Assembly: GCA_964645555.1 (NCBI GenBank)
Contig: CAZYBP010000002.1
Location: 1-55,281 of the forward strand
Reading direction: 5' to 3'
Origin: an uncultured Gammaproteobacteria bacterium
GTDB lineage: Bacteria > Patescibacteriota > Microgenomatia > Daviesbacterales > UBA10151
Length of the DNA stretch: 55,281 nucleotides
In this document: in pieces, positions 1-55,281 of the stretch
How positions within the stretch are numbered: position 1 is the first letter of the stretch
Layout of the letters: every line of letters starts with the position of its first letter
Notes under the pieces: model-generated
What the model was told of the DNA's origin: nothing
Database searches by the model: none
What the model saw: only the letters and a program-made list of their open reading frames with translations
Made by a program: the position numbers and the translations under genes

Positions 1-55
1 GAACCCTCGACCTTCTCCTTGGGAAGGAGACATTCTACCACTGAACTACCACCGC
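1..55 (-). tRNA. tRNA-Gly (anticodon CCC), 3' part cut off by the window edge
   Basis: Reverse complement of 1-55 reads GCGGTGG-TA-GTTC-AGTGGTA-GAAT-G-TCTCC-TTCCCAA-GGAGA-AGGTC-GAGGG-TTC. This gives the acceptor arm, D arm, anticodon stem-loop with CCC (plus-strand ggg at 21-23), variable loop and the first T-stem strand. The rest lies outside the window. Confidence 0.85.
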
Positions 56-98
56 TTGCGCAATAGGTGATATTTTACCAAATTCATGGTAATCTAGG

Positions 99-839
99 TT
101 GAGGAATATGGCACAAAGTTATAAAAGCAGAAGGGCTGCCCGCAAGCTTGCTCGCAACAGCCAAAGAAATTTTATTATTACCCTGGTTTTAATTGTCTTG
201 CTTTTATATGTAACTTTAACCTGGATACTCCCCTTTCTTATAAATAGTGTCAGCTTTGTTAAAAATATAGTTACTCCTTCAGCAAAAGTTGTAACTACCC
301 CTCAAACTAACGCTACTTTAGCTCCTCCGGTTTTAAATATTCCCTATGAGGCCACAAATTCTGGTCGAATTGATATCCCCGGTTACGCTACTCCAAAAGC
401 CAAAATTAAACTATATATTGATGATGAAGACAAGCAAAAAGTAGACGCAGACGAGAATGGAAACTTCATCTTCCAAAATATTAACTTAAGTTTGGGGACT
501 AATAATATTTATGCCAAAACCATAGATGAAAACAATACAGAAAGCTTGCCTTCAAAACTTATCAAAGTAATTTTCGATAATCAAAAGCCTACTTTAACTT
601 TAAATTCGCCCGAAGACAACAAAATTATTCAAGGCGGTGATAAAAAGGTAAACTTCTCCGGCAAAACAGATCCAGGCAATGCAGTTTTTATCAATAACAG
701 CCAAGTTATTGTAGACAAAGACGGGAATTTTAACTCTGAACAATTATTAAATGAGGGTGATAATAACTTTAATATCAAAGCACTAAGTAAAGCTTCCAAT
801 ACTACTGAAATTGCAAGAAAGGTTACCTACAATCCTTAA
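99..839 (+). CDS. Membrane-anchored extracytoplasmic protein with two Ig-like repeats, function unknown
   Basis: 246-aa ORF with a basic N-terminus followed by one hydrophobic helix (FIITLVLIVLLLYVTLTWILPFLI). Two internal repeats share the pattern G.T.P...V.I......VD..GNF....L..G.NN. An in-frame ATG at 108 is an alternative start. Confidence 0.55.
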   Translation: MRNMAQSYKSRRAARKLARNSQRNFIITLVLIVLLLYVTLTWILPFLINSVSFVKNIVTPSAKVVTTPQTNATLAPPVLNIPYEATNSGRIDIPGYATPKAKIKLYIDDEDKQKVDADENGNFIFQNINLSLGTNNIYAKTIDENNTESLPSKLIKVIFDNQKPTLTLNSPEDNKIIQGGDKKVNFSGKTDPGNAVFINNSQVIVDKDGNFNSEQLLNEGDNNFNIKALSKASNTTEIARKVTYNP

Positions 840-861
840 TCCTTCAATCAATTCACAACTT

Positions 862-1923
862 TTAGGCCACCCAAAAACCATTGAAAAAAAGTACTGTAAA
901 AATAGATAAAAGCATTAAAGTAATAACCGGATAAAAAAGGTTTAAAAATTGGCTCTTAATTAGCCCCAAAAGAATAAATATAGGAAAAATAGGTAATAAA
1001 AATCTTGGGATTGAAGATAAAGTAGGAGTAAAAAGAGGCAGTGCAATTGAAACGAATGCATAAACAGAATACGAAATAGGCAAAAACCTAAAACTTCTAA
1101 TTGCTAAACCCAGCCCAAAAATTGCAAATAGTAAATCTAAAACCGGATTAAAATGAGATGTCAGAAAGTTTGGTGTAGTAACATTCTTAATTGTGTCCCA
1201 AAAACCGAAAATAGGTACTACCAATTCTCTTTGCCAATACCTTTCTGCTGTGAGAAAATAAAAAGGATCTGATGTTTGATTGTATAAAAACCAAACATAC
1301 GCTAAAAATCCTAAGGGAGAAAATAATACAAACCAATTTTTCTTATTAATTCCTCTTGTCAGTTGCACCTCCAATATTAGAGCTAAAACTACTGCCAATC
1401 CTGCCAATCTTGTACCGGATACTAAAACCGCAAAAATGGTTGCTAAAAATAATTTGTTAGTTCTCAAAAAATAGAAAGTTAAAACTACCAAAAGAAAAAA
1501 TAATCCTTCGGAATAAGCTGTTAGAAAATAAAAAGAGGTTGGGAAAAAAGCTAAGGCAGCAATAATCTTTAAGGCAATTTTTTTATCAAAATCCAATATA
1601 ATTAATTTATATAAAATCTGTAAACCAAAATAAAAAGATAATAAACTTATTAAAACACCAGAGAGTAAAAAATTATTTGTAAATTGAGTTAAAGTTTTTA
1701 TAACCATAGGGTAGAACGGAAAAAAAGCATATTGAAAATTCTCTTGATAACCTTTTTGGGCAATAGCTAAAAAGTGTCCTCCATCCCAATTGGAAAAACT
1801 GCTTAAGAAATCATTACTAAATTTTCCAGAATGTGGTAATGTGGAAAAACCCAAATAGGAAATTAGTAAAAGACTAGCTAACCAAACAGTAAAAATAATG
1901 TTTATATTAGAATATAATTTCAT
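862..1923 (-). CDS. Polytopic membrane glycosyltransferase, PIG-V / Mannosyl_trans2-like (GT-C fold)
   Basis: 353-aa multi-TM ORF. It carries the family signature FSNWDGGHFLAIAQKGYQENFQYAFFPFYP (WD..H.L.IA..GY...AFFP). Confidence 0.6.
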   Translation of the reverse strand: MKLYSNINIIFTVWLASLLLISYLGFSTLPHSGKFSNDFLSSFSNWDGGHFLAIAQKGYQENFQYAFFPFYPMVIKTLTQFTNNFLLSGVLISLLSFYFGLQILYKLIILDFDKKIALKIIAALAFFPTSFYFLTAYSEGLFFLLVVLTFYFLRTNKLFLATIFAVLVSGTRLAGLAVVLALILEVQLTRGINKKNWFVLFSPLGFLAYVWFLYNQTSDPFYFLTAERYWQRELVVPIFGFWDTIKNVTTPNFLTSHFNPVLDLLFAIFGLGLAIRSFRFLPISYSVYAFVSIALPLFTPTLSSIPRFLLPIFPIFILLGLIKSQFLNLFYPVITLMLLSIFTVLFFNGFWVA

Positions 1924-1926
1924 AAC

Positions 1927-3111
1927 ATGACTTTTGTAAGTTTGATAATAACACTGGCTATTTTATGCGGTCAATTAATTAAAATTACCCTTTTACCCCA
2001 AGGGGGATTGATAGTATTGGATTTAACAGTAATTGGACTGGTAATCTTTGGATTAATCAAAGTTAAATTCAATTTAAAAAAACCGCCATTTTTTGTCAAA
2101 GCTGCTTTGCTTTTTATTTTAGTTTGTCTAATATCTATTCTCGTCAGTCCCCTGTCTTTGAATCCGAACCAATATTTAATTAGTATTTCTTATAGTTTAA
2201 GACTCTTATTTTATATCATTTTAGGATGGTTAATTTCAGAAGGAATTTTTCCAAAGTTTAAAGATCAAATTCCAAGTATCATTCATTATTCTGGTTTAAG
2301 TTTAGCTATAGCAGGAATTTTACAATTTATTTTCATCCCTGATTTAAGATTTCTACAAGAGGATCTATGGGATCCACACTATTTTAGGACAGCTTCTACT
2401 TTTTTAGATCCAAATTTTTTGGGTGCATTTCTGGTTTTATCATTACTTACAATTTTTAATACCAAAACAATTTCACCTAAACTTAAAAAAATTTCTTTAC
2501 CTCTAATATTTATAGCCTTATTGACTACTTTCTCCAGAGGCTCATATTTATCTTTTATACTCACCTTTTTAAGCTTCTCTCTATTTAAAAGATCAATTAA
2601 ATTAGTTATTGTCACAATCCTTCTTTTTATCATCTTGTTTACAGGTTTTACTGTTTATCAAAAAGCTGTAGCAGAACCCAGAGGAATAGACAAAGCTAAA
2701 TCCGCAGAGAATAGATTAGGTGCATGGCAGCAAGGCTTAACGCTTTTCCAAAATAATCCTGTTTTTGGAATCGGATTTAATGCATATAAATTTGCTTTAA
2801 AACAAAATAATTTGGCAGATAATCAATTTTTACAAAGTAGGGGAGCAACATCTAATGACTCAAGTTTGCTTCATGTTGCTGCTAACACAGGTATTATTGG
2901 ATTATTGGTGTATCTTTTTTTTCTGGTTTCTCTTTTTTTAACTGGCTGGAAAAACCCAACAAACCCTTGTGGTTTAGTATTAATCTCCGGATTAATAGGA
3001 CTGATTGCTCAAAGCTTTTTTATTAATAACCTATTTTATCCTTTTATCTTTTTGTGGATTATGTTGATTGCTGCCGTTACAACCCCGGTTTCAAAAGGCC
3101 ATAAAAAGTAA
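1927..3111 (+). CDS. O-antigen ligase/polymerase family (Wzy_C-like) membrane protein
   Basis: 394-aa multi-TM ORF with LLTTFSRGSYLSFILTF and NPVFGIGFNAYKF motifs typical of Wzy_C/O-antigen ligase proteins. Confidence 0.65.
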   Translation: MTFVSLIITLAILCGQLIKITLLPQGGLIVLDLTVIGLVIFGLIKVKFNLKKPPFFVKAALLFILVCLISILVSPLSLNPNQYLISISYSLRLLFYIILGWLISEGIFPKFKDQIPSIIHYSGLSLAIAGILQFIFIPDLRFLQEDLWDPHYFRTASTFLDPNFLGAFLVLSLLTIFNTKTISPKLKKISLPLIFIALLTTFSRGSYLSFILTFLSFSLFKRSIKLVIVTILLFIILFTGFTVYQKAVAEPRGIDKAKSAENRLGAWQQGLTLFQNNPVFGIGFNAYKFALKQNNLADNQFLQSRGATSNDSSLLHVAANTGIIGLLVYLFFLVSLFLTGWKNPTNPCGLVLISGLIGLIAQSFFINNLFYPFIFLWIMLIAAVTTPVSKGHKK

Positions 3112-4081
3112 TTTTCTTTTCTCTAATATTTTTAATAATATAATCATCATTTACTACCTTTTTACTTTGGATTTGGGCCCTTTTTTTCAGTAGGGTAGGC
3201 AGGTGGGTAAGAATATACCAATCAGCCCCTATCCCCTGCCAAAAATATCCTTGGGTAATCATCCAAAAAATAGTGTTTATATTAACCAGGATTATTTTTA
3301 ACCAATTGAAGTTTGATAGAAACAAACCCTTAGGAAAATCCTTAATAATCATCTGAGTCATATTCCTAAATTGCCAGTACTCCATCATTGGTTTAATTCT
3401 TGAAGAAGTTGCCTTATGAATATGGTAAATAATTGCCTTAGGCTGATACCAACCCTTGAATCCTTGTAACTGCGCCCGAAAACATAAATCCACATCTTCC
3501 ATATAAGTATTGAAATCTTCATCAAACAGTCCTGCCTTATTAAAGACTTCCCTTTTAAACAAACCTCCTCCCGCTGTCACCATAAATACATAACCCGGTT
3601 TGCTAAATTTTGGTCCATCCTTCTCTCCCATTCCCAAATTATATGCATGACCCACTGCATCAATAATATCCCCTGCAGAATCTATCCTCTCCCTATGGTA
3701 AAAATTACGCACTCTGGCTGCTATAAATCCACAATCCTGATGTTGTTTGGCTGCTGCCACCAGACAACTTAAACAATTCTCCTCTACTTCAGTATCATTA
3801 TTTAATAAAAACAGATATTTGGATTTAGACTCTTTGATGCCAATATTTACTGCCTTTGCAAAACCATAATTTTTATCTAAAGTTATAACTTTAAAATCCG
3901 GAAAGACAGTTGTGACATACTCTACTGAACCATCCATAGAACCGTTATCCACCACAATCACCTCAAAATCCCTAAAGCTCTGTTTAGTTAAAGAAGGCAG
4001 GCATTTTTTTAAAAGCTGTTTACCGTTCCAATTTGGAATAATTATAGAAACAGTATATTTATATTCTGGCTTGGATAACAT
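3077..4081 (-). CDS. GT2 family glycosyltransferase
   Basis: N-terminal VSIIIPNWNGKQLLKKCLPSL...FEVIVVDNGSMDGS and LLNNDTEV (DXD-like), the classic GT-A/GT2 signature. Confidence 0.8.
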   Translation of the reverse strand: MLSKPEYKYTVSIIIPNWNGKQLLKKCLPSLTKQSFRDFEVIVVDNGSMDGSVEYVTTVFPDFKVITLDKNYGFAKAVNIGIKESKSKYLFLLNNDTEVEENCLSCLVAAAKQHQDCGFIAARVRNFYHRERIDSAGDIIDAVGHAYNLGMGEKDGPKFSKPGYVFMVTAGGGLFKREVFNKAGLFDEDFNTYMEDVDLCFRAQLQGFKGWYQPKAIIYHIHKATSSRIKPMMEYWQFRNMTQMIIKDFPKGLFLSNFNWLKIILVNINTIFWMITQGYFWQGIGADWYILTHLPTLLKKRAQIQSKKVVNDDYIIKNIREKKITFYGLLKPGL

Positions 4082-4739
4082 AATGGTAAATAATTAGATT
4101 AGGAAACAATTTAACAAGTCTGGGTTTTAATAAATTAACAAAAATATTTCCTAGAACTGGAACTTTTAATAAACTATATTCAAAAGGTATTTTCACTTCA
4201 GTTGGATAAATATCTTCGACTTTTATCTTACACTGCTCAAGTAACCTCATAAAACTATTATATGTATAAAACCTTAAGTGGGTCTTATCTAAAAGGCCAC
4301 TTTCCTGGTAATCAAATTTACCTCTGAATAAATCAACTCTCATATTCCAGCAAGCAACATTTGGTATGGATATTAATATTTTCCCTTCTTTTTTGAGTTT
4401 ATTTCTTAAAAAAAGCAAAACCGGTTCAGGGTTAGTTAAATGTTCTAAAACATCTGCGCAAATTATAAAATCATATTTTTTCTTTATATTTGCTTGAATA
4501 TTCTTATCCTCTACCGAACCACTAAAAACCTTTCTCGCCAAATTCTTTAAGTTATTAACGTTATTTTTGTCTATCTCAATAACATCAACAACATTGTCAT
4601 ATTTATTAAACTCTCTGGTCATGTACCCTGAGGATGAACCGATTTCTAGAACTTCCCCACCTTGAACTAAGCTTAATATCTTTTTTTGAGCATTAGAAAA
4701 ACCATGTATTTCAACTAACCTTTGGTAGACTGTTTTCAT
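4059..4739 (-). CDS. Class I SAM-dependent methyltransferase
   Basis: Motif I VLEIGSSSGYMT, acidic loop VDVIEID, and FDFIICADVLEHL (Methyltransf_11/23-like). Confidence 0.75.
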   Translation of the reverse strand: MKTVYQRLVEIHGFSNAQKKILSLVQGGEVLEIGSSSGYMTREFNKYDNVVDVIEIDKNNVNNLKNLARKVFSGSVEDKNIQANIKKKYDFIICADVLEHLTNPEPVLLFLRNKLKKEGKILISIPNVACWNMRVDLFRGKFDYQESGLLDKTHLRFYTYNSFMRLLEQCKIKVEDIYPTEVKIPFEYSLLKVPVLGNIFVNLLKPRLVKLFPNLIIYHYVIQARI

Positions 4740-5959
4740 TTTAAAACCTTAATCCTAATCAATTGAAAGAAAATTATAAAAGATAAAATTTCAGATGCAA
4801 CTGTTACCCAAGCTGCAGCATATACACCAAACTTCGGAATAAAAATCAAGTTTAAAATTACATTAAACGATAATGTAATAACTGATAATACTATTACTTG
4901 CTTTAAAAATTTATCTGTTGAAAATAAAACTTGTATTCCGGGAGCATGGATAAAAATAAAAGGCAGTGAAAAAGTTAAAATTCTTAAAACATCAACAGAG
5001 CTACTATAACTTGGTAAAAATATCTTAATGAAGAAGGGTAAAATAAACATATATCCTAAAGCCACCAGAATCCCTATAAAAAGCATAATCTTTAAACTCT
5101 TGAAATAAACTGACTCAACCCTGGATTTATCAATTAAATAAAGTTTGGCTACAACCGGGAAAAGTGCTGTTGATAGGGCAGTTGGTATAAAAATTGCTGC
5201 CTCCAAAAATTTATATGCTGCAGAATATATCCCTGTATCAAAATTGCCCTTTAAATAAGAAAGTAAGATGGTATCTATTCTAAAATAGAGCATGCCCAAT
5301 ATCCCGAGTAATCCATAGGGCAATGACCCTAAGGTAATCTCTCTGATAATTTTAAAATTAATGCTAGAGAGTAAATTAATTTTCTGGGTAAGCAAAACAA
5401 GAATAATTATTAATAAATATCCAAGTTGTCCTAGGATTAAAGCAACAGCCGTACCGGTTGTCCCAAAGCCTGAGGAAACTAAAAAATAACCAATCACTGA
5501 AGTAAAAATGCTTAAAAATACTAAAGACAGGGCGGAAAGTTGTAATCTTTTTAAAGCTATAAATAACCCGTCTAAAGTTAAAGCAACTGCCTGGGGAACA
5601 ACAGCCAAAACCATGAGTAAACTAACACTAACCCTGAATTTATCCGGATCCAGTGCATATAAAATTACTGCAAAAATTCCAAAAAGGCAGCTTGAGACAG
5701 TTAACCTTAAAAAGGTAACATTAAATACTAAAGTGGGAAATCTTAAATGATCTTTAGCTATTTCTCTAACTAAAAATCTGTTAAAACCAAAATCGGAAAT
5801 AGTGGAGATTAAGGAAAAATATGCCAAACCTACACTGTAAAGTCCAAATTCCTCAATTGCTAAATTTCTTGCCAAAAAAATTGTATAGAAAAAACCTATT
5901 GCTCTTGTTATAACTTGGGCCAAAGCCAACCAGGAAGCCTGCCTTAAAATCGGTAGCAT
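4736..5959 (-). CDS. Wzx-like polysaccharide flippase (MOP superfamily)
   Basis: 407-aa ORF with about 12 hydrophobic segments. The N-terminus WLALAQVITRAIGFFYTIFLARNL is typical of polysaccharide biosynthesis/Wzx proteins. It has a 4-nt overlap with the downstream methyltransferase. Confidence 0.7.
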   Translation of the reverse strand: MLPILRQASWLALAQVITRAIGFFYTIFLARNLAIEEFGLYSVGLAYFSLISTISDFGFNRFLVREIAKDHLRFPTLVFNVTFLRLTVSSCLFGIFAVILYALDPDKFRVSVSLLMVLAVVPQAVALTLDGLFIALKRLQLSALSLVFLSIFTSVIGYFLVSSGFGTTGTAVALILGQLGYLLIIILVLLTQKINLLSSINFKIIREITLGSLPYGLLGILGMLYFRIDTILLSYLKGNFDTGIYSAAYKFLEAAIFIPTALSTALFPVVAKLYLIDKSRVESVYFKSLKIMLFIGILVALGYMFILPFFIKIFLPSYSSSVDVLRILTFSLPFIFIHAPGIQVLFSTDKFLKQVIVLSVITLSFNVILNLIFIPKFGVYAAAWVTVASEILSFIIFFQLIRIKVLK

Positions 5960-6038
5960 TTCTAAATTGTACCATCTGTGGAATCAAAATACTCTGCATA
6001 TATAAAAACCCAGATTAAAAAATAATTATCTGTTAGCG

Positions 6039-6067
6039 TTCATAAACAGCCTGAAGTTTAGTATAAT
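6039..6067 (+). promoter_or_regulatory. Candidate sigma70-type promoter (TTCATA-17 nt-TATAAT) for the 6075 gene, geometry implies a leaderless mRNA
   Basis: Perfect TATAAT at 6062-6067 and TTCATA at 6039-6044 with a 17-nt spacer. Only 7 nt (6068-6074) separate the -10 box from the ATG at 6075, and no SD is present. Confidence 0.4.
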
Positions 6068-6074
6068 TTGCAAC

Positions 6075-6800
6075 ATGTTGAACAACTTTTGCGAGAGAGA
6101 GCATACTGCAGAAGAGATCGAACGGATTCGCTGGTTAAAATGCATTGCCGTCCCCAAAGATTATGATATAACTGTAAACGAGAGAAGATCAATCGGTCTT
6201 CATGGGACCAGCATTGAAACAATAATTTTCCTAATTGAAAAAGGCGTTTTACCTGGTTCGCCGTTACCGTCATATAAAGATAAAAGACGAGTACAAAACG
6301 GAGACATTTTCTTTGCAGAATTTCCTGAAGAATTGCCTGAAAAATATCAAAACTCAGAGTATACAAGGTCGGATGAATTACCTGCATATCGTGCATTCTT
6401 TTATGCAGAGGAAACAGCAAGACAACATTATTTACTTACTACCCTAGGTTTACCCTTTTCTGATCAAAGTATTTATAATGCCTCTATGGCACTATCCTTT
6501 TCAGGCGAAGTTGAAGATAAAATTGAGTTAGCTCAGGAAAAATTTGCTCAACCTCTTGAGAGAAATGCCAATGTACCTCGCAGGACATTGCTAGACGTTC
6601 TGGCAAGGTGTGATTCAAGAAAAGGAGTTGTTTTAGGTATACATGAATCGGTACGTAAGCATTATATTGTAGATTTGAGTACTGATGGAGACTTTAGATT
6701 CAACTGTTCGCAGGGTTTGGACATTAAATATCTTACTCTTCTATTACCGTTTGGACGAGTTGAACAAGGATTTTTGAAAAAATTATTTTCCAGATACTGA
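6075..6800 (+). CDS. Orphan hypothetical protein (241 aa), soluble, no family recognised with confidence
   Basis: Long ORF on the strand opposite to all its neighbours, with no TM segment. It contains IGLHGTSIETIIFLIEKGVL and GDIFFAEF motifs (see findings). The overlapping minus-strand ORF 6058-6420 looks like a shadow ORF. Confidence 0.6.
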   Translation: MLNNFCEREHTAEEIERIRWLKCIAVPKDYDITVNERRSIGLHGTSIETIIFLIEKGVLPGSPLPSYKDKRRVQNGDIFFAEFPEELPEKYQNSEYTRSDELPAYRAFFYAEETARQHYLLTTLGLPFSDQSIYNASMALSFSGEVEDKIELAQEKFAQPLERNANVPRRTLLDVLARCDSRKGVVLGIHESVRKHYIVDLSTDGDFRFNCSQGLDIKYLTLLLPFGRVEQGFLKKLFSRY

Positions 6801-6808
6801 TTTTGTAA

Positions 6809-6841
6809 ACCCACACCAGGTGTGTCGTAGCTTGACACATA
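6809..6841. repeat. REP-like 33-nt double-hairpin element, copy 1 (likely bidirectional terminator between convergent genes)
   Basis: acccacaccAggtgtgtcgtagcttgacacata matches 27588-27620 at 32/33 positions. It can form two overlapping hairpins: CACACC/GGTGTG and TGTGTC-gtagctt-GACACA. The T-rich tail tagcttctttt follows. Confidence 0.7.
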
Positions 6842-6852
6842 GCTTCTTTTCA

Positions 6853-7347
6853 TTAAGCTTTTGAATTATCAAAGGTCTGAACTGGACCTTTCCATTTATC
6901 ATTATCTAAAATTACCTCCTGATAATCCCCGCCTGTATACTCGCTTATTACCTTTCTCCAGAAAATCTGTGCTTCCCTATTTTGGTTTGTCTGTGTTACT
7001 TCCCATTTGCCAGGAAACATATCAAAAATTTGTCTTGCAACAGTTTGACCTATACCGCCTCTCCTATACTTTTTCAAAATAAAAAATTCGGCAATAGCAT
7101 TTGCACTGTTTGAAAGATAAGTATGTTTATTTATCAGTACAAATCCCGCTAATTTACCACCTACTTTAATGAAAAATGGGTGTCTGTCTTTTTCCTGCCA
7201 GTAATTATTTAAATATTTATAGCCGTACCTGCGATCTTCATTTAAATCTAAATTACGAAATTCACTAAGATCATATTCATAAAGCTCTAAAAGATTTGCA
7301 AGGATTTGTTTATCTTTTTCCTCAACGGGAATTATCTTAATATCCAT
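6853..7347 (-). CDS. GNAT family N-acetyltransferase
   Basis: 164 aa with the acetyl-CoA binding motif FFILKKYRRGGIGQTVARQIF (Q/R-x-x-G-x-G/A). Confidence 0.8.
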   Translation of the reverse strand: MDIKIIPVEEKDKQILANLLELYEYDLSEFRNLDLNEDRRYGYKYLNNYWQEKDRHPFFIKVGGKLAGFVLINKHTYLSNSANAIAEFFILKKYRRGGIGQTVARQIFDMFPGKWEVTQTNQNREAQIFWRKVISEYTGGDYQEVILDNDKWKGPVQTFDNSKA

Positions 7348-7351
7348 AAGA

Positions 7352-7762
7352 TTATTTTATACCTAAAACATTAAATAGTGATTTTAAAACCCCATCTTTA
7401 TCATAAAGAATTTTTGCTCCGGCTGTAATTACTTTTTTAGTTCCCAGATCAACCGGGTTTGTATTTACCCACTCTGGAGTTGTTATACCGTATTCCACTT
7501 CCAAACCATTTTGGTAAAATACTCTTCTTGCTTGTACGAATTTAAAATCTTCATTCTTTATTTCTCTTATCTCTCCGAAGATTTTCATCCAATCACCATT
7601 GTCTAAATAAGCCTTTGGATCATTTGTGATTATTACTAAATCTATATCTGAATCAGGCTTGGCGGTACCTCTGGCATAAGAACCAACCAATACAACAGCC
7701 AAAATTTCTCTTTGCTTCTTAACCCAGTGTATAAATTCAGTTAAAAATTCTTGTACTTCCAT
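7352..7762 (-). CDS. Minimal nucleotidyltransferase (Pol-beta superfamily, MNT/KNTase-like)
   Basis: 136 aa with the catalytic signature VLVGSYARGTAKPDSDIDLVIIT (G-S-x-x-R-G...D-x-D). Confidence 0.75.
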   Translation of the reverse strand: MEVQEFLTEFIHWVKKQREILAVVLVGSYARGTAKPDSDIDLVIITNDPKAYLDNGDWMKIFGEIREIKNEDFKFVQARRVFYQNGLEVEYGITTPEWVNTNPVDLGTKKVITAGAKILYDKDGVLKSLFNVLGIK

Positions 7763-7763
7763 A

Positions 7764-8597
7764 TTAAAGAGTTGTTATTGGCCTAGATTGTAAAATCCAG
7801 ATTTTGGAATCACTATCTATGGCAAATTCTATATCTTGTGGAGTTTTATAATGTTTCTCTATCTTTATAGCCATCATCGCTAATTCTTTTAATTGCTCAT
7901 CAGATAAAACAGCACTATTTTGTTTTTCCGCTGGCACAGGCACTTCCTTATTTTGTCCTCCATCAAATATCATCATAGTCTCTTGGGTATCAATCTTTCT
8001 TTCCTTAATTTTCAAACTGTTTTTATCTATTAAAAAATTATCCGGAGTAATCAATCCCTGAACTAGCATCTCCCCAAACCCAAAGCCTGCCTCAATCATA
8101 ATCTCATTGGTATCTTTAGTAATTGGGTTTACAGTAAACATGACGCCAGATGACTCACTCTCTATCATTTTTTGTACTACTACTGCCACAAATAATTGAT
8201 CCTCGGATAAATCCTGTCCTGCTGCATAAGATAGAGCTCTTTCAGATTTAATAGAGTTCCAACAGTCTCTTACTTTTTCTATTAAATTCTCTCTATTAAC
8301 ATTTAAATATGTCTCTAACTGCCCTGCCCAAGAAGCTTGTGAGGAATCCTCCGCAATCGCTGATGATCTAACGGCAACCCTCTTTGCATCTAACAAATCA
8401 AAAGCCTTAAAAATTTCTTCTTTAAAATCTATAGGGAGATCCTGGTTAGAAAATTTTTTATGAGCTTGGGCTGTAATTACAAATCCCGAAGGTACTGGAA
8501 TACCAGCTTTAGTCATTTCCCCTAAAGAAGCACCTTTCCCACCTACCTCAACTACATCATTTTTAGAAACTTCACTAAACTTTTTGATGAAATTCAT
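7764..8597 (-). CDS. Stand-alone PPDK_N / ATP-grasp nucleotide-binding module of a PEP-synthase/dikinase-type enzyme
   Basis: 277 aa. VGGKGASLGEMTKAGIPVPSGFVIT at the N-terminus and QDIEFAIDSDSKIWILQSRPITT at the C-terminus delimit a complete PPDK_N (PF01326-like) domain. Confidence 0.8.
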   Translation of the reverse strand: MNFIKKFSEVSKNDVVEVGGKGASLGEMTKAGIPVPSGFVITAQAHKKFSNQDLPIDFKEEIFKAFDLLDAKRVAVRSSAIAEDSSQASWAGQLETYLNVNRENLIEKVRDCWNSIKSERALSYAAGQDLSEDQLFVAVVVQKMIESESSGVMFTVNPITKDTNEIMIEAGFGFGEMLVQGLITPDNFLIDKNSLKIKERKIDTQETMMIFDGGQNKEVPVPAEKQNSAVLSDEQLKELAMMAIKIEKHYKTPQDIEFAIDSDSKIWILQSRPITTL

Positions 8598-8598
8598 T

Positions 8599-9918
8599 TT
8601 ATGAGAGGATTGCTACCTCTCCTCTATCAGCATTTACTTCTACTAAGTCTCCAGTCTTTAAAACCTCTGTGGCATTTTTTGTACCAACAATACAAGGGAT
8701 TCTAAGTTCCCTCGAAATAATTGCTGCATGAGAAGTAATACCACCTAAATTAGTAACAATAGCTGAACATTTTCTAACAGCACTCATAAAATCAGGCGAG
8801 GTCATAAAGGTAACCAATACTTCACCATTTTCTAATTTATAATTTTCGCTGGCGTTTAGAAGTACCCTTACCTTGCCTGTAACTTTTCCTTTAGAAGCAC
8901 AATTTCCTTTAAGGACTTGAGCGTTGTTTGTCTGAGGAGTTAATATTTTTTCCCATTCTCTAGCCTTCTCTCCAATTAAAATTTCCGGTTTTTTTTCATT
9001 TTCCTCCCAAACAACAAAACATTTTTCTCTTCTTTTATTTATAAATTCTTCAGTAATTTTTCCATCTAAAATATCTTTTATCTCTGAAGGGAAGGTTTCT
9101 CTCATGGCAGACAAAGCAATGTTTCCCCTTTCTCCTACTTCTTTTAGCAAAATCTCTAAATAGTGCAAATATACTAAGATATTTCTTTTTCTCTCATCCT
9201 GATATGTTGCAAAATTCTTCAATAAATCTACCAATCTTTTTGACTTTGGATCTAATTGTGCACTTTGAGAATTATCTTTTAAAGCAGTTTCCACCTTTAT
9301 ACTAGAAAGCCTTTTCTCAACATCTTGTTTAGACAATATTTTGGTCAAAGAATAATTATTATCTATCCAAAAATACCTCTTGATGAACTCATCTATGTCT
9401 TTTGAGTTTACTAGATAATTATCTGCTTCCTGAGTATAGGAAAATTTATCAGGTACAACTAAATGGGCTATTTCATCGTCACTTAGCTTAGAGCCCTCTT
9501 TCAGTTCCACCTCTGCTTGCATAGCGAGCGGTTCTTGAATAGCACCAATTCCATAATAATTAATAAAAACATCATGAAGTTTGTTATACAAATCAACCAA
9601 CTGCTCATTTGTCAAATTAGATATATCTACCTGATCAACCTCTTTTTCAACACCTTGCAAAATCTCTAATCTTTTAGCTATTTCCTCAACCATTGCTTGT
9701 TGTTTATTTTCATCTTTATAAATGTTTAAAAGTTTTGCTCCGAGATTATAAAACTCTGTATTTTTTACACACCATGTCACAATCCCATTTTTGAAAATTA
9801 AAATTGTAGTAGGAAAACCATATCCACTAAATTCCTTTAGTGGCTTCATTGAACCTTCGAGAGTGGGATACAGTAAATGTATTGCTGCCTCTCTTTCCCA
9901 TCTAAACCACTCGTCCAT
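8599..9918 (-). CDS. Unknown ~330-aa helical domain fused to a PEP-utiliser swivel phosphohistidine domain
   Basis: C-terminal GKVTGKVRVL...VTFMTSPDFMSAV...VTNLGGITSHAAIISRELRIPCIVG matches the PEP-utilizers mobile domain (PF00391-like). The predicted phospho-His397 codon is at 8728-8730. Confidence 0.75.
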   Translation of the reverse strand: MDEWFRWEREAAIHLLYPTLEGSMKPLKEFSGYGFPTTILIFKNGIVTWCVKNTEFYNLGAKLLNIYKDENKQQAMVEEIAKRLEILQGVEKEVDQVDISNLTNEQLVDLYNKLHDVFINYYGIGAIQEPLAMQAEVELKEGSKLSDDEIAHLVVPDKFSYTQEADNYLVNSKDIDEFIKRYFWIDNNYSLTKILSKQDVEKRLSSIKVETALKDNSQSAQLDPKSKRLVDLLKNFATYQDERKRNILVYLHYLEILLKEVGERGNIALSAMRETFPSEIKDILDGKITEEFINKRREKCFVVWEENEKKPEILIGEKAREWEKILTPQTNNAQVLKGNCASKGKVTGKVRVLLNASENYKLENGEVLVTFMTSPDFMSAVRKCSAIVTNLGGITSHAAIISRELRIPCIVGTKNATEVLKTGDLVEVNADRGEVAILS

Positions 9919-10491
9919 CTACCTAAAAACCTCCTCTGCTTTCAATCCTAATTCCTGCCTTACTTTTTTGATCCTTTCTACATACTCATTAAATATTTCC
10001 GCACTTTTATGAATTCTATAAAATCCTTCAGCACCTTTATATAAAGAACTATCAAATACATCCACATCTTTAACTAATTCTATATAGGGATCATCAGAAT
10101 AAATTTCTTTTTCACTATGATGAAATACTGCCTGAGTAATGTTTTCTATCTCTGTATCACTAAAGTCTCCTACTTCCCTTAAGATTTTTTCTGCAATAGA
10201 AGCACCCAACGGACCATGGTTATTGTATATTCCATTTTCAATAACATATATGTCATGAAGTATCGAGGCCACGCTACTAATATCAACATTGAGGTTTCTC
10301 TTTTGTGCTAATATCCTACCAATTTGCATACATCCTGTAGCATGCATTAACTCAAAAAAAATTGAATCCTCTCTTTCTACATCGGGAACTTTGGAAGCAA
10401 GTATTAACTCCATGACCTTCCTCTCGACTTTTTCAAACCGAGATAAATCCTCGCCTTTATAATGATGAAAATCCTTTAATCTATTATTCAC
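9919..10491 (-). CDS. HD-domain metal-dependent phosphohydrolase
   Basis: 190 aa with H...HD signature (ELMHATGCMQIGRILA ... SVASILHDIYV) and a later HH (AVFHHSEKE). GTG start at 10491, 10 nt after the tRNA-Val 3' end. Confidence 0.75.
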   Translation of the reverse strand: MNNRLKDFHHYKGEDLSRFEKVERKVMELILASKVPDVEREDSIFFELMHATGCMQIGRILAQKRNLNVDISSVASILHDIYVIENGIYNNHGPLGASIAEKILREVGDFSDTEIENITQAVFHHSEKEIYSDDPYIELVKDVDVFDSSLYKGAEGFYRIHKSAEIFNEYVERIKKVRQELGLKAEEVFR

Positions 10492-10501
10492 CTTGGCATT
10501 G

Positions 10502-10573
10502 TGGACGGAGAGGGATTTGAACCCCCGACATCTGCAATGTGAATGCAGCGCTCTACCACTGAGCTATCCGTCC
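10502..10573 (-). tRNA. tRNA-Val (anticodon CAC), no encoded CCA
   Basis: The reverse complement folds as GGACGGA-TA-GCTC-AGTGGTA-GAGC-G-CTGCA-TTCACAT-TGCAG-ATGTC-GGGGG-TTCAAAT-CCCTC-TCCGTCC-A. This is a 72-nt full cloverleaf with a GTTCAAATC T-loop. Confidence 0.9.
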
Positions 10574-10586
10574 ATATCATTCATCC

Positions 10587-10615
10587 ATTCTAGCACCCTA
10601 CCTATTGCATCTCAA
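10587..10615 (-). promoter_or_regulatory. Candidate promoter for tRNA-Val (and the cassette behind it): TTGAGA-17 nt-(TGc)TAGAAT
   Basis: On the minus strand, TTGAGA lies at 10615-10610 and TAGAAT at 10592-10587, with a 17-nt spacer and an extended -10 TG. The -10 box ends 13 nt before the tRNA 5' end. Confidence 0.45.
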
Positions 10616-10634
10616 CTTGATGCTTTGAGATAAT
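10605..10634 (+). promoter_or_regulatory. Candidate promoter for lepB: TTGCAT-18 nt-(TGa)GATAAT
   Basis: TTGCAT at 10605-10610 and GATAAT at 10629-10634, preceded by TG at 10626-10627. Seven nt lie between the -10 box and the GTG at 10642. The -35 box shares one base with the divergent tRNA promoter -35 box. Confidence 0.4.
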
Positions 10635-10641
10635 ATGGGAC

Positions 10642-11232
10642 GTGGATCCGAACAGTCTTTACCCTGGCGCCCCTGAGCAAAAGGGAGTTTTTAGCAATAT
10701 CGGCACTTATTTAATAGATTTTATAGAGACTCTGGTAGTCTTTGGTGCCATTTTTGCCTTAATTTATCTTTTTGTAGCACAATTTCACAAAGTCTCCGGC
10801 AATTCTATGTTGCCTACCATGCATGATGGAGATTATTTGATTACAGAAAAAGTAAGCTACAAATTGAATCAACCTAAAAGGGGAGATATCGTAGTTTTGC
10901 AAAATCCAAAAGATGAATCTCAAGACTTTATTAAAAGAATCATTGCTGTACCTGGAGATACCATCAAAATTGAAAATAATAGGGTATTTGTCAACGGTGG
11001 TACCAAATCAGAAGATTATCTTCCTCCAAATACCGTAACAAGAAGCGGAAACTTTCTACGAGAGGGTGCTAGCGTTACTATGGACTCTAATCAATATTTT
11101 GTAATAGGGGATAACCGTAATCACTCTTCCGATTCCCGGGAATGGGGACCAATTACAAGAGGTGAAATTGTTGGCAAAGCTTTCTTTAGATACTGGCCTC
11201 CACAAAGCGTGGGCCTTTTGATAAATAAGTAA
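10642..11232 (+). CDS. lepB: Signal peptidase I
   Basis: One TM helix followed by the catalytic Ser box SGNSMLPT. Also present are the Lys box DFIKRIIAVPGDTI and GDNRNHSSDSREWG. The GTG start is uncertain, as there is no in-frame ATG upstream of the catalytic Ser. Confidence 0.85.
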   Translation: MDPNSLYPGAPEQKGVFSNIGTYLIDFIETLVVFGAIFALIYLFVAQFHKVSGNSMLPTMHDGDYLITEKVSYKLNQPKRGDIVVLQNPKDESQDFIKRIIAVPGDTIKIENNRVFVNGGTKSEDYLPPNTVTRSGNFLREGASVTMDSNQYFVIGDNRNHSSDSREWGPITRGEIVGKAFFRYWPPQSVGLLINK

Positions 11233-12084
11233 TTACTGCCCGTTTAAGTTAAAATAGCCTACAATTGCTTGACGTATATCTTCTAATACTGGTAAGGTTT
11301 TTTCTGGATCACCCTCAATAGTTAGCTCTACCTTAGCCCTTTTACCAGTTTGTGAACACTTAACTTGGCTTTTGTCAGCTTTTCTGGCAATGGCTTGGCT
11401 TAAATCATTTTGTAATCTATCAATATCCTCAGAAACAATATGCATAGAAGGCACATCCGCACTTTTTTTGGGTCCGATTCCTTGTTGGGATCTAAATCTT
11501 CTGACTAATTCCTCAGTTCCCCTAACAGACAAATTTCTTTTCAAAACCTCTTTGTAGACTGAAATAATCAGATACGGATCTTCTAATGCAGCCAGTGCTC
11601 TGGCATGACCCTCAGAAGTAGCACCTGCCATCAACGCATCTTTTAAAGCATCAGGTAAAGTTAAAAGTCTTATGGTATTAGAAATATATGAAGGGCTTTT
11701 AGAAACTCTTTCTGCTATTTCAGCATTGGTTAAACCAAACTCCTCCATCAATCTTTTATAAGCCTGGGCTCTTTCTAAGGGATTTAAATCAATTCTTTGA
11801 ACATTTTCCACAATAGCCATCTCTAACATGCCTTGTGGACTGGTTTCCCGGATTATAACAGGAACTCTGCCTAAACCTATTAGCTTTGAGGCTCTCCATC
11901 GTCTTTCACCGGCAATAATCTGATAGCCTGCCGGAGTTTTAGCTACTACTATTGGTTCTAAAATTCCGTGGGCCCTAATTGATTCAGCCAATTCTGACAA
12001 TGACTCGGGGCTTATTAAACCACGAGGCTGCAGGGGGTTGGGTTGAAGTAACTCAATTTCTAATTCGTAGATCTGCTCTTCCAT
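11233..12084 (-). CDS. parB: ParB/Spo0J chromosome partitioning protein
   Basis: LQPNPLQPRG and IIAGERRWRASKL ParB boxes plus an HTH region (LTNAEIAERVSKSPSYISN). Its stop codon abuts the lepB stop with zero intergenic bases. Confidence 0.85.
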   Translation of the reverse strand: MEEQIYELEIELLQPNPLQPRGLISPESLSELAESIRAHGILEPIVVAKTPAGYQIIAGERRWRASKLIGLGRVPVIIRETSPQGMLEMAIVENVQRIDLNPLERAQAYKRLMEEFGLTNAEIAERVSKSPSYISNTIRLLTLPDALKDALMAGATSEGHARALAALEDPYLIISVYKEVLKRNLSVRGTEELVRRFRSQQGIGPKKSADVPSMHIVSEDIDRLQNDLSQAIARKADKSQVKCSQTGKRAKVELTIEGDPEKTLPVLEDIRQAIVGYFNLNGQ

Positions 12085-12094
12085 TTAAAATTTA

Positions 12095-12340
12095 TTAAAC
12101 AATATTTATAACGGTTTTCCCTGATTTCTGTTTAAACTCTACTTTACCTTCTGTGACTGCAAAAATTGTATAATCATTTCCCTGTTTAGTCCCAATCCCT
12201 GGGTAAAATTTGTTCCCTTTTTGTCTGATTATGATATTTCCAGAAATTACTTTTCCTCCGCCATAAACTTTCACGCCTAAACGTTTTGAAACAGAATCTC
12301 TATTTTTTCTGGTACTTCCTCCACCTGTTTTATGTGCCAT
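12095..12340 (-). CDS. rpmA: 50S ribosomal protein L27
   Basis: [28 protein letters not shown] is the canonical L27 N-terminus. Confidence 0.95.
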
Positions 12341-12376
12341 AGGCCGCTACTATAATATCCTCCGTGAAAAGAGAAA

Positions 12377-12694
12377 TCAAGGATTACTTTTCACACTGTA
12401 TACTACCTTTGTTTTTTTAGCTCTTGCGCCTGTAACTTTTCTATAATTTGCCTTTGCATGAAATTTCGCTACCCTAATTTTTTTTCCTTTAACAACTTCC
12501 AGGCAATCTAAGGATAATTTTTCCTTCAAAAAAGGTGTGCCTATTTTAACCTGCCCGCCTTCGGAAAGCATTAAAACATTAACTTCAACTTTTTTAGCTG
12601 CTTCTCCCAACAGATCCACCTCTATCGGTTGATTTGGAAAAATCTTATATTGTTTACTGTTAACCTCACAAATTGCAAAATCAAACATGGTCAT
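12377..12694 (-). CDS. rplU: 50S ribosomal protein L21
   Basis: 105 aa with SKQYKI...V.V and KVRVAKFHAKANYRK-type L21 sequence, immediately upstream of rpmA as in most bacteria. Confidence 0.9.
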   Translation of the reverse strand: MTMFDFAICEVNSKQYKIFPNQPIEVDLLGEAAKKVEVNVLMLSEGGQVKIGTPFLKEKLSLDCLEVVKGKKIRVAKFHAKANYRKVTGARAKKTKVVYSVKSNP

Positions 12695-12721
12695 GATTTT
12701 ACCACAGAGAATAACATTTTT

Positions 12722-13762
12722 CTACATCTTTGCTTTGGAGATCAATCCTAGACAAATAAAAGTTACAATCAGGGAGCTTCCTCCGTAAGAAATCAAAGGT
12801 AAAGTAATCCCGGTAATAGGTAATATTCCTATATTCATGCCGATATTGACAAAAATTTGGAAAATTAACATAGAAAATACTCCTACCGCTAAAAGATAAT
12901 TAAACCTATCATCAGATTTATTAGCTGATACTAAACAAACAGTAAGTAGATATAAATAAAGTAACAGGATAATCGATGAACCCAAAAAGCCTAATTCCTC
13001 GGCAGTTGAGGCAAAGATAAAATCCGTTCTAAACTCAGGCAAAAATTGCAGCCTGGACTGAGTTCCCCTGCCTAATCCCCTACCTACTAGCTGTCCGGAT
13101 CCAACAGCGATAGTTGATTGGATGACATTATATCCTCTACCTAAAGGGTCGGCTTCCGGTGTCAGGAACCCAACAATCCTCTGTTTTTGGTAATCATGTA
13201 AAAATAACCAGCTTGAAGGAATTAAAACCAGGCTTATGAGCAATACAATAATCAGCTTTCTTAAAGAAATACGGGCAGCAAAAAGCACACCTGCCCAAAT
13301 TGCCAACACAGTTAATGATGAACCCAGATCTGGTTGCTTGAAGATCAGAAACACTACCGGTAAAACCCAGAGTAAACTTTTTAATATATTGCCCCAAGTT
13401 GCCTCATTTCTAATCCAGAAAGATGATAACAGCAAAATTAAAGCCGGCTTAGCAAACTCTGAAGGCTGAATATTAAAAAACCCCAAAGGTATCCATCTGA
13501 CCGAACCTCTGGTTTCCATACCCACTATTAATACCACCACTAGTAGTATCAGTGTCAGAATATATAAAGGTTTTACTAACCTGGTTAATGAATCTAAATC
13601 TAGTTGAGAAAGAAATAGGAAAAATATAAATCCTACTATTGCATAAATAAATTGCTGTAAAGCTAATTCTTTAGATGAGGAATAAATTACTAAAATCCCA
13701 ATAGAAACCAGTAGTAATACAGGTATGGTAATTGACCAGTTAAGATATTTTAATAGCTTCAT
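12722..13762 (-). CDS. rodA: SEDS family peptidoglycan glycosyltransferase (RodA-like)
   Basis: 346 aa, about 10 TM, with QPSEFAKP, PEFRTDFIFA and LPITGITLPLISYGGSS motifs of FtsW/RodA/SpoVE. It is called rodA only because a second SEDS gene sits inside the dcw cluster. Confidence 0.7.
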   Translation of the reverse strand: MKLLKYLNWSITIPVLLLVSIGILVIYSSSKELALQQFIYAIVGFIFFLFLSQLDLDSLTRLVKPLYILTLILLVVVLIVGMETRGSVRWIPLGFFNIQPSEFAKPALILLLSSFWIRNEATWGNILKSLLWVLPVVFLIFKQPDLGSSLTVLAIWAGVLFAARISLRKLIIVLLISLVLIPSSWLFLHDYQKQRIVGFLTPEADPLGRGYNVIQSTIAVGSGQLVGRGLGRGTQSRLQFLPEFRTDFIFASTAEELGFLGSSIILLLYLYLLTVCLVSANKSDDRFNYLLAVGVFSMLIFQIFVNIGMNIGILPITGITLPLISYGGSSLIVTFICLGLISKAKM

Positions 13763-16645
13763 CTAAGCTTTAGTAATTTGCAGACTATCCCCTTTTGAAA
13801 TGGAAATTGAGGCGGTATTTTTCAAGATCAACTCCTCAAAATGCTTTGGCCAGTTTGGCGAAATGACTTTAGTTTTATCCGCCAATGTTAAGTTATTTTC
13901 TTTACGCAGTTGTTGAATTTGCCTGATTAAATCTCTCGCCTCTCCCTCTTGCTGTAATAGTGGAGTAATATTTGTATCCAAGCTAACCTCAGGTTCGGTT
14001 TTTGTAGCCACTGAGTACTCAATCTTTTTAACATTGAGCTCCATAGTTAATACTTTCTCCAAATCTTCCTTTAATTGATTTGGTAGTTTATATTGCAAAG
14101 ATGCCAATGGTTGCCTTAGTTTAATCCCAGCCTCTTTTCTTTGAGCATGACCCACCTCGGCAATTTTGCGTACCAAGTCCATATTTTTTATTAATTGATC
14201 ATCAATTAGGCTCTTGTCACCTAACGGATAATCCTCCAAATGTACACTTACTTTTTCCGTTAAATTCTTAAATATTTCCTCAGCAATAAAAGGAGTAAAA
14301 GGAGCAAGTAACTTAGCTAAATTCACTAAAACTTGATACATCACCGATAAACTGGTGTTTCTATCTAAAAAATCAGACCCTAGTCCGACTCTATCCCGGG
14401 ATCTTCTGATATACCAGGTAGAAAAATCAGCTACCACAAACTCCTCTATAGCCCGGCTTGTTGTCATCGCATCGAATTTTTCTAAGCTGCTATTTATCAA
14501 CACTGTCAATTTGTGCAATTTAGCCAAAATCCATTTGTCTAAAACCTGTAATTCTCCTCTTTCAAGTTCATCTGTCCAATCAACCAGGGAAGCATAATCA
14601 ATAAAGTATTTATAACTGTTCCATAAAATCAAATAAAACCTTCTTCTAATTTCATCTGTTACTTTATAACCGAAATTTAAATTATATTCAGGATTTTGAG
14701 TCACATAAAGCCATCTCATGACATCAACACCAATCTTATCTGCAGCCTCATTGAATTCAATTGCATTACCCTTGGACTTGTGCATTTCCTCACCTTTTTC
14801 ATCTACTACATTGGCAAATCCCAGTAAATTTTTGAAAGGGTTCTCATTTCGCAAAGCTGTACTCATTGCAATCAGTGAATAAAACCAGTTTTTAAATTGT
14901 CCGGGGAAACCTTCTGTCACAAAATCTGCCGGAAACCAACCCTCCGGCATAGTGGAAAAAGGTACAATTCCAGCATCCAACCAGGGATTACCCACATCTG
15001 GAATTCTGGAAGCTACTTCTTCACACTTAGAACACTTAATTTTTATCTCATCGACCCAAGGCCTGTGTGGAGAATTACTCTCAAAGTTTTCCCAACCCTC
15101 AACAGCTTTTTCTTTCAGTTCTTCCTGACTACCAATCACCTCAAAATTACCGCATTTTTTGCATTCCCAAATAGGTAGAGCCAAACCCCAGTACCTTTTT
15201 TTGGAAATTAACCAATCATGCATATTTTTCAGCCAATCCAGTTCCCGATCCAGCCCCCACTCCGGCATCCAATGGATCTTTTTGGCTACTTCCATCATTT
15301 GTTCCCGGTAAGTTTTTCCAGATAAATCCGGTTTATCCATCGCGATATACCATTCATCTACCACTCTCCAAACTAATTCTGTTTTACACCTCCAACAAGT
15401 AGGATATCTGTGGGTATAATTTTTAGTAGTAAGCAAAAACTTTCCACTTTCATGATTTTTTAAGTAATCAATGATTATTTGAGGGTCTGTCTTAGCGTTT
15501 TTACCACTAAATTCACCAAAGTTATCTAAATAACTTGCTTCTTCATCAATTAGCTCGACAACAGGTAAACCTAACTTTTTACCCAGTTGAAAATCTTCAG
15601 TACCTGCACCTGGCGCAACATGTACCATACCTGTTCCTTCCTCGCTGCTCACCGGCAAAATCTGAGGATCACCTGCTACAACTCTATGTTTATAATCTCC
15701 TAAAGCCTTTTTAACTCTATCCTGTTGATCAAATGGCCCCTCGTACTCCCAACCAACTAACCCACTCCCCTTCTTAGTATCTATTACTTGCTGTCCTTTT
15801 TCTAAAACTCCATCTTGAGTTAATCTGTCGCAAGCTTTTTGCAGCACCCAAACCGAACCATTTGCCGTTGGATAATTTACATACTCTTCATCTTCGTTAA
15901 CTGCAATTGCCACATTACCCGGGATAGTCCAGGGAGTAGTTGTCCAGGCTAGTAAATACTCATTTTCTCTATCTTTAATAGGCAATTTGAAATAAACTGA
16001 TTCATGAGTTAATTGCCTATACTCTTCTGTCAAAATCTCATGCTGGGAAATTGCTGTACCGCATCTAGGGCACCAAGGCACACTGTCATGGCCTTTATAT
16101 AACCAGCCTTTTTCATTTACTATCTTAATAAAATTCCAAATAGAATAATTATTCTTGTCAGAAGATGTATGGTAAGAATTATCCCAATCCATAAAGTAAC
16201 CCAGGCGTTTTGATTGTTCTGTTTGAACTGCGGAATATTTTTTGACCCTGTCTTTACAAAGGTTAATAAACTTCTCCAAACTTTTGAATTTATCCCCCGG
16301 AACTAAATTTTCAATATCCTTTTTATTTTTTAGACCCAGTTCTTTTTCAACTTCCACCTCTACCCAAAGGCCTTGTTCATCAAAACCATTTTGGAATCTT
16401 TGTTTATACCCGCGCATATTGAAAAATCTTTGCCAAAGATCTTTATAAGTCCTGCCCCAGGCATGATGAACACCCATTGGGTTATTGGCAGTGATTGGGC
16501 CATCTAAAAAAGAAAATTTATTGTCTGAGGATTCATTTCTTTTTAAATATTTCTCAACAATCCCCTCTTTGTACCAATAGTCTAATAACTCTTTTTCAAG
16601 AACTGGAAAATCAACTTGTGATAAAACTGGTTTAAACTTTGCCAT
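13763..16645 (-). CDS. ileS: Isoleucyl-tRNA synthetase
   Basis: 960 aa with a HIGH-type motif (MGVHHAWG), a KMSKS-type motif (EEMHKSKGN), Cys clusters CPRCGTA / CWRCKTE / CKKCGN, and a CP1 editing region. Confidence 0.9.
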   Translation of the reverse strand: MAKFKPVLSQVDFPVLEKELLDYWYKEGIVEKYLKRNESSDNKFSFLDGPITANNPMGVHHAWGRTYKDLWQRFFNMRGYKQRFQNGFDEQGLWVEVEVEKELGLKNKKDIENLVPGDKFKSLEKFINLCKDRVKKYSAVQTEQSKRLGYFMDWDNSYHTSSDKNNYSIWNFIKIVNEKGWLYKGHDSVPWCPRCGTAISQHEILTEEYRQLTHESVYFKLPIKDRENEYLLAWTTTPWTIPGNVAIAVNEDEEYVNYPTANGSVWVLQKACDRLTQDGVLEKGQQVIDTKKGSGLVGWEYEGPFDQQDRVKKALGDYKHRVVAGDPQILPVSSEEGTGMVHVAPGAGTEDFQLGKKLGLPVVELIDEEASYLDNFGEFSGKNAKTDPQIIIDYLKNHESGKFLLTTKNYTHRYPTCWRCKTELVWRVVDEWYIAMDKPDLSGKTYREQMMEVAKKIHWMPEWGLDRELDWLKNMHDWLISKKRYWGLALPIWECKKCGNFEVIGSQEELKEKAVEGWENFESNSPHRPWVDEIKIKCSKCEEVASRIPDVGNPWLDAGIVPFSTMPEGWFPADFVTEGFPGQFKNWFYSLIAMSTALRNENPFKNLLGFANVVDEKGEEMHKSKGNAIEFNEAADKIGVDVMRWLYVTQNPEYNLNFGYKVTDEIRRRFYLILWNSYKYFIDYASLVDWTDELERGELQVLDKWILAKLHKLTVLINSSLEKFDAMTTSRAIEEFVVADFSTWYIRRSRDRVGLGSDFLDRNTSLSVMYQVLVNLAKLLAPFTPFIAEEIFKNLTEKVSVHLEDYPLGDKSLIDDQLIKNMDLVRKIAEVGHAQRKEAGIKLRQPLASLQYKLPNQLKEDLEKVLTMELNVKKIEYSVATKTEPEVSLDTNITPLLQQEGEARDLIRQIQQLRKENNLTLADKTKVISPNWPKHFEELILKNTASISISKGDSLQITKA

Positions 16646-16678
16646 GCCCTAGATTTTAGCAGAATCTTTAATTTTAGG

Positions 16679-17851
16679 CTAGCGGTTTGATCGCAGGAAT
16701 GCGGGGATTTCTAAGTCTTCGTCTTCTTCACTTCTTTGTGCTTCTTCCTCTACTTGTTCAACAGTTTTGTCAGCAGCAGCAGCTTGTGGTGCAGGAGTAT
16801 CATCTACAGGTGTATTATCTGAAGCCCAAGCTACAGGTTGTTGGCCTAAGGAAGCTGAACCTATACCTGAGCCAATATATTCTCTTAACCTCCTTCTGGT
16901 CTCATCAAACCCTGTAGCAATAACAGAAATCTTAACCTGATCTAATTGATCTTCCTTGATGGTAGCACCAAAAATGATGTTAGCATCGGGATCAGCTGCT
17001 TGGGCAATGATTTGAGCAGCTTCATTAACCTCTGTCATGGACAAATCAGAGCCACCTACAATATTAAATAGAACTCCCTTCGCTCCTTCAATAGAAACTT
17101 CCAGAAGGGGAGAGGCAATTGCCATTCTTGCTGCAGCTGCAGCTCTATTTTCTCCACCTGCCATCCCAATTCCCATCAAAGCAGAACCGGCACTGGACAT
17201 AATTGTCTTAACATCTGCAAAATCAACATTAATAAGTCCTGGCATAGTAATTAAATCTGAGATCCCTTGCACTCCTTGACCTAAAACTGAATCAGCCAGT
17301 TTAAACGCCTCCTGCAAAGTCATATTTTTCTCAACAGTCTCCAGTAATCTTTGATTTGGGATAATAATCAACGCATCAACTTTATCTTTTAGTCTATCAA
17401 CTCCCTCCTCTGCCACTACCATTCTTCTGGTACCTTCAAAGGAAAAAGGCTTAGTGACTACAGCCACGGTTAAAGCGCCCATATTTTTGGCAATTTGTGC
17501 AACAACCGGAATAGAACCTGTACCAGTCCCTCCACCCATTCCTGCTGTTAAAAACACCATATCCGCATCCTGCAAAACATCTTCCAGTTTTTGGGTAGAT
17601 TCCTCAGCAGCTTGCCTGCCCACTTCCGGGTCACCACCTGAACCCAAACCCCGGGTTAGTGCCTCTCCGATTTGAACTTTAGTGGGGGATTGATTGCTCA
17701 TTAAAGCCTGGGCATCAGTATTAATAGCCACAAATTCTACTCCTTGGATTTGTTGCAGAGAAATCATGGAGTTTAAAGAATTAGATCCGCCGCCACCTAA
17801 GCCTACTACTTTAATTTTGGCAAACCTTTGAACATCAGGTTTAACTAGCAT
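16679..17851 (-). CDS. ftsZ: Cell division GTPase FtsZ
   Basis: Tubulin signature [15 protein letters not shown], and the C-terminal peptide DLEIPAFLR. Confidence 0.97.
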
Positions 17852-17869
17852 AATTTTGAAGTTGAGGGC

Positions 17870-17898
17870 ATTCTAACAAATGATTGCAAACTTTACAA
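17870..17898 (-). promoter_or_regulatory. Candidate internal promoter for ftsZ: TTGTAA-17 nt-(TGt)TAGAAT
   Basis: On the minus strand, TTGTAA lies at 17898-17893 and TAGAAT at 17875-17870, with a 17-nt spacer and an extended -10 TG. Eighteen nt separate it from the ATG, with no SD. Confidence 0.4.
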
Positions 17899-17917
17899 TC
17901 CCTTTCTGGGCACAGTA

Positions 17918-19219
17918 CTAAGGCAGGAAAGATTTCACTAAAGCAATACCTTTTTGTATCATACCTTTAATTGGCAAACTACCGGAAAGCACCGGTAAAT
18001 GCATCTCTCCTGTCCCACCTTGACTTGCTCCATATAGGATCAAACCGGCAGCGCTGGCAAATGCAGGGGAGTCTATTTCTTCAACTAATCCAGATAGGCC
18101 GTCTATCTGACCTAATCTGGCTGGAAAACCTAAAACATACTTTGCCTGGTCCAATACTCCAATAGTCTGTGCTCCACCTCCACAAAGTACCAGCCCGGAA
18201 GGAATTTGTGTACCAAACCCGCTTTTTTTAATTTCCTTACCTACATATTTAAATATTTCCTGCAGTCTCGGTCTAATAATACCATCCACTACTGCTTTCT
18301 TGGAGATCTTCTGAATATCTTCCGCTATACCCAGTGCGTGGATGTCCAAAAGCTCTTCCTCTTTCTTTTTACCTGAAGTATGTCTTTCGTCATCTGCCTC
18401 CTTATTCTCTGCTACAGCCGGGGCTTTAGGAATCCTGGCTAAAGATAGTTTAATTTTTTCTGCAGATTCCAATGAAACCCGTAAGCCCACTGCCATATCC
18501 GAAGTAATATGACGGGCACCTATCGGTACTACTGCAGAGTAAGCAACAGAGCCATCAATGAAAATCACTACATCCGTTGTTTCTCCGCCAATATCTACCA
18601 ACACTACACCCAATTCTTTTTCTGTATCAGTTAATATTGCCAAAGATGCGGCAATACCTGAAAATACTAATTCTGTAACATCAATTCCTACCTCCGAAAC
18701 ACACTTTACCAAATTTCTCATTGAGGTGGTGGCACCGGTGATAATATGTGTTTCTGTCTCAAGCCTTACTCCGGTCATACCGATTGGGTCTTTAATCCCC
18801 TCTTGACCATCAACTGTAAAAGTTCTTGGTATAACATGCAAAACTTCTCTTGAGGAAGGTAATGGTATGGCCCTGGCAGCCTCATTAACTCTTTGAATGT
18901 CACTTTCTTTAATTTCGCCCTCTGGCTCTGACACAGCTACTACCGCGTGCTGATTAACGCTCTCAATTTGCGGACCGCCAAGTGAAATATAGGAAGAAGA
19001 AATAGAATAACCCGCCATTCTTTCAGCTGCTTCTACTGATTCAGTAATAGCGTTAACTGCCTCATCAATATCCACCACCTGATTTTTCCTTACTCCTTTA
19101 GAAACGGTGGAGGATACTCCGATTAAATTTATTTTTCCGTTCTCATCAACTGAAGAGATAAGTGTAGCAATTTTTGAAGATCCAACATCTATTCCGCAAA
19201 TAATTTTATCTTTGGCCAT
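17918..19219 (-). CDS. ftsA: Cell division protein FtsA (actin-like ATPase)
   Basis: GIDVGSSKI phosphate-1 motif, VLVDIGGETTDV, and LCGGGAQ motifs of the FtsA/actin fold. It sits between ftsQ and ftsZ. Confidence 0.92.
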   Translation of the reverse strand: MAKDKIICGIDVGSSKIATLISSVDENGKINLIGVSSTVSKGVRKNQVVDIDEAVNAITESVEAAERMAGYSISSSYISLGGPQIESVNQHAVVAVSEPEGEIKESDIQRVNEAARAIPLPSSREVLHVIPRTFTVDGQEGIKDPIGMTGVRLETETHIITGATTSMRNLVKCVSEVGIDVTELVFSGIAASLAILTDTEKELGVVLVDIGGETTDVVIFIDGSVAYSAVVPIGARHITSDMAVGLRVSLESAEKIKLSLARIPKAPAVAENKEADDERHTSGKKKEEELLDIHALGIAEDIQKISKKAVVDGIIRPRLQEIFKYVGKEIKKSGFGTQIPSGLVLCGGGAQTIGVLDQAKYVLGFPARLGQIDGLSGLVEEIDSPAFASAAGLILYGASQGGTGEMHLPVLSGSLPIKGMIQKGIALVKSFLP

Positions 19220-19236
19220 ATCTTTTATTTGGACTG

Positions 19237-20025
19237 TTATTTCTTTTGTGGGGCAAATTTAACAATCGGTTTATCAAATCTCAAATCGATAAACTCTAAA
19301 TTTATATGATCTATTTTAGCGATCTTTAGGATCAATTGTAAAGATGCAATTTGAGCGTTAATATCTTCGTTTAAATTAAAAATTATTTTTGGTAAAGAAA
19401 AAACAATTAAAAAATTGTTATATATTTGTGAAGTTGTATTACCCAGCCCAAATTCCCTTATTTTCACCAAAACCTTAAAAACCTTCTCTCCCCAATTCCC
19501 ATCTAACTTCTTGCCCGGCATAATATCTTCATTTAGAAAAACATTGGGTATATCCAATCGCTCTGAGGTCTTAGCAAAAACTACCCCTTCCTGGTCCATT
19601 AAATACGCATCCATTCCTGCTTTTGCACTTGGCGTAGCAATTTCTTCCAATAAACCAGCAGTTGTTGCTTCACTATTTTTTAAAGTGAAAAGCATTGCAT
19701 CAGGAATCCTGCCGACCAACTCAACCTTAACTTTATCAGGGAATATTTGTAAAACACTTGCACTTTTAATACATATAAACTTTTTTAAAATATTGTTTGA
19801 TACCTTGTTTCTATCGAGGAAAAGCAAACTTTGACCTTGGACATCAATGGAGCTTGTAATTTGATCTTTATCCGCGCAGATTAAATTGTTACCTAAAATT
19901 TCGGTGTATTTAATGTTAAAAAACCCTGATTTTAAAAAGATTGAAATTAAACCTATGATAATTACCAGAAAACCTAAAATAATAAACAATAATTTGCTTT
20001 TTCTTTTCTTAGTCGGTCTTACCAT
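19237..20025 (-). CDS. ftsQ: FtsQ/DivIB-type cell division protein
   Basis: 262 aa with a basic N-terminus, a single TM helix and a POTRA-like region (FNIKYTEILGNN...). Its position between murG and ftsA supports the call. Confidence 0.65.
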   Translation of the reverse strand: MVRPTKKRKSKLLFIILGFLVIIIGLISIFLKSGFFNIKYTEILGNNLICADKDQITSSIDVQGQSLLFLDRNKVSNNILKKFICIKSASVLQIFPDKVKVELVGRIPDAMLFTLKNSEATTAGLLEEIATPSAKAGMDAYLMDQEGVVFAKTSERLDIPNVFLNEDIMPGKKLDGNWGEKVFKVLVKIREFGLGNTTSQIYNNFLIVFSLPKIIFNLNEDINAQIASLQLILKIAKIDHINLEFIDLRFDKPIVKFAPQKK

Positions 20026-20036
20026 AAATTGCAGAG

Positions 20037-21146
20037 TTACTTTTTTTGCTTTAAAAGAATGGTTTCTAGTGCCAATCTTTGTGCTGCATCCTTATTAATT
20101 ACCTTCTTAGCCTCCGTAGCTTTTAAAGTTAGCCTCTCCAAATCCTTTATCATTGCTTTTACGTTCTCCAGCAAGCTCCCGCCGGATAATTTTGATTGCG
20201 GTAAGACCCGCACTAAACCAGCACTCTCAAAAAACTCAGCATTTTTCATTTGTTCATTTTGGAAAAACATTTGTAAAGGAATAGCCAGTGTAGGTTTTCC
20301 TAAAAAGGAAAGTTCAGTTAAAGTGTTTGCCCCTGCTCTGGAAATTACTAAATCAACTCCTTCTAATACCTTACCAATTTCCCGCCCAATCCACTTTTTG
20401 ACAATATATCTTTCATTTTTTACCTTCTTAAGCCTCTCAAAATCAGCAAACTTATTATCCCCACTAACATGAATTACATAGGCTATTTCCGTTATATTAC
20501 CCAATACTTTTTCTAGAGTAATATTAATTAAGTGAGAACCCTGGTTACCTCCCATCACTAAAATAACTGGTAATTTATCCTCTTTCGCTCTTTTGAAAAT
20601 GTTTGAGAATTCGGCAGGTAGTTTCTCAATAGGTCGTACAATTTCTTTTCTAATAGGGTTTCCCGTATAAATAACCCTGTTGTTGCCGCTACCTTCATCA
20701 AATGATAAAGCAACTTTATCGGCAAATAAACTGCTTATTTTATTGGCTAATCCTGAGACTAAAGTTTGCTCATGTACGATAATTGGTATAGAAAAAAGCC
20801 ATCCGGTAAAAACAACCGGCACTGCCACATATCCCCCAAATGAAAGTATAACATCAGGCTTTTCAGAAAAAATTATATTAAGAGCCTGAATAACACCAAT
20901 CGGGATTTTTAAAAGTGAGGGAATGGTATAAATTGAAAATGACCTTTGTAATCTACCAGCAATTATAGTTTTGTATTTTACTCCCACTGTCGGCAAAAGT
21001 TTAGATTCTACAGAATCGCCTCTAAAATCTTCCATGGTATTTTTGCGGCCAACGTATATAACCTCTGTATCCGGCTGCATTTCTTTTAATTTTTCAATAA
21101 CAGCTAAGGCAGGAGTAAAATGAGCACCGGCAATTAATACTTTCAT
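20037..21146 (-). CDS. murG: UDP-GlcNAc:lipid I GlcNAc transferase MurG
   Basis: MKVLIAGAHFTPALAV N-terminus, GGNQGS and ISRAGANTLTELSFLGKP motifs of GT28 MurG. Confidence 0.9.
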   Translation of the reverse strand: MKVLIAGAHFTPALAVIEKLKEMQPDTEVIYVGRKNTMEDFRGDSVESKLLPTVGVKYKTIIAGRLQRSFSIYTIPSLLKIPIGVIQALNIIFSEKPDVILSFGGYVAVPVVFTGWLFSIPIIVHEQTLVSGLANKISSLFADKVALSFDEGSGNNRVIYTGNPIRKEIVRPIEKLPAEFSNIFKRAKEDKLPVILVMGGNQGSHLINITLEKVLGNITEIAYVIHVSGDNKFADFERLKKVKNERYIVKKWIGREIGKVLEGVDLVISRAGANTLTELSFLGKPTLAIPLQMFFQNEQMKNAEFFESAGLVRVLPQSKLSGGSLLENVKAMIKDLERLTLKATEAKKVINKDAAQRLALETILLKQKK

Positions 21147-21166
21147 TTACTAAATTATATCCTAAA

Positions 21167-22270
21167 TTAGTCTAGAGAGGATTGTTTGGAAATATTAAGT
21201 AAAATTCCAACTGCGGTTAAGTTTACCACCAAAGCAGAACCTCCATAAGATATAAACGGCAAGGGGACACCGGTTAAGGGCAAAAGTGCTGTCATGGAAG
21301 ATAAATTAATTACAATTTGGATACCCAACCAGCAGGTTAACCCTAACGCCAAATTCTTTCCAAATGGATTTTCACAATTGGCAGCAGTTTTAAAACCCCG
21401 TAAAATGACAAAGACAAATATCGCAAGCAGTAAAGATGCGCCTAAAAAACCTAACTCCTCACCTATTATGCCAAAAATTGAGTCTGTTGAAACTTCCGGA
21501 ATATACTCAAATTTTTGCCTGGAGTGACCTAATCCTAAACCAAAAATACCACCTGACCCTAGAGCAATTAAAACTTGTGATATATGATAAGTAAACCCTT
21601 GTGTATCAGAAAAGGGATCCAAAAAAGCCAGTACCCTTTTACTTCTGTAGCTTGAGGTAAATATCAGTGCCAAAAGACCTCCTAATCCAACCGGTAATAC
21701 AGCTAAAAAATGCCATAAAGGCCCACCGCTAAGAAAGTATAACAAAAGTGCCGTAATTACAAATACTAAGGTTGAACCCAAGTCCTTTTGTAAAATAGCT
21801 GTAATAATTGTTACTAAACCAACAACGGTCATGAAGGGAAAAAATCTAGCTTTCTTTTCAAAAATAGAAGCCAGATAAATTACCCCGGTTAACTTAATAA
21901 CTTCTGCAGGCTGAATTGTAATCCTGCCGAATTTTAACCACCTATGCGCTCCGCCTCCGGCAATACCAAGCCCGGGAATAAAAACTGCCAAAAGCAAAAG
22001 AAAAGAAAATATAATTAAAATTAAGGCAAAGGGCTTAAATTTTTTGTAGTCAAACCGGGAGAAAAAAAACATTGAGATAATACCTAAAACGACCCATATT
22101 AATTGTTGCTTAATGTAGTAATATCCATCATTAAAGTCATTTAAACCCTGTACAAATGACGCATCATAGACCATCACCAAACCAAAAATGACTAGAAAAA
22201 TAACGCTTATCAAAAGTGGGGTATCAACTGAATTTGTTTGAGACTTAAGAGAAAAGCCAATCTTTCTCAT
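21167..22270 (-). CDS. ftsW: SEDS family lipid II flippase/polymerase FtsW
   Basis: QPAEVIKL, PEVSTDSIFG and LPLTGVPLPFISYGGSA motifs. The start is set at the ATG at 22270, which forms an ATGA overlap with the mraY stop. The longer ORF to 22357 overlaps mraY by 91 nt. Confidence 0.88.
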   Translation of the reverse strand: MRKIGFSLKSQTNSVDTPLLISVIFLVIFGLVMVYDASFVQGLNDFNDGYYYIKQQLIWVVLGIISMFFFSRFDYKKFKPFALILIIFSFLLLLAVFIPGLGIAGGGAHRWLKFGRITIQPAEVIKLTGVIYLASIFEKKARFFPFMTVVGLVTIITAILQKDLGSTLVFVITALLLYFLSGGPLWHFLAVLPVGLGGLLALIFTSSYRSKRVLAFLDPFSDTQGFTYHISQVLIALGSGGIFGLGLGHSRQKFEYIPEVSTDSIFGIIGEELGFLGASLLLAIFVFVILRGFKTAANCENPFGKNLALGLTCWLGIQIVINLSSMTALLPLTGVPLPFISYGGSALVVNLTAVGILLNISKQSSLD

Positions 22271-23274
22271 CGTGATAGTAGGGCTATCCAAAGGCCAAAT
22301 ATAGCAAATAATCCCTGGGCGAGCCAAAATCTGGTAACAATTTTTGGTTCTTCCCAACCCATATATTTAAAATACATATGTATTGGAGCAACAGGTAAAA
22401 TCTTTTTGTGTAATAGTTTTTTAGACAAGATTTGAATTAACGAGGAAAATACAATAACCACAAACATTCCCCCAATGATTGCCAATGCCAAAATTTTACC
22501 TGTTAATAATCCTACCACGGCTAGCGTCGCCCCGAAGGCAAATGCTCCGGCATCTCCTAAAAAGATTCTTGCCGGCCAAATATTAAAGTAGAGGAAAGAA
22601 AATAAAGTACCAATCCAAATTCCAATAAAAGAAGCTAAAGTCAAATCTAAAGACTGGGAAGCAAGCGCTAAAAAAGCAAACAGACAAATCAATAATAATC
22701 CTGCAGATAAACCATCCAAACCATCAGAAATATTGTAAGCATTAGCAAATGAAATAATCACAAAAGCCGCCAATGGAATATACCAGCCATCAATTATGAA
22801 ATTTCCTAATCCTGATATGTAAAGATTATTTAACCCACCCATAAAATAAAGCATTCCGGAAATAGATAGAGCTATTAATGATTGAATAAGAAACATCTTT
22901 CCTCTACCCAACCCTAAAAATTTTCCTGATCTTTTGGTTATAATTAGTTTAATATCATCTATTAATCCCAACAAACCAAAAGATATCAGGGTGAATATCA
23001 AAATTCTCAAACTGACTTTGTCAACAGAAGGACTAAACAACCAGTACCCTAAACTCAGGAGTACCAAAATACCAATTATCAAAATTCCCCCCCCTGATGG
23101 AGTCCTTATATCTGCTTTCATTAATTTATCGTGTATTGGTGTTTCAGATTTTCTGACTGCTTCAGACTGTTTCTCAAATCTTTGTTTTAAATAGTAAAGA
23201 AAGTCAATAAAGGGGACCATACAAACAGAAGTTGCGGCAAAAGAAAGTAATACTAACCCCAATAGTTGTGTCAT
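22267..23274 (-). CDS. mraY: Phospho-N-acetylmuramoyl-pentapeptide transferase MraY
   Basis: GLLGLIDDIKLI, NAYNISDGLDGL and FLGDAGAFAFG motifs of MraY. Confidence 0.93.
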   Translation of the reverse strand: MTQLLGLVLLSFAATSVCMVPFIDFLYYLKQRFEKQSEAVRKSETPIHDKLMKADIRTPSGGGILIIGILVLLSLGYWLFSPSVDKVSLRILIFTLISFGLLGLIDDIKLIITKRSGKFLGLGRGKMFLIQSLIALSISGMLYFMGGLNNLYISGLGNFIIDGWYIPLAAFVIISFANAYNISDGLDGLSAGLLLICLFAFLALASQSLDLTLASFIGIWIGTLFSFLYFNIWPARIFLGDAGAFAFGATLAVVGLLTGKILALAIIGGMFVVIVFSSLIQILSKKLLHKKILPVAPIHMYFKYMGWEEPKIVTRFWLAQGLFAIFGLWIALLSR

Positions 23275-23281
23275 ATAGGAA

Positions 23282-24478
23282 TCATTTCTTAGCTATCCGT
23301 TTTACTACCTCATCTAATCTTACAGCACGGGACCCCTTAATTAAAACTACATCTCCTTTTCCTAAATTCTTTAAAAGCTTTCCAACTAACTGTGAATTTT
23401 GCAAATTACTTTCAACTCTTTCTTCCCAAAAACCCAAACTTTTAAGCTCGTCCCAAATAAATTGAGTGTCACCCTGGCCAAGATAAACTTGATCTATCTT
23501 TTCTTTATATATTTTTTGGGCAATAAGCCGGTGTAGTTTTTCTGAATACGAACCAAGCTCCCGCATTTCCCCCAGAACTAAAACCTTCCTGCGTGCATTG
23601 ACCTGCAATAAAGTATCTATTGCCGCCTCCAATGAAGCAGGGGAGGAGTTATACGTATCATCTAAAATAATTGAACCATTAGGTCCTACAATAACTTGCA
23701 TCCTGTGTTCTGAAGGCTGCAGGGATTCCAATGCCAATTTGATTTTGGTAAGCGGTATATTATTTAAAACTCCCAAAGTTGCAGCTGCCATAGCTGGATA
23801 AATTTGATGATAACCAAGCAGGTTATAATTAACCTTAACCCTCTCAACCCCCAAATTTAATTCAAAAGTTGTCCTGAAGCCTTCAATATTCACATTACCA
23901 GCCCAGACAGTACAATTTTGTGGATCAGTTCCAAAATAGATTACTGACCCGCTACAATTCTTTGCTAATTTCCTACAATGCTGATCATCGAAATTTAAAA
24001 TGGCAACTCCTTTGTCGTTGAGCTGTTCAATCAATCTTCCTTTTTCTTTAATAATGTCATCTAAATCACCCAGGGTTTCATTATGAGCATAAGAAATTTT
24101 TGTGAAAACTACCGTATTAGGTGAAACTAAAGATAAATAAAAATCCATCTCTCCTTTATATTCAATACCCATTTCTAAAATAACTTTTTTTACTGAGGGG
24201 GTTAACTTGAATAAAGTAGCTGGAATATTTAATACTGGATCAAGGCTGGGTTTTGTGCTAAGCGTTTTAAATTTAGTTGAAAGGATGGCTGTGGCAGCCT
24301 GAACGCAGGTGGTTTTTCCCACAGATCCCGTTACAGCTACAAACATTTCTTTTGGGTAAAACTTTGCATATTGTCTTGCCAGATAAATCCGCAAAAGATG
24401 CAATGGTTTTTTATAGGCAGAAATCTGATTTTTGGAAGGAGTAACCTGTTGCCAAATAGGGTGATCTTGAATGTCCAC
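23282..24478 (-). CDS. murF: UDP-MurNAc-tripeptide:D-Ala-D-Ala ligase MurF (short form, N-terminal domain reduced)
   Basis: P-loop VTGSVGKTT, DDTYNSSPASL, LGEMRELG and IKGSRAVRLDE match MurF. At 398 aa it is shorter than typical homologues of about 450 aa. Confidence 0.8.
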   Translation of the reverse strand: MDIQDHPIWQQVTPSKNQISAYKKPLHLLRIYLARQYAKFYPKEMFVAVTGSVGKTTCVQAATAILSTKFKTLSTKPSLDPVLNIPATLFKLTPSVKKVILEMGIEYKGEMDFYLSLVSPNTVVFTKISYAHNETLGDLDDIIKEKGRLIEQLNDKGVAILNFDDQHCRKLAKNCSGSVIYFGTDPQNCTVWAGNVNIEGFRTTFELNLGVERVKVNYNLLGYHQIYPAMAAATLGVLNNIPLTKIKLALESLQPSEHRMQVIVGPNGSIILDDTYNSSPASLEAAIDTLLQVNARRKVLVLGEMRELGSYSEKLHRLIAQKIYKEKIDQVYLGQGDTQFIWDELKSLGFWEERVESNLQNSQLVGKLLKNLGKGDVVLIKGSRAVRLDEVVKRIAKK

Positions 24479-24528
24479 GCGGACAATTATATCACGAAGT
24501 GATACAAGCTTTGAGGAATTAGCAAGGC

Positions 24529-25791
24529 TTATACATCAAATCTTTCAATGTCTGCACCTAAGCTTCGTAGCTTCCCAACTACATCTTCATATCCCCGTTC
24601 TATTAACTCCGCTTGGCCGATTATACTCTTACCCTTCGCTACCAAACTGGCTAACACCATAGCCATACCGGCTCTAATATCCGGAGTATCTACATTCCTA
24701 CCCTTAAGTTTGGAGGGTCCTGAAATCAGCACCCGGTGAGGGTCTGCTAATACTATCTGTGCTCCCATGGAAATGAGTTTATCTACAAAAAACATCCTGG
24801 ATTCGTACATCCAATCATGGCATAGAACTACTCCCTTTGATTGTGTTGCCAGCACTATAGCTACACTCATCAAATCTGTTGGAAATCCTGGCCAGATATT
24901 AGTTGTTAACCTGGGCGGAGACTTTAGTTTCTCTGACCAAAAAGTAATAGCCCCATCCTCCCTTTCCATCTTAATACCAAAATCTTTTAGGGGTGAATGA
25001 ATCGGATCTAAATCTGTATTATCAATTCCCTCTAATTTAATCCTTCCCCCGGTAATTGCTGCTGCCACAGCATAGGTACCTATCTCTATATAATCAATAC
25101 GGATCCGGAATTTAGTACCAAACAATTTACTAACACCGTCAATTACTAAAGTATCTGTTCCAATCCCATCAATCTTAGCACCCATCTGTAAAAGCATGTT
25201 ACATAAATCCACAATATGAGGCTCTTTAGCACAATTCCTTAGGGTAACTGTTCTGTCTCCTAAAACAGAGGCCAAAATTAGATTTTCTGTAGCTGTAACT
25301 GAAGTTTCTTTCAGAAAGATATCAACCTGTTTTCCGTTTCCAGTTTTTGGTAAGTTTAAGGTATATCTTAAATTATCTCTTTTCACACTTGCCCCAAGTG
25401 CTTTAAAGCCTTCAATATGCGTATCAATGCTCCTTCTCCCAATAATATCTCCGCCTGGATGCCAAAATGTCACTTTATCTTTCCTTGCCAACATACTACC
25501 TACCAGTACTAATGATCCCCGTAGTTTTGTCATCAGTTTCTCTGGTAAGGTAGCGTGGTTAATATTTTCAGCCTTAATGGTAAGGGTTGAATCTACTTTC
25601 TTTGCGTAAATACCCAATTTATTGAGTATATTAATTAAAACCGTAGTATCTTTTAAATCAGCAATATTGTCTAAAATTACTTCCTCCTCGGTTAGTAATG
25701 CTGCAGCTACGCAGGGGAAAACGGAGTTTTTATTACCTGAAACTTGAATTTTTCCTTCTAATTTTTTTCCACCTTTAACAAAGTAACGCAT
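24529..25791 (-). CDS. murA: UDP-GlcNAc 1-carboxyvinyltransferase MurA (Asp at the Cys115-equivalent position)
   Basis: MRYFVKGGKKLEGKIQVSGNKNS start and the KLRGSLVLVGSMLAR...HPGGDIIGRRSIDTHI active-site loop. The start is set at the ATG at 25791, one nt after the murB-like stop. Confidence 0.92.
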   Translation of the reverse strand: MRYFVKGGKKLEGKIQVSGNKNSVFPCVAAALLTEEEVILDNIADLKDTTVLINILNKLGIYAKKVDSTLTIKAENINHATLPEKLMTKLRGSLVLVGSMLARKDKVTFWHPGGDIIGRRSIDTHIEGFKALGASVKRDNLRYTLNLPKTGNGKQVDIFLKETSVTATENLILASVLGDRTVTLRNCAKEPHIVDLCNMLLQMGAKIDGIGTDTLVIDGVSKLFGTKFRIRIDYIEIGTYAVAAAITGGRIKLEGIDNTDLDPIHSPLKDFGIKMEREDGAITFWSEKLKSPPRLTTNIWPGFPTDLMSVAIVLATQSKGVVLCHDWMYESRMFFVDKLISMGAQIVLADPHRVLISGPSKLKGRNVDTPDIRAGMAMVLASLVAKGKSIIGQAELIERGYEDVVGKLRSLGADIERFDV

Positions 25792-25792
25792 A

Positions 25793-26377
25793 TTAAGATT
25801 TTGCTTTAACTTTAAAAACAGCCGATACAATTATGTGCCTTTTAAAGTTTAGTTCTTCCACTCCTATTTGTTCGATTTCACTATCTAAGTCTAATACTTT
25901 AATACTTTTCGTAATTCTTTGCAAAAACCTATTTAAAAATAGGTTTCCTCCAATGCTGCCGGGAATACCTTCTATTTCACTGGTCAATAACCCTTGAGCA
26001 GTTAAATATTCACAAAATTTAGCAATACTTACTCCCGATTCTACCTCAACTAATGCCTCCTCCACTCCTATACCGAACTTTGTTACTTTACCCTTAACAG
26101 ACACTGTCTGTATACCTTTAGTCCTATTTTTAATTACCATGCCCTCAAAGCCTGCATCTGACATCATAATTTTGCTGCCGGTGCCAAACATAAAGAAGGG
26201 TAACTTTAATTCCCTGCACATTTTTACCAATTTAACTAATTCGTTGGTCGTAAAAGCAATAAAAAAAACTTTAGCCGGCCCGCCCGCTTGTAAGAATGTA
26301 TAGTCTTTCAAAGACTCATTAAATTTAAATTTCTCTTTGCCAAAAGAATCAATAATTAATTTGTATTTACTATCCAT
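25793..26377 (-). CDS. murB: MurB-like FAD-binding protein lacking the MurB C-terminal domain
   Basis: 194 aa with LKDYTFLQAGGPAKVFF, FMFGTGSKIMMSD (GxGSN-like) and GIPGSIGGNLFLN, which match the MurB N-terminal FAD_binding_4 region. The ORF ends about 100 aa early, before the SAGS.FKNP region. Confidence 0.7.
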   Translation of the reverse strand: MDSKYKLIIDSFGKEKFKFNESLKDYTFLQAGGPAKVFFIAFTTNELVKLVKMCRELKLPFFMFGTGSKIMMSDAGFEGMVIKNRTKGIQTVSVKGKVTKFGIGVEEALVEVESGVSIAKFCEYLTAQGLLTSEIEGIPGSIGGNLFLNRFLQRITKSIKVLDLDSEIEQIGVEELNFKRHIIVSAVFKVKAKS

Positions 26378-27555
26378 CTAACAACCTCCACATCCGACCA
26401 TGGTATTTCCTTCTTCCCATCTAAATTCATCGAAAGTTCATGCCCTTTGCCGAAAATTCCGACTATATCTCCTTTTTTGGCTAAATTATTTATAGCAAAC
26501 TCAATTGCTTTTTTTCTATCATTGATTACAAAGAAATTTTTATTTTCTTTTGCTCCAGACTTTTTTGCTCCTTGAGTAATTTGAGCATTTATCCTCTCAA
26601 TTAATCCTCTTGGATCAACAGCAGTAACAATTACAATATCTGCAAGTCTTTGTGCAATGTCCCCCATCATTGCTCTTTTACCCTCATCCCTAAAGCCCTC
26701 TGCTCCGATCAACGCGATAATCTTTCCCCTCCTTTGGGTTCTTAAAGCTTTTAGAGCTTGTTCCAATCCATTGGGAGTATGGGCAAAATCTACAAATATT
26801 TTTATACCCTTATTATTCTTTATCTCCTCCATTCTGCCCTTGAGCCCTGTGAAATTTTCCAAGGCCTTTTTTGCTGTCTCTTTTTTAATGTCTAATACAA
26901 AGGCTACAGCTAAAGCAGCCAGAGCGTTTTCTAAATTGTAATCTCCGGGAATTTGTAATTTCAACTTAATTTCTTTTTGATTAAAATTCCCTTTACTTAA
27001 ACCGAAGGTAAGCAATTTTCCCGTAATCCCTCTAACTTCTCTATTTACAATAGCAAACTTCACATTTTGGATAAGTTTTAATTTAGTATTTAAGTAATTT
27101 TCAAAAGTTTTATGATAATCCAAATGCTCATGAGTAATATTAGTAATAACCCCAACCTCAAATTTTATCCCCCAAAATCTGTATTGATCTAATGAATGGG
27201 AAGTCACTTCTAAAACTAAATATTCATCTTTATGATCTTTAGCTGCTTTTGCAAATTTTTGTATAGTAAGTGGGTCAGGGGAGGTAACATGAAAACCTGT
27301 ATCATAAGATTTTCCGGCAACTTCTGCATTTATAGTAGAAACCATGGAGACTTTTTTACCTGCAGATTTTAAGATTTGATAAATCATATTCGTAGTGGTA
27401 GTTTTACCATCCGTTCCGGTTATTCCAATAACTTTCATTCCCCTGGTAGGGAAGCCATACCAAATATTGGCCAAAATTGCTTTTGGAAGATGCCAAAATT
27501 TATTAATAAACTCCTGTGAGATCAATTGCTTAAGAATTTTTTTCAGCTTTTGCAT
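26356..27555 (-). CDS. murE: UDP-MurNAc-L-Ala-D-Glu:diamino-acid ligase MurE (short form)
   Basis: P-loop GITGTDGKTTTT, LEVTSHSLDQYR, DFAHTPNG, GAEGFRDEGKR and a TAVDPRG (DNPR-like) motif. It is 399 aa long, with a reduced N-terminal domain. Confidence 0.8.
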   Translation of the reverse strand: MQKLKKILKQLISQEFINKFWHLPKAILANIWYGFPTRGMKVIGITGTDGKTTTTNMIYQILKSAGKKVSMVSTINAEVAGKSYDTGFHVTSPDPLTIQKFAKAAKDHKDEYLVLEVTSHSLDQYRFWGIKFEVGVITNITHEHLDYHKTFENYLNTKLKLIQNVKFAIVNREVRGITGKLLTFGLSKGNFNQKEIKLKLQIPGDYNLENALAALAVAFVLDIKKETAKKALENFTGLKGRMEEIKNNKGIKIFVDFAHTPNGLEQALKALRTQRRGKIIALIGAEGFRDEGKRAMMGDIAQRLADIVIVTAVDPRGLIERINAQITQGAKKSGAKENKNFFVINDRKKAIEFAINNLAKKGDIVGIFGKGHELSMNLDGKKEIPWSDVEVVRWIVNTN

Positions 27556-27667
27556 TGAAGCTAATTATATCAGAACACCCACACAACACCCACACCGGGT
27601 GTGTCGTAGCTTGACACATAAGGAAACTATTGTGCAAATTCTAACCCCAGGGGTTAACTAGCTTCAA
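27555..27667. repeat. 113-bp structured intergenic element bounded by 12-bp imperfect inverted repeats (MITE/REP-cluster-like or murE leader)
   Basis: ttgaagctaatt (27555-27566) pairs with aactagcttcaa (27656-27667) at 11/12 positions as an inverted repeat. Inside are the 33-nt REP-like motif and a perfect hairpin TAACCCC-a-GGGGTTA (27642-27656). The left arm starts at the first base of the murE ATG. Confidence 0.6.
27588..27620. repeat. REP-like 33-nt double-hairpin element, copy 2
   Basis: acccacaccGggtgtgtcgtagcttgacacata matches 6809-6841 at 32/33 positions, in the same orientation on the plus strand. Confidence 0.7.
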
Positions 27668-27686
27668 ACCCCGGGAATGAAAATTT

Positions 27687-28451
27687 TTATATTCCGGAGA
27701 TAGTAACAGTTGAATTTAGGTCTGTTGGAATACCTTCAGGTTTCTTTGCTACTACATCCCAATTCCAAGCTAACGCTGAAGCAATCAAACTATCTGATAG
27801 ACCATAAGCGGGTAAATAAACTAAGGCAGGAGTCAATGCTCCAGGTAATCCTGCTTTTATCTTTACATCTTCAAAACCTGCTTTTTTGCAGGCTTTAGCG
27901 TTCAGTTTGCTAGCATAGGGGTATATCAAAACTTCCATAAATGCTGTTACGAGTCTCCCTCCAGGTTTCAAAACTCGATATGCTTCCTGTATATAGTCCA
28001 TATTTCCCCCTGTAAAATTACTAGCCATTACCACATCAAAACTGTTATCACTAAAGGGAAGCCTTCCTGCATCAGCAGTTACTATCTCATCATGTTTTTC
28101 TCTTCTTAAGATACGATCTAACCAATATCCAATTTTCTTGTTTCTATGCGAAATGTTAGGATTAATATCTAAGGAAACAAATACCCCTTCCTTACCCACT
28201 CTACCAGAATTAACCTTATAAGAAGGATAGCCACTCCCTACTTCTAAAACTTTATCTCCTTTTTCAATCCGAGCTCTATTACCTGTAACCCATAAATGAA
28301 CCGGCCTTAAAGTAAATAAAAGTGAAAAAATTGGCCAAGCGACCTCATTCCGAACCCTTGACTCAAACTGGCACAATTTATTAACAACATTTCTAAATTT
28401 GCTACTTTGTACAAGGTTTTCTGCCGGTAGATTATCACCTGTATTTTCCAT
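27687..28451 (-). CDS. Class I SAM-dependent methyltransferase inserted between ftsI and murE
   Basis: Motif I VLEVGSGYPSY, VFVSLDINPN, FDVVMASNF and RVLKPGGRLV. The start is set at the ATG at 28451 (MENTGDN...), because the longer ORF to 28607 overlaps the ftsI 3' end by 116 nt in another frame. Confidence 0.7.
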   Translation of the reverse strand: MENTGDNLPAENLVQSSKFRNVVNKLCQFESRVRNEVAWPIFSLLFTLRPVHLWVTGNRARIEKGDKVLEVGSGYPSYKVNSGRVGKEGVFVSLDINPNISHRNKKIGYWLDRILRREKHDEIVTADAGRLPFSDNSFDVVMASNFTGGNMDYIQEAYRVLKPGGRLVTAFMEVLIYPYASKLNAKACKKAGFEDVKIKAGLPGALTPALVYLPAYGLSDSLIASALAWNWDVVAKKPEGIPTDLNSTVTISGI

Positions 28452-28491
28452 GTGATGAGTTATAATTATTGTACCATGCTGTTTTATTCTT

Positions 28492-30189
28492 TTATTCTGT
28501 TGGAGCGATTTTGTAGTAGGTAAAAAGCTGTTTGGCAATTTCAAAAAAGGTTGGTGCTGCTGTTTCTGCTCCAAAAATAGAAGAAGAGGGCTGATCATAG
28601 CGGACAAGCATTACAAATTTTGGATCATCAGCCGGAGCAAATCCTACAAATGAAGCAATGGTTTGATCAGGATCATAATGCCCGGCAACAGGAATTTGTG
28701 CAGTACCAGTTTTTCCGGCAATCTTAAATCCTTTAAGTCTCACAAAATTTGCCTCTCCCTTTTCCACCGCAGCCACCATCATTTCTTTGATCTGCTGCGC
28801 TGTTGGTTCCTTAATTACCTGTCTGATTATTTTCGGCTTAATTTCAAACACTCCATTTTCATCCGAAATCTTTTTAACTACATGGGGTTCCATCAGATAT
28901 CCTCCGTTGGCAATTGCTGCTACAGCCCTCACCATTTGTATAGGAGTAACAGCAATCCCCTGTCCAAAAGAAGCAGTTGCCAAATCAATCTCTCTCCATG
29001 CTTTCTTTTGCCTAATCCCGGGGGAAAATTCATCCTGCAGATCAATATCTGTAGAGTTACCAAAACCGAAATTTTCCAAGTACAAATAAAACCTATCCAG
29101 TCCCAGTTTCTTACCCACAAATACCATACCTGTATTATCTGAATGAATAATAACATCTGTTAAGGTTAAATCAGGCCGGTACTGATTATTCCAGGTTCTA
29201 ATCAAAAACCCTCCTAAGGATACGGGCCCGGAACATATATCGCACTTTGTATCCGGTTTAACCAAATCCTCATTTAAAGCAGCTGCCATCACCAAAACTT
29301 TAAAGGTTGAACCTGGTTCATATTGATTGGCAACTACAGAATCTTTATAGTATTCTTTGGGAAAATCAACATAACTTTGTGGGTCATAGGCTGGAAAAGC
29401 TGCCAGGGCCAGAACATTTCCAGTTTTGGGATCCATTACGACTGCTGAAGCAGCCTTAGCCCCATATTTCTCCATTCCCGACTTTAAGCTTTGCTCAACA
29501 ATATATTGTACAGTCCTATCTAAGTTTAAGGTTAGATCTTTCCCATTTTTAGCTTGAGAAGTCAAGAAGCTGCCAATAATTATCGGTAAACCTAAAGCGT
29601 CTTTTTCATGACGTACTAAACCAGACATACCCTTAAGTTCACCATCATAATAGCCTTCTAAACCAAAATAACCTTTACTTTCACCGTTGCCGGATGAACC
29701 GACAAATCCTAAAAGGTGTGCAGAAGATGATCCTTCCGGATAAAATCTGCTGCTGGTTTGCTCAAAGCCTATAGATGGTAAGTTCAAACTCTCAACTTCC
29801 TTTTTCTGTTCCAGGGAAATCCTGTTTTTCAAACGGACCCAATATAGATCCTTAGATAATTTAGATATAAAGTCTTTGGCTACTTCATCCACATCTTCTC
29901 TCTCTTCTCTTAGAACTTTTGCCAGTGAATAAGCAAAGTTCGTTACAGCTTCTTTACTAATCAATTTAGGATTAGCAAATACGGAAAAGGAAGGATTTGA
30001 TGAAGTCAGTATTGCTCCGTCACTAAAAAAGATATTACCTCTTAGAGCTTGCGTTTTAACATCCGTAAAATGCTGGTCTTCCGCTTGAGCTTGTAAATAC
30101 TCTGCCTTGACCACTTGCCAATAAAAAAGCCTGGCAATAATGGCAAAAAAGAAAAGTAGAAAAAAAGATTTAACCAGAAATATCCGCAT
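28492..30189 (-). CDS. ftsI: Class B penicillin-binding protein / division transpeptidase FtsI
   Basis: N-terminal TM helix, PBP dimer domain, and the transpeptidase motifs STFK (EPGSTFKV), SDN (HSDN) and KTGT (AGKTGTA). Confidence 0.9.
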   Translation of the reverse strand: MRIFLVKSFFLLFFFAIIARLFYWQVVKAEYLQAQAEDQHFTDVKTQALRGNIFFSDGAILTSSNPSFSVFANPKLISKEAVTNFAYSLAKVLREEREDVDEVAKDFISKLSKDLYWVRLKNRISLEQKKEVESLNLPSIGFEQTSSRFYPEGSSSAHLLGFVGSSGNGESKGYFGLEGYYDGELKGMSGLVRHEKDALGLPIIIGSFLTSQAKNGKDLTLNLDRTVQYIVEQSLKSGMEKYGAKAASAVVMDPKTGNVLALAAFPAYDPQSYVDFPKEYYKDSVVANQYEPGSTFKVLVMAAALNEDLVKPDTKCDICSGPVSLGGFLIRTWNNQYRPDLTLTDVIIHSDNTGMVFVGKKLGLDRFYLYLENFGFGNSTDIDLQDEFSPGIRQKKAWREIDLATASFGQGIAVTPIQMVRAVAAIANGGYLMEPHVVKKISDENGVFEIKPKIIRQVIKEPTAQQIKEMMVAAVEKGEANFVRLKGFKIAGKTGTAQIPVAGHYDPDQTIASFVGFAPADDPKFVMLVRYDQPSSSIFGAETAAPTFFEIAKQLFTYYKIAPTE

Positions 30190-30485
30190 TAGCGAATATA
30201 TAATATACTTTGTCCGGACGAAAAACCAAGTTCAGCTGATTCTGAAGCTATATTTATATACGAAGATCTTTTGGCAATTTCATTTTCCAGGATCTGGTTC
30301 TCCATTCGTAGATTCTTTTCAGCTGTAGTTAATTTTTCAAACCTTTCACCATAAGCAATCATTGTGTTGTTTACCCAAATTTCAATCAGCATCAAAGCAG
30401 ATAAACCAATAATTGCCAAAATTATATATAGTTTTGGCAATTTTCTTTTAGTCTCTTCCGGTTCAAAAGTCTTAATAATAGTCAT
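30189..30485 (-). CDS. ftsL: FtsL-like small bitopic division protein
   Basis: 98 aa with a single TM helix followed by a coiled-coil (EKNLRMENQILENEIAK). It sits between rsmH and ftsI with overlapping junctions. Confidence 0.6.
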   Translation of the reverse strand: MTIIKTFEPEETKRKLPKLYIILAIIGLSALMLIEIWVNNTMIAYGERFEKLTTAEKNLRMENQILENEIAKRSSYINIASESAELGFSSGQSILYIR

Positions 30486-31399
30486 AGTTTTTCAAACACC
30501 CGCATCTTGGCAGAACGGGATCTGGGGTTTAATGCCACCTCCTCAGTAGTTGACATTATTGGTTTTTTAGTTAAAACCTTACCCAATCCTCTAATTTGCC
30601 ACTCTTTAAAAGTGTTTTTAACGATCCTATCCTCAAGTGAGTGAAAACTAATAACCACAATGCGGCCATTTTTTTGAATTAAATTTACTGCCTGGTTTAT
30701 CCCTTCTGTTAAAACATCTAACTCGTCATTAACTGCGATTCGTAAAGCCTGAAATACTCTGGTGGCTGGATGTATTTGTTCTTTAGCAGCCCTATTTTTT
30801 CCAACTGTCCTAACTATCACCCCGGCCAAATCCTGCGTTGTCGTAATAGGCTTTATTTGACGGGTGCTGACCAAAGCATCAGCCAGTCTCCCAGAATATT
30901 TTTCCTCACCCAGGCTATAAAATAATTCATTTAACTCCTTTCTTGATAAAATTTTTACTAAGTCTAGTGCCCTGACTTCAAGCTCAGGGTCCATTCTCAT
31001 ATCTAAAGGTCCCTCTTTACTAAAAGAAAAACCCCTTTCGGGGTTCTCAAGTTGCAAACTGGAAACCCCAAGATCAAAAATTGCACCTGCAATCTCAAAA
31101 TTAAGCGTGTCCATCTGCTTATTCCGTCTAAAGACGGATTGTATTAAATTTTCCACATTCCTAAAATTCCCCTGTACTAATTTAAATTTGTCACTCCCAA
31201 TGCCTAAATTTCCAAACCTCCTTTGCACTCGTTCTAGGGCCTGCGGGTCTACATCAATACCAATGATTTTACCCCCCCGCGAAATAATTTCTATCGAATG
31301 CCCTCCGTCGCCTAAAGTACAATCCAAGTACCAGGCATCTCGGATATTGAGTGCATCTACAGCCTCTTCCAAAAGCACACTGCTATGATACCCTTGCAT
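30482..31399 (-). CDS. rsmH: 16S rRNA (cytosine1402-N4)-methyltransferase RsmH/MraW
   Basis: HSSVLLEEAV, DCTLGDGGHS, DLGVSSLQL and FHSLEDRIVK motifs. The ATG at 31399 is preferred; an alternative TTG lies at 31411. Confidence 0.92.
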   Translation of the reverse strand: MQGYHSSVLLEEAVDALNIRDAWYLDCTLGDGGHSIEIISRGGKIIGIDVDPQALERVQRRFGNLGIGSDKFKLVQGNFRNVENLIQSVFRRNKQMDTLNFEIAGAIFDLGVSSLQLENPERGFSFSKEGPLDMRMDPELEVRALDLVKILSRKELNELFYSLGEEKYSGRLADALVSTRQIKPITTTQDLAGVIVRTVGKNRAAKEQIHPATRVFQALRIAVNDELDVLTEGINQAVNLIQKNGRIVVISFHSLEDRIVKNTFKEWQIRGLGKVLTKKPIMSTTEEVALNPRSRSAKMRVFEKL

Positions 31400-31400
31400 A

Positions 31401-31796
31401 TTACTTCTCAAGCTGCACCTGCTGTTTCTCCCAAAGAGTCAAATCCCAAACCTCAAAATGATCTCCGGCCCCGATTATGTATACCTCTTTTCTAAACTCT
31501 AAATTATCCATGAACTCTTGGGGTAGGATGAATCTACCTTGGCCATCCAAGACACATTCTTCCGCTTTAGGAAAGAGCTTGAGTCTTTCGACCCGACCTT
31601 CTTCAGTGGAAAGTGGGAATCTTAAGACACTTTCTGATAGTTTCAACCAATTTTCCAAATCAAATCCCCAAACTTCCCCATTTTCCCCCAAAAGTATATA
31701 AAACTTATCTTCATTTCCTAATCCCTTCCTAAATCTCTTTGGTAATACCAACCTATTTTTGCCAGTGAAGTAAGTTTTGAAGCTACCCAAAAACAT
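31401..31796 (-). CDS. mraZ: Transcriptional regulator MraZ
   Basis: 131 aa with two SpoVT/AbrB-like halves (GKNRLVLPKRFRK and GQGRFILPQEF) and DHFEVW. It is the first gene of the dcw cluster. Confidence 0.9.
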   Translation of the reverse strand: MFLGSFKTYFTGKNRLVLPKRFRKGLGNEDKFYILLGENGEVWGFDLENWLKLSESVLRFPLSTEEGRVERLKLFPKAEECVLDGQGRFILPQEFMDNLEFRKEVYIIGAGDHFEVWDLTLWEKQQVQLEK

Positions 31797-31845
31797 ATAT
31801 TTTGGGCAGATTCACCATCTAAACTCATTTTGAACCATTTTATAT

Positions 31846-31860
31846 TCTCTTGTCAAGAGA
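31846..31860. promoter_or_regulatory. 15-bp perfect palindrome overlapping a consensus TTGACA upstream of mraZ (candidate operator / dcw promoter -35)
   Basis: tctcttgTcaagaga is a perfect inverted repeat (7+1+7). On the minus strand it contains TTGACA (31856-31851), about 55 nt upstream of the mraZ ATG. The best -10 candidate is only CAAAAT with an 18-nt spacer. Confidence 0.35.
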
Positions 31861-31875
31861 GGAAAAGAGGAGCAA

Positions 31876-32781
31876 CTATTTGGAGACTAATACAGCAAAG
31901 ATTCCACCACTGTCTGCTTTACCGTTGAACTTACTTCCATCTAATTTAGCATCCAGTTCCACCCATTTATTTTGGGACTCATCATATCTTGCTAATTTTG
32001 CTCCTGCAGGAGGATTATCCGCTAATTCCAGCTTAACTGAGCCTGCAGGTAAAACTTTAGCTATTGGTATATTTAAAGAATAAACCTTGCCAAAAACAGT
32101 TTTTCCGTTTGGCAGCTTTGGCACTCCTGTTAAATCATTAATAATAGAAAAACCAATGGAAGTTAATTGTTGCCTATCTGAATCTAACTTATATACCAAA
32201 TGCCCGTCTCCTGAACTTAAGCTTCCCAAAGCCACATCCGGTTGTTGTAAGTGCCATTGGGTTACCATCCGGTAAGCTTTAGCACCTTTTTTAATGTGCA
32301 GGGTTAAAGTACCATTCTCTACTCCCTTATCGTACTTACAAACATTCTTGCTGCAAGTGCCAAAAAGAATTTCCTGTTCATATTCTCCCTTTTTCTCTTT
32401 TGTATCAATCGTACCCACAACTCCTCTATCTATACTTCCAACACCATCAGCACTATTTGACTCTCCGCCATCTAATATTTTGCTCCCTCTGACAGCTGTT
32501 TCATCAGCTTTACTTGTATAAGCCAATTCATAGGAAATAGAATCATAGCTTGCTGTTCTTTTTAAGTTTAAAACTAAAGCATTACCATCCCGTCTGGGAG
32601 ACAAAACTGCATAAGGGCCTTCTGCCTCAAAAGGCAAATCTACCTCTTCAACATTAGCATTATTATCCGAATTTATTTTTTGGAAAAAGAAAAGTCCTCC
32701 AATTAAAAAACCAGCCAGTGAAATTACTAGAATAACCGTAACCTTGTTGGCTATGAGCAGTTGTTTAAGTTTATCCAACAT
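31876..32781 (-). CDS. Membrane-anchored extracytoplasmic hypothetical protein
   Basis: 301 aa with an N-terminal TM helix (VTVILVISLAGFLIGGLFFF) followed by a beta-rich Gly/Ser/Asp/Lys-rich sequence. No recognisable family. Confidence 0.55.
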   Translation of the reverse strand: MLDKLKQLLIANKVTVILVISLAGFLIGGLFFFQKINSDNNANVEEVDLPFEAEGPYAVLSPRRDGNALVLNLKRTASYDSISYELAYTSKADETAVRGSKILDGGESNSADGVGSIDRGVVGTIDTKEKKGEYEQEILFGTCSKNVCKYDKGVENGTLTLHIKKGAKAYRMVTQWHLQQPDVALGSLSSGDGHLVYKLDSDRQQLTSIGFSIINDLTGVPKLPNGKTVFGKVYSLNIPIAKVLPAGSVKLELADNPPAGAKLARYDESQNKWVELDAKLDGSKFNGKADSGGIFAVLVSK

Positions 32782-32796
32782 CGGAATAATTACTTA

Positions 32797-34113
32797 CTAA
32801 TCTATCTTATCATCAATATAGTTCTTCAAGTCAACTATCTTAACCCTCTCTTGCTTTGCGGTGTCTCTATCTCTTACTGTGACAGCTTCATCTTCCAAAG
32901 TTTGGAAATCCACTGTTATACAAAAAGGTGTTCCTATCTCGTCCTGTGAAGCATACCTTTTCCCGATATTACCTCTGGCATCCCAAGCTACCATATAATC
33001 GTTTCTTAAATTAAGATAAATCTCCCGGGCTTTTTCCACAAGCTCTGGTTTGTTAGCAAGCAAAGGAAATACCGCCACTTTATATGGAGCAAGCTTTGGA
33101 TGGAGCTTTAGAACTACCCTGCCATTTTCTTCTTCCGAGTAAGCATCGATTAGTAAAAACAGTGTAGAGCGGTCAACTCCGGCAGATGTTTCTATATCAT
33201 GTGGGATATATTTTTCCCCTGTTTCAGGATCTGTATATGTCATATCCTGACCGCTGTATTTTTGGTGACGGGATAAATCCCAATCCCCTCTCTGATGGAT
33301 CCCCATAAATTCTGACCAACCAAAGGGAGCATTGTATTCTATATCACAGGCAGCTTTAGCATAGTGTGCTCTTTCATCTGGTGCATGCTCCCTAAAACGC
33401 AAATTTTCCTTTTTCATTCCCAATGATAAATACCAATCCATTCTATTTTGCTTCCAGTATTCAAACCACTTTTGCCCATCTTCCTCATTAGGCTTAATAT
33501 AAAACTGTACTTCCATTTGCTCAAACTCCCGGGATCTGAAAGTAAAATTTCCCGGAGTAATTTCATTCCTAAAAGCTTTACCGATTTGGGCTATTCCAAA
33601 AGGTATTTTGACCCGGGTTGAATCCAGAACATTTTTAAAATTCACATGGACCCCATTGGTAATTTCTCCTCTTAAATATATTTCTGACTGTTTACCCTCT
33701 AAAACTCCTAAGTATGCTTTTACCAGCAAATTGAATTGTTTAGGCTCAGTCCATTCAACCTTTTCACCTTTGTGGGATTTTTCATGAGTGTTAATCTCTT
33801 CTGTCTTGTCTGCCCTAAATCTTTGATTACAAATTTTACATTCAACTAAAGGATCAGAAAAAGCTTCCACGTGTCCCGAGGCCTCCCAGGCTTTGGGATT
33901 CATCATAATAGCTGCATCAACTCCGACAATATCATCACGCAGCTGCACCATTTCCTTCCACCATAAATCCTTTAAATTTTTCTTAAGTAAAGCGCCGGTT
34001 GGTCCATAATCCCACGTTCCCCCAAGTCCTCCATAAATTTCAGACCCCGGATATATAAATCCTCTCCTTTTACAAAGAGCGACAATTTTTTGCATTAAAT
34101 CATCATTATTCAT
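32797..34113 (-). CDS. glyQS: Glycyl-tRNA synthetase (dimeric class II type)
   Basis: KRRGFIYPGSEIYGGLGGTWDYGPTG N-terminus, FRNEITPGNFTFRSREFEQME (motif 2) and a C-terminal anticodon-binding domain. Confidence 0.93.
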   Translation of the reverse strand: MNNDDLMQKIVALCKRRGFIYPGSEIYGGLGGTWDYGPTGALLKKNLKDLWWKEMVQLRDDIVGVDAAIMMNPKAWEASGHVEAFSDPLVECKICNQRFRADKTEEINTHEKSHKGEKVEWTEPKQFNLLVKAYLGVLEGKQSEIYLRGEITNGVHVNFKNVLDSTRVKIPFGIAQIGKAFRNEITPGNFTFRSREFEQMEVQFYIKPNEEDGQKWFEYWKQNRMDWYLSLGMKKENLRFREHAPDERAHYAKAACDIEYNAPFGWSEFMGIHQRGDWDLSRHQKYSGQDMTYTDPETGEKYIPHDIETSAGVDRSTLFLLIDAYSEEENGRVVLKLHPKLAPYKVAVFPLLANKPELVEKAREIYLNLRNDYMVAWDARGNIGKRYASQDEIGTPFCITVDFQTLEDEAVTVRDRDTAKQERVKIVDLKNYIDDKID

Positions 34114-34745
34114 AATTTTTTCAAAAACTGCCTGCTTTTTAATTGTCCTTCAATTACTCTCTCTAAATAATATCTCAATGTCTGCTCAAGTTCTATAGCC
34201 TGTTTTTCAACAATAATCATCTTCTCAATCTCATTCCACGATAGATTTTCTAACTGAGAAAGTAATGCCTTCGTTTGAACACTCACTTCTTTCAAATTCC
34301 GCATACCCCAAAACCCCATTAGCTTTAAAATCTTTACTTCAAAAGCTCTAATGAGCAGCTGCCTTGGTCTTACCGACAATCTAGTCAGTACTTCTAATAA
34401 ATCGGAATACAACAGGGAATTTTCCTGATTTTCCGCTGTTAACTTATTTATTAGTTCTATAATATGATAGGCATAAGTTGACAGAGTAAGGTCTTCTTTC
34501 AGTTTTTGGTAAGTATCTAAAGAAGTAGCTTCAGTCAATATCAAAAAATTCTTCCCGGGATAAAGATATACTGAAACTCTGTTTAAAAGTTCCACGTTAC
34601 CGGCCCGCCTTGAAGTAACTCTCCTTACACCTTTAGCTAAAACTGAAATTTTACCTCTGTGTTTGGTAAAAACAGTTAAAATCCTATCCGCCTCCCCAAA
34701 ATTCCTCCTTTTTAAAATTATCCCCTCTGTTTTAAAACCTCTCAT
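34110..34745 (-). CDS. recO: DNA repair protein RecO
   Basis: TEGIILKRRNFGEADRILTVFTKHRGKISVLAKGVRR is the typical RecO OB-fold N-terminus. It has a 4-nt overlap with glyQS. Confidence 0.85.
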   Translation of the reverse strand: MRGFKTEGIILKRRNFGEADRILTVFTKHRGKISVLAKGVRRVTSRRAGNVELLNRVSVYLYPGKNFLILTEATSLDTYQKLKEDLTLSTYAYHIIELINKLTAENQENSLLYSDLLEVLTRLSVRPRQLLIRAFEVKILKLMGFWGMRNLKEVSVQTKALLSQLENLSWNEIEKMIIVEKQAIELEQTLRYYLERVIEGQLKSRQFLKKL

Positions 34746-34753
34746 ATGGGCAA

Positions 34754-34782
34754 AGTCTAATCTAAAAGTAATTGTGTGACAA
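34754..34782 (-). promoter_or_regulatory. Candidate promoter for recO-glyQS: TTGTCA-17 nt-TAGACT, leaderless geometry
   Basis: On the minus strand, TTGTCA lies at 34782-34777 and TAGACT at 34759-34754 with a 17-nt spacer. Only 8 nt separate the -10 box from the recO ATG (34745), with no SD. Confidence 0.4.
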
Positions 34783-34807
34783 GTAAGATATAATTTTTTT
34801 CAGTTAG

Positions 34808-36691
34808 TTAAAGAGGGAATGCAAATAATTGATCTGAGTCAAACATGAATTCTGTCACCTTTTTACCGTTTAATTTAACTTTATACTCAAAATCCTTTGC
34901 TCCGGGTTGCTTTTGGATTAATAATTCATAATTTCCTTTTGGTTGATAAGGAACCGTATATTCTATTTCCAATTTCCTGCTGTTTTGAGGCCTTACTTGA
35001 ATGAATGCTTCAAATACTGTTTTATCTAAATCTTCAATTGTTGTCATGGCAACTTCAGACCCTTTGGAAGAAATTAGTTTACTGCCTTTGGGTACATAGA
35101 ATCTGACATAATCACGGTTTATTCCATTTAACCAAATACCAAACGGCTGGTCATTTTTATATTCAATAGTAATTTTTTTCTTAACAGTCCCGTCCTTTTG
35201 CAAGTTAATTTCCTGGGTAATTGTTTGGTTGACATATAAATTAGATTTGCCGCCGGCAAAATTAGAGTCATTGATATGTAAATAATCTCCGTCAAATGTT
35301 TTAATTTGACCTGTCCAATTAAGTTGGGATAGCGCTTTCTGGCTCTTCTCATCATGCAGATAAAATATTACATGCTTACGGTTGGCAAGGTTGGCAACTG
35401 TTTCAATAAGCTGCGGTAACTTTTCAACATCTGCCCCGACTGCTCTGGCCAATAGTTGCTGCATTAACACCCCTAATATTGCTTTCCGGTCTTTTTCACC
35501 TTTGGCGGCGATCTCCGCATACGATTCCAGTTCATAAATAACATTTGGACAATTGCATCTTGGATCTGTTTCTGCAGAATACCTTGTTCCGTATACATCG
35601 ATTGGCCCTGTCACCTCTATCAACTCCTCTACAACTTGTGTATCAATGAATATAATTCCATCAAAAGGTAACCCCTCCCCCAAAAGCTGATACATTTTCT
35701 CAAACTGCTGAGCAGAGGTAGGTACATCAGGCGACATATTAGAATCCCTCATACTCCAGGCAGTCCGTGGTTTACCGCTAACTTCCGGCAAATACTTTAC
35801 AATCGGGGCAGGAGGAGTCAAAGGACAAATTTTTGTCAAACATATTTTTAATAGTTTTTCATCCAGGCGGTAAATGTCATCTGAAGTTGTAGCTGAAACC
35901 TGCCCATTTTCAATTTTTAAAGTAGCGAAAGCTGTCATAAATCCGCCTGTTGGCCTGATTTCTTTATCGTTTTGAAAAAGCAAAAGATAATTTTTTGCGC
36001 CGGGTACACCTAATGCTTGCGGGGCTATTGTGAGTGCTTCCTTACCATCCTGTACTGCAACCGCAGCTCCGATAATAAAGTTTTTGGCAAGTTCTATATT
36101 TTTCCGCAACAGGCGGTTTTTAAATTTCTCCGGATATTTTCCGGTGTCAATATCCAAAACTAACTCTGCCCCCTTTTTAAAATTCTTTTCTACCTTGCTA
36201 AGTTCTGGGATAGATTTATTTAACATCCCGACAGCCTGTGTAATCCTGTCAGGACCGGCCTTAACATGTCCGTCAAACATCAGTTCGGCCTTACTTGGTT
36301 CTAAATTAGTAAAAATAGTATCCAGAGCCGCTAATCCTTCAACTCCTGCTCCAACAAAACCTTTAACATCTGCATAATACCCGCCAACAAACGGCAGAAT
36401 CCTCAACCAGAATAAAAAGTTTAAGGACAAATTTACACTTTGCAGACCATTTTTAGTAGCTTTTGTCTCATTTATTAATAGATCAAAATCCTGCTGTTTA
36501 TAGGCATTCACCAAATTTTTAGCGTGTATGGAAACGGTCTTTAGGCCTAAAAAAATAAAAATTGAGGGAATAACCATCAGGACAAGCAAAACAATTAATA
36601 CTATCACTACCCTGCGTGACTTCTTATTTTTCTTACCGTATCTTATGTTAATGCTGCTTATTGTATCCAGCTTTTTATCCAAATTTATCAT
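34808..36691 (-). CDS. DUF4012-like large extracytoplasmic protein with N-terminal membrane anchor
   Basis: 627 aa with a TM anchor (VVIVLIVLLVLMVIPSIFIFLGL). The NDKEIRPTGGFMTAFATLKIENGQV segment resembles the conserved core of DUF4012 proteins. It lies 9 nt downstream of the glycosylation operon. Confidence 0.55.
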   Translation of the reverse strand: MINLDKKLDTISSINIRYGKKNKKSRRVVIVLIVLLVLMVIPSIFIFLGLKTVSIHAKNLVNAYKQQDFDLLINETKATKNGLQSVNLSLNFLFWLRILPFVGGYYADVKGFVGAGVEGLAALDTIFTNLEPSKAELMFDGHVKAGPDRITQAVGMLNKSIPELSKVEKNFKKGAELVLDIDTGKYPEKFKNRLLRKNIELAKNFIIGAAVAVQDGKEALTIAPQALGVPGAKNYLLLFQNDKEIRPTGGFMTAFATLKIENGQVSATTSDDIYRLDEKLLKICLTKICPLTPPAPIVKYLPEVSGKPRTAWSMRDSNMSPDVPTSAQQFEKMYQLLGEGLPFDGIIFIDTQVVEELIEVTGPIDVYGTRYSAETDPRCNCPNVIYELESYAEIAAKGEKDRKAILGVLMQQLLARAVGADVEKLPQLIETVANLANRKHVIFYLHDEKSQKALSQLNWTGQIKTFDGDYLHINDSNFAGGKSNLYVNQTITQEINLQKDGTVKKKITIEYKNDQPFGIWLNGINRDYVRFYVPKGSKLISSKGSEVAMTTIEDLDKTVFEAFIQVRPQNSRKLEIEYTVPYQPKGNYELLIQKQPGAKDFEYKVKLNGKKVTEFMFDSDQLFAFPL

Positions 36692-36700
36692 TTTTTTCCT

Positions 36701-37329
36701 TTAAACTGCCCCTTTACCCGATAGTACAGCAGGAAAAGTTTTTAACATAATCCAAAAGTCATATAAAAGAGACCTTTTTTTTACATATTCTGCATCCATC
36801 TTTACTCTTTCGTCAAAATTTATCTCTGACCGGCCAGTCACCTGCCACAGTCCGGTTAATCCCGGTTTACCTGATAAAATTATCCTAACAAATTTTTTTG
36901 ATTCTGGATACTTTTCCTGTTGTTCTTCCAGCTCGTAAGGATAATATGCCCTTGGTCCGACAATACTCATCTCCCCTCTCAAAATATTAAAAAACTGAGG
37001 AAGCTCATCTAGGGAAAATCTTCTGATAAATTTCCCGACTCTGGTTACCCGGGGATCATTAAATATTTTATAACTGTTTTTTTGTATTCCTCAAGTAATT
37101 TAGGATTACTTTCTAATATCTCATGTGCATTTTGCACCATTGAACGGAATTTGTATATTCTAAATAATCTGCCATTTCTGCCTGCCCTCATCGGAGTATC
37201 CGCAAAAATTGGACCCGAGGAATCTAATTTAATAGCTATAGCAATACAAATTAAAAAAGGCGACAATATGACTAAACTAACAAAGGATCCAACAGCATCT
37301 ACCAACCTCTTTAATATTTCGTATAACAT
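36701..37329 (-). pseudogene. Small (PglC/WcaJ-C-type) phosphoglycosyl transferase, reading frame broken by a -1 shift in an A7 run
   Basis: ORF 37045-37329 encodes the N-terminal TM hairpin plus IYKFRSM. The -1 frame then continues without a stop as KNSYKIFNDPRVTRVGKFIRRFSLDELPQFFNILRGEMSIVGPR into ORF 36701-36982 (GLTGLWQV...). The frames switch at the T7 run on the plus strand, 37077-37083. Confidence 0.8.
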
Positions 37330-37331
37330 GT

Positions 37332-38411
37332 TTATTTCTTAGTGTACACCAAAGACGCAATTATTTGCTTGAAGTTTTTGGTAAAGCTTTCTTTGTTAAA
37401 CTTATTTGCATTTTGCTGACATCTTTCCGGATTAATTTGAGCAGATTCCAGTTTTTTTATTGCTTCTTTTAAACTATCTACAGTCTGCATATGAAAAAAT
37501 ATGCCTGTTTGACCTTCAACTACAGTCTCCAGTGCACCTCCACTTTTAAAAGCAATCACAGGCTTACCCAAAGCCTGTGCCTCCAGAGAGGTTAAACCAA
37601 AATCCTCTATTCCGGGTATGATCAGGGCTTCCGCTCCTGCCAATACTAAAGTCAAAGTTACATCATCAATATTTCCTAAAAAATCTACCTCCCCTGTCTG
37701 CCCCATAGCAGACAACCTGTCAAATTCGGGGCCGGTACCTACTATTTTTAAAGGCAGTTTAAGCTCAAAACACGCTTTTATAGCCAAGTCTACTCTTTTA
37801 TATCTGTTTAAACGGGCTATTACTAAAAAATAGCCTCCATTAAAACTTTCAATATTATTAAACCTTTGTAAATCAACATACGGATAAATAACCGGGGCTT
37901 GTCTGTTATATGCTTGTTTTATTCTGGTTTGAGCATTAATAGAACCGGCTAAAAATTGATCCACTCTTTGGGCATAGATTTGATCAACAAGACGGAGCTT
38001 GTTTATTAAAAACCTATTTTGTAAAACCTCAGCCAAATTTGAATAATTCCATAAAAACCGGGGAGGAGTGTGGCAATAACTGATATGGGTAGTTTTAGGT
38101 TTTGTAATAATGCACTTTGCAAAACGCGTAGTTTGAGAAATTACCAAATCGTATTCATCAAAAACAAATTGTTCAAAAGAAAGCGGATAGAGTGGCAATA
38201 AAGCTTTATATAAGCTTTTCGAAACAGGAATCTTTTGCAAAAAAGAACTGATAACTTTTTTACCTGCAAATGCTTGCTTTAGTCTGTCATTTGAAAAATC
38301 TACCAGCGAGGTAAAGATGGGCGCATTAGGGAAAATGTCACAAATCCCTCTCAGGATTCTTTCCGCCCCTCCCCACTGGACTAAATCATCATGAACAATA
38401 GCAACTTTCAT
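37332..38411 (-). CDS. GT4 family glycosyltransferase
   Basis: MKVAIVHDDLVQWGGAERIL N-terminus and EDFGLTSLEAQALGKPVIAFKSGG (EX7E region). The ATG at 38411 is preferred over the TTG at 38420. Confidence 0.8.
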   Translation of the reverse strand: MKVAIVHDDLVQWGGAERILRGICDIFPNAPIFTSLVDFSNDRLKQAFAGKKVISSFLQKIPVSKSLYKALLPLYPLSFEQFVFDEYDLVISQTTRFAKCIITKPKTTHISYCHTPPRFLWNYSNLAEVLQNRFLINKLRLVDQIYAQRVDQFLAGSINAQTRIKQAYNRQAPVIYPYVDLQRFNNIESFNGGYFLVIARLNRYKRVDLAIKACFELKLPLKIVGTGPEFDRLSAMGQTGEVDFLGNIDDVTLTLVLAGAEALIIPGIEDFGLTSLEAQALGKPVIAFKSGGALETVVEGQTGIFFHMQTVDSLKEAIKKLESAQINPERCQQNANKFNKESFTKNFKQIIASLVYTKK

Positions 38412-38421
38412 AATTTTCAAT

Positions 38422-39540
38422 CTATACGCTCTTTTTGTAACCTGACAAGGTTTGTTGGGCTAATTTATTCCAGCTGAATTTTTTAACTCTTTCCTTACCT
38501 TTTTTTATTAGTTTAAGTCTCAAACTTTGAGAATTTAAAAGTTTAGTTAATTTTTCTCTCATGTCATCAATACTGTGAGGATTAAAATACAAAACAGCAT
38601 CTTTTCCAACTTCCGGTAAACTGGCTGTGTTTGATGCCACAACCGGGCATCCACAAGCCATTGCCTCAAGGATAGGTATACCAAATCCTTCCTCAAAAGA
38701 CGGTATCACAAAACTTTCTGCTCCTTTATACAAAGCTACTAACTGCTCATCGGAAACAAAGCCGGTAAAAATAACTGAAGGATGCTGGAATTGTTTTTTT
38801 ATCCGTTGCCAAAAAAAATGGTCGTAACCCGAAAGAACTAACTTCAGGTTTGGCCTCTGCTTATTTAAATTGGAAAAAGCTTTAATTAACCCCTCCACAT
38901 TTTTATGCGGATGGGCATTGCCTACATAGAATATGAAAGGGGAGTCAATTTTAAATTTTTTCAAAATTGCATCAACTTTGGTACCGGTCATTTTATCGGC
39001 CAGGGAAACAATACCTTCATCAACCGCCTCAGGAGTAACAATTATTTCCTTATCAGATATATGCCATTCTTCCATTAATAGTTTTTTAACACAATTTGAG
39101 GGTACAAATATTTGTTGAGATTTAGTAACTGCAGTTTTAAATACTTTTCTGTAGCCTAACTGCTTAATTTTAAAAGAAACCGGGTTTAACATTGTAGGTT
39201 TTCCCATTGATCTATGCTGATGGATTAAATCATGGATAGTCACAACAAATTTTCCGGTATAAAAAATCGGTACGTTAAAATGGGGAAAATGTATCAAGTC
39301 TAAATTATACTGGTTGAGCAACGAGGGAAACTTAAATTGTTCTGCAAATCCATACCAGGAAAAATCAGCAAGCACCTTTTTAAAATTTTTTGACTCCACA
39401 AATTTATCAAAATCTTTTGGCAATAAAAAAATAAAATATTGATTATCTTTGTCCAAAACCATTAAACTTCTGATTAAATTCCGCAAATACCTGCCAACTC
39501 CCGACTCATTAAAAAATCTGGCATCAATCCCAATTCTCAT
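38422..39540 (-). CDS. GT4 family glycosyltransferase
   Basis: MRIGIDARF N-terminus and EGFGIPILEAMACGCPVVASN motif. Confidence 0.85.
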   Translation of the reverse strand: MRIGIDARFFNESGVGRYLRNLIRSLMVLDKDNQYFIFLLPKDFDKFVESKNFKKVLADFSWYGFAEQFKFPSLLNQYNLDLIHFPHFNVPIFYTGKFVVTIHDLIHQHRSMGKPTMLNPVSFKIKQLGYRKVFKTAVTKSQQIFVPSNCVKKLLMEEWHISDKEIIVTPEAVDEGIVSLADKMTGTKVDAILKKFKIDSPFIFYVGNAHPHKNVEGLIKAFSNLNKQRPNLKLVLSGYDHFFWQRIKKQFQHPSVIFTGFVSDEQLVALYKGAESFVIPSFEEGFGIPILEAMACGCPVVASNTASLPEVGKDAVLYFNPHSIDDMREKLTKLLNSQSLRLKLIKKGKERVKKFSWNKLAQQTLSGYKKSV

Positions 39541-40728
39541 TTATTTTCCTCCTAAACTTTGGTAAATATTACTTAGTTTATCGGCAATTGGATCCCAATC
39601 ATATTCTGACTGAACCATTCTTTTGGCTTTGCTTACAATTTTTTCATACAGCTTACTATTACTTAGTAACTGTATAACTGCTTCTGCTATTTCTTCGGGT
39701 TGGTCCCGGACAATTACTTCAGCGCCGTCTTTAGCTTTAGTACCCCTGATACCGATAGAGGTAGTCACAACAGGCAAACCTGACGCAAAAGCCTCAAAAT
39801 TTTTATATCTGGTTCCTCCTCCGCCATAGATCGGGGCAACCAGAATAGCAGCCTGTTGATAAACAGCCCGGACATCTTTAACCTCTTCAACTCTAATATC
39901 CAAAGACTCAAGTTTGGGAAAAAACTCCTTGGCGTTTTTACCGATAATCCAAAGCTTGGCATTAGGAATACTCAGTTTAACTTTAGGCCAAACTTTATCA
40001 ACTAAAATATCCACTGCTTCCCTGTTTTGTAACCAGGTAAAATTTCCTAAATAAAGTATGACCGGGTTTTTCAGTCTGCTTTTAACTTTTTCTCCAAAAA
40101 ACTGACTGTCTACCCCATTAGGTACAATATCTACACTTAAATTGGGTAACTGAGATAACATGGATTTTTTATCCTCTTGGGACATAGCCACCACCCGGGT
40201 TGCCCGCTGCCAATATTTTAATTCCCAATATTTCATTTTCATTACATCAAAGTAAAGCAAAAATCTTAGAGGTAAAATGGGGTAATTTTCTGCATAATGC
40301 CTGTAGACTAAATATTCAATTGTCTGCTCTACCAGAAGTATCGGAACTTCTGTTTTGGGGATATGAGGCATAACATAAAAAGTCTCCGCGTGGATTAAAT
40401 CAAATTCCTCCCTCTCTAATTTCTGTTCAATAGCTGCCTTCTCATTACCTGCCCAATTCCTAACTACTAAAAATGGATACTGGCTAAAACCCGTACGCAG
40501 GATATTTGCCAAAGTCCAGGGTTTTCCCGGTCTGTTAAAAACCCTGACTTCTTTGCAAAATTTTTGCAACTCGGGCACAAATAGTCTTTCACTGCTATCT
40601 TTAATTAAACAAAACAAAGTTATTTCATGTTTAAGCTGTGATAATCTTTTAATCAGGTTATACGAGCGGGTTTGTCCTCCTGTTAAAAGAGGATATGGCA
40701 GATATGGCGTAAGCATCAATATCTTCAT
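39541..40728 (-). CDS. GT4 family glycosyltransferase
   Basis: MKILMLTPYLPYPLLTGGQTRSYN N-terminus and GGGGTRYKNFEAFASGLPVVTT C-terminal Rossmann motif. Confidence 0.8.
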   Translation of the reverse strand: MKILMLTPYLPYPLLTGGQTRSYNLIKRLSQLKHEITLFCLIKDSSERLFVPELQKFCKEVRVFNRPGKPWTLANILRTGFSQYPFLVVRNWAGNEKAAIEQKLEREEFDLIHAETFYVMPHIPKTEVPILLVEQTIEYLVYRHYAENYPILPLRFLLYFDVMKMKYWELKYWQRATRVVAMSQEDKKSMLSQLPNLSVDIVPNGVDSQFFGEKVKSRLKNPVILYLGNFTWLQNREAVDILVDKVWPKVKLSIPNAKLWIIGKNAKEFFPKLESLDIRVEEVKDVRAVYQQAAILVAPIYGGGGTRYKNFEAFASGLPVVTTSIGIRGTKAKDGAEVIVRDQPEEIAEAVIQLLSNSKLYEKIVSKAKRMVQSEYDWDPIADKLSNIYQSLGGK

Positions 40729-42197
40729 CGTTCCGGATCCTTCGGGCTCAGCGGGGTTTTAATTGTCCGCAAATCGGCAAGCACATACTTTGAGTTATCT
40801 TCCATTATCAGAAAATGGCGCAAAACCCAATTTGTCTTATCATCACGCACTGTAGATACAAAATAGCTCACTCCAAAGTCCGAAACTAACTCAGGCAGGG
40901 GGAGCGGTACAAACGGGAAGCCCGGTCTGTTTGTTTGATACAAAAAAGCAGTATCTCCGTTATATGGAGCAACTATTAAAGCGTCTTCCGGCAATATCCG
41001 GTCAGCTACCTTACCTACCTCTGCTATTACCGGGTTATTTATTTTATAAAACTCTTTTACCTGCATCCAGCCAAAGTAAAATGACAGAGGCAATAAAATA
41101 ACCGCAGCCGCAATAGTCCAAAACCTGGGCAAGAAATCACGGCTCCCCCTTATTAAATACAAAAATCCCCGGGTAAAAAAGACTGCCAAAACCGGTACCA
41201 AAATATACTGGTAATAATTATGTCTGACATTGCCTGTTGCAAAAATTGTCAGGTATGAAAACAACGATAGCATCCATACATGAAAAAAATAGTTTCCATT
41301 TTTCGGTTTAACAACTAGCCCGATAATAAATAATACCAATCCTGTAGCTCCCAGTATTTCCCGGCCCAACCTTTCTGAAACTAACCACCACCAAAATGCC
41401 GGCCTGAAACGGATATTGTCACTGTTTAAAAGCCAACTTGAAGCAGGAATCCCCTCGGGTTGCTGCAAAATCCAAAGTCTCCAGAAAATAAAAGGAAGCA
41501 GTGAAAAAACAGCGAAGAAAAAGAATTTTTTAGGAATTCTTCGTATCCCGAACCTGACAATCAGTGAATAGATCAAAGGAGGAGTAAAAAATATTGCCCA
41601 AGGCTTTGCTAAAAAGGCCATCGCTGTAAAGATAACCCCCAAAATACCCCAGGCTAATCTGCCTTCCCAAATCCACTTGTCAACAAAATACATCATGCCC
41701 AAAGCAAAGAAAAGAAAGGTTGGCTCAGGTAGTGTCGTTCTTGAAAAAAAGATATTAAACGGTAAAAGCGAATAGAATAAAGCAATAAGTAAAGAGGTTC
41801 CAGCTCCTGAATACCTTTTACAAATCAAGTATAAAAAAATTATACTTCCTAGTGAAAATAAAACAGAAACTAAACGCGAATATTTATCTGCTATGCCAAA
41901 AAACAAATATAAAGGCAGGGTAGCAATATTATAAATTGGAAATTCAACAAAACGGAAACGGTTAGGATTTGGTATGGGATGCTCGGAAATCCCCGACATA
42001 TCATCAAATTTAGGGTAGAAAGGATTTAAACCCTCTTTAATAAAGTTTCTGGTGACTGCTGCAGTGTCTGCCTGTCTCCAGGAATGCCAATCAGCTATAG
42101 GTGAATCAATTTTGTAAGCCCTTACCAAAAAAGCTATAATCAAAATCACCCCTAATAAAAAATATTGATTAGAAAAAAATTTAAATCCTTTTAACAT
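40725..42197 (-). CDS. GT-C fold membrane glycosyltransferase (GT39/ArnT-PMT_2-like)
   Basis: About 490 aa and multi-TM, with ADWHSWRQADTAAVTRNF in the first external loop. The start is set at the ATG at 42197, which forms an ATGA overlap with the upstream stop. Confidence 0.65.
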   Translation of the reverse strand: MLKGFKFFSNQYFLLGVILIIAFLVRAYKIDSPIADWHSWRQADTAAVTRNFIKEGLNPFYPKFDDMSGISEHPIPNPNRFRFVEFPIYNIATLPLYLFFGIADKYSRLVSVLFSLGSIIFLYLICKRYSGAGTSLLIALFYSLLPFNIFFSRTTLPEPTFLFFALGMMYFVDKWIWEGRLAWGILGVIFTAMAFLAKPWAIFFTPPLIYSLIVRFGIRRIPKKFFFFAVFSLLPFIFWRLWILQQPEGIPASSWLLNSDNIRFRPAFWWWLVSERLGREILGATGLVLFIIGLVVKPKNGNYFFHVWMLSLFSYLTIFATGNVRHNYYQYILVPVLAVFFTRGFLYLIRGSRDFLPRFWTIAAAVILLPLSFYFGWMQVKEFYKINNPVIAEVGKVADRILPEDALIVAPYNGDTAFLYQTNRPGFPFVPLPLPELVSDFGVSYFVSTVRDDKTNWVLRHFLIMEDNSKYVLADLRTIKTPLSPKDPER

Positions 42198-43618
42198 CAA
42201 GATTCCTTGAAATTGAAAGCAGCCAAATTTAACCCCAGTATCATCCAAAATAATGATGCTACCTTTGATGCTTCAAAAACATCAATGAATAAACTATTTA
42301 ATAAGAAAGCCAGTATTATAGACAAAACACCTGCTGAAAAAAATTTTATATATCTTTCACTGTTTTTAAACAAAAACCATATTCTCTTTGCAATAGCAAT
42401 AAGGAGTAGTATAAATGCCAAAGTCCCCATCAAACCCACTTCCCCCAGTGAACGCAGTACATCATTATCTGTAGCAATACCCAAAGACGAATAACCTGTT
42501 CCAAGTAAGGGATTTTTCTGGAAGGCCGCAATAGCCCTTGGCCATTCTATATTTAATCTTATGGAAAAGGATCTGTATACACCCAGCTCCGTCGTGTCCA
42601 CCGGTTCACCGGGAGTGATATCGGAAGGTAAGCCTGAACCTGTAGCAAAAGTGGAGGTTTGGGCAGAAGTGCTTGATGTCTTAACAGCAAGCGTTGGAAT
42701 ATTTAGCCTGCTTCTTATTTTCTGATCCTCTGTCTTACCCTGATAACTTTGCCATTTTTGCAATATATTAACATTAACTGTTGAAATAAACCGGTCCCTC
42801 AAATTTGAAGGATAGATTAGGATCAAAGTTAAAACAATAGCTAAAAGTAGTAAAAATTTCTTTTTACCGGTTAGAAGAAGTGACAGTATAATTCCAAAGA
42901 TTGCTGCTACAAATGAAACTCTTGCTGATGTCATAACCAGAGTAATAGAAGACATAACCCCCAAAATTACAATCCAAAGCTTGAATTTTTTTCTGACTGC
43001 AAAAAACAACGGCACCATCAAACAAAAAGCCATTGTTAAAAAAGCTGCAAAGTCATAATGTCCTGCAAAAGTAGCATTGACTCTGGCCTCAGGGGTCAGT
43101 CTGAGTATTAATCCTTTTGCAAATTCAGAATTGGTAGTAGATATAACGGGCCAGTCTAAATATTGCTGCCCAAAAGCAAATATATTTGTTGAGACTAATA
43201 CCAAAGAAAGCACAATTAAACTTAAAGAAAGTTGTTTTTTTGTCTTAACAACGGAGGCCACTATCGGCAAAAGCATGATAAATTCCAGCCTGCGTAAATA
43301 ATGGAATAATCCTAAATTAGGACTAACCGTATGAGTTAAAAAAACTGCGGAGAAAAGTGACAAAAACCCAATGCTCAAAAAAAGTATTAGTACCTGATTA
43401 ATCCTAGTGGAAAAAAAATCCTTTATTTTGCCGGAAATTAACAGGTTGATTGACCAAATAGCGGTTACTAAAGCTATCAATAAATCTTCCACTCTTATGG
43501 CAACAAAAGTTCCGCTAACATTAAAAAGCGGAAACTTGGGATAAAGGGGGATAAAGGCAAAAAGAAAAAGTATCGGCCAGAAAAGTAGCAAATTAATTTT
43601 CGATGCGATATGTTTCAT
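42197..43618 (-). CDS. O-antigen ligase/polymerase family (Wzy_C-like) membrane protein
   Basis: 473 aa and multi-TM, with VMTSARVSFVAAIFGIILS and NPLLGTGYSSLG motifs plus a Ser/Thr-rich external loop. Confidence 0.6.
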   Translation of the reverse strand: MKHIASKINLLLFWPILFLFAFIPLYPKFPLFNVSGTFVAIRVEDLLIALVTAIWSINLLISGKIKDFFSTRINQVLILFLSIGFLSLFSAVFLTHTVSPNLGLFHYLRRLEFIMLLPIVASVVKTKKQLSLSLIVLSLVLVSTNIFAFGQQYLDWPVISTTNSEFAKGLILRLTPEARVNATFAGHYDFAAFLTMAFCLMVPLFFAVRKKFKLWIVILGVMSSITLVMTSARVSFVAAIFGIILSLLLTGKKKFLLLLAIVLTLILIYPSNLRDRFISTVNVNILQKWQSYQGKTEDQKIRSRLNIPTLAVKTSSTSAQTSTFATGSGLPSDITPGEPVDTTELGVYRSFSIRLNIEWPRAIAAFQKNPLLGTGYSSLGIATDNDVLRSLGEVGLMGTLAFILLLIAIAKRIWFLFKNSERYIKFFSAGVLSIILAFLLNSLFIDVFEASKVASLFWMILGLNLAAFNFKES

Positions 43619-44163
43619 TAGTCTGCTATCACCTTCCGGCCTAATTTAAACAAAAATATCGTTCCTATTACTATCCCAAGCCAAACAATAAACCTTACCC
43701 AAACAGGAGAGGGGTAGAAACGCAAAGTAACCTTGGTTTCCCACTCGTGACCAAAGGTTATAAACTTAGCAGCCCCCCAATACCTAGGAGTACCATCAGA
43801 GTAAAAAGGCTCAAAACCATTAATATACAGAGAATCGCGCAAAGGGTACACCAGTTCCTCTAGATAGGTTGAATCCGTATGCTTTTTTATCACATTCCAG
43901 GAAAATTCCGGAGGATAGTTTATCCTCAAAGGCGAAAATGGGAAAAAGCTTTTTTCTAAATAGTTCAGTTTATAAAAAGGGATTACAAACTCTCTGTAGT
44001 TGTCGGAGAAATACCCGGCAACATCAGGAATCTGCCAAGTATCTCCGGCCAAATCTGATTTATCTGAATTAGGCAAAGCCTTAAAATCCGAGATGCTTTG
44101 AGGGCCCGGCCAAAGCATGTAAATAAGAAGTAGTACTGAAAAAATGATGAAAATTTTTTTCAT
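43618..44163 (-). CDS. Bitopic membrane protein, unknown function
   Basis: 181 aa with an N-terminal signal/anchor and a C-terminal TM helix (FIVWLGIVIGTIFLF), and an aromatic-rich external domain. It is translationally coupled on both sides. Confidence 0.5.
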   Translation of the reverse strand: MKKIFIIFSVLLLIYMLWPGPQSISDFKALPNSDKSDLAGDTWQIPDVAGYFSDNYREFVIPFYKLNYLEKSFFPFSPLRINYPPEFSWNVIKKHTDSTYLEELVYPLRDSLYINGFEPFYSDGTPRYWGAAKFITFGHEWETKVTLRFYPSPVWVRFIVWLGIVIGTIFLFKLGRKVIAD

Positions 44164-44843
44164 TGAAACAGCCTGGCCCTACCCAACCTGTAATGCAAAT
44201 CTTTAACTTTTCTCTCCCCTATTACTGATGCCGGTACTCCGCCCACTATCATATAATCCTGCACGTCTTTGGTTACCACTGCCCCGGCCGCGATCACCGC
44301 TCCCCTGCCAACTTTAACACCCGGTAAGATTATAACCCTTGGACCGATGAAAACATAATCCCCAATCTCACACGGTGCGCTGATAGCATGAAAATCTTCG
44401 GAATTTATATCATGCTCTGAATTTAAAATCATAACATCTGAGGCAATATCTACATGATCTCCTATTATTAACTTATCTCTTCCATCCAAAAAAACATCAT
44501 GACCAATTATTGAACCACACCCAATTTTGACATTAGCCGGATAAAAGAACTGAGCACCCATATGAATATATGATCCCTTTCCTATCTTTACACCAGCGGC
44601 AATGTATATTAAAGACCTTACTAAGAAAAAAGGTATTAAACCTGCAATTCTCACTATTAAGAGTTCTAGGTCTAAAATATAGTTAAACATTCTGTTAAAA
44701 ATCTTTTTTAAAGCATTCGTGAGTGTAAGTTTTCTGCCCATTTTATCTTTAAAGGTTAAATAGGGTAGGCCGTTATTTGTTCTTATTCCAATGTGTTCTA
44801 AAAACAGCATACTAGTATCAAGTATACCATCAAAGCATCTCAA
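44160..44843 (-). CDS. Hexapeptide-repeat (LbH) acetyltransferase with N-terminal membrane segment
   Basis: IGDHVDIASDVMILN...IGDYVFIGPRVIILPGVKVGRGAVIAAGAVVTKDV are left-handed beta-helix hexapeptide repeats, as in WcaF/maltose O-acetyltransferases. An alternative ATG lies at 44810. Confidence 0.75.
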   Translation of the reverse strand: MRCFDGILDTSMLFLEHIGIRTNNGLPYLTFKDKMGRKLTLTNALKKIFNRMFNYILDLELLIVRIAGLIPFFLVRSLIYIAAGVKIGKGSYIHMGAQFFYPANVKIGCGSIIGHDVFLDGRDKLIIGDHVDIASDVMILNSEHDINSEDFHAISAPCEIGDYVFIGPRVIILPGVKVGRGAVIAAGAVVTKDVQDYMIVGGVPASVIGERKVKDLHYRLGRARLFQ

Positions 44844-45951
44844 AAACCTTTAAAACAATCTTGGCCATTTTGTTCCAAGAAAATTTTTTAGCTTGCTTAG
44901 GACCTAACTTGGCAAGTTTCATCCTCAGCTTTTTATCATTAACAATTAGCCTAATTGCCTGCTCCATCTGATCTTGCGAATAAGGATCAAAAAGCAATCC
45001 TGCCTCCCCTATTACTTCAGGTAAAGAGGAAACATTGGAAACAAGAACCGGTACACCACAGGCCATTGCTTCAACAACAGGAATACCAAACCCTTCCCAA
45101 AGCGAAGGTTGGATTAAGGCTAAAGATCCTTTAAGAAGTAGTAGCAATTGTTCGGTTTCAACAAATCCGGTAAATACTACCCGGTCTTCAATCCCCAAAA
45201 TCTTTGGTCTTTCCAAAATATCCTTATACATCCAACCCTCCCTGCCTTCTCCTGAGCTTTTTCCAACTATCACTAACTTCAAACCATCAATTTTAGCGAC
45301 CACATCAATCAGTCTCAGGAGATTTTTCCTTGGCTGCAGTGTACCTATATATATAATGTAGTTATCACCTGTTTTATATTTCCTCTTAATCTCATTAATT
45401 CTTAACTCTGAACTGTTAACTTTGAACTCTTTTTGATTGTACCCGGGATACACCACGGTAATCCGATTGTCATCTACTCCATAGTTTTCAATAATGTCTT
45501 TTTTGGAAAAATTGGAAATAGTAATAATATGGTCAGCATTTTTAATAGAAAAGTCCGTCCAATTCTTAAGTTTCCAAAGATCTGCTTTTGTAAACATTTC
45601 CTGAAAGTGTAAAAAGGATAAATCAAATACCGTTACAACCTTTTTAACTCCGGCAGGAACAAATCTTGGCAGATAATGGGTGGGGGAAAAAAATAAATCG
45701 GGTTTTGGTTTAGCGGCATATAAATAAAGCGGCAGGGCGATTTGCGTCCAAAGCCTTTTGGGTTTTAGGATTTTATATCTAAAGCCCTCTCTTGCCTTGG
45801 GTAAATCCTCCAGCGGGGGAGAGGGCAATGAAATTGTATATTCATTTATCTTATCTATTTGCTCCAAATTTTTCAGCAGCTCAAAAGCTACTTGGGAAGA
45901 ACCAAGCCTTTGTCTGACATTTGCCTCATACCCATCGATCCAAATTTTCAT
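44830..45951 (-). CDS. GT4 family glycosyltransferase
   Basis: EGFGIPVVEAMACGVPVLVSNVSSLPEV motif. It is a paralogue of 38422-39540. Confidence 0.85.
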   Translation of the reverse strand: MKIWIDGYEANVRQRLGSSQVAFELLKNLEQIDKINEYTISLPSPPLEDLPKAREGFRYKILKPKRLWTQIALPLYLYAAKPKPDLFFSPTHYLPRFVPAGVKKVVTVFDLSFLHFQEMFTKADLWKLKNWTDFSIKNADHIITISNFSKKDIIENYGVDDNRITVVYPGYNQKEFKVNSSELRINEIKRKYKTGDNYIIYIGTLQPRKNLLRLIDVVAKIDGLKLVIVGKSSGEGREGWMYKDILERPKILGIEDRVVFTGFVETEQLLLLLKGSLALIQPSLWEGFGIPVVEAMACGVPVLVSNVSSLPEVIGEAGLLFDPYSQDQMEQAIRLIVNDKKLRMKLAKLGPKQAKKFSWNKMAKIVLKVFEML

Positions 45952-46580
45952 ATTCTTTTATATTTTACTCCATTAATTAATCTTAAGACACCAAAAGTAC
46001 TGATTATTATAAGGGGCAAATACATATTTATTGCTTTTAAAACATTGGGTGGCTGGAAATCCAAAGCTGGAATAACAGGTGCTGCCAGTAACCAGATTAA
46101 TATTGACTCCCAGCCTCTTGGTGAAGTAATTATAATCCGGAATCCTAATATTAAAAATAAAGCATCAAATAAATACAAAAAATTGCCGTTTACAAAAAGA
46201 AAATCCCCCCTAAAATAATCAAAGTAATGGCTTAAATAAGAAAGGGAATAATTAACAACCTTATTATGCATGATTAAAACTTCTAAATTATCATAGTTTA
46301 CCCCATGCTCTCTCCTTTGCTCATCGACAAGCCAAATTGGAACAGGATTTCCCCGGATGCCAAGCTCAAGAGGGTTAAACAAGTTTGCCGATATTATTAA
46401 AAGAAAGATTGCAGGAAAAAGCCAGGCTGTTTTTTTAACTTTTTTCTGTATTAATATAATCCCCAAAGATGTTATCAGTAGTGGTATAAGGATTTTCCAG
46501 TCTTTGACGCTGAAATTAAGAAACAATAAAACCCTAAGGGTAACAATTATGATCAAAGCAATTAATATTTTCTTGCTCAT
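45948..46580 (-). CDS. Polytopic membrane protein, unknown function
   Basis: 210 aa with about 5 hydrophobic segments. It has 4-nt overlaps with both neighbouring genes. Confidence 0.5.
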   Translation of the reverse strand: MSKKILIALIIIVTLRVLLFLNFSVKDWKILIPLLITSLGIILIQKKVKKTAWLFPAIFLLIISANLFNPLELGIRGNPVPIWLVDEQRREHGVNYDNLEVLIMHNKVVNYSLSYLSHYFDYFRGDFLFVNGNFLYLFDALFLILGFRIIITSPRGWESILIWLLAAPVIPALDFQPPNVLKAINMYLPLIIISTFGVLRLINGVKYKRI

Positions 46581-48157
46581 ATAGTTTCTATCTCCGCAGA
46601 AGACTCTATTATTTTAAACAAAGAAAAACCGTTTAAGTCTTTAATCTCATCTACCAATTTATAATTGGAATAATATTTTGACTGCTGATTCAGTTTGTAT
46701 ACCGGCATGATATACAAAACGCCGGGCATAGGTTTTTTGACCGACCAATCAATATCTAAAAATTCAATATTATCCAACCTTGAAACCAACCCCATATCTT
46801 TACCTTCTTTATTTGGTACAAAAACCTCTTTTACAATCCTTTGATATTTTCCGGGGTCATATTTTTGGTAAAAAAGGAAGAAAATATAGGGATGCTCGTA
46901 GCTTTGTTGAACTAAAATTTGCGGATATTGAGACTTTAAGTTAGCGACTTTTTCTACAATTTGTTTATAGCCGTATTGCCAGGCATCATTCTTTTTCGGC
47001 CCATGCACAAAATATTGGTCTAAAAAATATAGATAATTTAAAGAATAGATAAATATTAAAGTTGAAAGTAAAACATTTGTAAATCCTTTTTTAAAACTTT
47101 CCAAAATTTTCTCCAGTCCTATTGCCATCAGGATAATCAACGGCATAAAAACAGGAAGTATTCTTTCAAAATTTACCTTTTCAATAGTGAGGACAGAAGG
47201 TAAAGATAAAAGCAGTAATCCTAAGAAAATAAACAATTTTTGATTCTTTGTTCCCGTTCTTACAAGTATAATAATTCCTACTATCAATGGGACTATATCT
47301 AAAAGCAAAAAGGGGCCGGTATTGGGGGCAGTATGCTGAGGGTTAGTGTCACCGCTAATAAAAAGTGAACTGGGAGCATAAGCAGAAAACCATCTGTTTA
47401 GTATTGACTGAAAAAGGGGATAACCGCTTTGATATGAAAATATACTGAGAGTTGTGAGTCTTGTAATTTGGCCTCCAAAAACAGTTAGTAGTACCGGGAT
47501 AGCAAACACCGCGCCTGTCAAAACAGATAATAAAATTAGTTTAGTGTTTATTTTCCGTAGTTTACTTAAAAAAGAAGCAGATAAAATCATTACAAAAATA
47601 GGGGTCGAGAGCTTTGCTGTATGAGAAGTTAGCAAAGTTAATCCAAAAAATAAGGCAGACAGTATAAGTAAGCTGCCTTTTCCGGAAATTGCTTTTAGGA
47701 AAAAATAGATTCCTGCAAGTGTTAAAGTCAAAGATACATTTACTTCCCAAGCCCCTCTGGAAAAAGCTATATTAATCGGAGAAACAGCAATTAAAAAAGC
47801 GGATATTAAAGCTAATCTATCTTTGGCAAAGAGTAACTTTACGATTTCATATATTAACCAAACCGATATCACACCGGCAAGCGCTGAAGGCAGTCTCACT
47901 GCAAACTCATTTAACCCTAAGGCAGCAACAAACGGCATTATCAGATATATATAAAGACCCATCTTGAAATCACCAAACGACTGGAAAACAAACGGCAGAA
48001 ATTGCCCATGTTCATCTTTGCCTGTTTGTAATATTGAGTAAGCGTTATAGCCCAGTGCAGCTTCATCATTCCTTAAATGAGGAGGGATAGTCCCTAAATT
48101 CCATAGTCTTAGGACAACTGATACAAGTAAGATTAAAAAAAGAATTTTAGAGTACAT
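46577..48157 (-). CDS. GT-C fold membrane glycosyltransferase (GT39/ArnT-PMT_2-like)
   Basis: 526 aa. LRLWNLGTIPPHLRNDEAALGYNAYSIL carries the DE motif in the first external loop. A multi-TM N-terminal half is followed by a soluble C-terminal domain. Confidence 0.75.
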   Translation of the reverse strand: MYSKILFLILLVSVVLRLWNLGTIPPHLRNDEAALGYNAYSILQTGKDEHGQFLPFVFQSFGDFKMGLYIYLIMPFVAALGLNEFAVRLPSALAGVISVWLIYEIVKLLFAKDRLALISAFLIAVSPINIAFSRGAWEVNVSLTLTLAGIYFFLKAISGKGSLLILSALFFGLTLLTSHTAKLSTPIFVMILSASFLSKLRKINTKLILLSVLTGAVFAIPVLLTVFGGQITRLTTLSIFSYQSGYPLFQSILNRWFSAYAPSSLFISGDTNPQHTAPNTGPFLLLDIVPLIVGIIILVRTGTKNQKLFIFLGLLLLSLPSVLTIEKVNFERILPVFMPLIILMAIGLEKILESFKKGFTNVLLSTLIFIYSLNYLYFLDQYFVHGPKKNDAWQYGYKQIVEKVANLKSQYPQILVQQSYEHPYIFFLFYQKYDPGKYQRIVKEVFVPNKEGKDMGLVSRLDNIEFLDIDWSVKKPMPGVLYIMPVYKLNQQSKYYSNYKLVDEIKDLNGFSLFKIIESSAEIETI

Positions 48158-49169
48158 TTCGGTAAACTTGGGCTGTTTGGCTGGCTGCTTTTTCCCAGGA
48201 AAACTTTTTAACCTGAATGAGTCCCTTTTTAATCAGTTCTTCCCTTAATATTTTATCTTCCATAACCATCCTAATTTTCTTTTTTAAACCATCAACATCT
48301 AAAGGATTAACTAAAATTGCAGCATCCCCTGCTACCTCCGGCATAGAAGATACGTTGGAGGTAACAACAGCTGTTTGACAAGCAAAGCTGTCAAGAATCG
48401 GTAATCCGAATCCCTCATACAAAGATGTATAAACTAAAACAGTGGCTCCGCTATATAATAATTCCAACTCCGGAGTAGAAAGATAGGGAATCGTCTGACC
48501 GGTTATAACCAAATTGTAATCTTTACAAGCCTCCTTTATCCTATCTAAATTCCTCCTCTTTCCTATTCCGCCGATTGCCAGAATATATTTTTGGGGCAGA
48601 TTATATTTTTCCCTAAATTCCGCTATTTTAGCTTCCGTTTGCTTGTTAAAATCTGCTGTCGGCCCCTCATAGATAACCGTAATTTTGTTTGATGGAATAT
48701 TAGAAACTTCTATTAAGTCTTTCTTGGTTGACTCAGATACCGCAATAACTTGATCTATCTCCTTTTCTACTATCTTGAGCCGCCTTTTATGAACGGAGAT
48801 TATTTTTGGATGAGACCAATCAGGATATTTTAAAGGAACTACATCATGGTAAGTAGTCACTTTCTTAGCCTTTGCCGGAGGTTGTGTCCAGTCAGAACTA
48901 TGAAATATATCAACTTGACCGATAAATTTTTCAATACTAATGTTTCTTAATCTATTAAATAGTATTTCAAAAATTGAAGGCGGGATTTTAAAAGATTTAA
49001 CGTTTTCAAAATTGCCTTTATAGGCTTGCCTTAAGGACGAATAAAAGTAGGTCATCTCCAAATCAGGAATATCGCTCAGCCTGGCAGCCAAATTTTGAGT
49101 ATAAATGGCTACTCCTCCCGGGTGAGCCAGTTGTGAAATATCCATGCCAACAATAGTTTTTCTAGTCAT
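48147..49169 (-). CDS. GT4 family glycosyltransferase
   Basis: EGFGLPILDSFACQTAVVTSNVSSMPEV motif and FSWEKAASQT tail. Confidence 0.8.
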   Translation of the reverse strand: MTRKTIVGMDISQLAHPGGVAIYTQNLAARLSDIPDLEMTYFYSSLRQAYKGNFENVKSFKIPPSIFEILFNRLRNISIEKFIGQVDIFHSSDWTQPPAKAKKVTTYHDVVPLKYPDWSHPKIISVHKRRLKIVEKEIDQVIAVSESTKKDLIEVSNIPSNKITVIYEGPTADFNKQTEAKIAEFREKYNLPQKYILAIGGIGKRRNLDRIKEACKDYNLVITGQTIPYLSTPELELLYSGATVLVYTSLYEGFGLPILDSFACQTAVVTSNVSSMPEVAGDAAILVNPLDVDGLKKKIRMVMEDKILREELIKKGLIQVKKFSWEKAASQTAQVYRNVL

Positions 49170-50514
49170 TTTTCCTTAATATTTCCGCATCTCCCGCTTT
49201 ATCTATTCTCTCATAATTTTTGCTGATATATTCATCAATATCCTCTGCAAAATCAGTCAATTTATCTCCTTCAATTTCCAATGTTCTGTCAGCAACTATA
49301 ATTTCCGGTTTGTCTTTTTCAATACCGGCTAAAATCCGGTCTTTTGCTACTTGTAGAAACCAGGGGAACTGAAAGACGAAAATATCTCCTGCAGGCAAAG
49401 TATCAGACATCTGATAAAGATGTGGCTGTCCGCCGAATACAAATATTTTCTCCTGAGGCTTAGTATATTGCCTGATCTTGGCAGCCAGCAGCTTAGTATC
49501 CGCATCAAAGGCAATCACCCGGTCTCCTAAATGGCCTTTATAAAAAATAATCATCCACCAAACCATAATCACTCCATATAAACCTATTATCCCCAACCTT
49601 TCCAATCTCCCTGACATCCCCAATCCGTAAACCGTAGCCAAAACAGCAAACGGCAGCATTGGCTGAAAATGGATAAAATCGAACCTGGTAGTTAGTCCCG
49701 CTAATGTACCTATTAGAAAAATCGTCAATATTTGTACCTTTTCTAATTTTATCTTTCTGATTATCAAAAAGGATAAACCAAAAACCAATATTACCCTGGA
49801 AAAATGCGCTAAAGTTGGGCCTGCTCCCCTCCCGTACTGGGCATAAGTTGTCAGGTTAAAAACAACAGTCCAGTACCAAAAATCCCCAAGTACACCAATA
49901 CTCCAAAAATAGCTAACCATCAGGATAATTGGAAGTATTAATCCTCCTGAATACTTCAAGACACTTTTGAATTCTTTTTCCCGCCAAAAAATGTAAATCA
50001 ACACAATAATCGACAAAGGAATGAGTACCTGTTTAAAAACAATACCTATGCCAAGCAACAGTCCTGTTAAAAAGAACTTTTTTTTAATAAGGGCGTAAAA
50101 ACCAGGTAATAATATTAGGGGTAAAAATGAATCAATCCACAAAATCCAACCTTCAAAAAAAGGTTGCCAAACCAAATATAAAACGTTTACTGCCAAGGCT
50201 TTAGCCTTACTCTTTAAGATCTCGGAAGATATAACAAAAAGAAATATTTGGATTATAGTCACAATCGAAATTGACCAAATTCTGGCCACTTCGGCTGTAT
50301 TCATTCCCAGGTTATCCAAATTAATAGGCAAAAACATTAGTCCCGGAAAATGCTGATCAAGTATTTGAGAATACGGCTTAAGATTATTATTTGTTAAATA
50401 CGGATAAATAAAAAGTTCAGGGTATGGGAAAAATATCAATTTCGTCAATACAAAAGAATGCACCAGCAAAACAATACCCAGCAAAAGATATAATGATTTA
50501 CTCGTTTTTAACAT
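49162..50514 (-). CDS. Polytopic membrane protein, probable GT-C-like glycosyltransferase
   Basis: 450 aa with about 10 TM segments followed by a soluble C-terminal domain of about 110 aa. This architecture resembles the neighbouring GT-C genes, but no diagnostic motif was recognised. Confidence 0.45.
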   Translation of the reverse strand: MLKTSKSLYLLLGIVLLVHSFVLTKLIFFPYPELFIYPYLTNNNLKPYSQILDQHFPGLMFLPINLDNLGMNTAEVARIWSISIVTIIQIFLFVISSEILKSKAKALAVNVLYLVWQPFFEGWILWIDSFLPLILLPGFYALIKKKFFLTGLLLGIGIVFKQVLIPLSIIVLIYIFWREKEFKSVLKYSGGLILPIILMVSYFWSIGVLGDFWYWTVVFNLTTYAQYGRGAGPTLAHFSRVILVFGLSFLIIRKIKLEKVQILTIFLIGTLAGLTTRFDFIHFQPMLPFAVLATVYGLGMSGRLERLGIIGLYGVIMVWWMIIFYKGHLGDRVIAFDADTKLLAAKIRQYTKPQEKIFVFGGQPHLYQMSDTLPAGDIFVFQFPWFLQVAKDRILAGIEKDKPEIIVADRTLEIEGDKLTDFAEDIDEYISKNYERIDKAGDAEILRKND

Positions 50515-51961
50515 AATGATAAATAAAACCTACCCCGTTGAAATTTTGAATATCTGTTTGTTTATAATCTAAATCTCCCAATTTTTTAGCTACCAATCTT
50601 TGGGGATCGCTAATTTGTACCAGATAATCCACCAGATAAACCTCCTGGTAATCTTTTAACAAATCCGCCAAATCAACAATCTCATCTTCACTGTTGGCCG
50701 GAAAATTTTTTAAGGCTCCCTTTGCATTTAAGGTATTTCCGGCGTAGTAATCAAACGGAGGTAGTGTACCGGAGCTCTCAAATAAAATCATTGCCCTTTT
50801 ATTGGTTAAAAACTTTACTACTCCTCTCCAGTCTTCCCTTTGAAAGACAGGATTTGTCAGATAAATTAAACTGGAAACCAGTTGTATTAGTATTACCATT
50901 ATCAAAAAAAGGTATCTAAGCTTACCTTTAAAGGATAATATCCCAAATGAGGTTAATACAAGAAAACCGGGTAGAACGGGCAGCAACCTAAAATAACTAT
51001 AGACCGGAATAAAAAGGGAAGTTATTATTCCCAAAAAAATGGGAATGGCAATCCACATCAAAAGCAATTTTTTGCTCAGGTTATCAGAGGCCCTGATTGC
51101 TCTTAGTAAAAGAACAGCAAAGAGGCTACAAATAGGCAGCAAAATTAGGCCATATATGAATTTATCGGCTAAACTTATTCTACCTATAATAAACTTTACA
51201 AAGGTAAGCGGCAGGGCTTTAAAATCAAAACCCCCCACCACAAATTTCCAGGTAGGTAAATTAGCCGATGCCACCGCTCCTACATCCAGTTGATTCAAAA
51301 ATACCGGCACCCACCAAATACCCAAAGCAACTGCCAAAAGTAAAGCCGTCAGCCACTTTTTAAAAATCTCTCCCCTTTTCAGAATTAATATCAGGGCAAA
51401 TTGCGCAGGAAAGATAAAATAGGAAATATAATCGGCAGATAAAACCCCTATATTACTTAGTATCAAAAGGATCGGATTTAATTTTTCTCCCTTAATCAGT
51501 TTTATCAGCAGAAAAATATTAATTGAAACTGCCATTGTTGCCAAAGCATACATCCGCGCATCCTGACTATAGTAAATATGTAGCGGGTTAACGCTTAAAA
51601 GTAATGCGGAGAGTAAACCTAGATTTTTAGAGATTAATTTTTTTCCAATAAGGTAAGTGAAATAAAGTGTGACAACCCCAAAAATTACTGCAGGTAATCT
51701 GACAACAATCTCGGAATAACCAAATATTTTTCCAAAGTTCCATAAAATTATAAACCAACCCGGCGGGTGGAAATCAGCCACAGCATACTGCGTTATCATC
51801 CCGTAAAAAGAATAGCTTTTGGCGGCCATCACATTAATAGCCTCATCCAACCGCAAGCTCTGGTTCAAGCTAATAAGACGCAATGTTATTCCTAAAGATA
51901 GAATCAACCAAATCATAATTTTTACTGAAATGAGTTCCGGGTCTGATTTTCTAACTCCCAA
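50498..51961 (-). CDS. GT-C fold membrane glycosyltransferase (GT39/ArnT-PMT_2-like)
   Basis: LRLISLNQSLRLDEAINVMAAKS DE-loop motif, multi-TM, with a soluble C-terminal domain. The TTG start at 51961 overlaps the upstream GT2 by 40 nt, so the ATG at 51916 is an equally plausible start. Confidence 0.7.
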   Translation of the reverse strand: MGVRKSDPELISVKIMIWLILSLGITLRLISLNQSLRLDEAINVMAAKSYSFYGMITQYAVADFHPPGWFIILWNFGKIFGYSEIVVRLPAVIFGVVTLYFTYLIGKKLISKNLGLLSALLLSVNPLHIYYSQDARMYALATMAVSINIFLLIKLIKGEKLNPILLILSNIGVLSADYISYFIFPAQFALILILKRGEIFKKWLTALLLAVALGIWWVPVFLNQLDVGAVASANLPTWKFVVGGFDFKALPLTFVKFIIGRISLADKFIYGLILLPICSLFAVLLLRAIRASDNLSKKLLLMWIAIPIFLGIITSLFIPVYSYFRLLPVLPGFLVLTSFGILSFKGKLRYLFLIMVILIQLVSSLIYLTNPVFQREDWRGVVKFLTNKRAMILFESSGTLPPFDYYAGNTLNAKGALKNFPANSEDEIVDLADLLKDYQEVYLVDYLVQISDPQRLVAKKLGDLDYKQTDIQNFNGVGFIYHYVKNE

Positions 51962-52692
51962 AGTTTAATCATTACCTGGAGCTGGTATATCATCATCAAA
52001 AAAGTCAACATAAAGCCGTAAATCCCGTCCAAAAATCCGGCGTGCCTTAGGAATCTGACTAAAAATTCCCTGCTTGGTTTCCAAAAAAAATTAAACCAGG
52101 AAAACCTGACGCCCGTTGCATAAAGATTTTCAGCTTCAATAGAGGAGTACCTGTTTTGTCTTGCTATAAACTCAGCAGCCGAATTATATCCAAAATGCAC
52201 AATTGCCAGGTTTTCTTTTGTTTCCAAATTGAGTACCCTACCAGACACTTTTGGATATTTATGTATTTTTCCATCCCAGCTTACTGACCCTTTTTTAAAA
52301 AAACGGACATGTTTATCCGGCCACCAATTACTGTGGGCAATCCAATAACCAAAGAAAACATTTTTTCTGGGGATATTAACTGCTTGGTATCTATCTTGCA
52401 AAACTATCTCCTTTAACCGTTCCTTAAGTTTCTCACTAACCACTTCATCCGGATCCAGCACTAAAATCCACTCCCCTTGTGCTTTTGAAACAGCTTCATT
52501 TCTCACCTGCTCAACATAAGAAACAAATCTGTGTTTGAAAACTGAAACACCGGATTGCCTGCAAATTTCAATACTTTGATCTTTGGAACCAAGGTCCAAA
52601 ACTACTATCTCACCGGCAAAATTATCCAGGCTTTTTAAACATCTTTTGAGTTTTTCCGCTTCATTAAAATTCACCAGCACTACAGATATCAT
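51922..52692 (-). CDS. GT2 family glycosyltransferase
   Basis: MISVVLVNFNEAEKLKRCLKSL, VVLDLGSKD and LVLDPDE (DXD). Confidence 0.8.
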   Translation of the reverse strand: MISVVLVNFNEAEKLKRCLKSLDNFAGEIVVLDLGSKDQSIEICRQSGVSVFKHRFVSYVEQVRNEAVSKAQGEWILVLDPDEVVSEKLKERLKEIVLQDRYQAVNIPRKNVFFGYWIAHSNWWPDKHVRFFKKGSVSWDGKIHKYPKVSGRVLNLETKENLAIVHFGYNSAAEFIARQNRYSSIEAENLYATGVRFSWFNFFWKPSREFLVRFLRHAGFLDGIYGFMLTFLMMIYQLQVMIKLWELENQTRNSFQ

Positions 52693-52695
52693 CTT

Positions 52696-53643
52696 TCATC
52701 CTTTCGTCATATCCAACATCAACCTCTCATAATCTTTTGTGATCTTTTCCCAGGAAAACTTTTCCGCTTGAGCCCTGGCTTTTCCTGACCAGTCAATTTT
52801 TAAAGCTTTCTCTATGGCTTGGGCGTAGGTTCGAATGTTATCTACATCTGTAAATAACCCCCCATCCCCCACAATCTCTCTTCGGGAACTATCATCCGGT
52901 GCCACTACCCCCAAACCGGAGGCCAATGCTTCCAAATAAACAATACCAAAAGCTTCTCTGTCCCAGGAAGGCAGGCTAAATAAATCACAGGATCTGTACA
53001 CTCCCGGCATATCCTCATAATCGAAGTTTATTATCTTAAACCGCCCATCCAAAACTTCCCTTCCCAACCGTTCCAGGTTCTCTTTTGCCGGTCCTTTGCC
53101 TACGATTAAAACTGACCCCTGCCCAACTTCCCTCACAGCCCTAATCACCCTATCATGATGCTTATACCAAACTAAAGCTCCAACCGATAAGATTATCGGC
53201 CTGGGCAAATTGATATTGATCTTTTGGCCTGTTGGTGCAAATTTATTTAGGTCCACGCCGTTATTTATCTTAACAACCCGACTATTCCATGCCCAATTTT
53301 TAACATACTTTGCCATGTAATCTGTTACTGCTACAAATACATCCGGTTGAACCACCGCTGTATTCCAAATTGCTACCCTACCTATTCCTGCTTCACCAAC
53401 TATTATTAATTTATACCGACTAAAATTGCGCCCTATCGATGCCTTCAAGCCTTGGAGTCCGCCGTTTATAGATACAACAATGTCGTATTTACCATCTAAG
53501 ATCTTTGCCAGTGAATCAGACTGCCTGCCTTTAAAAATATCAACTGCATATTTCTTCATTAGCCTGCTGGACAATTCATAAACAAAACTCTCCGCTCCTC
53601 TTTGAACACTATGCTGGTACCTGCTCAAAAAAAGTATTTTCAT
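52696..53643 (-). CDS. GT4 family glycosyltransferase
   Basis: EAFGIVYLEALASGLGVVAPD motif and FSWEKITKDY tail. Confidence 0.8.
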   Translation of the reverse strand: MKILFLSRYQHSVQRGAESFVYELSSRLMKKYAVDIFKGRQSDSLAKILDGKYDIVVSINGGLQGLKASIGRNFSRYKLIIVGEAGIGRVAIWNTAVVQPDVFVAVTDYMAKYVKNWAWNSRVVKINNGVDLNKFAPTGQKININLPRPIILSVGALVWYKHHDRVIRAVREVGQGSVLIVGKGPAKENLERLGREVLDGRFKIINFDYEDMPGVYRSCDLFSLPSWDREAFGIVYLEALASGLGVVAPDDSSRREIVGDGGLFTDVDNIRTYAQAIEKALKIDWSGKARAQAEKFSWEKITKDYERLMLDMTKG

Positions 53644-55169
53644 CTGTTTTTAATTATATACGCTCTGTACCCGCCCTCTTTAATAGATAAATTACCTGGC
53701 AAATCTTCTTTCAAAGGAATTCTGTCCTCCGATAAAATAACTGTAAACTTTGGCTCTGTCTTACTGATTTCATCAGGATATAACCACCCGAGGTTTTTAT
53801 CAGTATAACTTTGCCCGGGAACACGGCCATAAACTTTAAACAGGTACCTCCAGCCTTCATAATCATGACAAATACCCCTGCCATCAATGGAAAAAGGTTC
53901 ATTTCCCACAACATCCATTACTTTACTAATTAAGTTTTTTTTGGGCCCTAAACTAAATTCATCTGACGTATGTAATACTGTATTAATACCTATGGCACTT
54001 ACTAATATTACCAGAGCTAGTGAAACTAATTGATAGTTTTTTCTAAATGAGCTGATTAGAATTCCGGGAACAAAAGTAAACAACATTAAAAATCCCAAAC
54101 TATAGTATTCATAAGATCCGCCTTGATAGATTATAAAGAAGCAGGCTGCAATTAGTAAAAATATTGCCAATAATTTTTTAGGGGGATTTCTATCTCTAAG
54201 ACTTTCTAACAAAAAAAATAAAAACATAATGAGGGAGACCAAAGATAACCATATCGGAGCATATGTTCTGTTTGTATATCTATCTATGACTTCATAACCA
54301 TTTGATAAAGATAAAGAACTACATCCGAAGTTAATCTCATCAGCATTTGGACTTCCTGATTTTAAATACCAGAATCTTCCCATACTGTCAAAAAGGGTTG
54401 CAAGCTTAGAGAGCGGGTTAAAAGGTATTGTTAACTGATTGTCTTGCCCTGAAAGACGGGTAAAAACTTTCAAATTACTGAAATTGTGATTGAAATCAAA
54501 AACTATAAGCGGCCAATAAAATAGTAAAAATATAACCGAGCATAATAGTAACAACTTGATATCTTTCCAGTATTTACCTTTTATAAAATACCAGATTCCA
54601 ATCAAAAGAAGAGGAAGCGGAGGTAAATGAGTTTCAAATATAGCACCTGCTAATGCCGCATAAAGCAACCACCACCATTTTGAACTTCTTACTAAGATTA
54701 AAGTTAAAAATAACAATAAAATTATCAAATTGGAAAACATAGTATTCCAGTATTTTTGATCATAGAAAACAAATAGCGGTAACGTGGCGTAAAGAGATGA
54801 AGCTATTGTTCCTGTTTTTAGGTTAAACATTCTCTTTCCAACAAAAAAAATAACTACGGTAGTTAATACTCCAAGAAAAGCAGCAAAATAAGCAGTTATC
54901 ATTGGGTCACTTTTCGATAAGGCTATAAGTATTGCTGTAAAGTAGGTAAAATAAGGACCCAAATAAAATTCTATCGCAGCAGCAGGTAATCCGATCCAAA
55001 TAGGATGTAGGTCTTTCACTAAAGTCAACGAATACGTTGCCTGATATTCTTCATCAATGGTAAAAACATAAATATTATCTAATCTATAAAACCTGAGTAA
55101 TGCCGAAAGGCCAACAATAAGAACCAGCAAAAAAAATGTATTATATTTTTTTAAGATATTCATATTCAC
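53640..55169 (-). CDS. GT-C fold membrane glycosyltransferase (GT39/ArnT-PMT_2-like)
   Basis: 509 aa with LRFYRLDNIYVFTIDEEYQATYSL DE-loop motif and multi-TM. The GTG start at 55169 overlaps the upstream stop as GTGA; an alternative ATG lies at 55163. Confidence 0.7.
   Translation of the reverse strand: MNMNILKKYNTFFLLVLIVGLSALLRFYRLDNIYVFTIDEEYQATYSLTLVKDLHPIWIGLPAAAIEFYLGPYFTYFTAILIALSKSDPMITAYFAAFLGVLTTVVIFFVGKRMFNLKTGTIASSLYATLPLFVFYDQKYWNTMFSNLIILLLFLTLILVRSSKWWWLLYAALAGAIFETHLPPLPLLLIGIWYFIKGKYWKDIKLLLLCSVIFLLFYWPLIVFDFNHNFSNLKVFTRLSGQDNQLTIPFNPLSKLATLFDSMGRFWYLKSGSPNADEINFGCSSLSLSNGYEVIDRYTNRTYAPIWLSLVSLIMFLFFLLESLRDRNPPKKLLAIFLLIAACFFIIYQGGSYEYYSLGFLMLFTFVPGILISSFRKNYQLVSLALVILVSAIGINTVLHTSDEFSLGPKKNLISKVMDVVGNEPFSIDGRGICHDYEGWRYLFKVYGRVPGQSYTDKNLGWLYPDEISKTEPKFTVILSEDRIPLKEDLPGNLSIKEGGYRAYIIKNR
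53701..53755. repeat. 55-nt exact direct repeat, internal copy (partner 55227-55281 at the window end)
   Basis: aaatcttctttcaaaggaattctgtcctccgataaaataactgtaaactttggct is identical at both positions. The base before each copy differs (c at 53700, t at 55226). Confidence 0.9.
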
Positions 55170-55281
55170 TTATTTTTTCTGATATATGCCCTGTAACCTC
55201 CTTCCCTAATAGATTGCAGATAAGATAAATCTTCTTTCAAAGGAATTCTGTCCTCCGATAAAATAACTGTAAACTTTGGCT
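55166..55281 (-). CDS. 3' end of a tandem GT-C paralogue (partial, continues beyond the window)
   Basis: The minus strand translates to ...PKFTVILSEDRIPLKEDLSYLQSIREGGYRAYIRKNK*. This parallels the C-terminus of 53640-55169 (PKFTVILSEDRIPLKEDLPGNLSIKEGGYRAYIIKNR*). Confidence 0.7.
   Translation of the reverse strand, partial: PKFTVILSEDRIPLKEDLSYLQSIREGGYRAYIRKNK

Follow-up and report, generated by a model that had tools for sequence, protein, structure and literature searches.

The five closely packed genes that lie behind a tRNA-Val gene in the window, the whole stretch of 55,281 nucleotides analysed here, are best understood as a conserved module of three, an HD-domain phosphohydrolase (HD) and the two components (SWV and ATPG) of a small-molecule dikinase, to which two unrelated accessory genes, coding for a nucleotidyltransferase (NTase) and a GNAT acetyltransferase, would have been added. 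We give this reading a probability of about 0.6. Across about 170 related loci the only recurring set is HD, SWV and ATPG, and the complete five-gene layout recurs solely in strain L256, which is 99.4-99.9 % identical to the window.

Layout of the locus

The tRNA and the five minus-strand reading frames (Table 1) were found exactly where an earlier note on this DNA had placed them, and Pfam profile searches upheld all five of its domain assignments. Annotation via the 99 %-identical strain L256 bears out the flanks that it had described, an envelope-glycan locus (Polysacc_synt, methyltransferase, GT2, Wzy_C and mannosyltransferase) on one side and lepB-parB-ribosomal-division genes (LepB, ParB, L27, L21, FtsW and IleRS) on the other. 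We also agree with it that this combination of five genes matches no described system.

Table 1. Features of the five-gene block and its borders, in window coordinates
Feature	Position	Strand	Basis or remark
Promoter candidate, sigma-70-like, TTGAGA-17-TAGAAT with TG	10587..10615	(-)	consensus match only
tRNA-Val(CAC)	10501..10573	(-)	ARAGORN and Rfam RF00005, 73.6 bits
HD-domain phosphohydrolase (HD), 190 aa, GTG start	9919..10491	(-)	PF01966, E 7e-8
SWV, dikinase component 1, 439 aa	8599..9918	(-)	PF00391 at aa 363-433, E 3e-24
ATPG, dikinase component 2, 277 aa	7764..8597	(-)	PF01326, E 9e-88
NTase, stand-alone, Pol-beta fold, 136 aa	7352..7762	(-)	PF01909 / PF18765 / PF04439
GNAT acetyltransferase, 164 aa	6853..7347	(-)	PF00583, E 1.6e-8
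Palindromic element of ~34 nt, with hairpin 6820-6840	6809..6842	(+)	second copy 27588-27621

From HD to GNAT the genes are separated by 0-4 nt. Of the 41 pairs of same-strand neighbours in the window, 63 % have gaps of at most 4 nt (median 0), and as this spacing is the norm of the genome, the tightness of the five genes carries no special signal. Their GC and GC3 stay inside ~1-2 SD of the window background, there are no mobile-element genes within the block, and no terminator-like site lies between tRNA-Val and the HD gene or among the five genes. Since no terminator separates them from the module, NTase and GNAT probably share its transcript in this species, where they may also have a local functional link to it; in our reading, their place in that transcript would reflect only the tight gene packing of this genome.

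The start codon of HD, a protein whose length is supported by the N-termini of its homologs, lies 9 nt downstream of tRNA-Val. The promoter candidate directly upstream of the tRNA is a possible start for a transcript carrying the tRNA and all five genes; the count of sigma-70-like sites in the region is no higher than the shuffled expectation. At the other end of the block, the hairpin at 6820-6840 runs from an 8-bp stem into a T-run on the forward strand and appears terminator-like for the convergent orphan ORF (6075-6800), a singleton cluster that matches no family. The earlier note had called this hairpin REP-like, a label that is fair because it is repeated exactly at 27599-27619, against 0 such repeats expected by chance.

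The proposed dikinase components and their hydrolase partner

SWV consists of a helical substrate-binding domain like that of rifampin phosphotransferase (RPH), followed by a phosphohistidine swivel domain. The resemblance to RPH is not limited to the swivel: residues 212-438 align with residues 641-866 of RPH-Lm in a single-sequence alignment (E 3.7e-20), the SWV profile matches RPH 631-866 (E 1.6e-30), and a Foldseek search with the AF2 model (pLDDT 90.7) places RPH-Lm, the one structure to match the model over its full length, in all of the top six positions (E 4e-13), every other match covering the swivel alone. Identity to RPH is only ~15-19 % outside the swivel. Across 65 homologs H397, D241 and K244 never vary, and R243 shows at least 90 % conservation. 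H397 closes the motif T389-N-L-G-G-I-T-S-H397, an instance of T/S-x-x-G-G-x-x-x-H, and the YQDERK motif of SWV aligns onto Y-R666-E667-Y-P-K670 of RPH, in which R666 and E667 are indispensable for the second phosphotransfer (PMC4844700). Q240 sits opposite R666, the conserved arginine being R243, that is, shifted by +3 positions. We predict His397 as the catalytic residue and D241/R243/K244 as the second phosphotransfer site, equivalent to E667/R666/K670 of RPH. ATPG is a stand-alone ATP-grasp (PPDK_N) nucleotide-binding module, whose nearest PDB sequences are the archaeal PpsA 8a8e (E 8e-71) and the ATP-grasp of RPH (E ~1e-45). Sequence and model together identify SWV and ATPG as a putative two-component small-molecule dikinase of the RPH, PpsAB, CreHI or HpeHI kind, so that the split rifampin-phosphotransferase-type dikinase proposed earlier stands.

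The family of the HD protein is narrow: it counts 360 members, and the 120 matches listed show 64-79 % identity. The AF2 model of HD (pLDDT 93.7) resembles only generic small HD hydrolases (2pq7, YpgQ), at TM ~0.55-0.58 and E no better than 7e-3, and the protein is probably such a hydrolase, acting as the matching phosphoesterase of the dikinase. As its nearest structural neighbours, with weak scores, are nucleotide pyrophosphohydrolases (YpgQ), the protein may instead act on a nucleotide rather than on the product of the dikinase.

The mechanism that we infer from characterised homologs would begin with the binding of ATP by the 277-aa ATP-grasp subunit. The swivel His397 of the 439-aa subunit would then attack the beta-phosphate, yielding AMP and a pyrophospho-His from which the gamma-phosphate leaves as Pi; the phospho-His swivel would swing back to the helical N-terminal domain of the same chain, where the D241/R243/K244 site would position the phosphate for transfer to a substrate hydroxyl (X-OH). 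The net reaction would be ATP + X-OH + H2O -> AMP + Pi + X-O-P. HD would be a dedicated phosphoesterase, most likely cleaving what the dikinase has phosphorylated or an intermediate further downstream; by way of comparison, the dikinase AcvAB is encoded together with a HAD phosphatase, AcvF, which plays this part for it (bioRxiv 10.1101/2022.04.28.489975). NTase and GNAT would be independent small-molecule-modifying accessory genes gained in this species.

The association of the three module genes is witnessed in a variety of arrangements across ultra-small bacteria. A dikinase gene lies within 250 nt of HD in 64 of 80 HD metagenome loci, as HD>SWV(>ATPG), as HD followed by a fused ATPG-SWV gene, or as ATPG>HD>SWV; HD>SWV>ATPG or a bare SWV>ATPG pair is found at 79, 73, 67 and 50 % SWV identity in varied genomic contexts. 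In relatives the ATPG gene lies directly 3' of SWV, and the split form is kept in hundreds of them. The fused ATPG-SWV proteins (643-760 aa) adjoin HD, and in strain L256 a 31-bp deletion joins SWV in frame to ATPG, both kinds of fusion giving Rosetta-stone evidence for the association of the two components. At least one apparent exception, L106, bears a divergent SWV (hhalign 99 %). Among the flanking genes no additional conserved one accounts for the pairing of kinase and hydrolase, which by themselves would run a futile cycle: even the largest cluster of flanking genes is present at just 8 of 87 loci, with this same divergent SWV of L106 as its longest member.

The single tRNA-led cassette of five genes that the earlier note had proposed does not survive this comparison. 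It had itself taken a lack of joint conservation as speaking against such a cassette, and the five genes do lack it: HD, SWV and ATPG are strongly co-conserved, whereas none of the 164 related HD/dikinase loci (L001-L164) has a homolog of NTase or GNAT, and both are missing even in a Daviesbacteria relative of 79 % identity. Nor was tRNA-Val found beside the module at L001, L003, L005, L006 or L029, the linkage being seen only in the 99 % twin strain L256. By their gene neighbourhoods, then, NTase and GNAT appear as species-specific neighbours outside the conserved module. Relatives of NTase occur in eight unrelated contexts without GNAT or dikinase, for instance after VanW, after CN_hydrolase or alongside AAA_18/AAA_33 kinases. 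GNAT, whose best PDB match is PH1933 (1wwz, E 8.5e-8), belongs to a broad family of 3433 cluster representatives, none of whose fusion partners, DinB_2 and AAA_33 among them, is related to the rest of the block.

Other ways to read the five genes

An unlikely reading, which the earlier note had hinted at, makes the five genes one operon for the inactivation of antibiotics or xenobiotics by phosphorylation, nucleotidylylation and acetylation, with HD reversing or processing a product. The same-strand arrangement, with its short gaps and no terminator, would suit it, as would the RPH-like dikinase and the likeness of NTase to the N-terminal half of ANT(6) (PF04439, E 1.3e-10, profile positions 5-133 of 279). 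ANT(6) and MNT (MntA) share with NTase the Pol-beta fold and its G-S-x(n)-D-x-D motif (GSYARGTAKPDSDIDL); no HEPN partner is adjacent to NTase in the window. Relatives of NTase are also found near APH, Aminoglyc_resit, VanW, glyoxalase, DinB_2 and AAA_33 kinase genes which, together with the DinB_2 and AAA_33 fusions of GNAT relatives, indicates that both proteins keep small-molecule-modifying company. However, gap size is uninformative in this genome, co-conservation of the five genes ends at a 99 % identical strain, the C-terminal half of ANT(6) is absent, and NCBIfam resistance models score far under their cut-offs (38.7 against 450 bits for the ANT(6) model AadS, 80 against 999 for the dikinase with the RPH model). 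The hint that HD, NTase and kinase make up a conflict, defence or nucleotide-signalling module found no support, and we hold it to be highly improbable: the PADLOC matches of NTase, to PDC-S09 and CBASS-type cyclase models, are weak and generic (E 2e-9 to 7e-3), as is its match to the MntA antitoxin model (36.6 bits, cut-off 60), and elsewhere NTase is unlinked to the other four genes. PADLOC finds nothing for HD, SWV, ATPG or GNAT, viral contigs yield only generic swivel matches, and neither base composition nor mobile-element genes set the block apart.

The acceptor of the dikinase could be a macromolecule, either an envelope glycan or lipid-linked precursor or a protein, for instance the HHxKG tail at the N-terminus of HD. 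The module does adjoin envelope-glycan genes in the window and at L001, and FemAB / LytR_cpsA_psr genes at L003; in the HD tail H10, K12, G13, E20 and R24 are at least 95 % conserved (65 sequences), yet the tail is modelled at pLDDT 55-83 only. In plant GWD and PWD the substrate-binding region is followed by the His domain and a C-terminal nucleotide-binding domain, an order that is also that of the window genes, swivel subunit first, and of the in-frame SWV-ATPG fusion in L256. Such an acceptor is nevertheless unlikely, as glycan genes are missing at L005, L006 and most HD loci, most HD-linked fusions follow the RPH order, ATPG then SWV, and the N-domain of SWV is RPH-like, with no carbohydrate-binding module detected, contrary to GWD; characterised relatives with this N-domain all use small molecules (PMC12167813, PMC4844700). 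A housekeeping PpsA or PPDK, broken into fragments and with a TIM-barrel partner encoded elsewhere, is the least credible proposal for the dikinase genes. PpsA models and structures do give the best scores for their ATP-grasp and swivel (8a8e, E 8e-71 and 2.7e-26), but equivalog scores are all far under cut-offs, the 330 residues before the swivel are helical and RPH-like, unlike the PpsA arrangement, and the split form is conserved in hundreds of relatives. A search for PEP/pyruvate TIM-barrel homologs gave 0 matches in the 55-kb window (positive control 21), which effectively refutes this proposal within the window.

Relation to known dikinases and SWV arrays

Among established enzymes, HpeHI, CreHI and PpsAB (PMC12167813) and AcvAB (bioRxiv 10.1101/2022.04.28.489975) are RPH homologs built from two components. 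Like the window pair, they keep a subunit for substrate binding and the swivel His separate from the ATP-grasp subunit and have the same histidine motif, and their conversion of ATP to AMP and Pi is the chemistry expected of the window pair. AcvAB also has a phosphoesterase encoded alongside, of HAD type where the window partner has an HD fold. The window differs in that no carboxylase or aromatic-catabolism genes lie nearby, that SWV, with 439 aa, is much smaller than HpeH (~71 kDa), and that it comes from a Daviesbacteria-like CPR bacterium with minimal metabolism; HpeH, CreH and PpsA (Thauera) are likened to SWV by their published descriptions only. RPH-Lm (PDB 5FBS/5FBT/5FBU/5HV1), the sole solved structure matching SWV past the swivel, shares with the window pair the catalytic His, the acidic residue, Arg and Lys of the transfer site, with the arginine displaced, and a homologous ATP-grasp. 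It is, however, a single chain of 867 aa running from ATP-grasp through the RIF-binding domain to the swivel, whereas the window has two genes, substrate domain with swivel and then ATP-grasp.

SWV-family arrays are also present in CPR bacteria and DPANN archaea, with up to 10 paralogs per single ATP-grasp, as are giant fusions with 1 ATP-grasp and 4 swivels; we found no published description of either. In distant arrays from these groups, genes for a different HD family, His_Phos_1 proteins and an MBL-fold protein stand among the dikinase genes, which speaks for a phosphoesterase as partner of the dikinase. We consider these arrays and giant fusions more notable than the five-gene block of the window itself.

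The conserved part of the block

The five minus-strand genes that follow tRNA-Val(cac) are recovered in a six-frame list of open reading frames where the earlier note had placed them, and Pfam upholds its five domain calls (see the table). They encode an HD phosphohydrolase (HD), a swivel protein (SWV), a stand-alone ATP-grasp protein (ATPG), a nucleotidyltransferase (NTase) and an acetyltransferase of the GNAT family. The flanks, read through the annotation of L256, a near-identical contig of Daviesbacteria GCA_016187055.1, also agree with that first description: a flippase, a methyltransferase, GT2, Wzy and a mannosyltransferase lie on the glycan side, and LepB, ParB, L27, L21, FtsW and IleRS on the other. 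As a promoter-like site lies directly upstream of tRNA-Val, and no terminator-like site was found between the tRNA and HD, nor between either NTase or GNAT and what precedes it, a single transcript across the tRNA and the five genes appears plausible from these sequence signals. The spacing of 0-4 nt is uninformative because tight packing is the rule here: over the whole window 41 pairs of neighbours share a strand, and 63 % of these lie at most 4 nt apart, with a median of 0. Composition gives no clear mark of recent transfer, since GC and GC3 in the block are a little under the window mean, within about 1-2 SD. An Rfam scan of the region returned the tRNA alone; an antisense 'Plastid-ycf2' match, under the gathering score, was set aside as an artefact.

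Features of the window and of the related loci compared with it (L-numbers)
Feature	Position	Strand	Description
tRNA-Val(cac)	10573..10501	-	ARAGORN and Rfam; 9 nt before the HD ORF
HD	10491..9919	-	190 aa, GTG start; PF01966
SWV	9918..8599	-	439 aa; PF00391 PEP-utilizers swivel at aa 363-433
ATPG	8597..7764	-	277 aa; PPDK_N PF01326, E 9e-88
NTase	7762..7352	-	136 aa; NTP_transf_2 / Polbeta / N-terminal half of Adenyl_transf
GNAT	7347..6853	-	164 aa; PF00583
Orphan ORF	6075-6800	+	241 aa; convergent to the block
Palindromic element, two copies	6809-6842 and 27588-27621		about 34 nt; hairpin core identical in both
Hairpin core	6820-6840 (+) and 27599-27619		21 nt, exact
Swivel-protein arrays	L008, L009, L012, L013, L017, L025, L026, L036, L064		
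Giant fusion ORFs	L042:2649-8708, L063:6225-12209, L058:2736-6935		
Second HD family within arrays	L017:3318-3923, L030:2702-3304, L019:6409-7029		phosphoesterase
His_Phos_1 within arrays	L036:282-1346, L045:8971-9927		phosphoesterase
MBL-fold protein within array	L012:6395-7027		phosphoesterase

Co-conservation was probed from three starting points, SWV, HD, and NTase together with GNAT, and the proposal of a conserved five-gene cassette did not survive it. Among 164 related loci none carries the order HD-SWV-ATPG-NTase-GNAT (gene order is hereafter written with '>'), and a single other genome, GCA_016187055.1, repeats the full layout, tRNA-Val and orphan ORF included; its DNA is 99.4-99.9 % identical to window 1-15378, so that it belongs to the same species. 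The five genes do not form a conserved unit. Over 1100 homologs of SWV exist, most of them in Patescibacteria, and its neighbourhoods read HD>SWV>ATPG at 73 % identity, HD>SWVx3>ATPG at 67 % and SWV>ATPG at 50 %, with NTase and GNAT missing from all three and different flanks in each. A phmmer comparison of all ORFs of 84 such loci, one genome per species, with the five window proteins gave no GNAT match and one weak match to NTase. The nearest relative outside the species, a Daviesbacteria MAG at 79 % identity, has HD>SWV, two unrelated small ORFs, then ATPG, with MetK upstream and an acylphosphatase downstream; tRNA-Val is not beside the module there, and it adjoins the module in none of the five relatives checked. 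The two inserted ORFs of that MAG (L006:9345-10102; 154 and 85 aa) might be a small mobile or toxin-antitoxin-like pair.

Seen from HD, the association is much tighter. The family is narrow (360 proteins, the 120 matches listed being 64-79 % identical to the window HD) and nearly always adjoins a dikinase, in several gene orders. The HD alignment retrieved 80 metagenome loci, and in 64 of them a dikinase gene lies no more than 250 nt away: HD>SWV in 30, HD>fused ATPG-SWV in 10, HD>ATPG in 8, ATPG>HD>SWV in 4, SWV>HD>SWV in 3, and a few others. Contig ends limit 10 of the 16 loci that appear devoid of one, and at least one apparent exception, L106, encodes a divergent SWV (hhalign probability 99 %). 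The same L106 represents the largest flanking cluster, and no third conserved partner was found; homologs of NTase, GNAT and the orphan are absent from all 80 loci. The conserved entity is an HD hydrolase with a two-component dikinase of the rifampin-phosphotransferase type. Annotators should avoid the label 'PEP synthase' for its genes and should not take NTase and GNAT for members of the dikinase system.

Identity of SWV and ATPG

The earlier note had recognized a split dikinase and named the rifampin phosphotransferases among its kin; profile, structural model and residue matches to rifampin phosphotransferase (RPH-Lm) all argue that SWV and ATPG are the two halves of a dikinase of that type. 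ATPG is a stand-alone 277-aa ATP-grasp subunit in which the GGKG lysine motif is present; its nearest sequences are archaeal PpsA (E 8e-71) and the ATP-grasp of RPH (E ~1e-45). In SWV the catalytic motif of the swivel, T/S-xx-GG-xxx-H, reads T389-NL-GG-ITS-H397, with T389, G392, G393 and H397 invariant in 65 homologs. The profile built from these homologs aligns over positions 212-448 with RPH-Lm 631-866 (E 1.6e-30), and its alignment with PpsA, PPDK and Enzyme I is confined to the swivel. The AlphaFold2 model (pLDDT 90.7, pTM 0.88) places a largely helical domain of 330 residues before the swivel; its six best PDB matches in Foldseek are all RPH-Lm (E 4e-13 to 4e-10), and the remaining matches cover the swivel alone. 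The helical domain accordingly counts as a homolog of the RIF-binding domain of RPH. Pairwise alignment sets window Y239-Q240-D241-E242-R243-K244 on RPH Y665-R666-E667-Y-P-K670, a region in which the second phosphotransfer cannot do without R666 and E667, while K670 forms part of their network (PMC4844700). Across the 65 homologs D241 and K244 do not vary, and conservation of R243 is at least 90 %; R243 would be the equivalent of the RPH arginine at a shifted position.

Two neighbouring identities have to be weighed here. For a rifamycin-inactivating RPH proper, the models (NF041857/NF000283) give 80.4 bits for SWV and 224.6 for ATPG versus a cut-off of 999, and the window genes are split and permuted relative to the single-chain ATP-grasp / RIF-BD / swivel architecture. 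Fragments of PpsA, for which the affinity of ATPG would speak, score 121-127 (SWV) and 288-300 bits (ATPG) versus cut-offs of 598-740 (TIGR01418 / NF005057), and the PEP/pyruvate TIM barrel (PEP-utilizers_C) that they would require is not encoded in the window: C-terminal PpsA queries match none of its ORFs, with a working positive control, and Pfam finds no such domain in the five proteins; the PpsA-fragment reading was rejected on this account. Established enzymes with a two-component version of RPH are HpeHI, CreHI, AcvAB and phenylphosphate synthase PpsAB, each made of a substrate and swivel subunit and an ATP-grasp subunit, and the HpeH subunit alone can pass phosphate between substrates (PMC12167813; bioRxiv 10.1101/2022.04.28.489975).

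That SWV and ATPG act together is indicated by fusions, both in HD-linked relatives, where ATPG-SWV proteins of 643-760 aa are found, and in the sister strain L256, where a 31-bp deletion (window 8596-8626 vs L256:6740-6760) joins the two genes in frame. The product, of 707 aa, runs from substrate domain to swivel to ATP-grasp; the deletion takes the last nine codons and the stop of SWV together with the ATG of ATPG, and the modelled swivel loses its final beta-strand as well. Either a natural fusion variant or an error of assembly could lie behind it.

Probable phosphoesterase partners, arrays and predicted chemistry

The confident model of HD (pLDDT 93.7) finds in Foldseek 2pq7, YpgQ, BH1327, Ddi2, SP1746 and YqeK (TM 0.43-0.58, E at least 7e-3), all of them weak matches to generic small HD hydrolases that allow no specific assignment; a PDB sequence search gave no match. 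Its role is therefore read from context. The public gene call starts at an internal Met (164 aa), whereas homologs favour the 190-aa form from GTG 10491. The N-terminal tail thus restored (window 10414-10491), modelled with low confidence (pLDDT 55-83), carries a motif HHxKG...E...R that is at least 95 % conserved in 65 sequences and may be an interaction or regulatory segment. The HD family of the window is absent from distant CPR arrays; there a different HD family, one that escapes the window HD profile, His_Phos_1 proteins and an MBL-fold protein are found scattered among the dikinase genes. These differing folds suggest non-homologous replacement of the hydrolase partner. AcvAB, for its part, is encoded with the phosphatase AcvF, of the HAD fold (bioRxiv 10.1101/2022.04.28.489975). 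The simplest reading would be that the module carries its own phosphoesterase, a role presumably filled by non-homologous enzymes across lineages. At two loci with no adjacent dikinase (L134:8517-10064 and L137:2586-4013) the neighbours of HD belong to purine biosynthesis, namely a SAICAR synthetase / formyltransferase fusion and adenylosuccinate lyase, which hints faintly that the family might have a nucleotide-related role.

Tandem arrays of SWV, with up to 10 paralogs, occur in CPR bacteria and DPANN archaea: a Taylorbacteria locus and a Woesearchaeota locus have 8 copies each, Nealsonbacteria have 8-9, Iainarchaeum has 7, and one 16.7-kb contig has 10. An array usually has exactly one stand-alone ATPG, and never two. 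There are also single ORFs of 1154-2019 aa in which one N-terminal ATP-grasp is followed by two to four swivel modules, four in polypeptides of about 2000 aa. Across 132 arrayed paralogs H397 is kept in 130, R296 in 118, R243 in 98, K244 in 87 and D241 in 76. Members of one array share only 16-23 % identity in their N-domains but 49-59 % in their swivels. Conserved swivels, diverged N-domains and a single ATPG fit one ATP-grasp charging many acceptor-specific modules. We may tentatively understand HD, SWV and ATPG as the single-copy form of a CPR/DPANN system in which one ATP-grasp charger serves many swivel modules, a reading to which we give roughly one chance in three (about 0.35). Were it true, organisms with genomes of about 1 Mb would practise combinatorial phosphorylation of many different acceptors, with host-derived metabolites, xenobiotics or parts of the envelope as possible targets. 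Neither the swivel-protein arrays nor the HD-linked dikinase was found described in open-access papers and bioRxiv, so that the expansion of SWV in CPR/DPANN is apparently undescribed.

The domains and residues seen here, with chemistry borrowed from homologs, outline a predicted His397-dependent reaction in which ATP would yield AMP and Pi. ATPG would bind ATP and His397 would accept the beta,gamma-pyrophosphate, upon which AMP would leave and the gamma-phosphate would be hydrolysed to Pi; the swivel would then bring the remaining phosphate to the D241/R243/K244 site in the helical domain, from which it would pass to a hydroxyl of an acceptor, and HD would later strip this phosphate, or one further downstream. 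Until now, two-component dikinases of this type have been known from metabolically rich bacteria, where they take part in the catabolism of aromatic compounds. The version found here is compact and tightly linked to an HD hydrolase of its own; it is conserved across Microgenomates and has grown into large arrays in other CPR/DPANN. Its persistence and expansion in tiny genomes suggest that this chemistry matters for an episymbiotic lifestyle, where it could be used in scavenging, detoxification or surface modification. Three small soluble proteins make a testable target.

Accessory genes and surroundings

NTase and GNAT are independent accessory enzymes. Relatives of NTase at 48-64 % identity follow VanW in three lineages, follow a CN-hydrolase, lie between AAA_18/AAA_33 kinases or stand beside DinB_2; none of the eight NTase contexts has a neighbouring GNAT or dikinase, and with the 168-aa neighbour in L253 not being a GNAT, a two-gene NTase-GNAT module was rejected as well. 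The GNAT family is broad (3433 cluster representatives), and in a Rosetta-stone test its fusion partners (other GNATs, DUF402, His_Phos_1, DinB_2, cupin and AAA_33) are unrelated to the other four block genes. Both enzymes have relatives in the company of genes that modify small molecules (APH, AAA_33 kinases, DinB_2, glyoxalase, VanW), so that some part in detoxification seems plausible on gene context. Where a short NTase follows VanW (L165, L170, L254), it faces a convergent protein of 209-253 aa; that of L254, the one scanned, has a near-threshold HEPN_Cthe2314 match (E 9e-6), and L165 has APH and Aminoglyc_resit/NTP_transf_5 genes 2-3 kb off.

Resistance and conflict had both been proposed for the block. 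Although NTase does match ANT(6), it is a protein of 136 aa vs a two-domain enzyme of about 280 aa, covers positions 5-133 of 279-284 and scores 38.7 bits vs a cut-off of 450. The pairing of an MntA-like NTase with a HEPN toxin (MNT-HEPN, type VII TA) fares no better, with 36.6 bits for the MntA model vs a cut-off of 60 and with ATPG and GNAT, not a HEPN protein, as neighbours. More generally, PADLOC-DB v2 returns generic weak matches for NTase and none for the other four proteins, and no model of a known anti-phage system is matched as a set by the five proteins and the orphan, so the defence interpretation was rejected. Viral contigs scanned with the SWV alignment hold swivel-only matches, mostly in giant-virus MAGs; the SWV family is therefore not phage-borne.

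The hairpin noted at the 3' end of the block is present on the + strand, and its core has an exact second copy, with 0 expected by chance. It belongs to a palindromic element, ACCCACACC[A/G]GGTGTGTCGTAGCTTGACACATA, that resembles a short intergenic repeat of the REP kind or a terminator; the first copy is terminator-like for the convergent orphan ORF. This ORF has no match in Pfam, NCBIfam or PADLOC, forms a singleton cluster in a collection of 15 billion proteins and has its sole other occurrence in the sister strain L256. The contig of that strain continues past window position 1 with a tRNA-Gly(ccc) and a large serine recombinase (Resolvase/Recombinase/Zn_ribbon_recom; L256:15293-16495), which may mark the edge of an integrated element beside the glycan locus.
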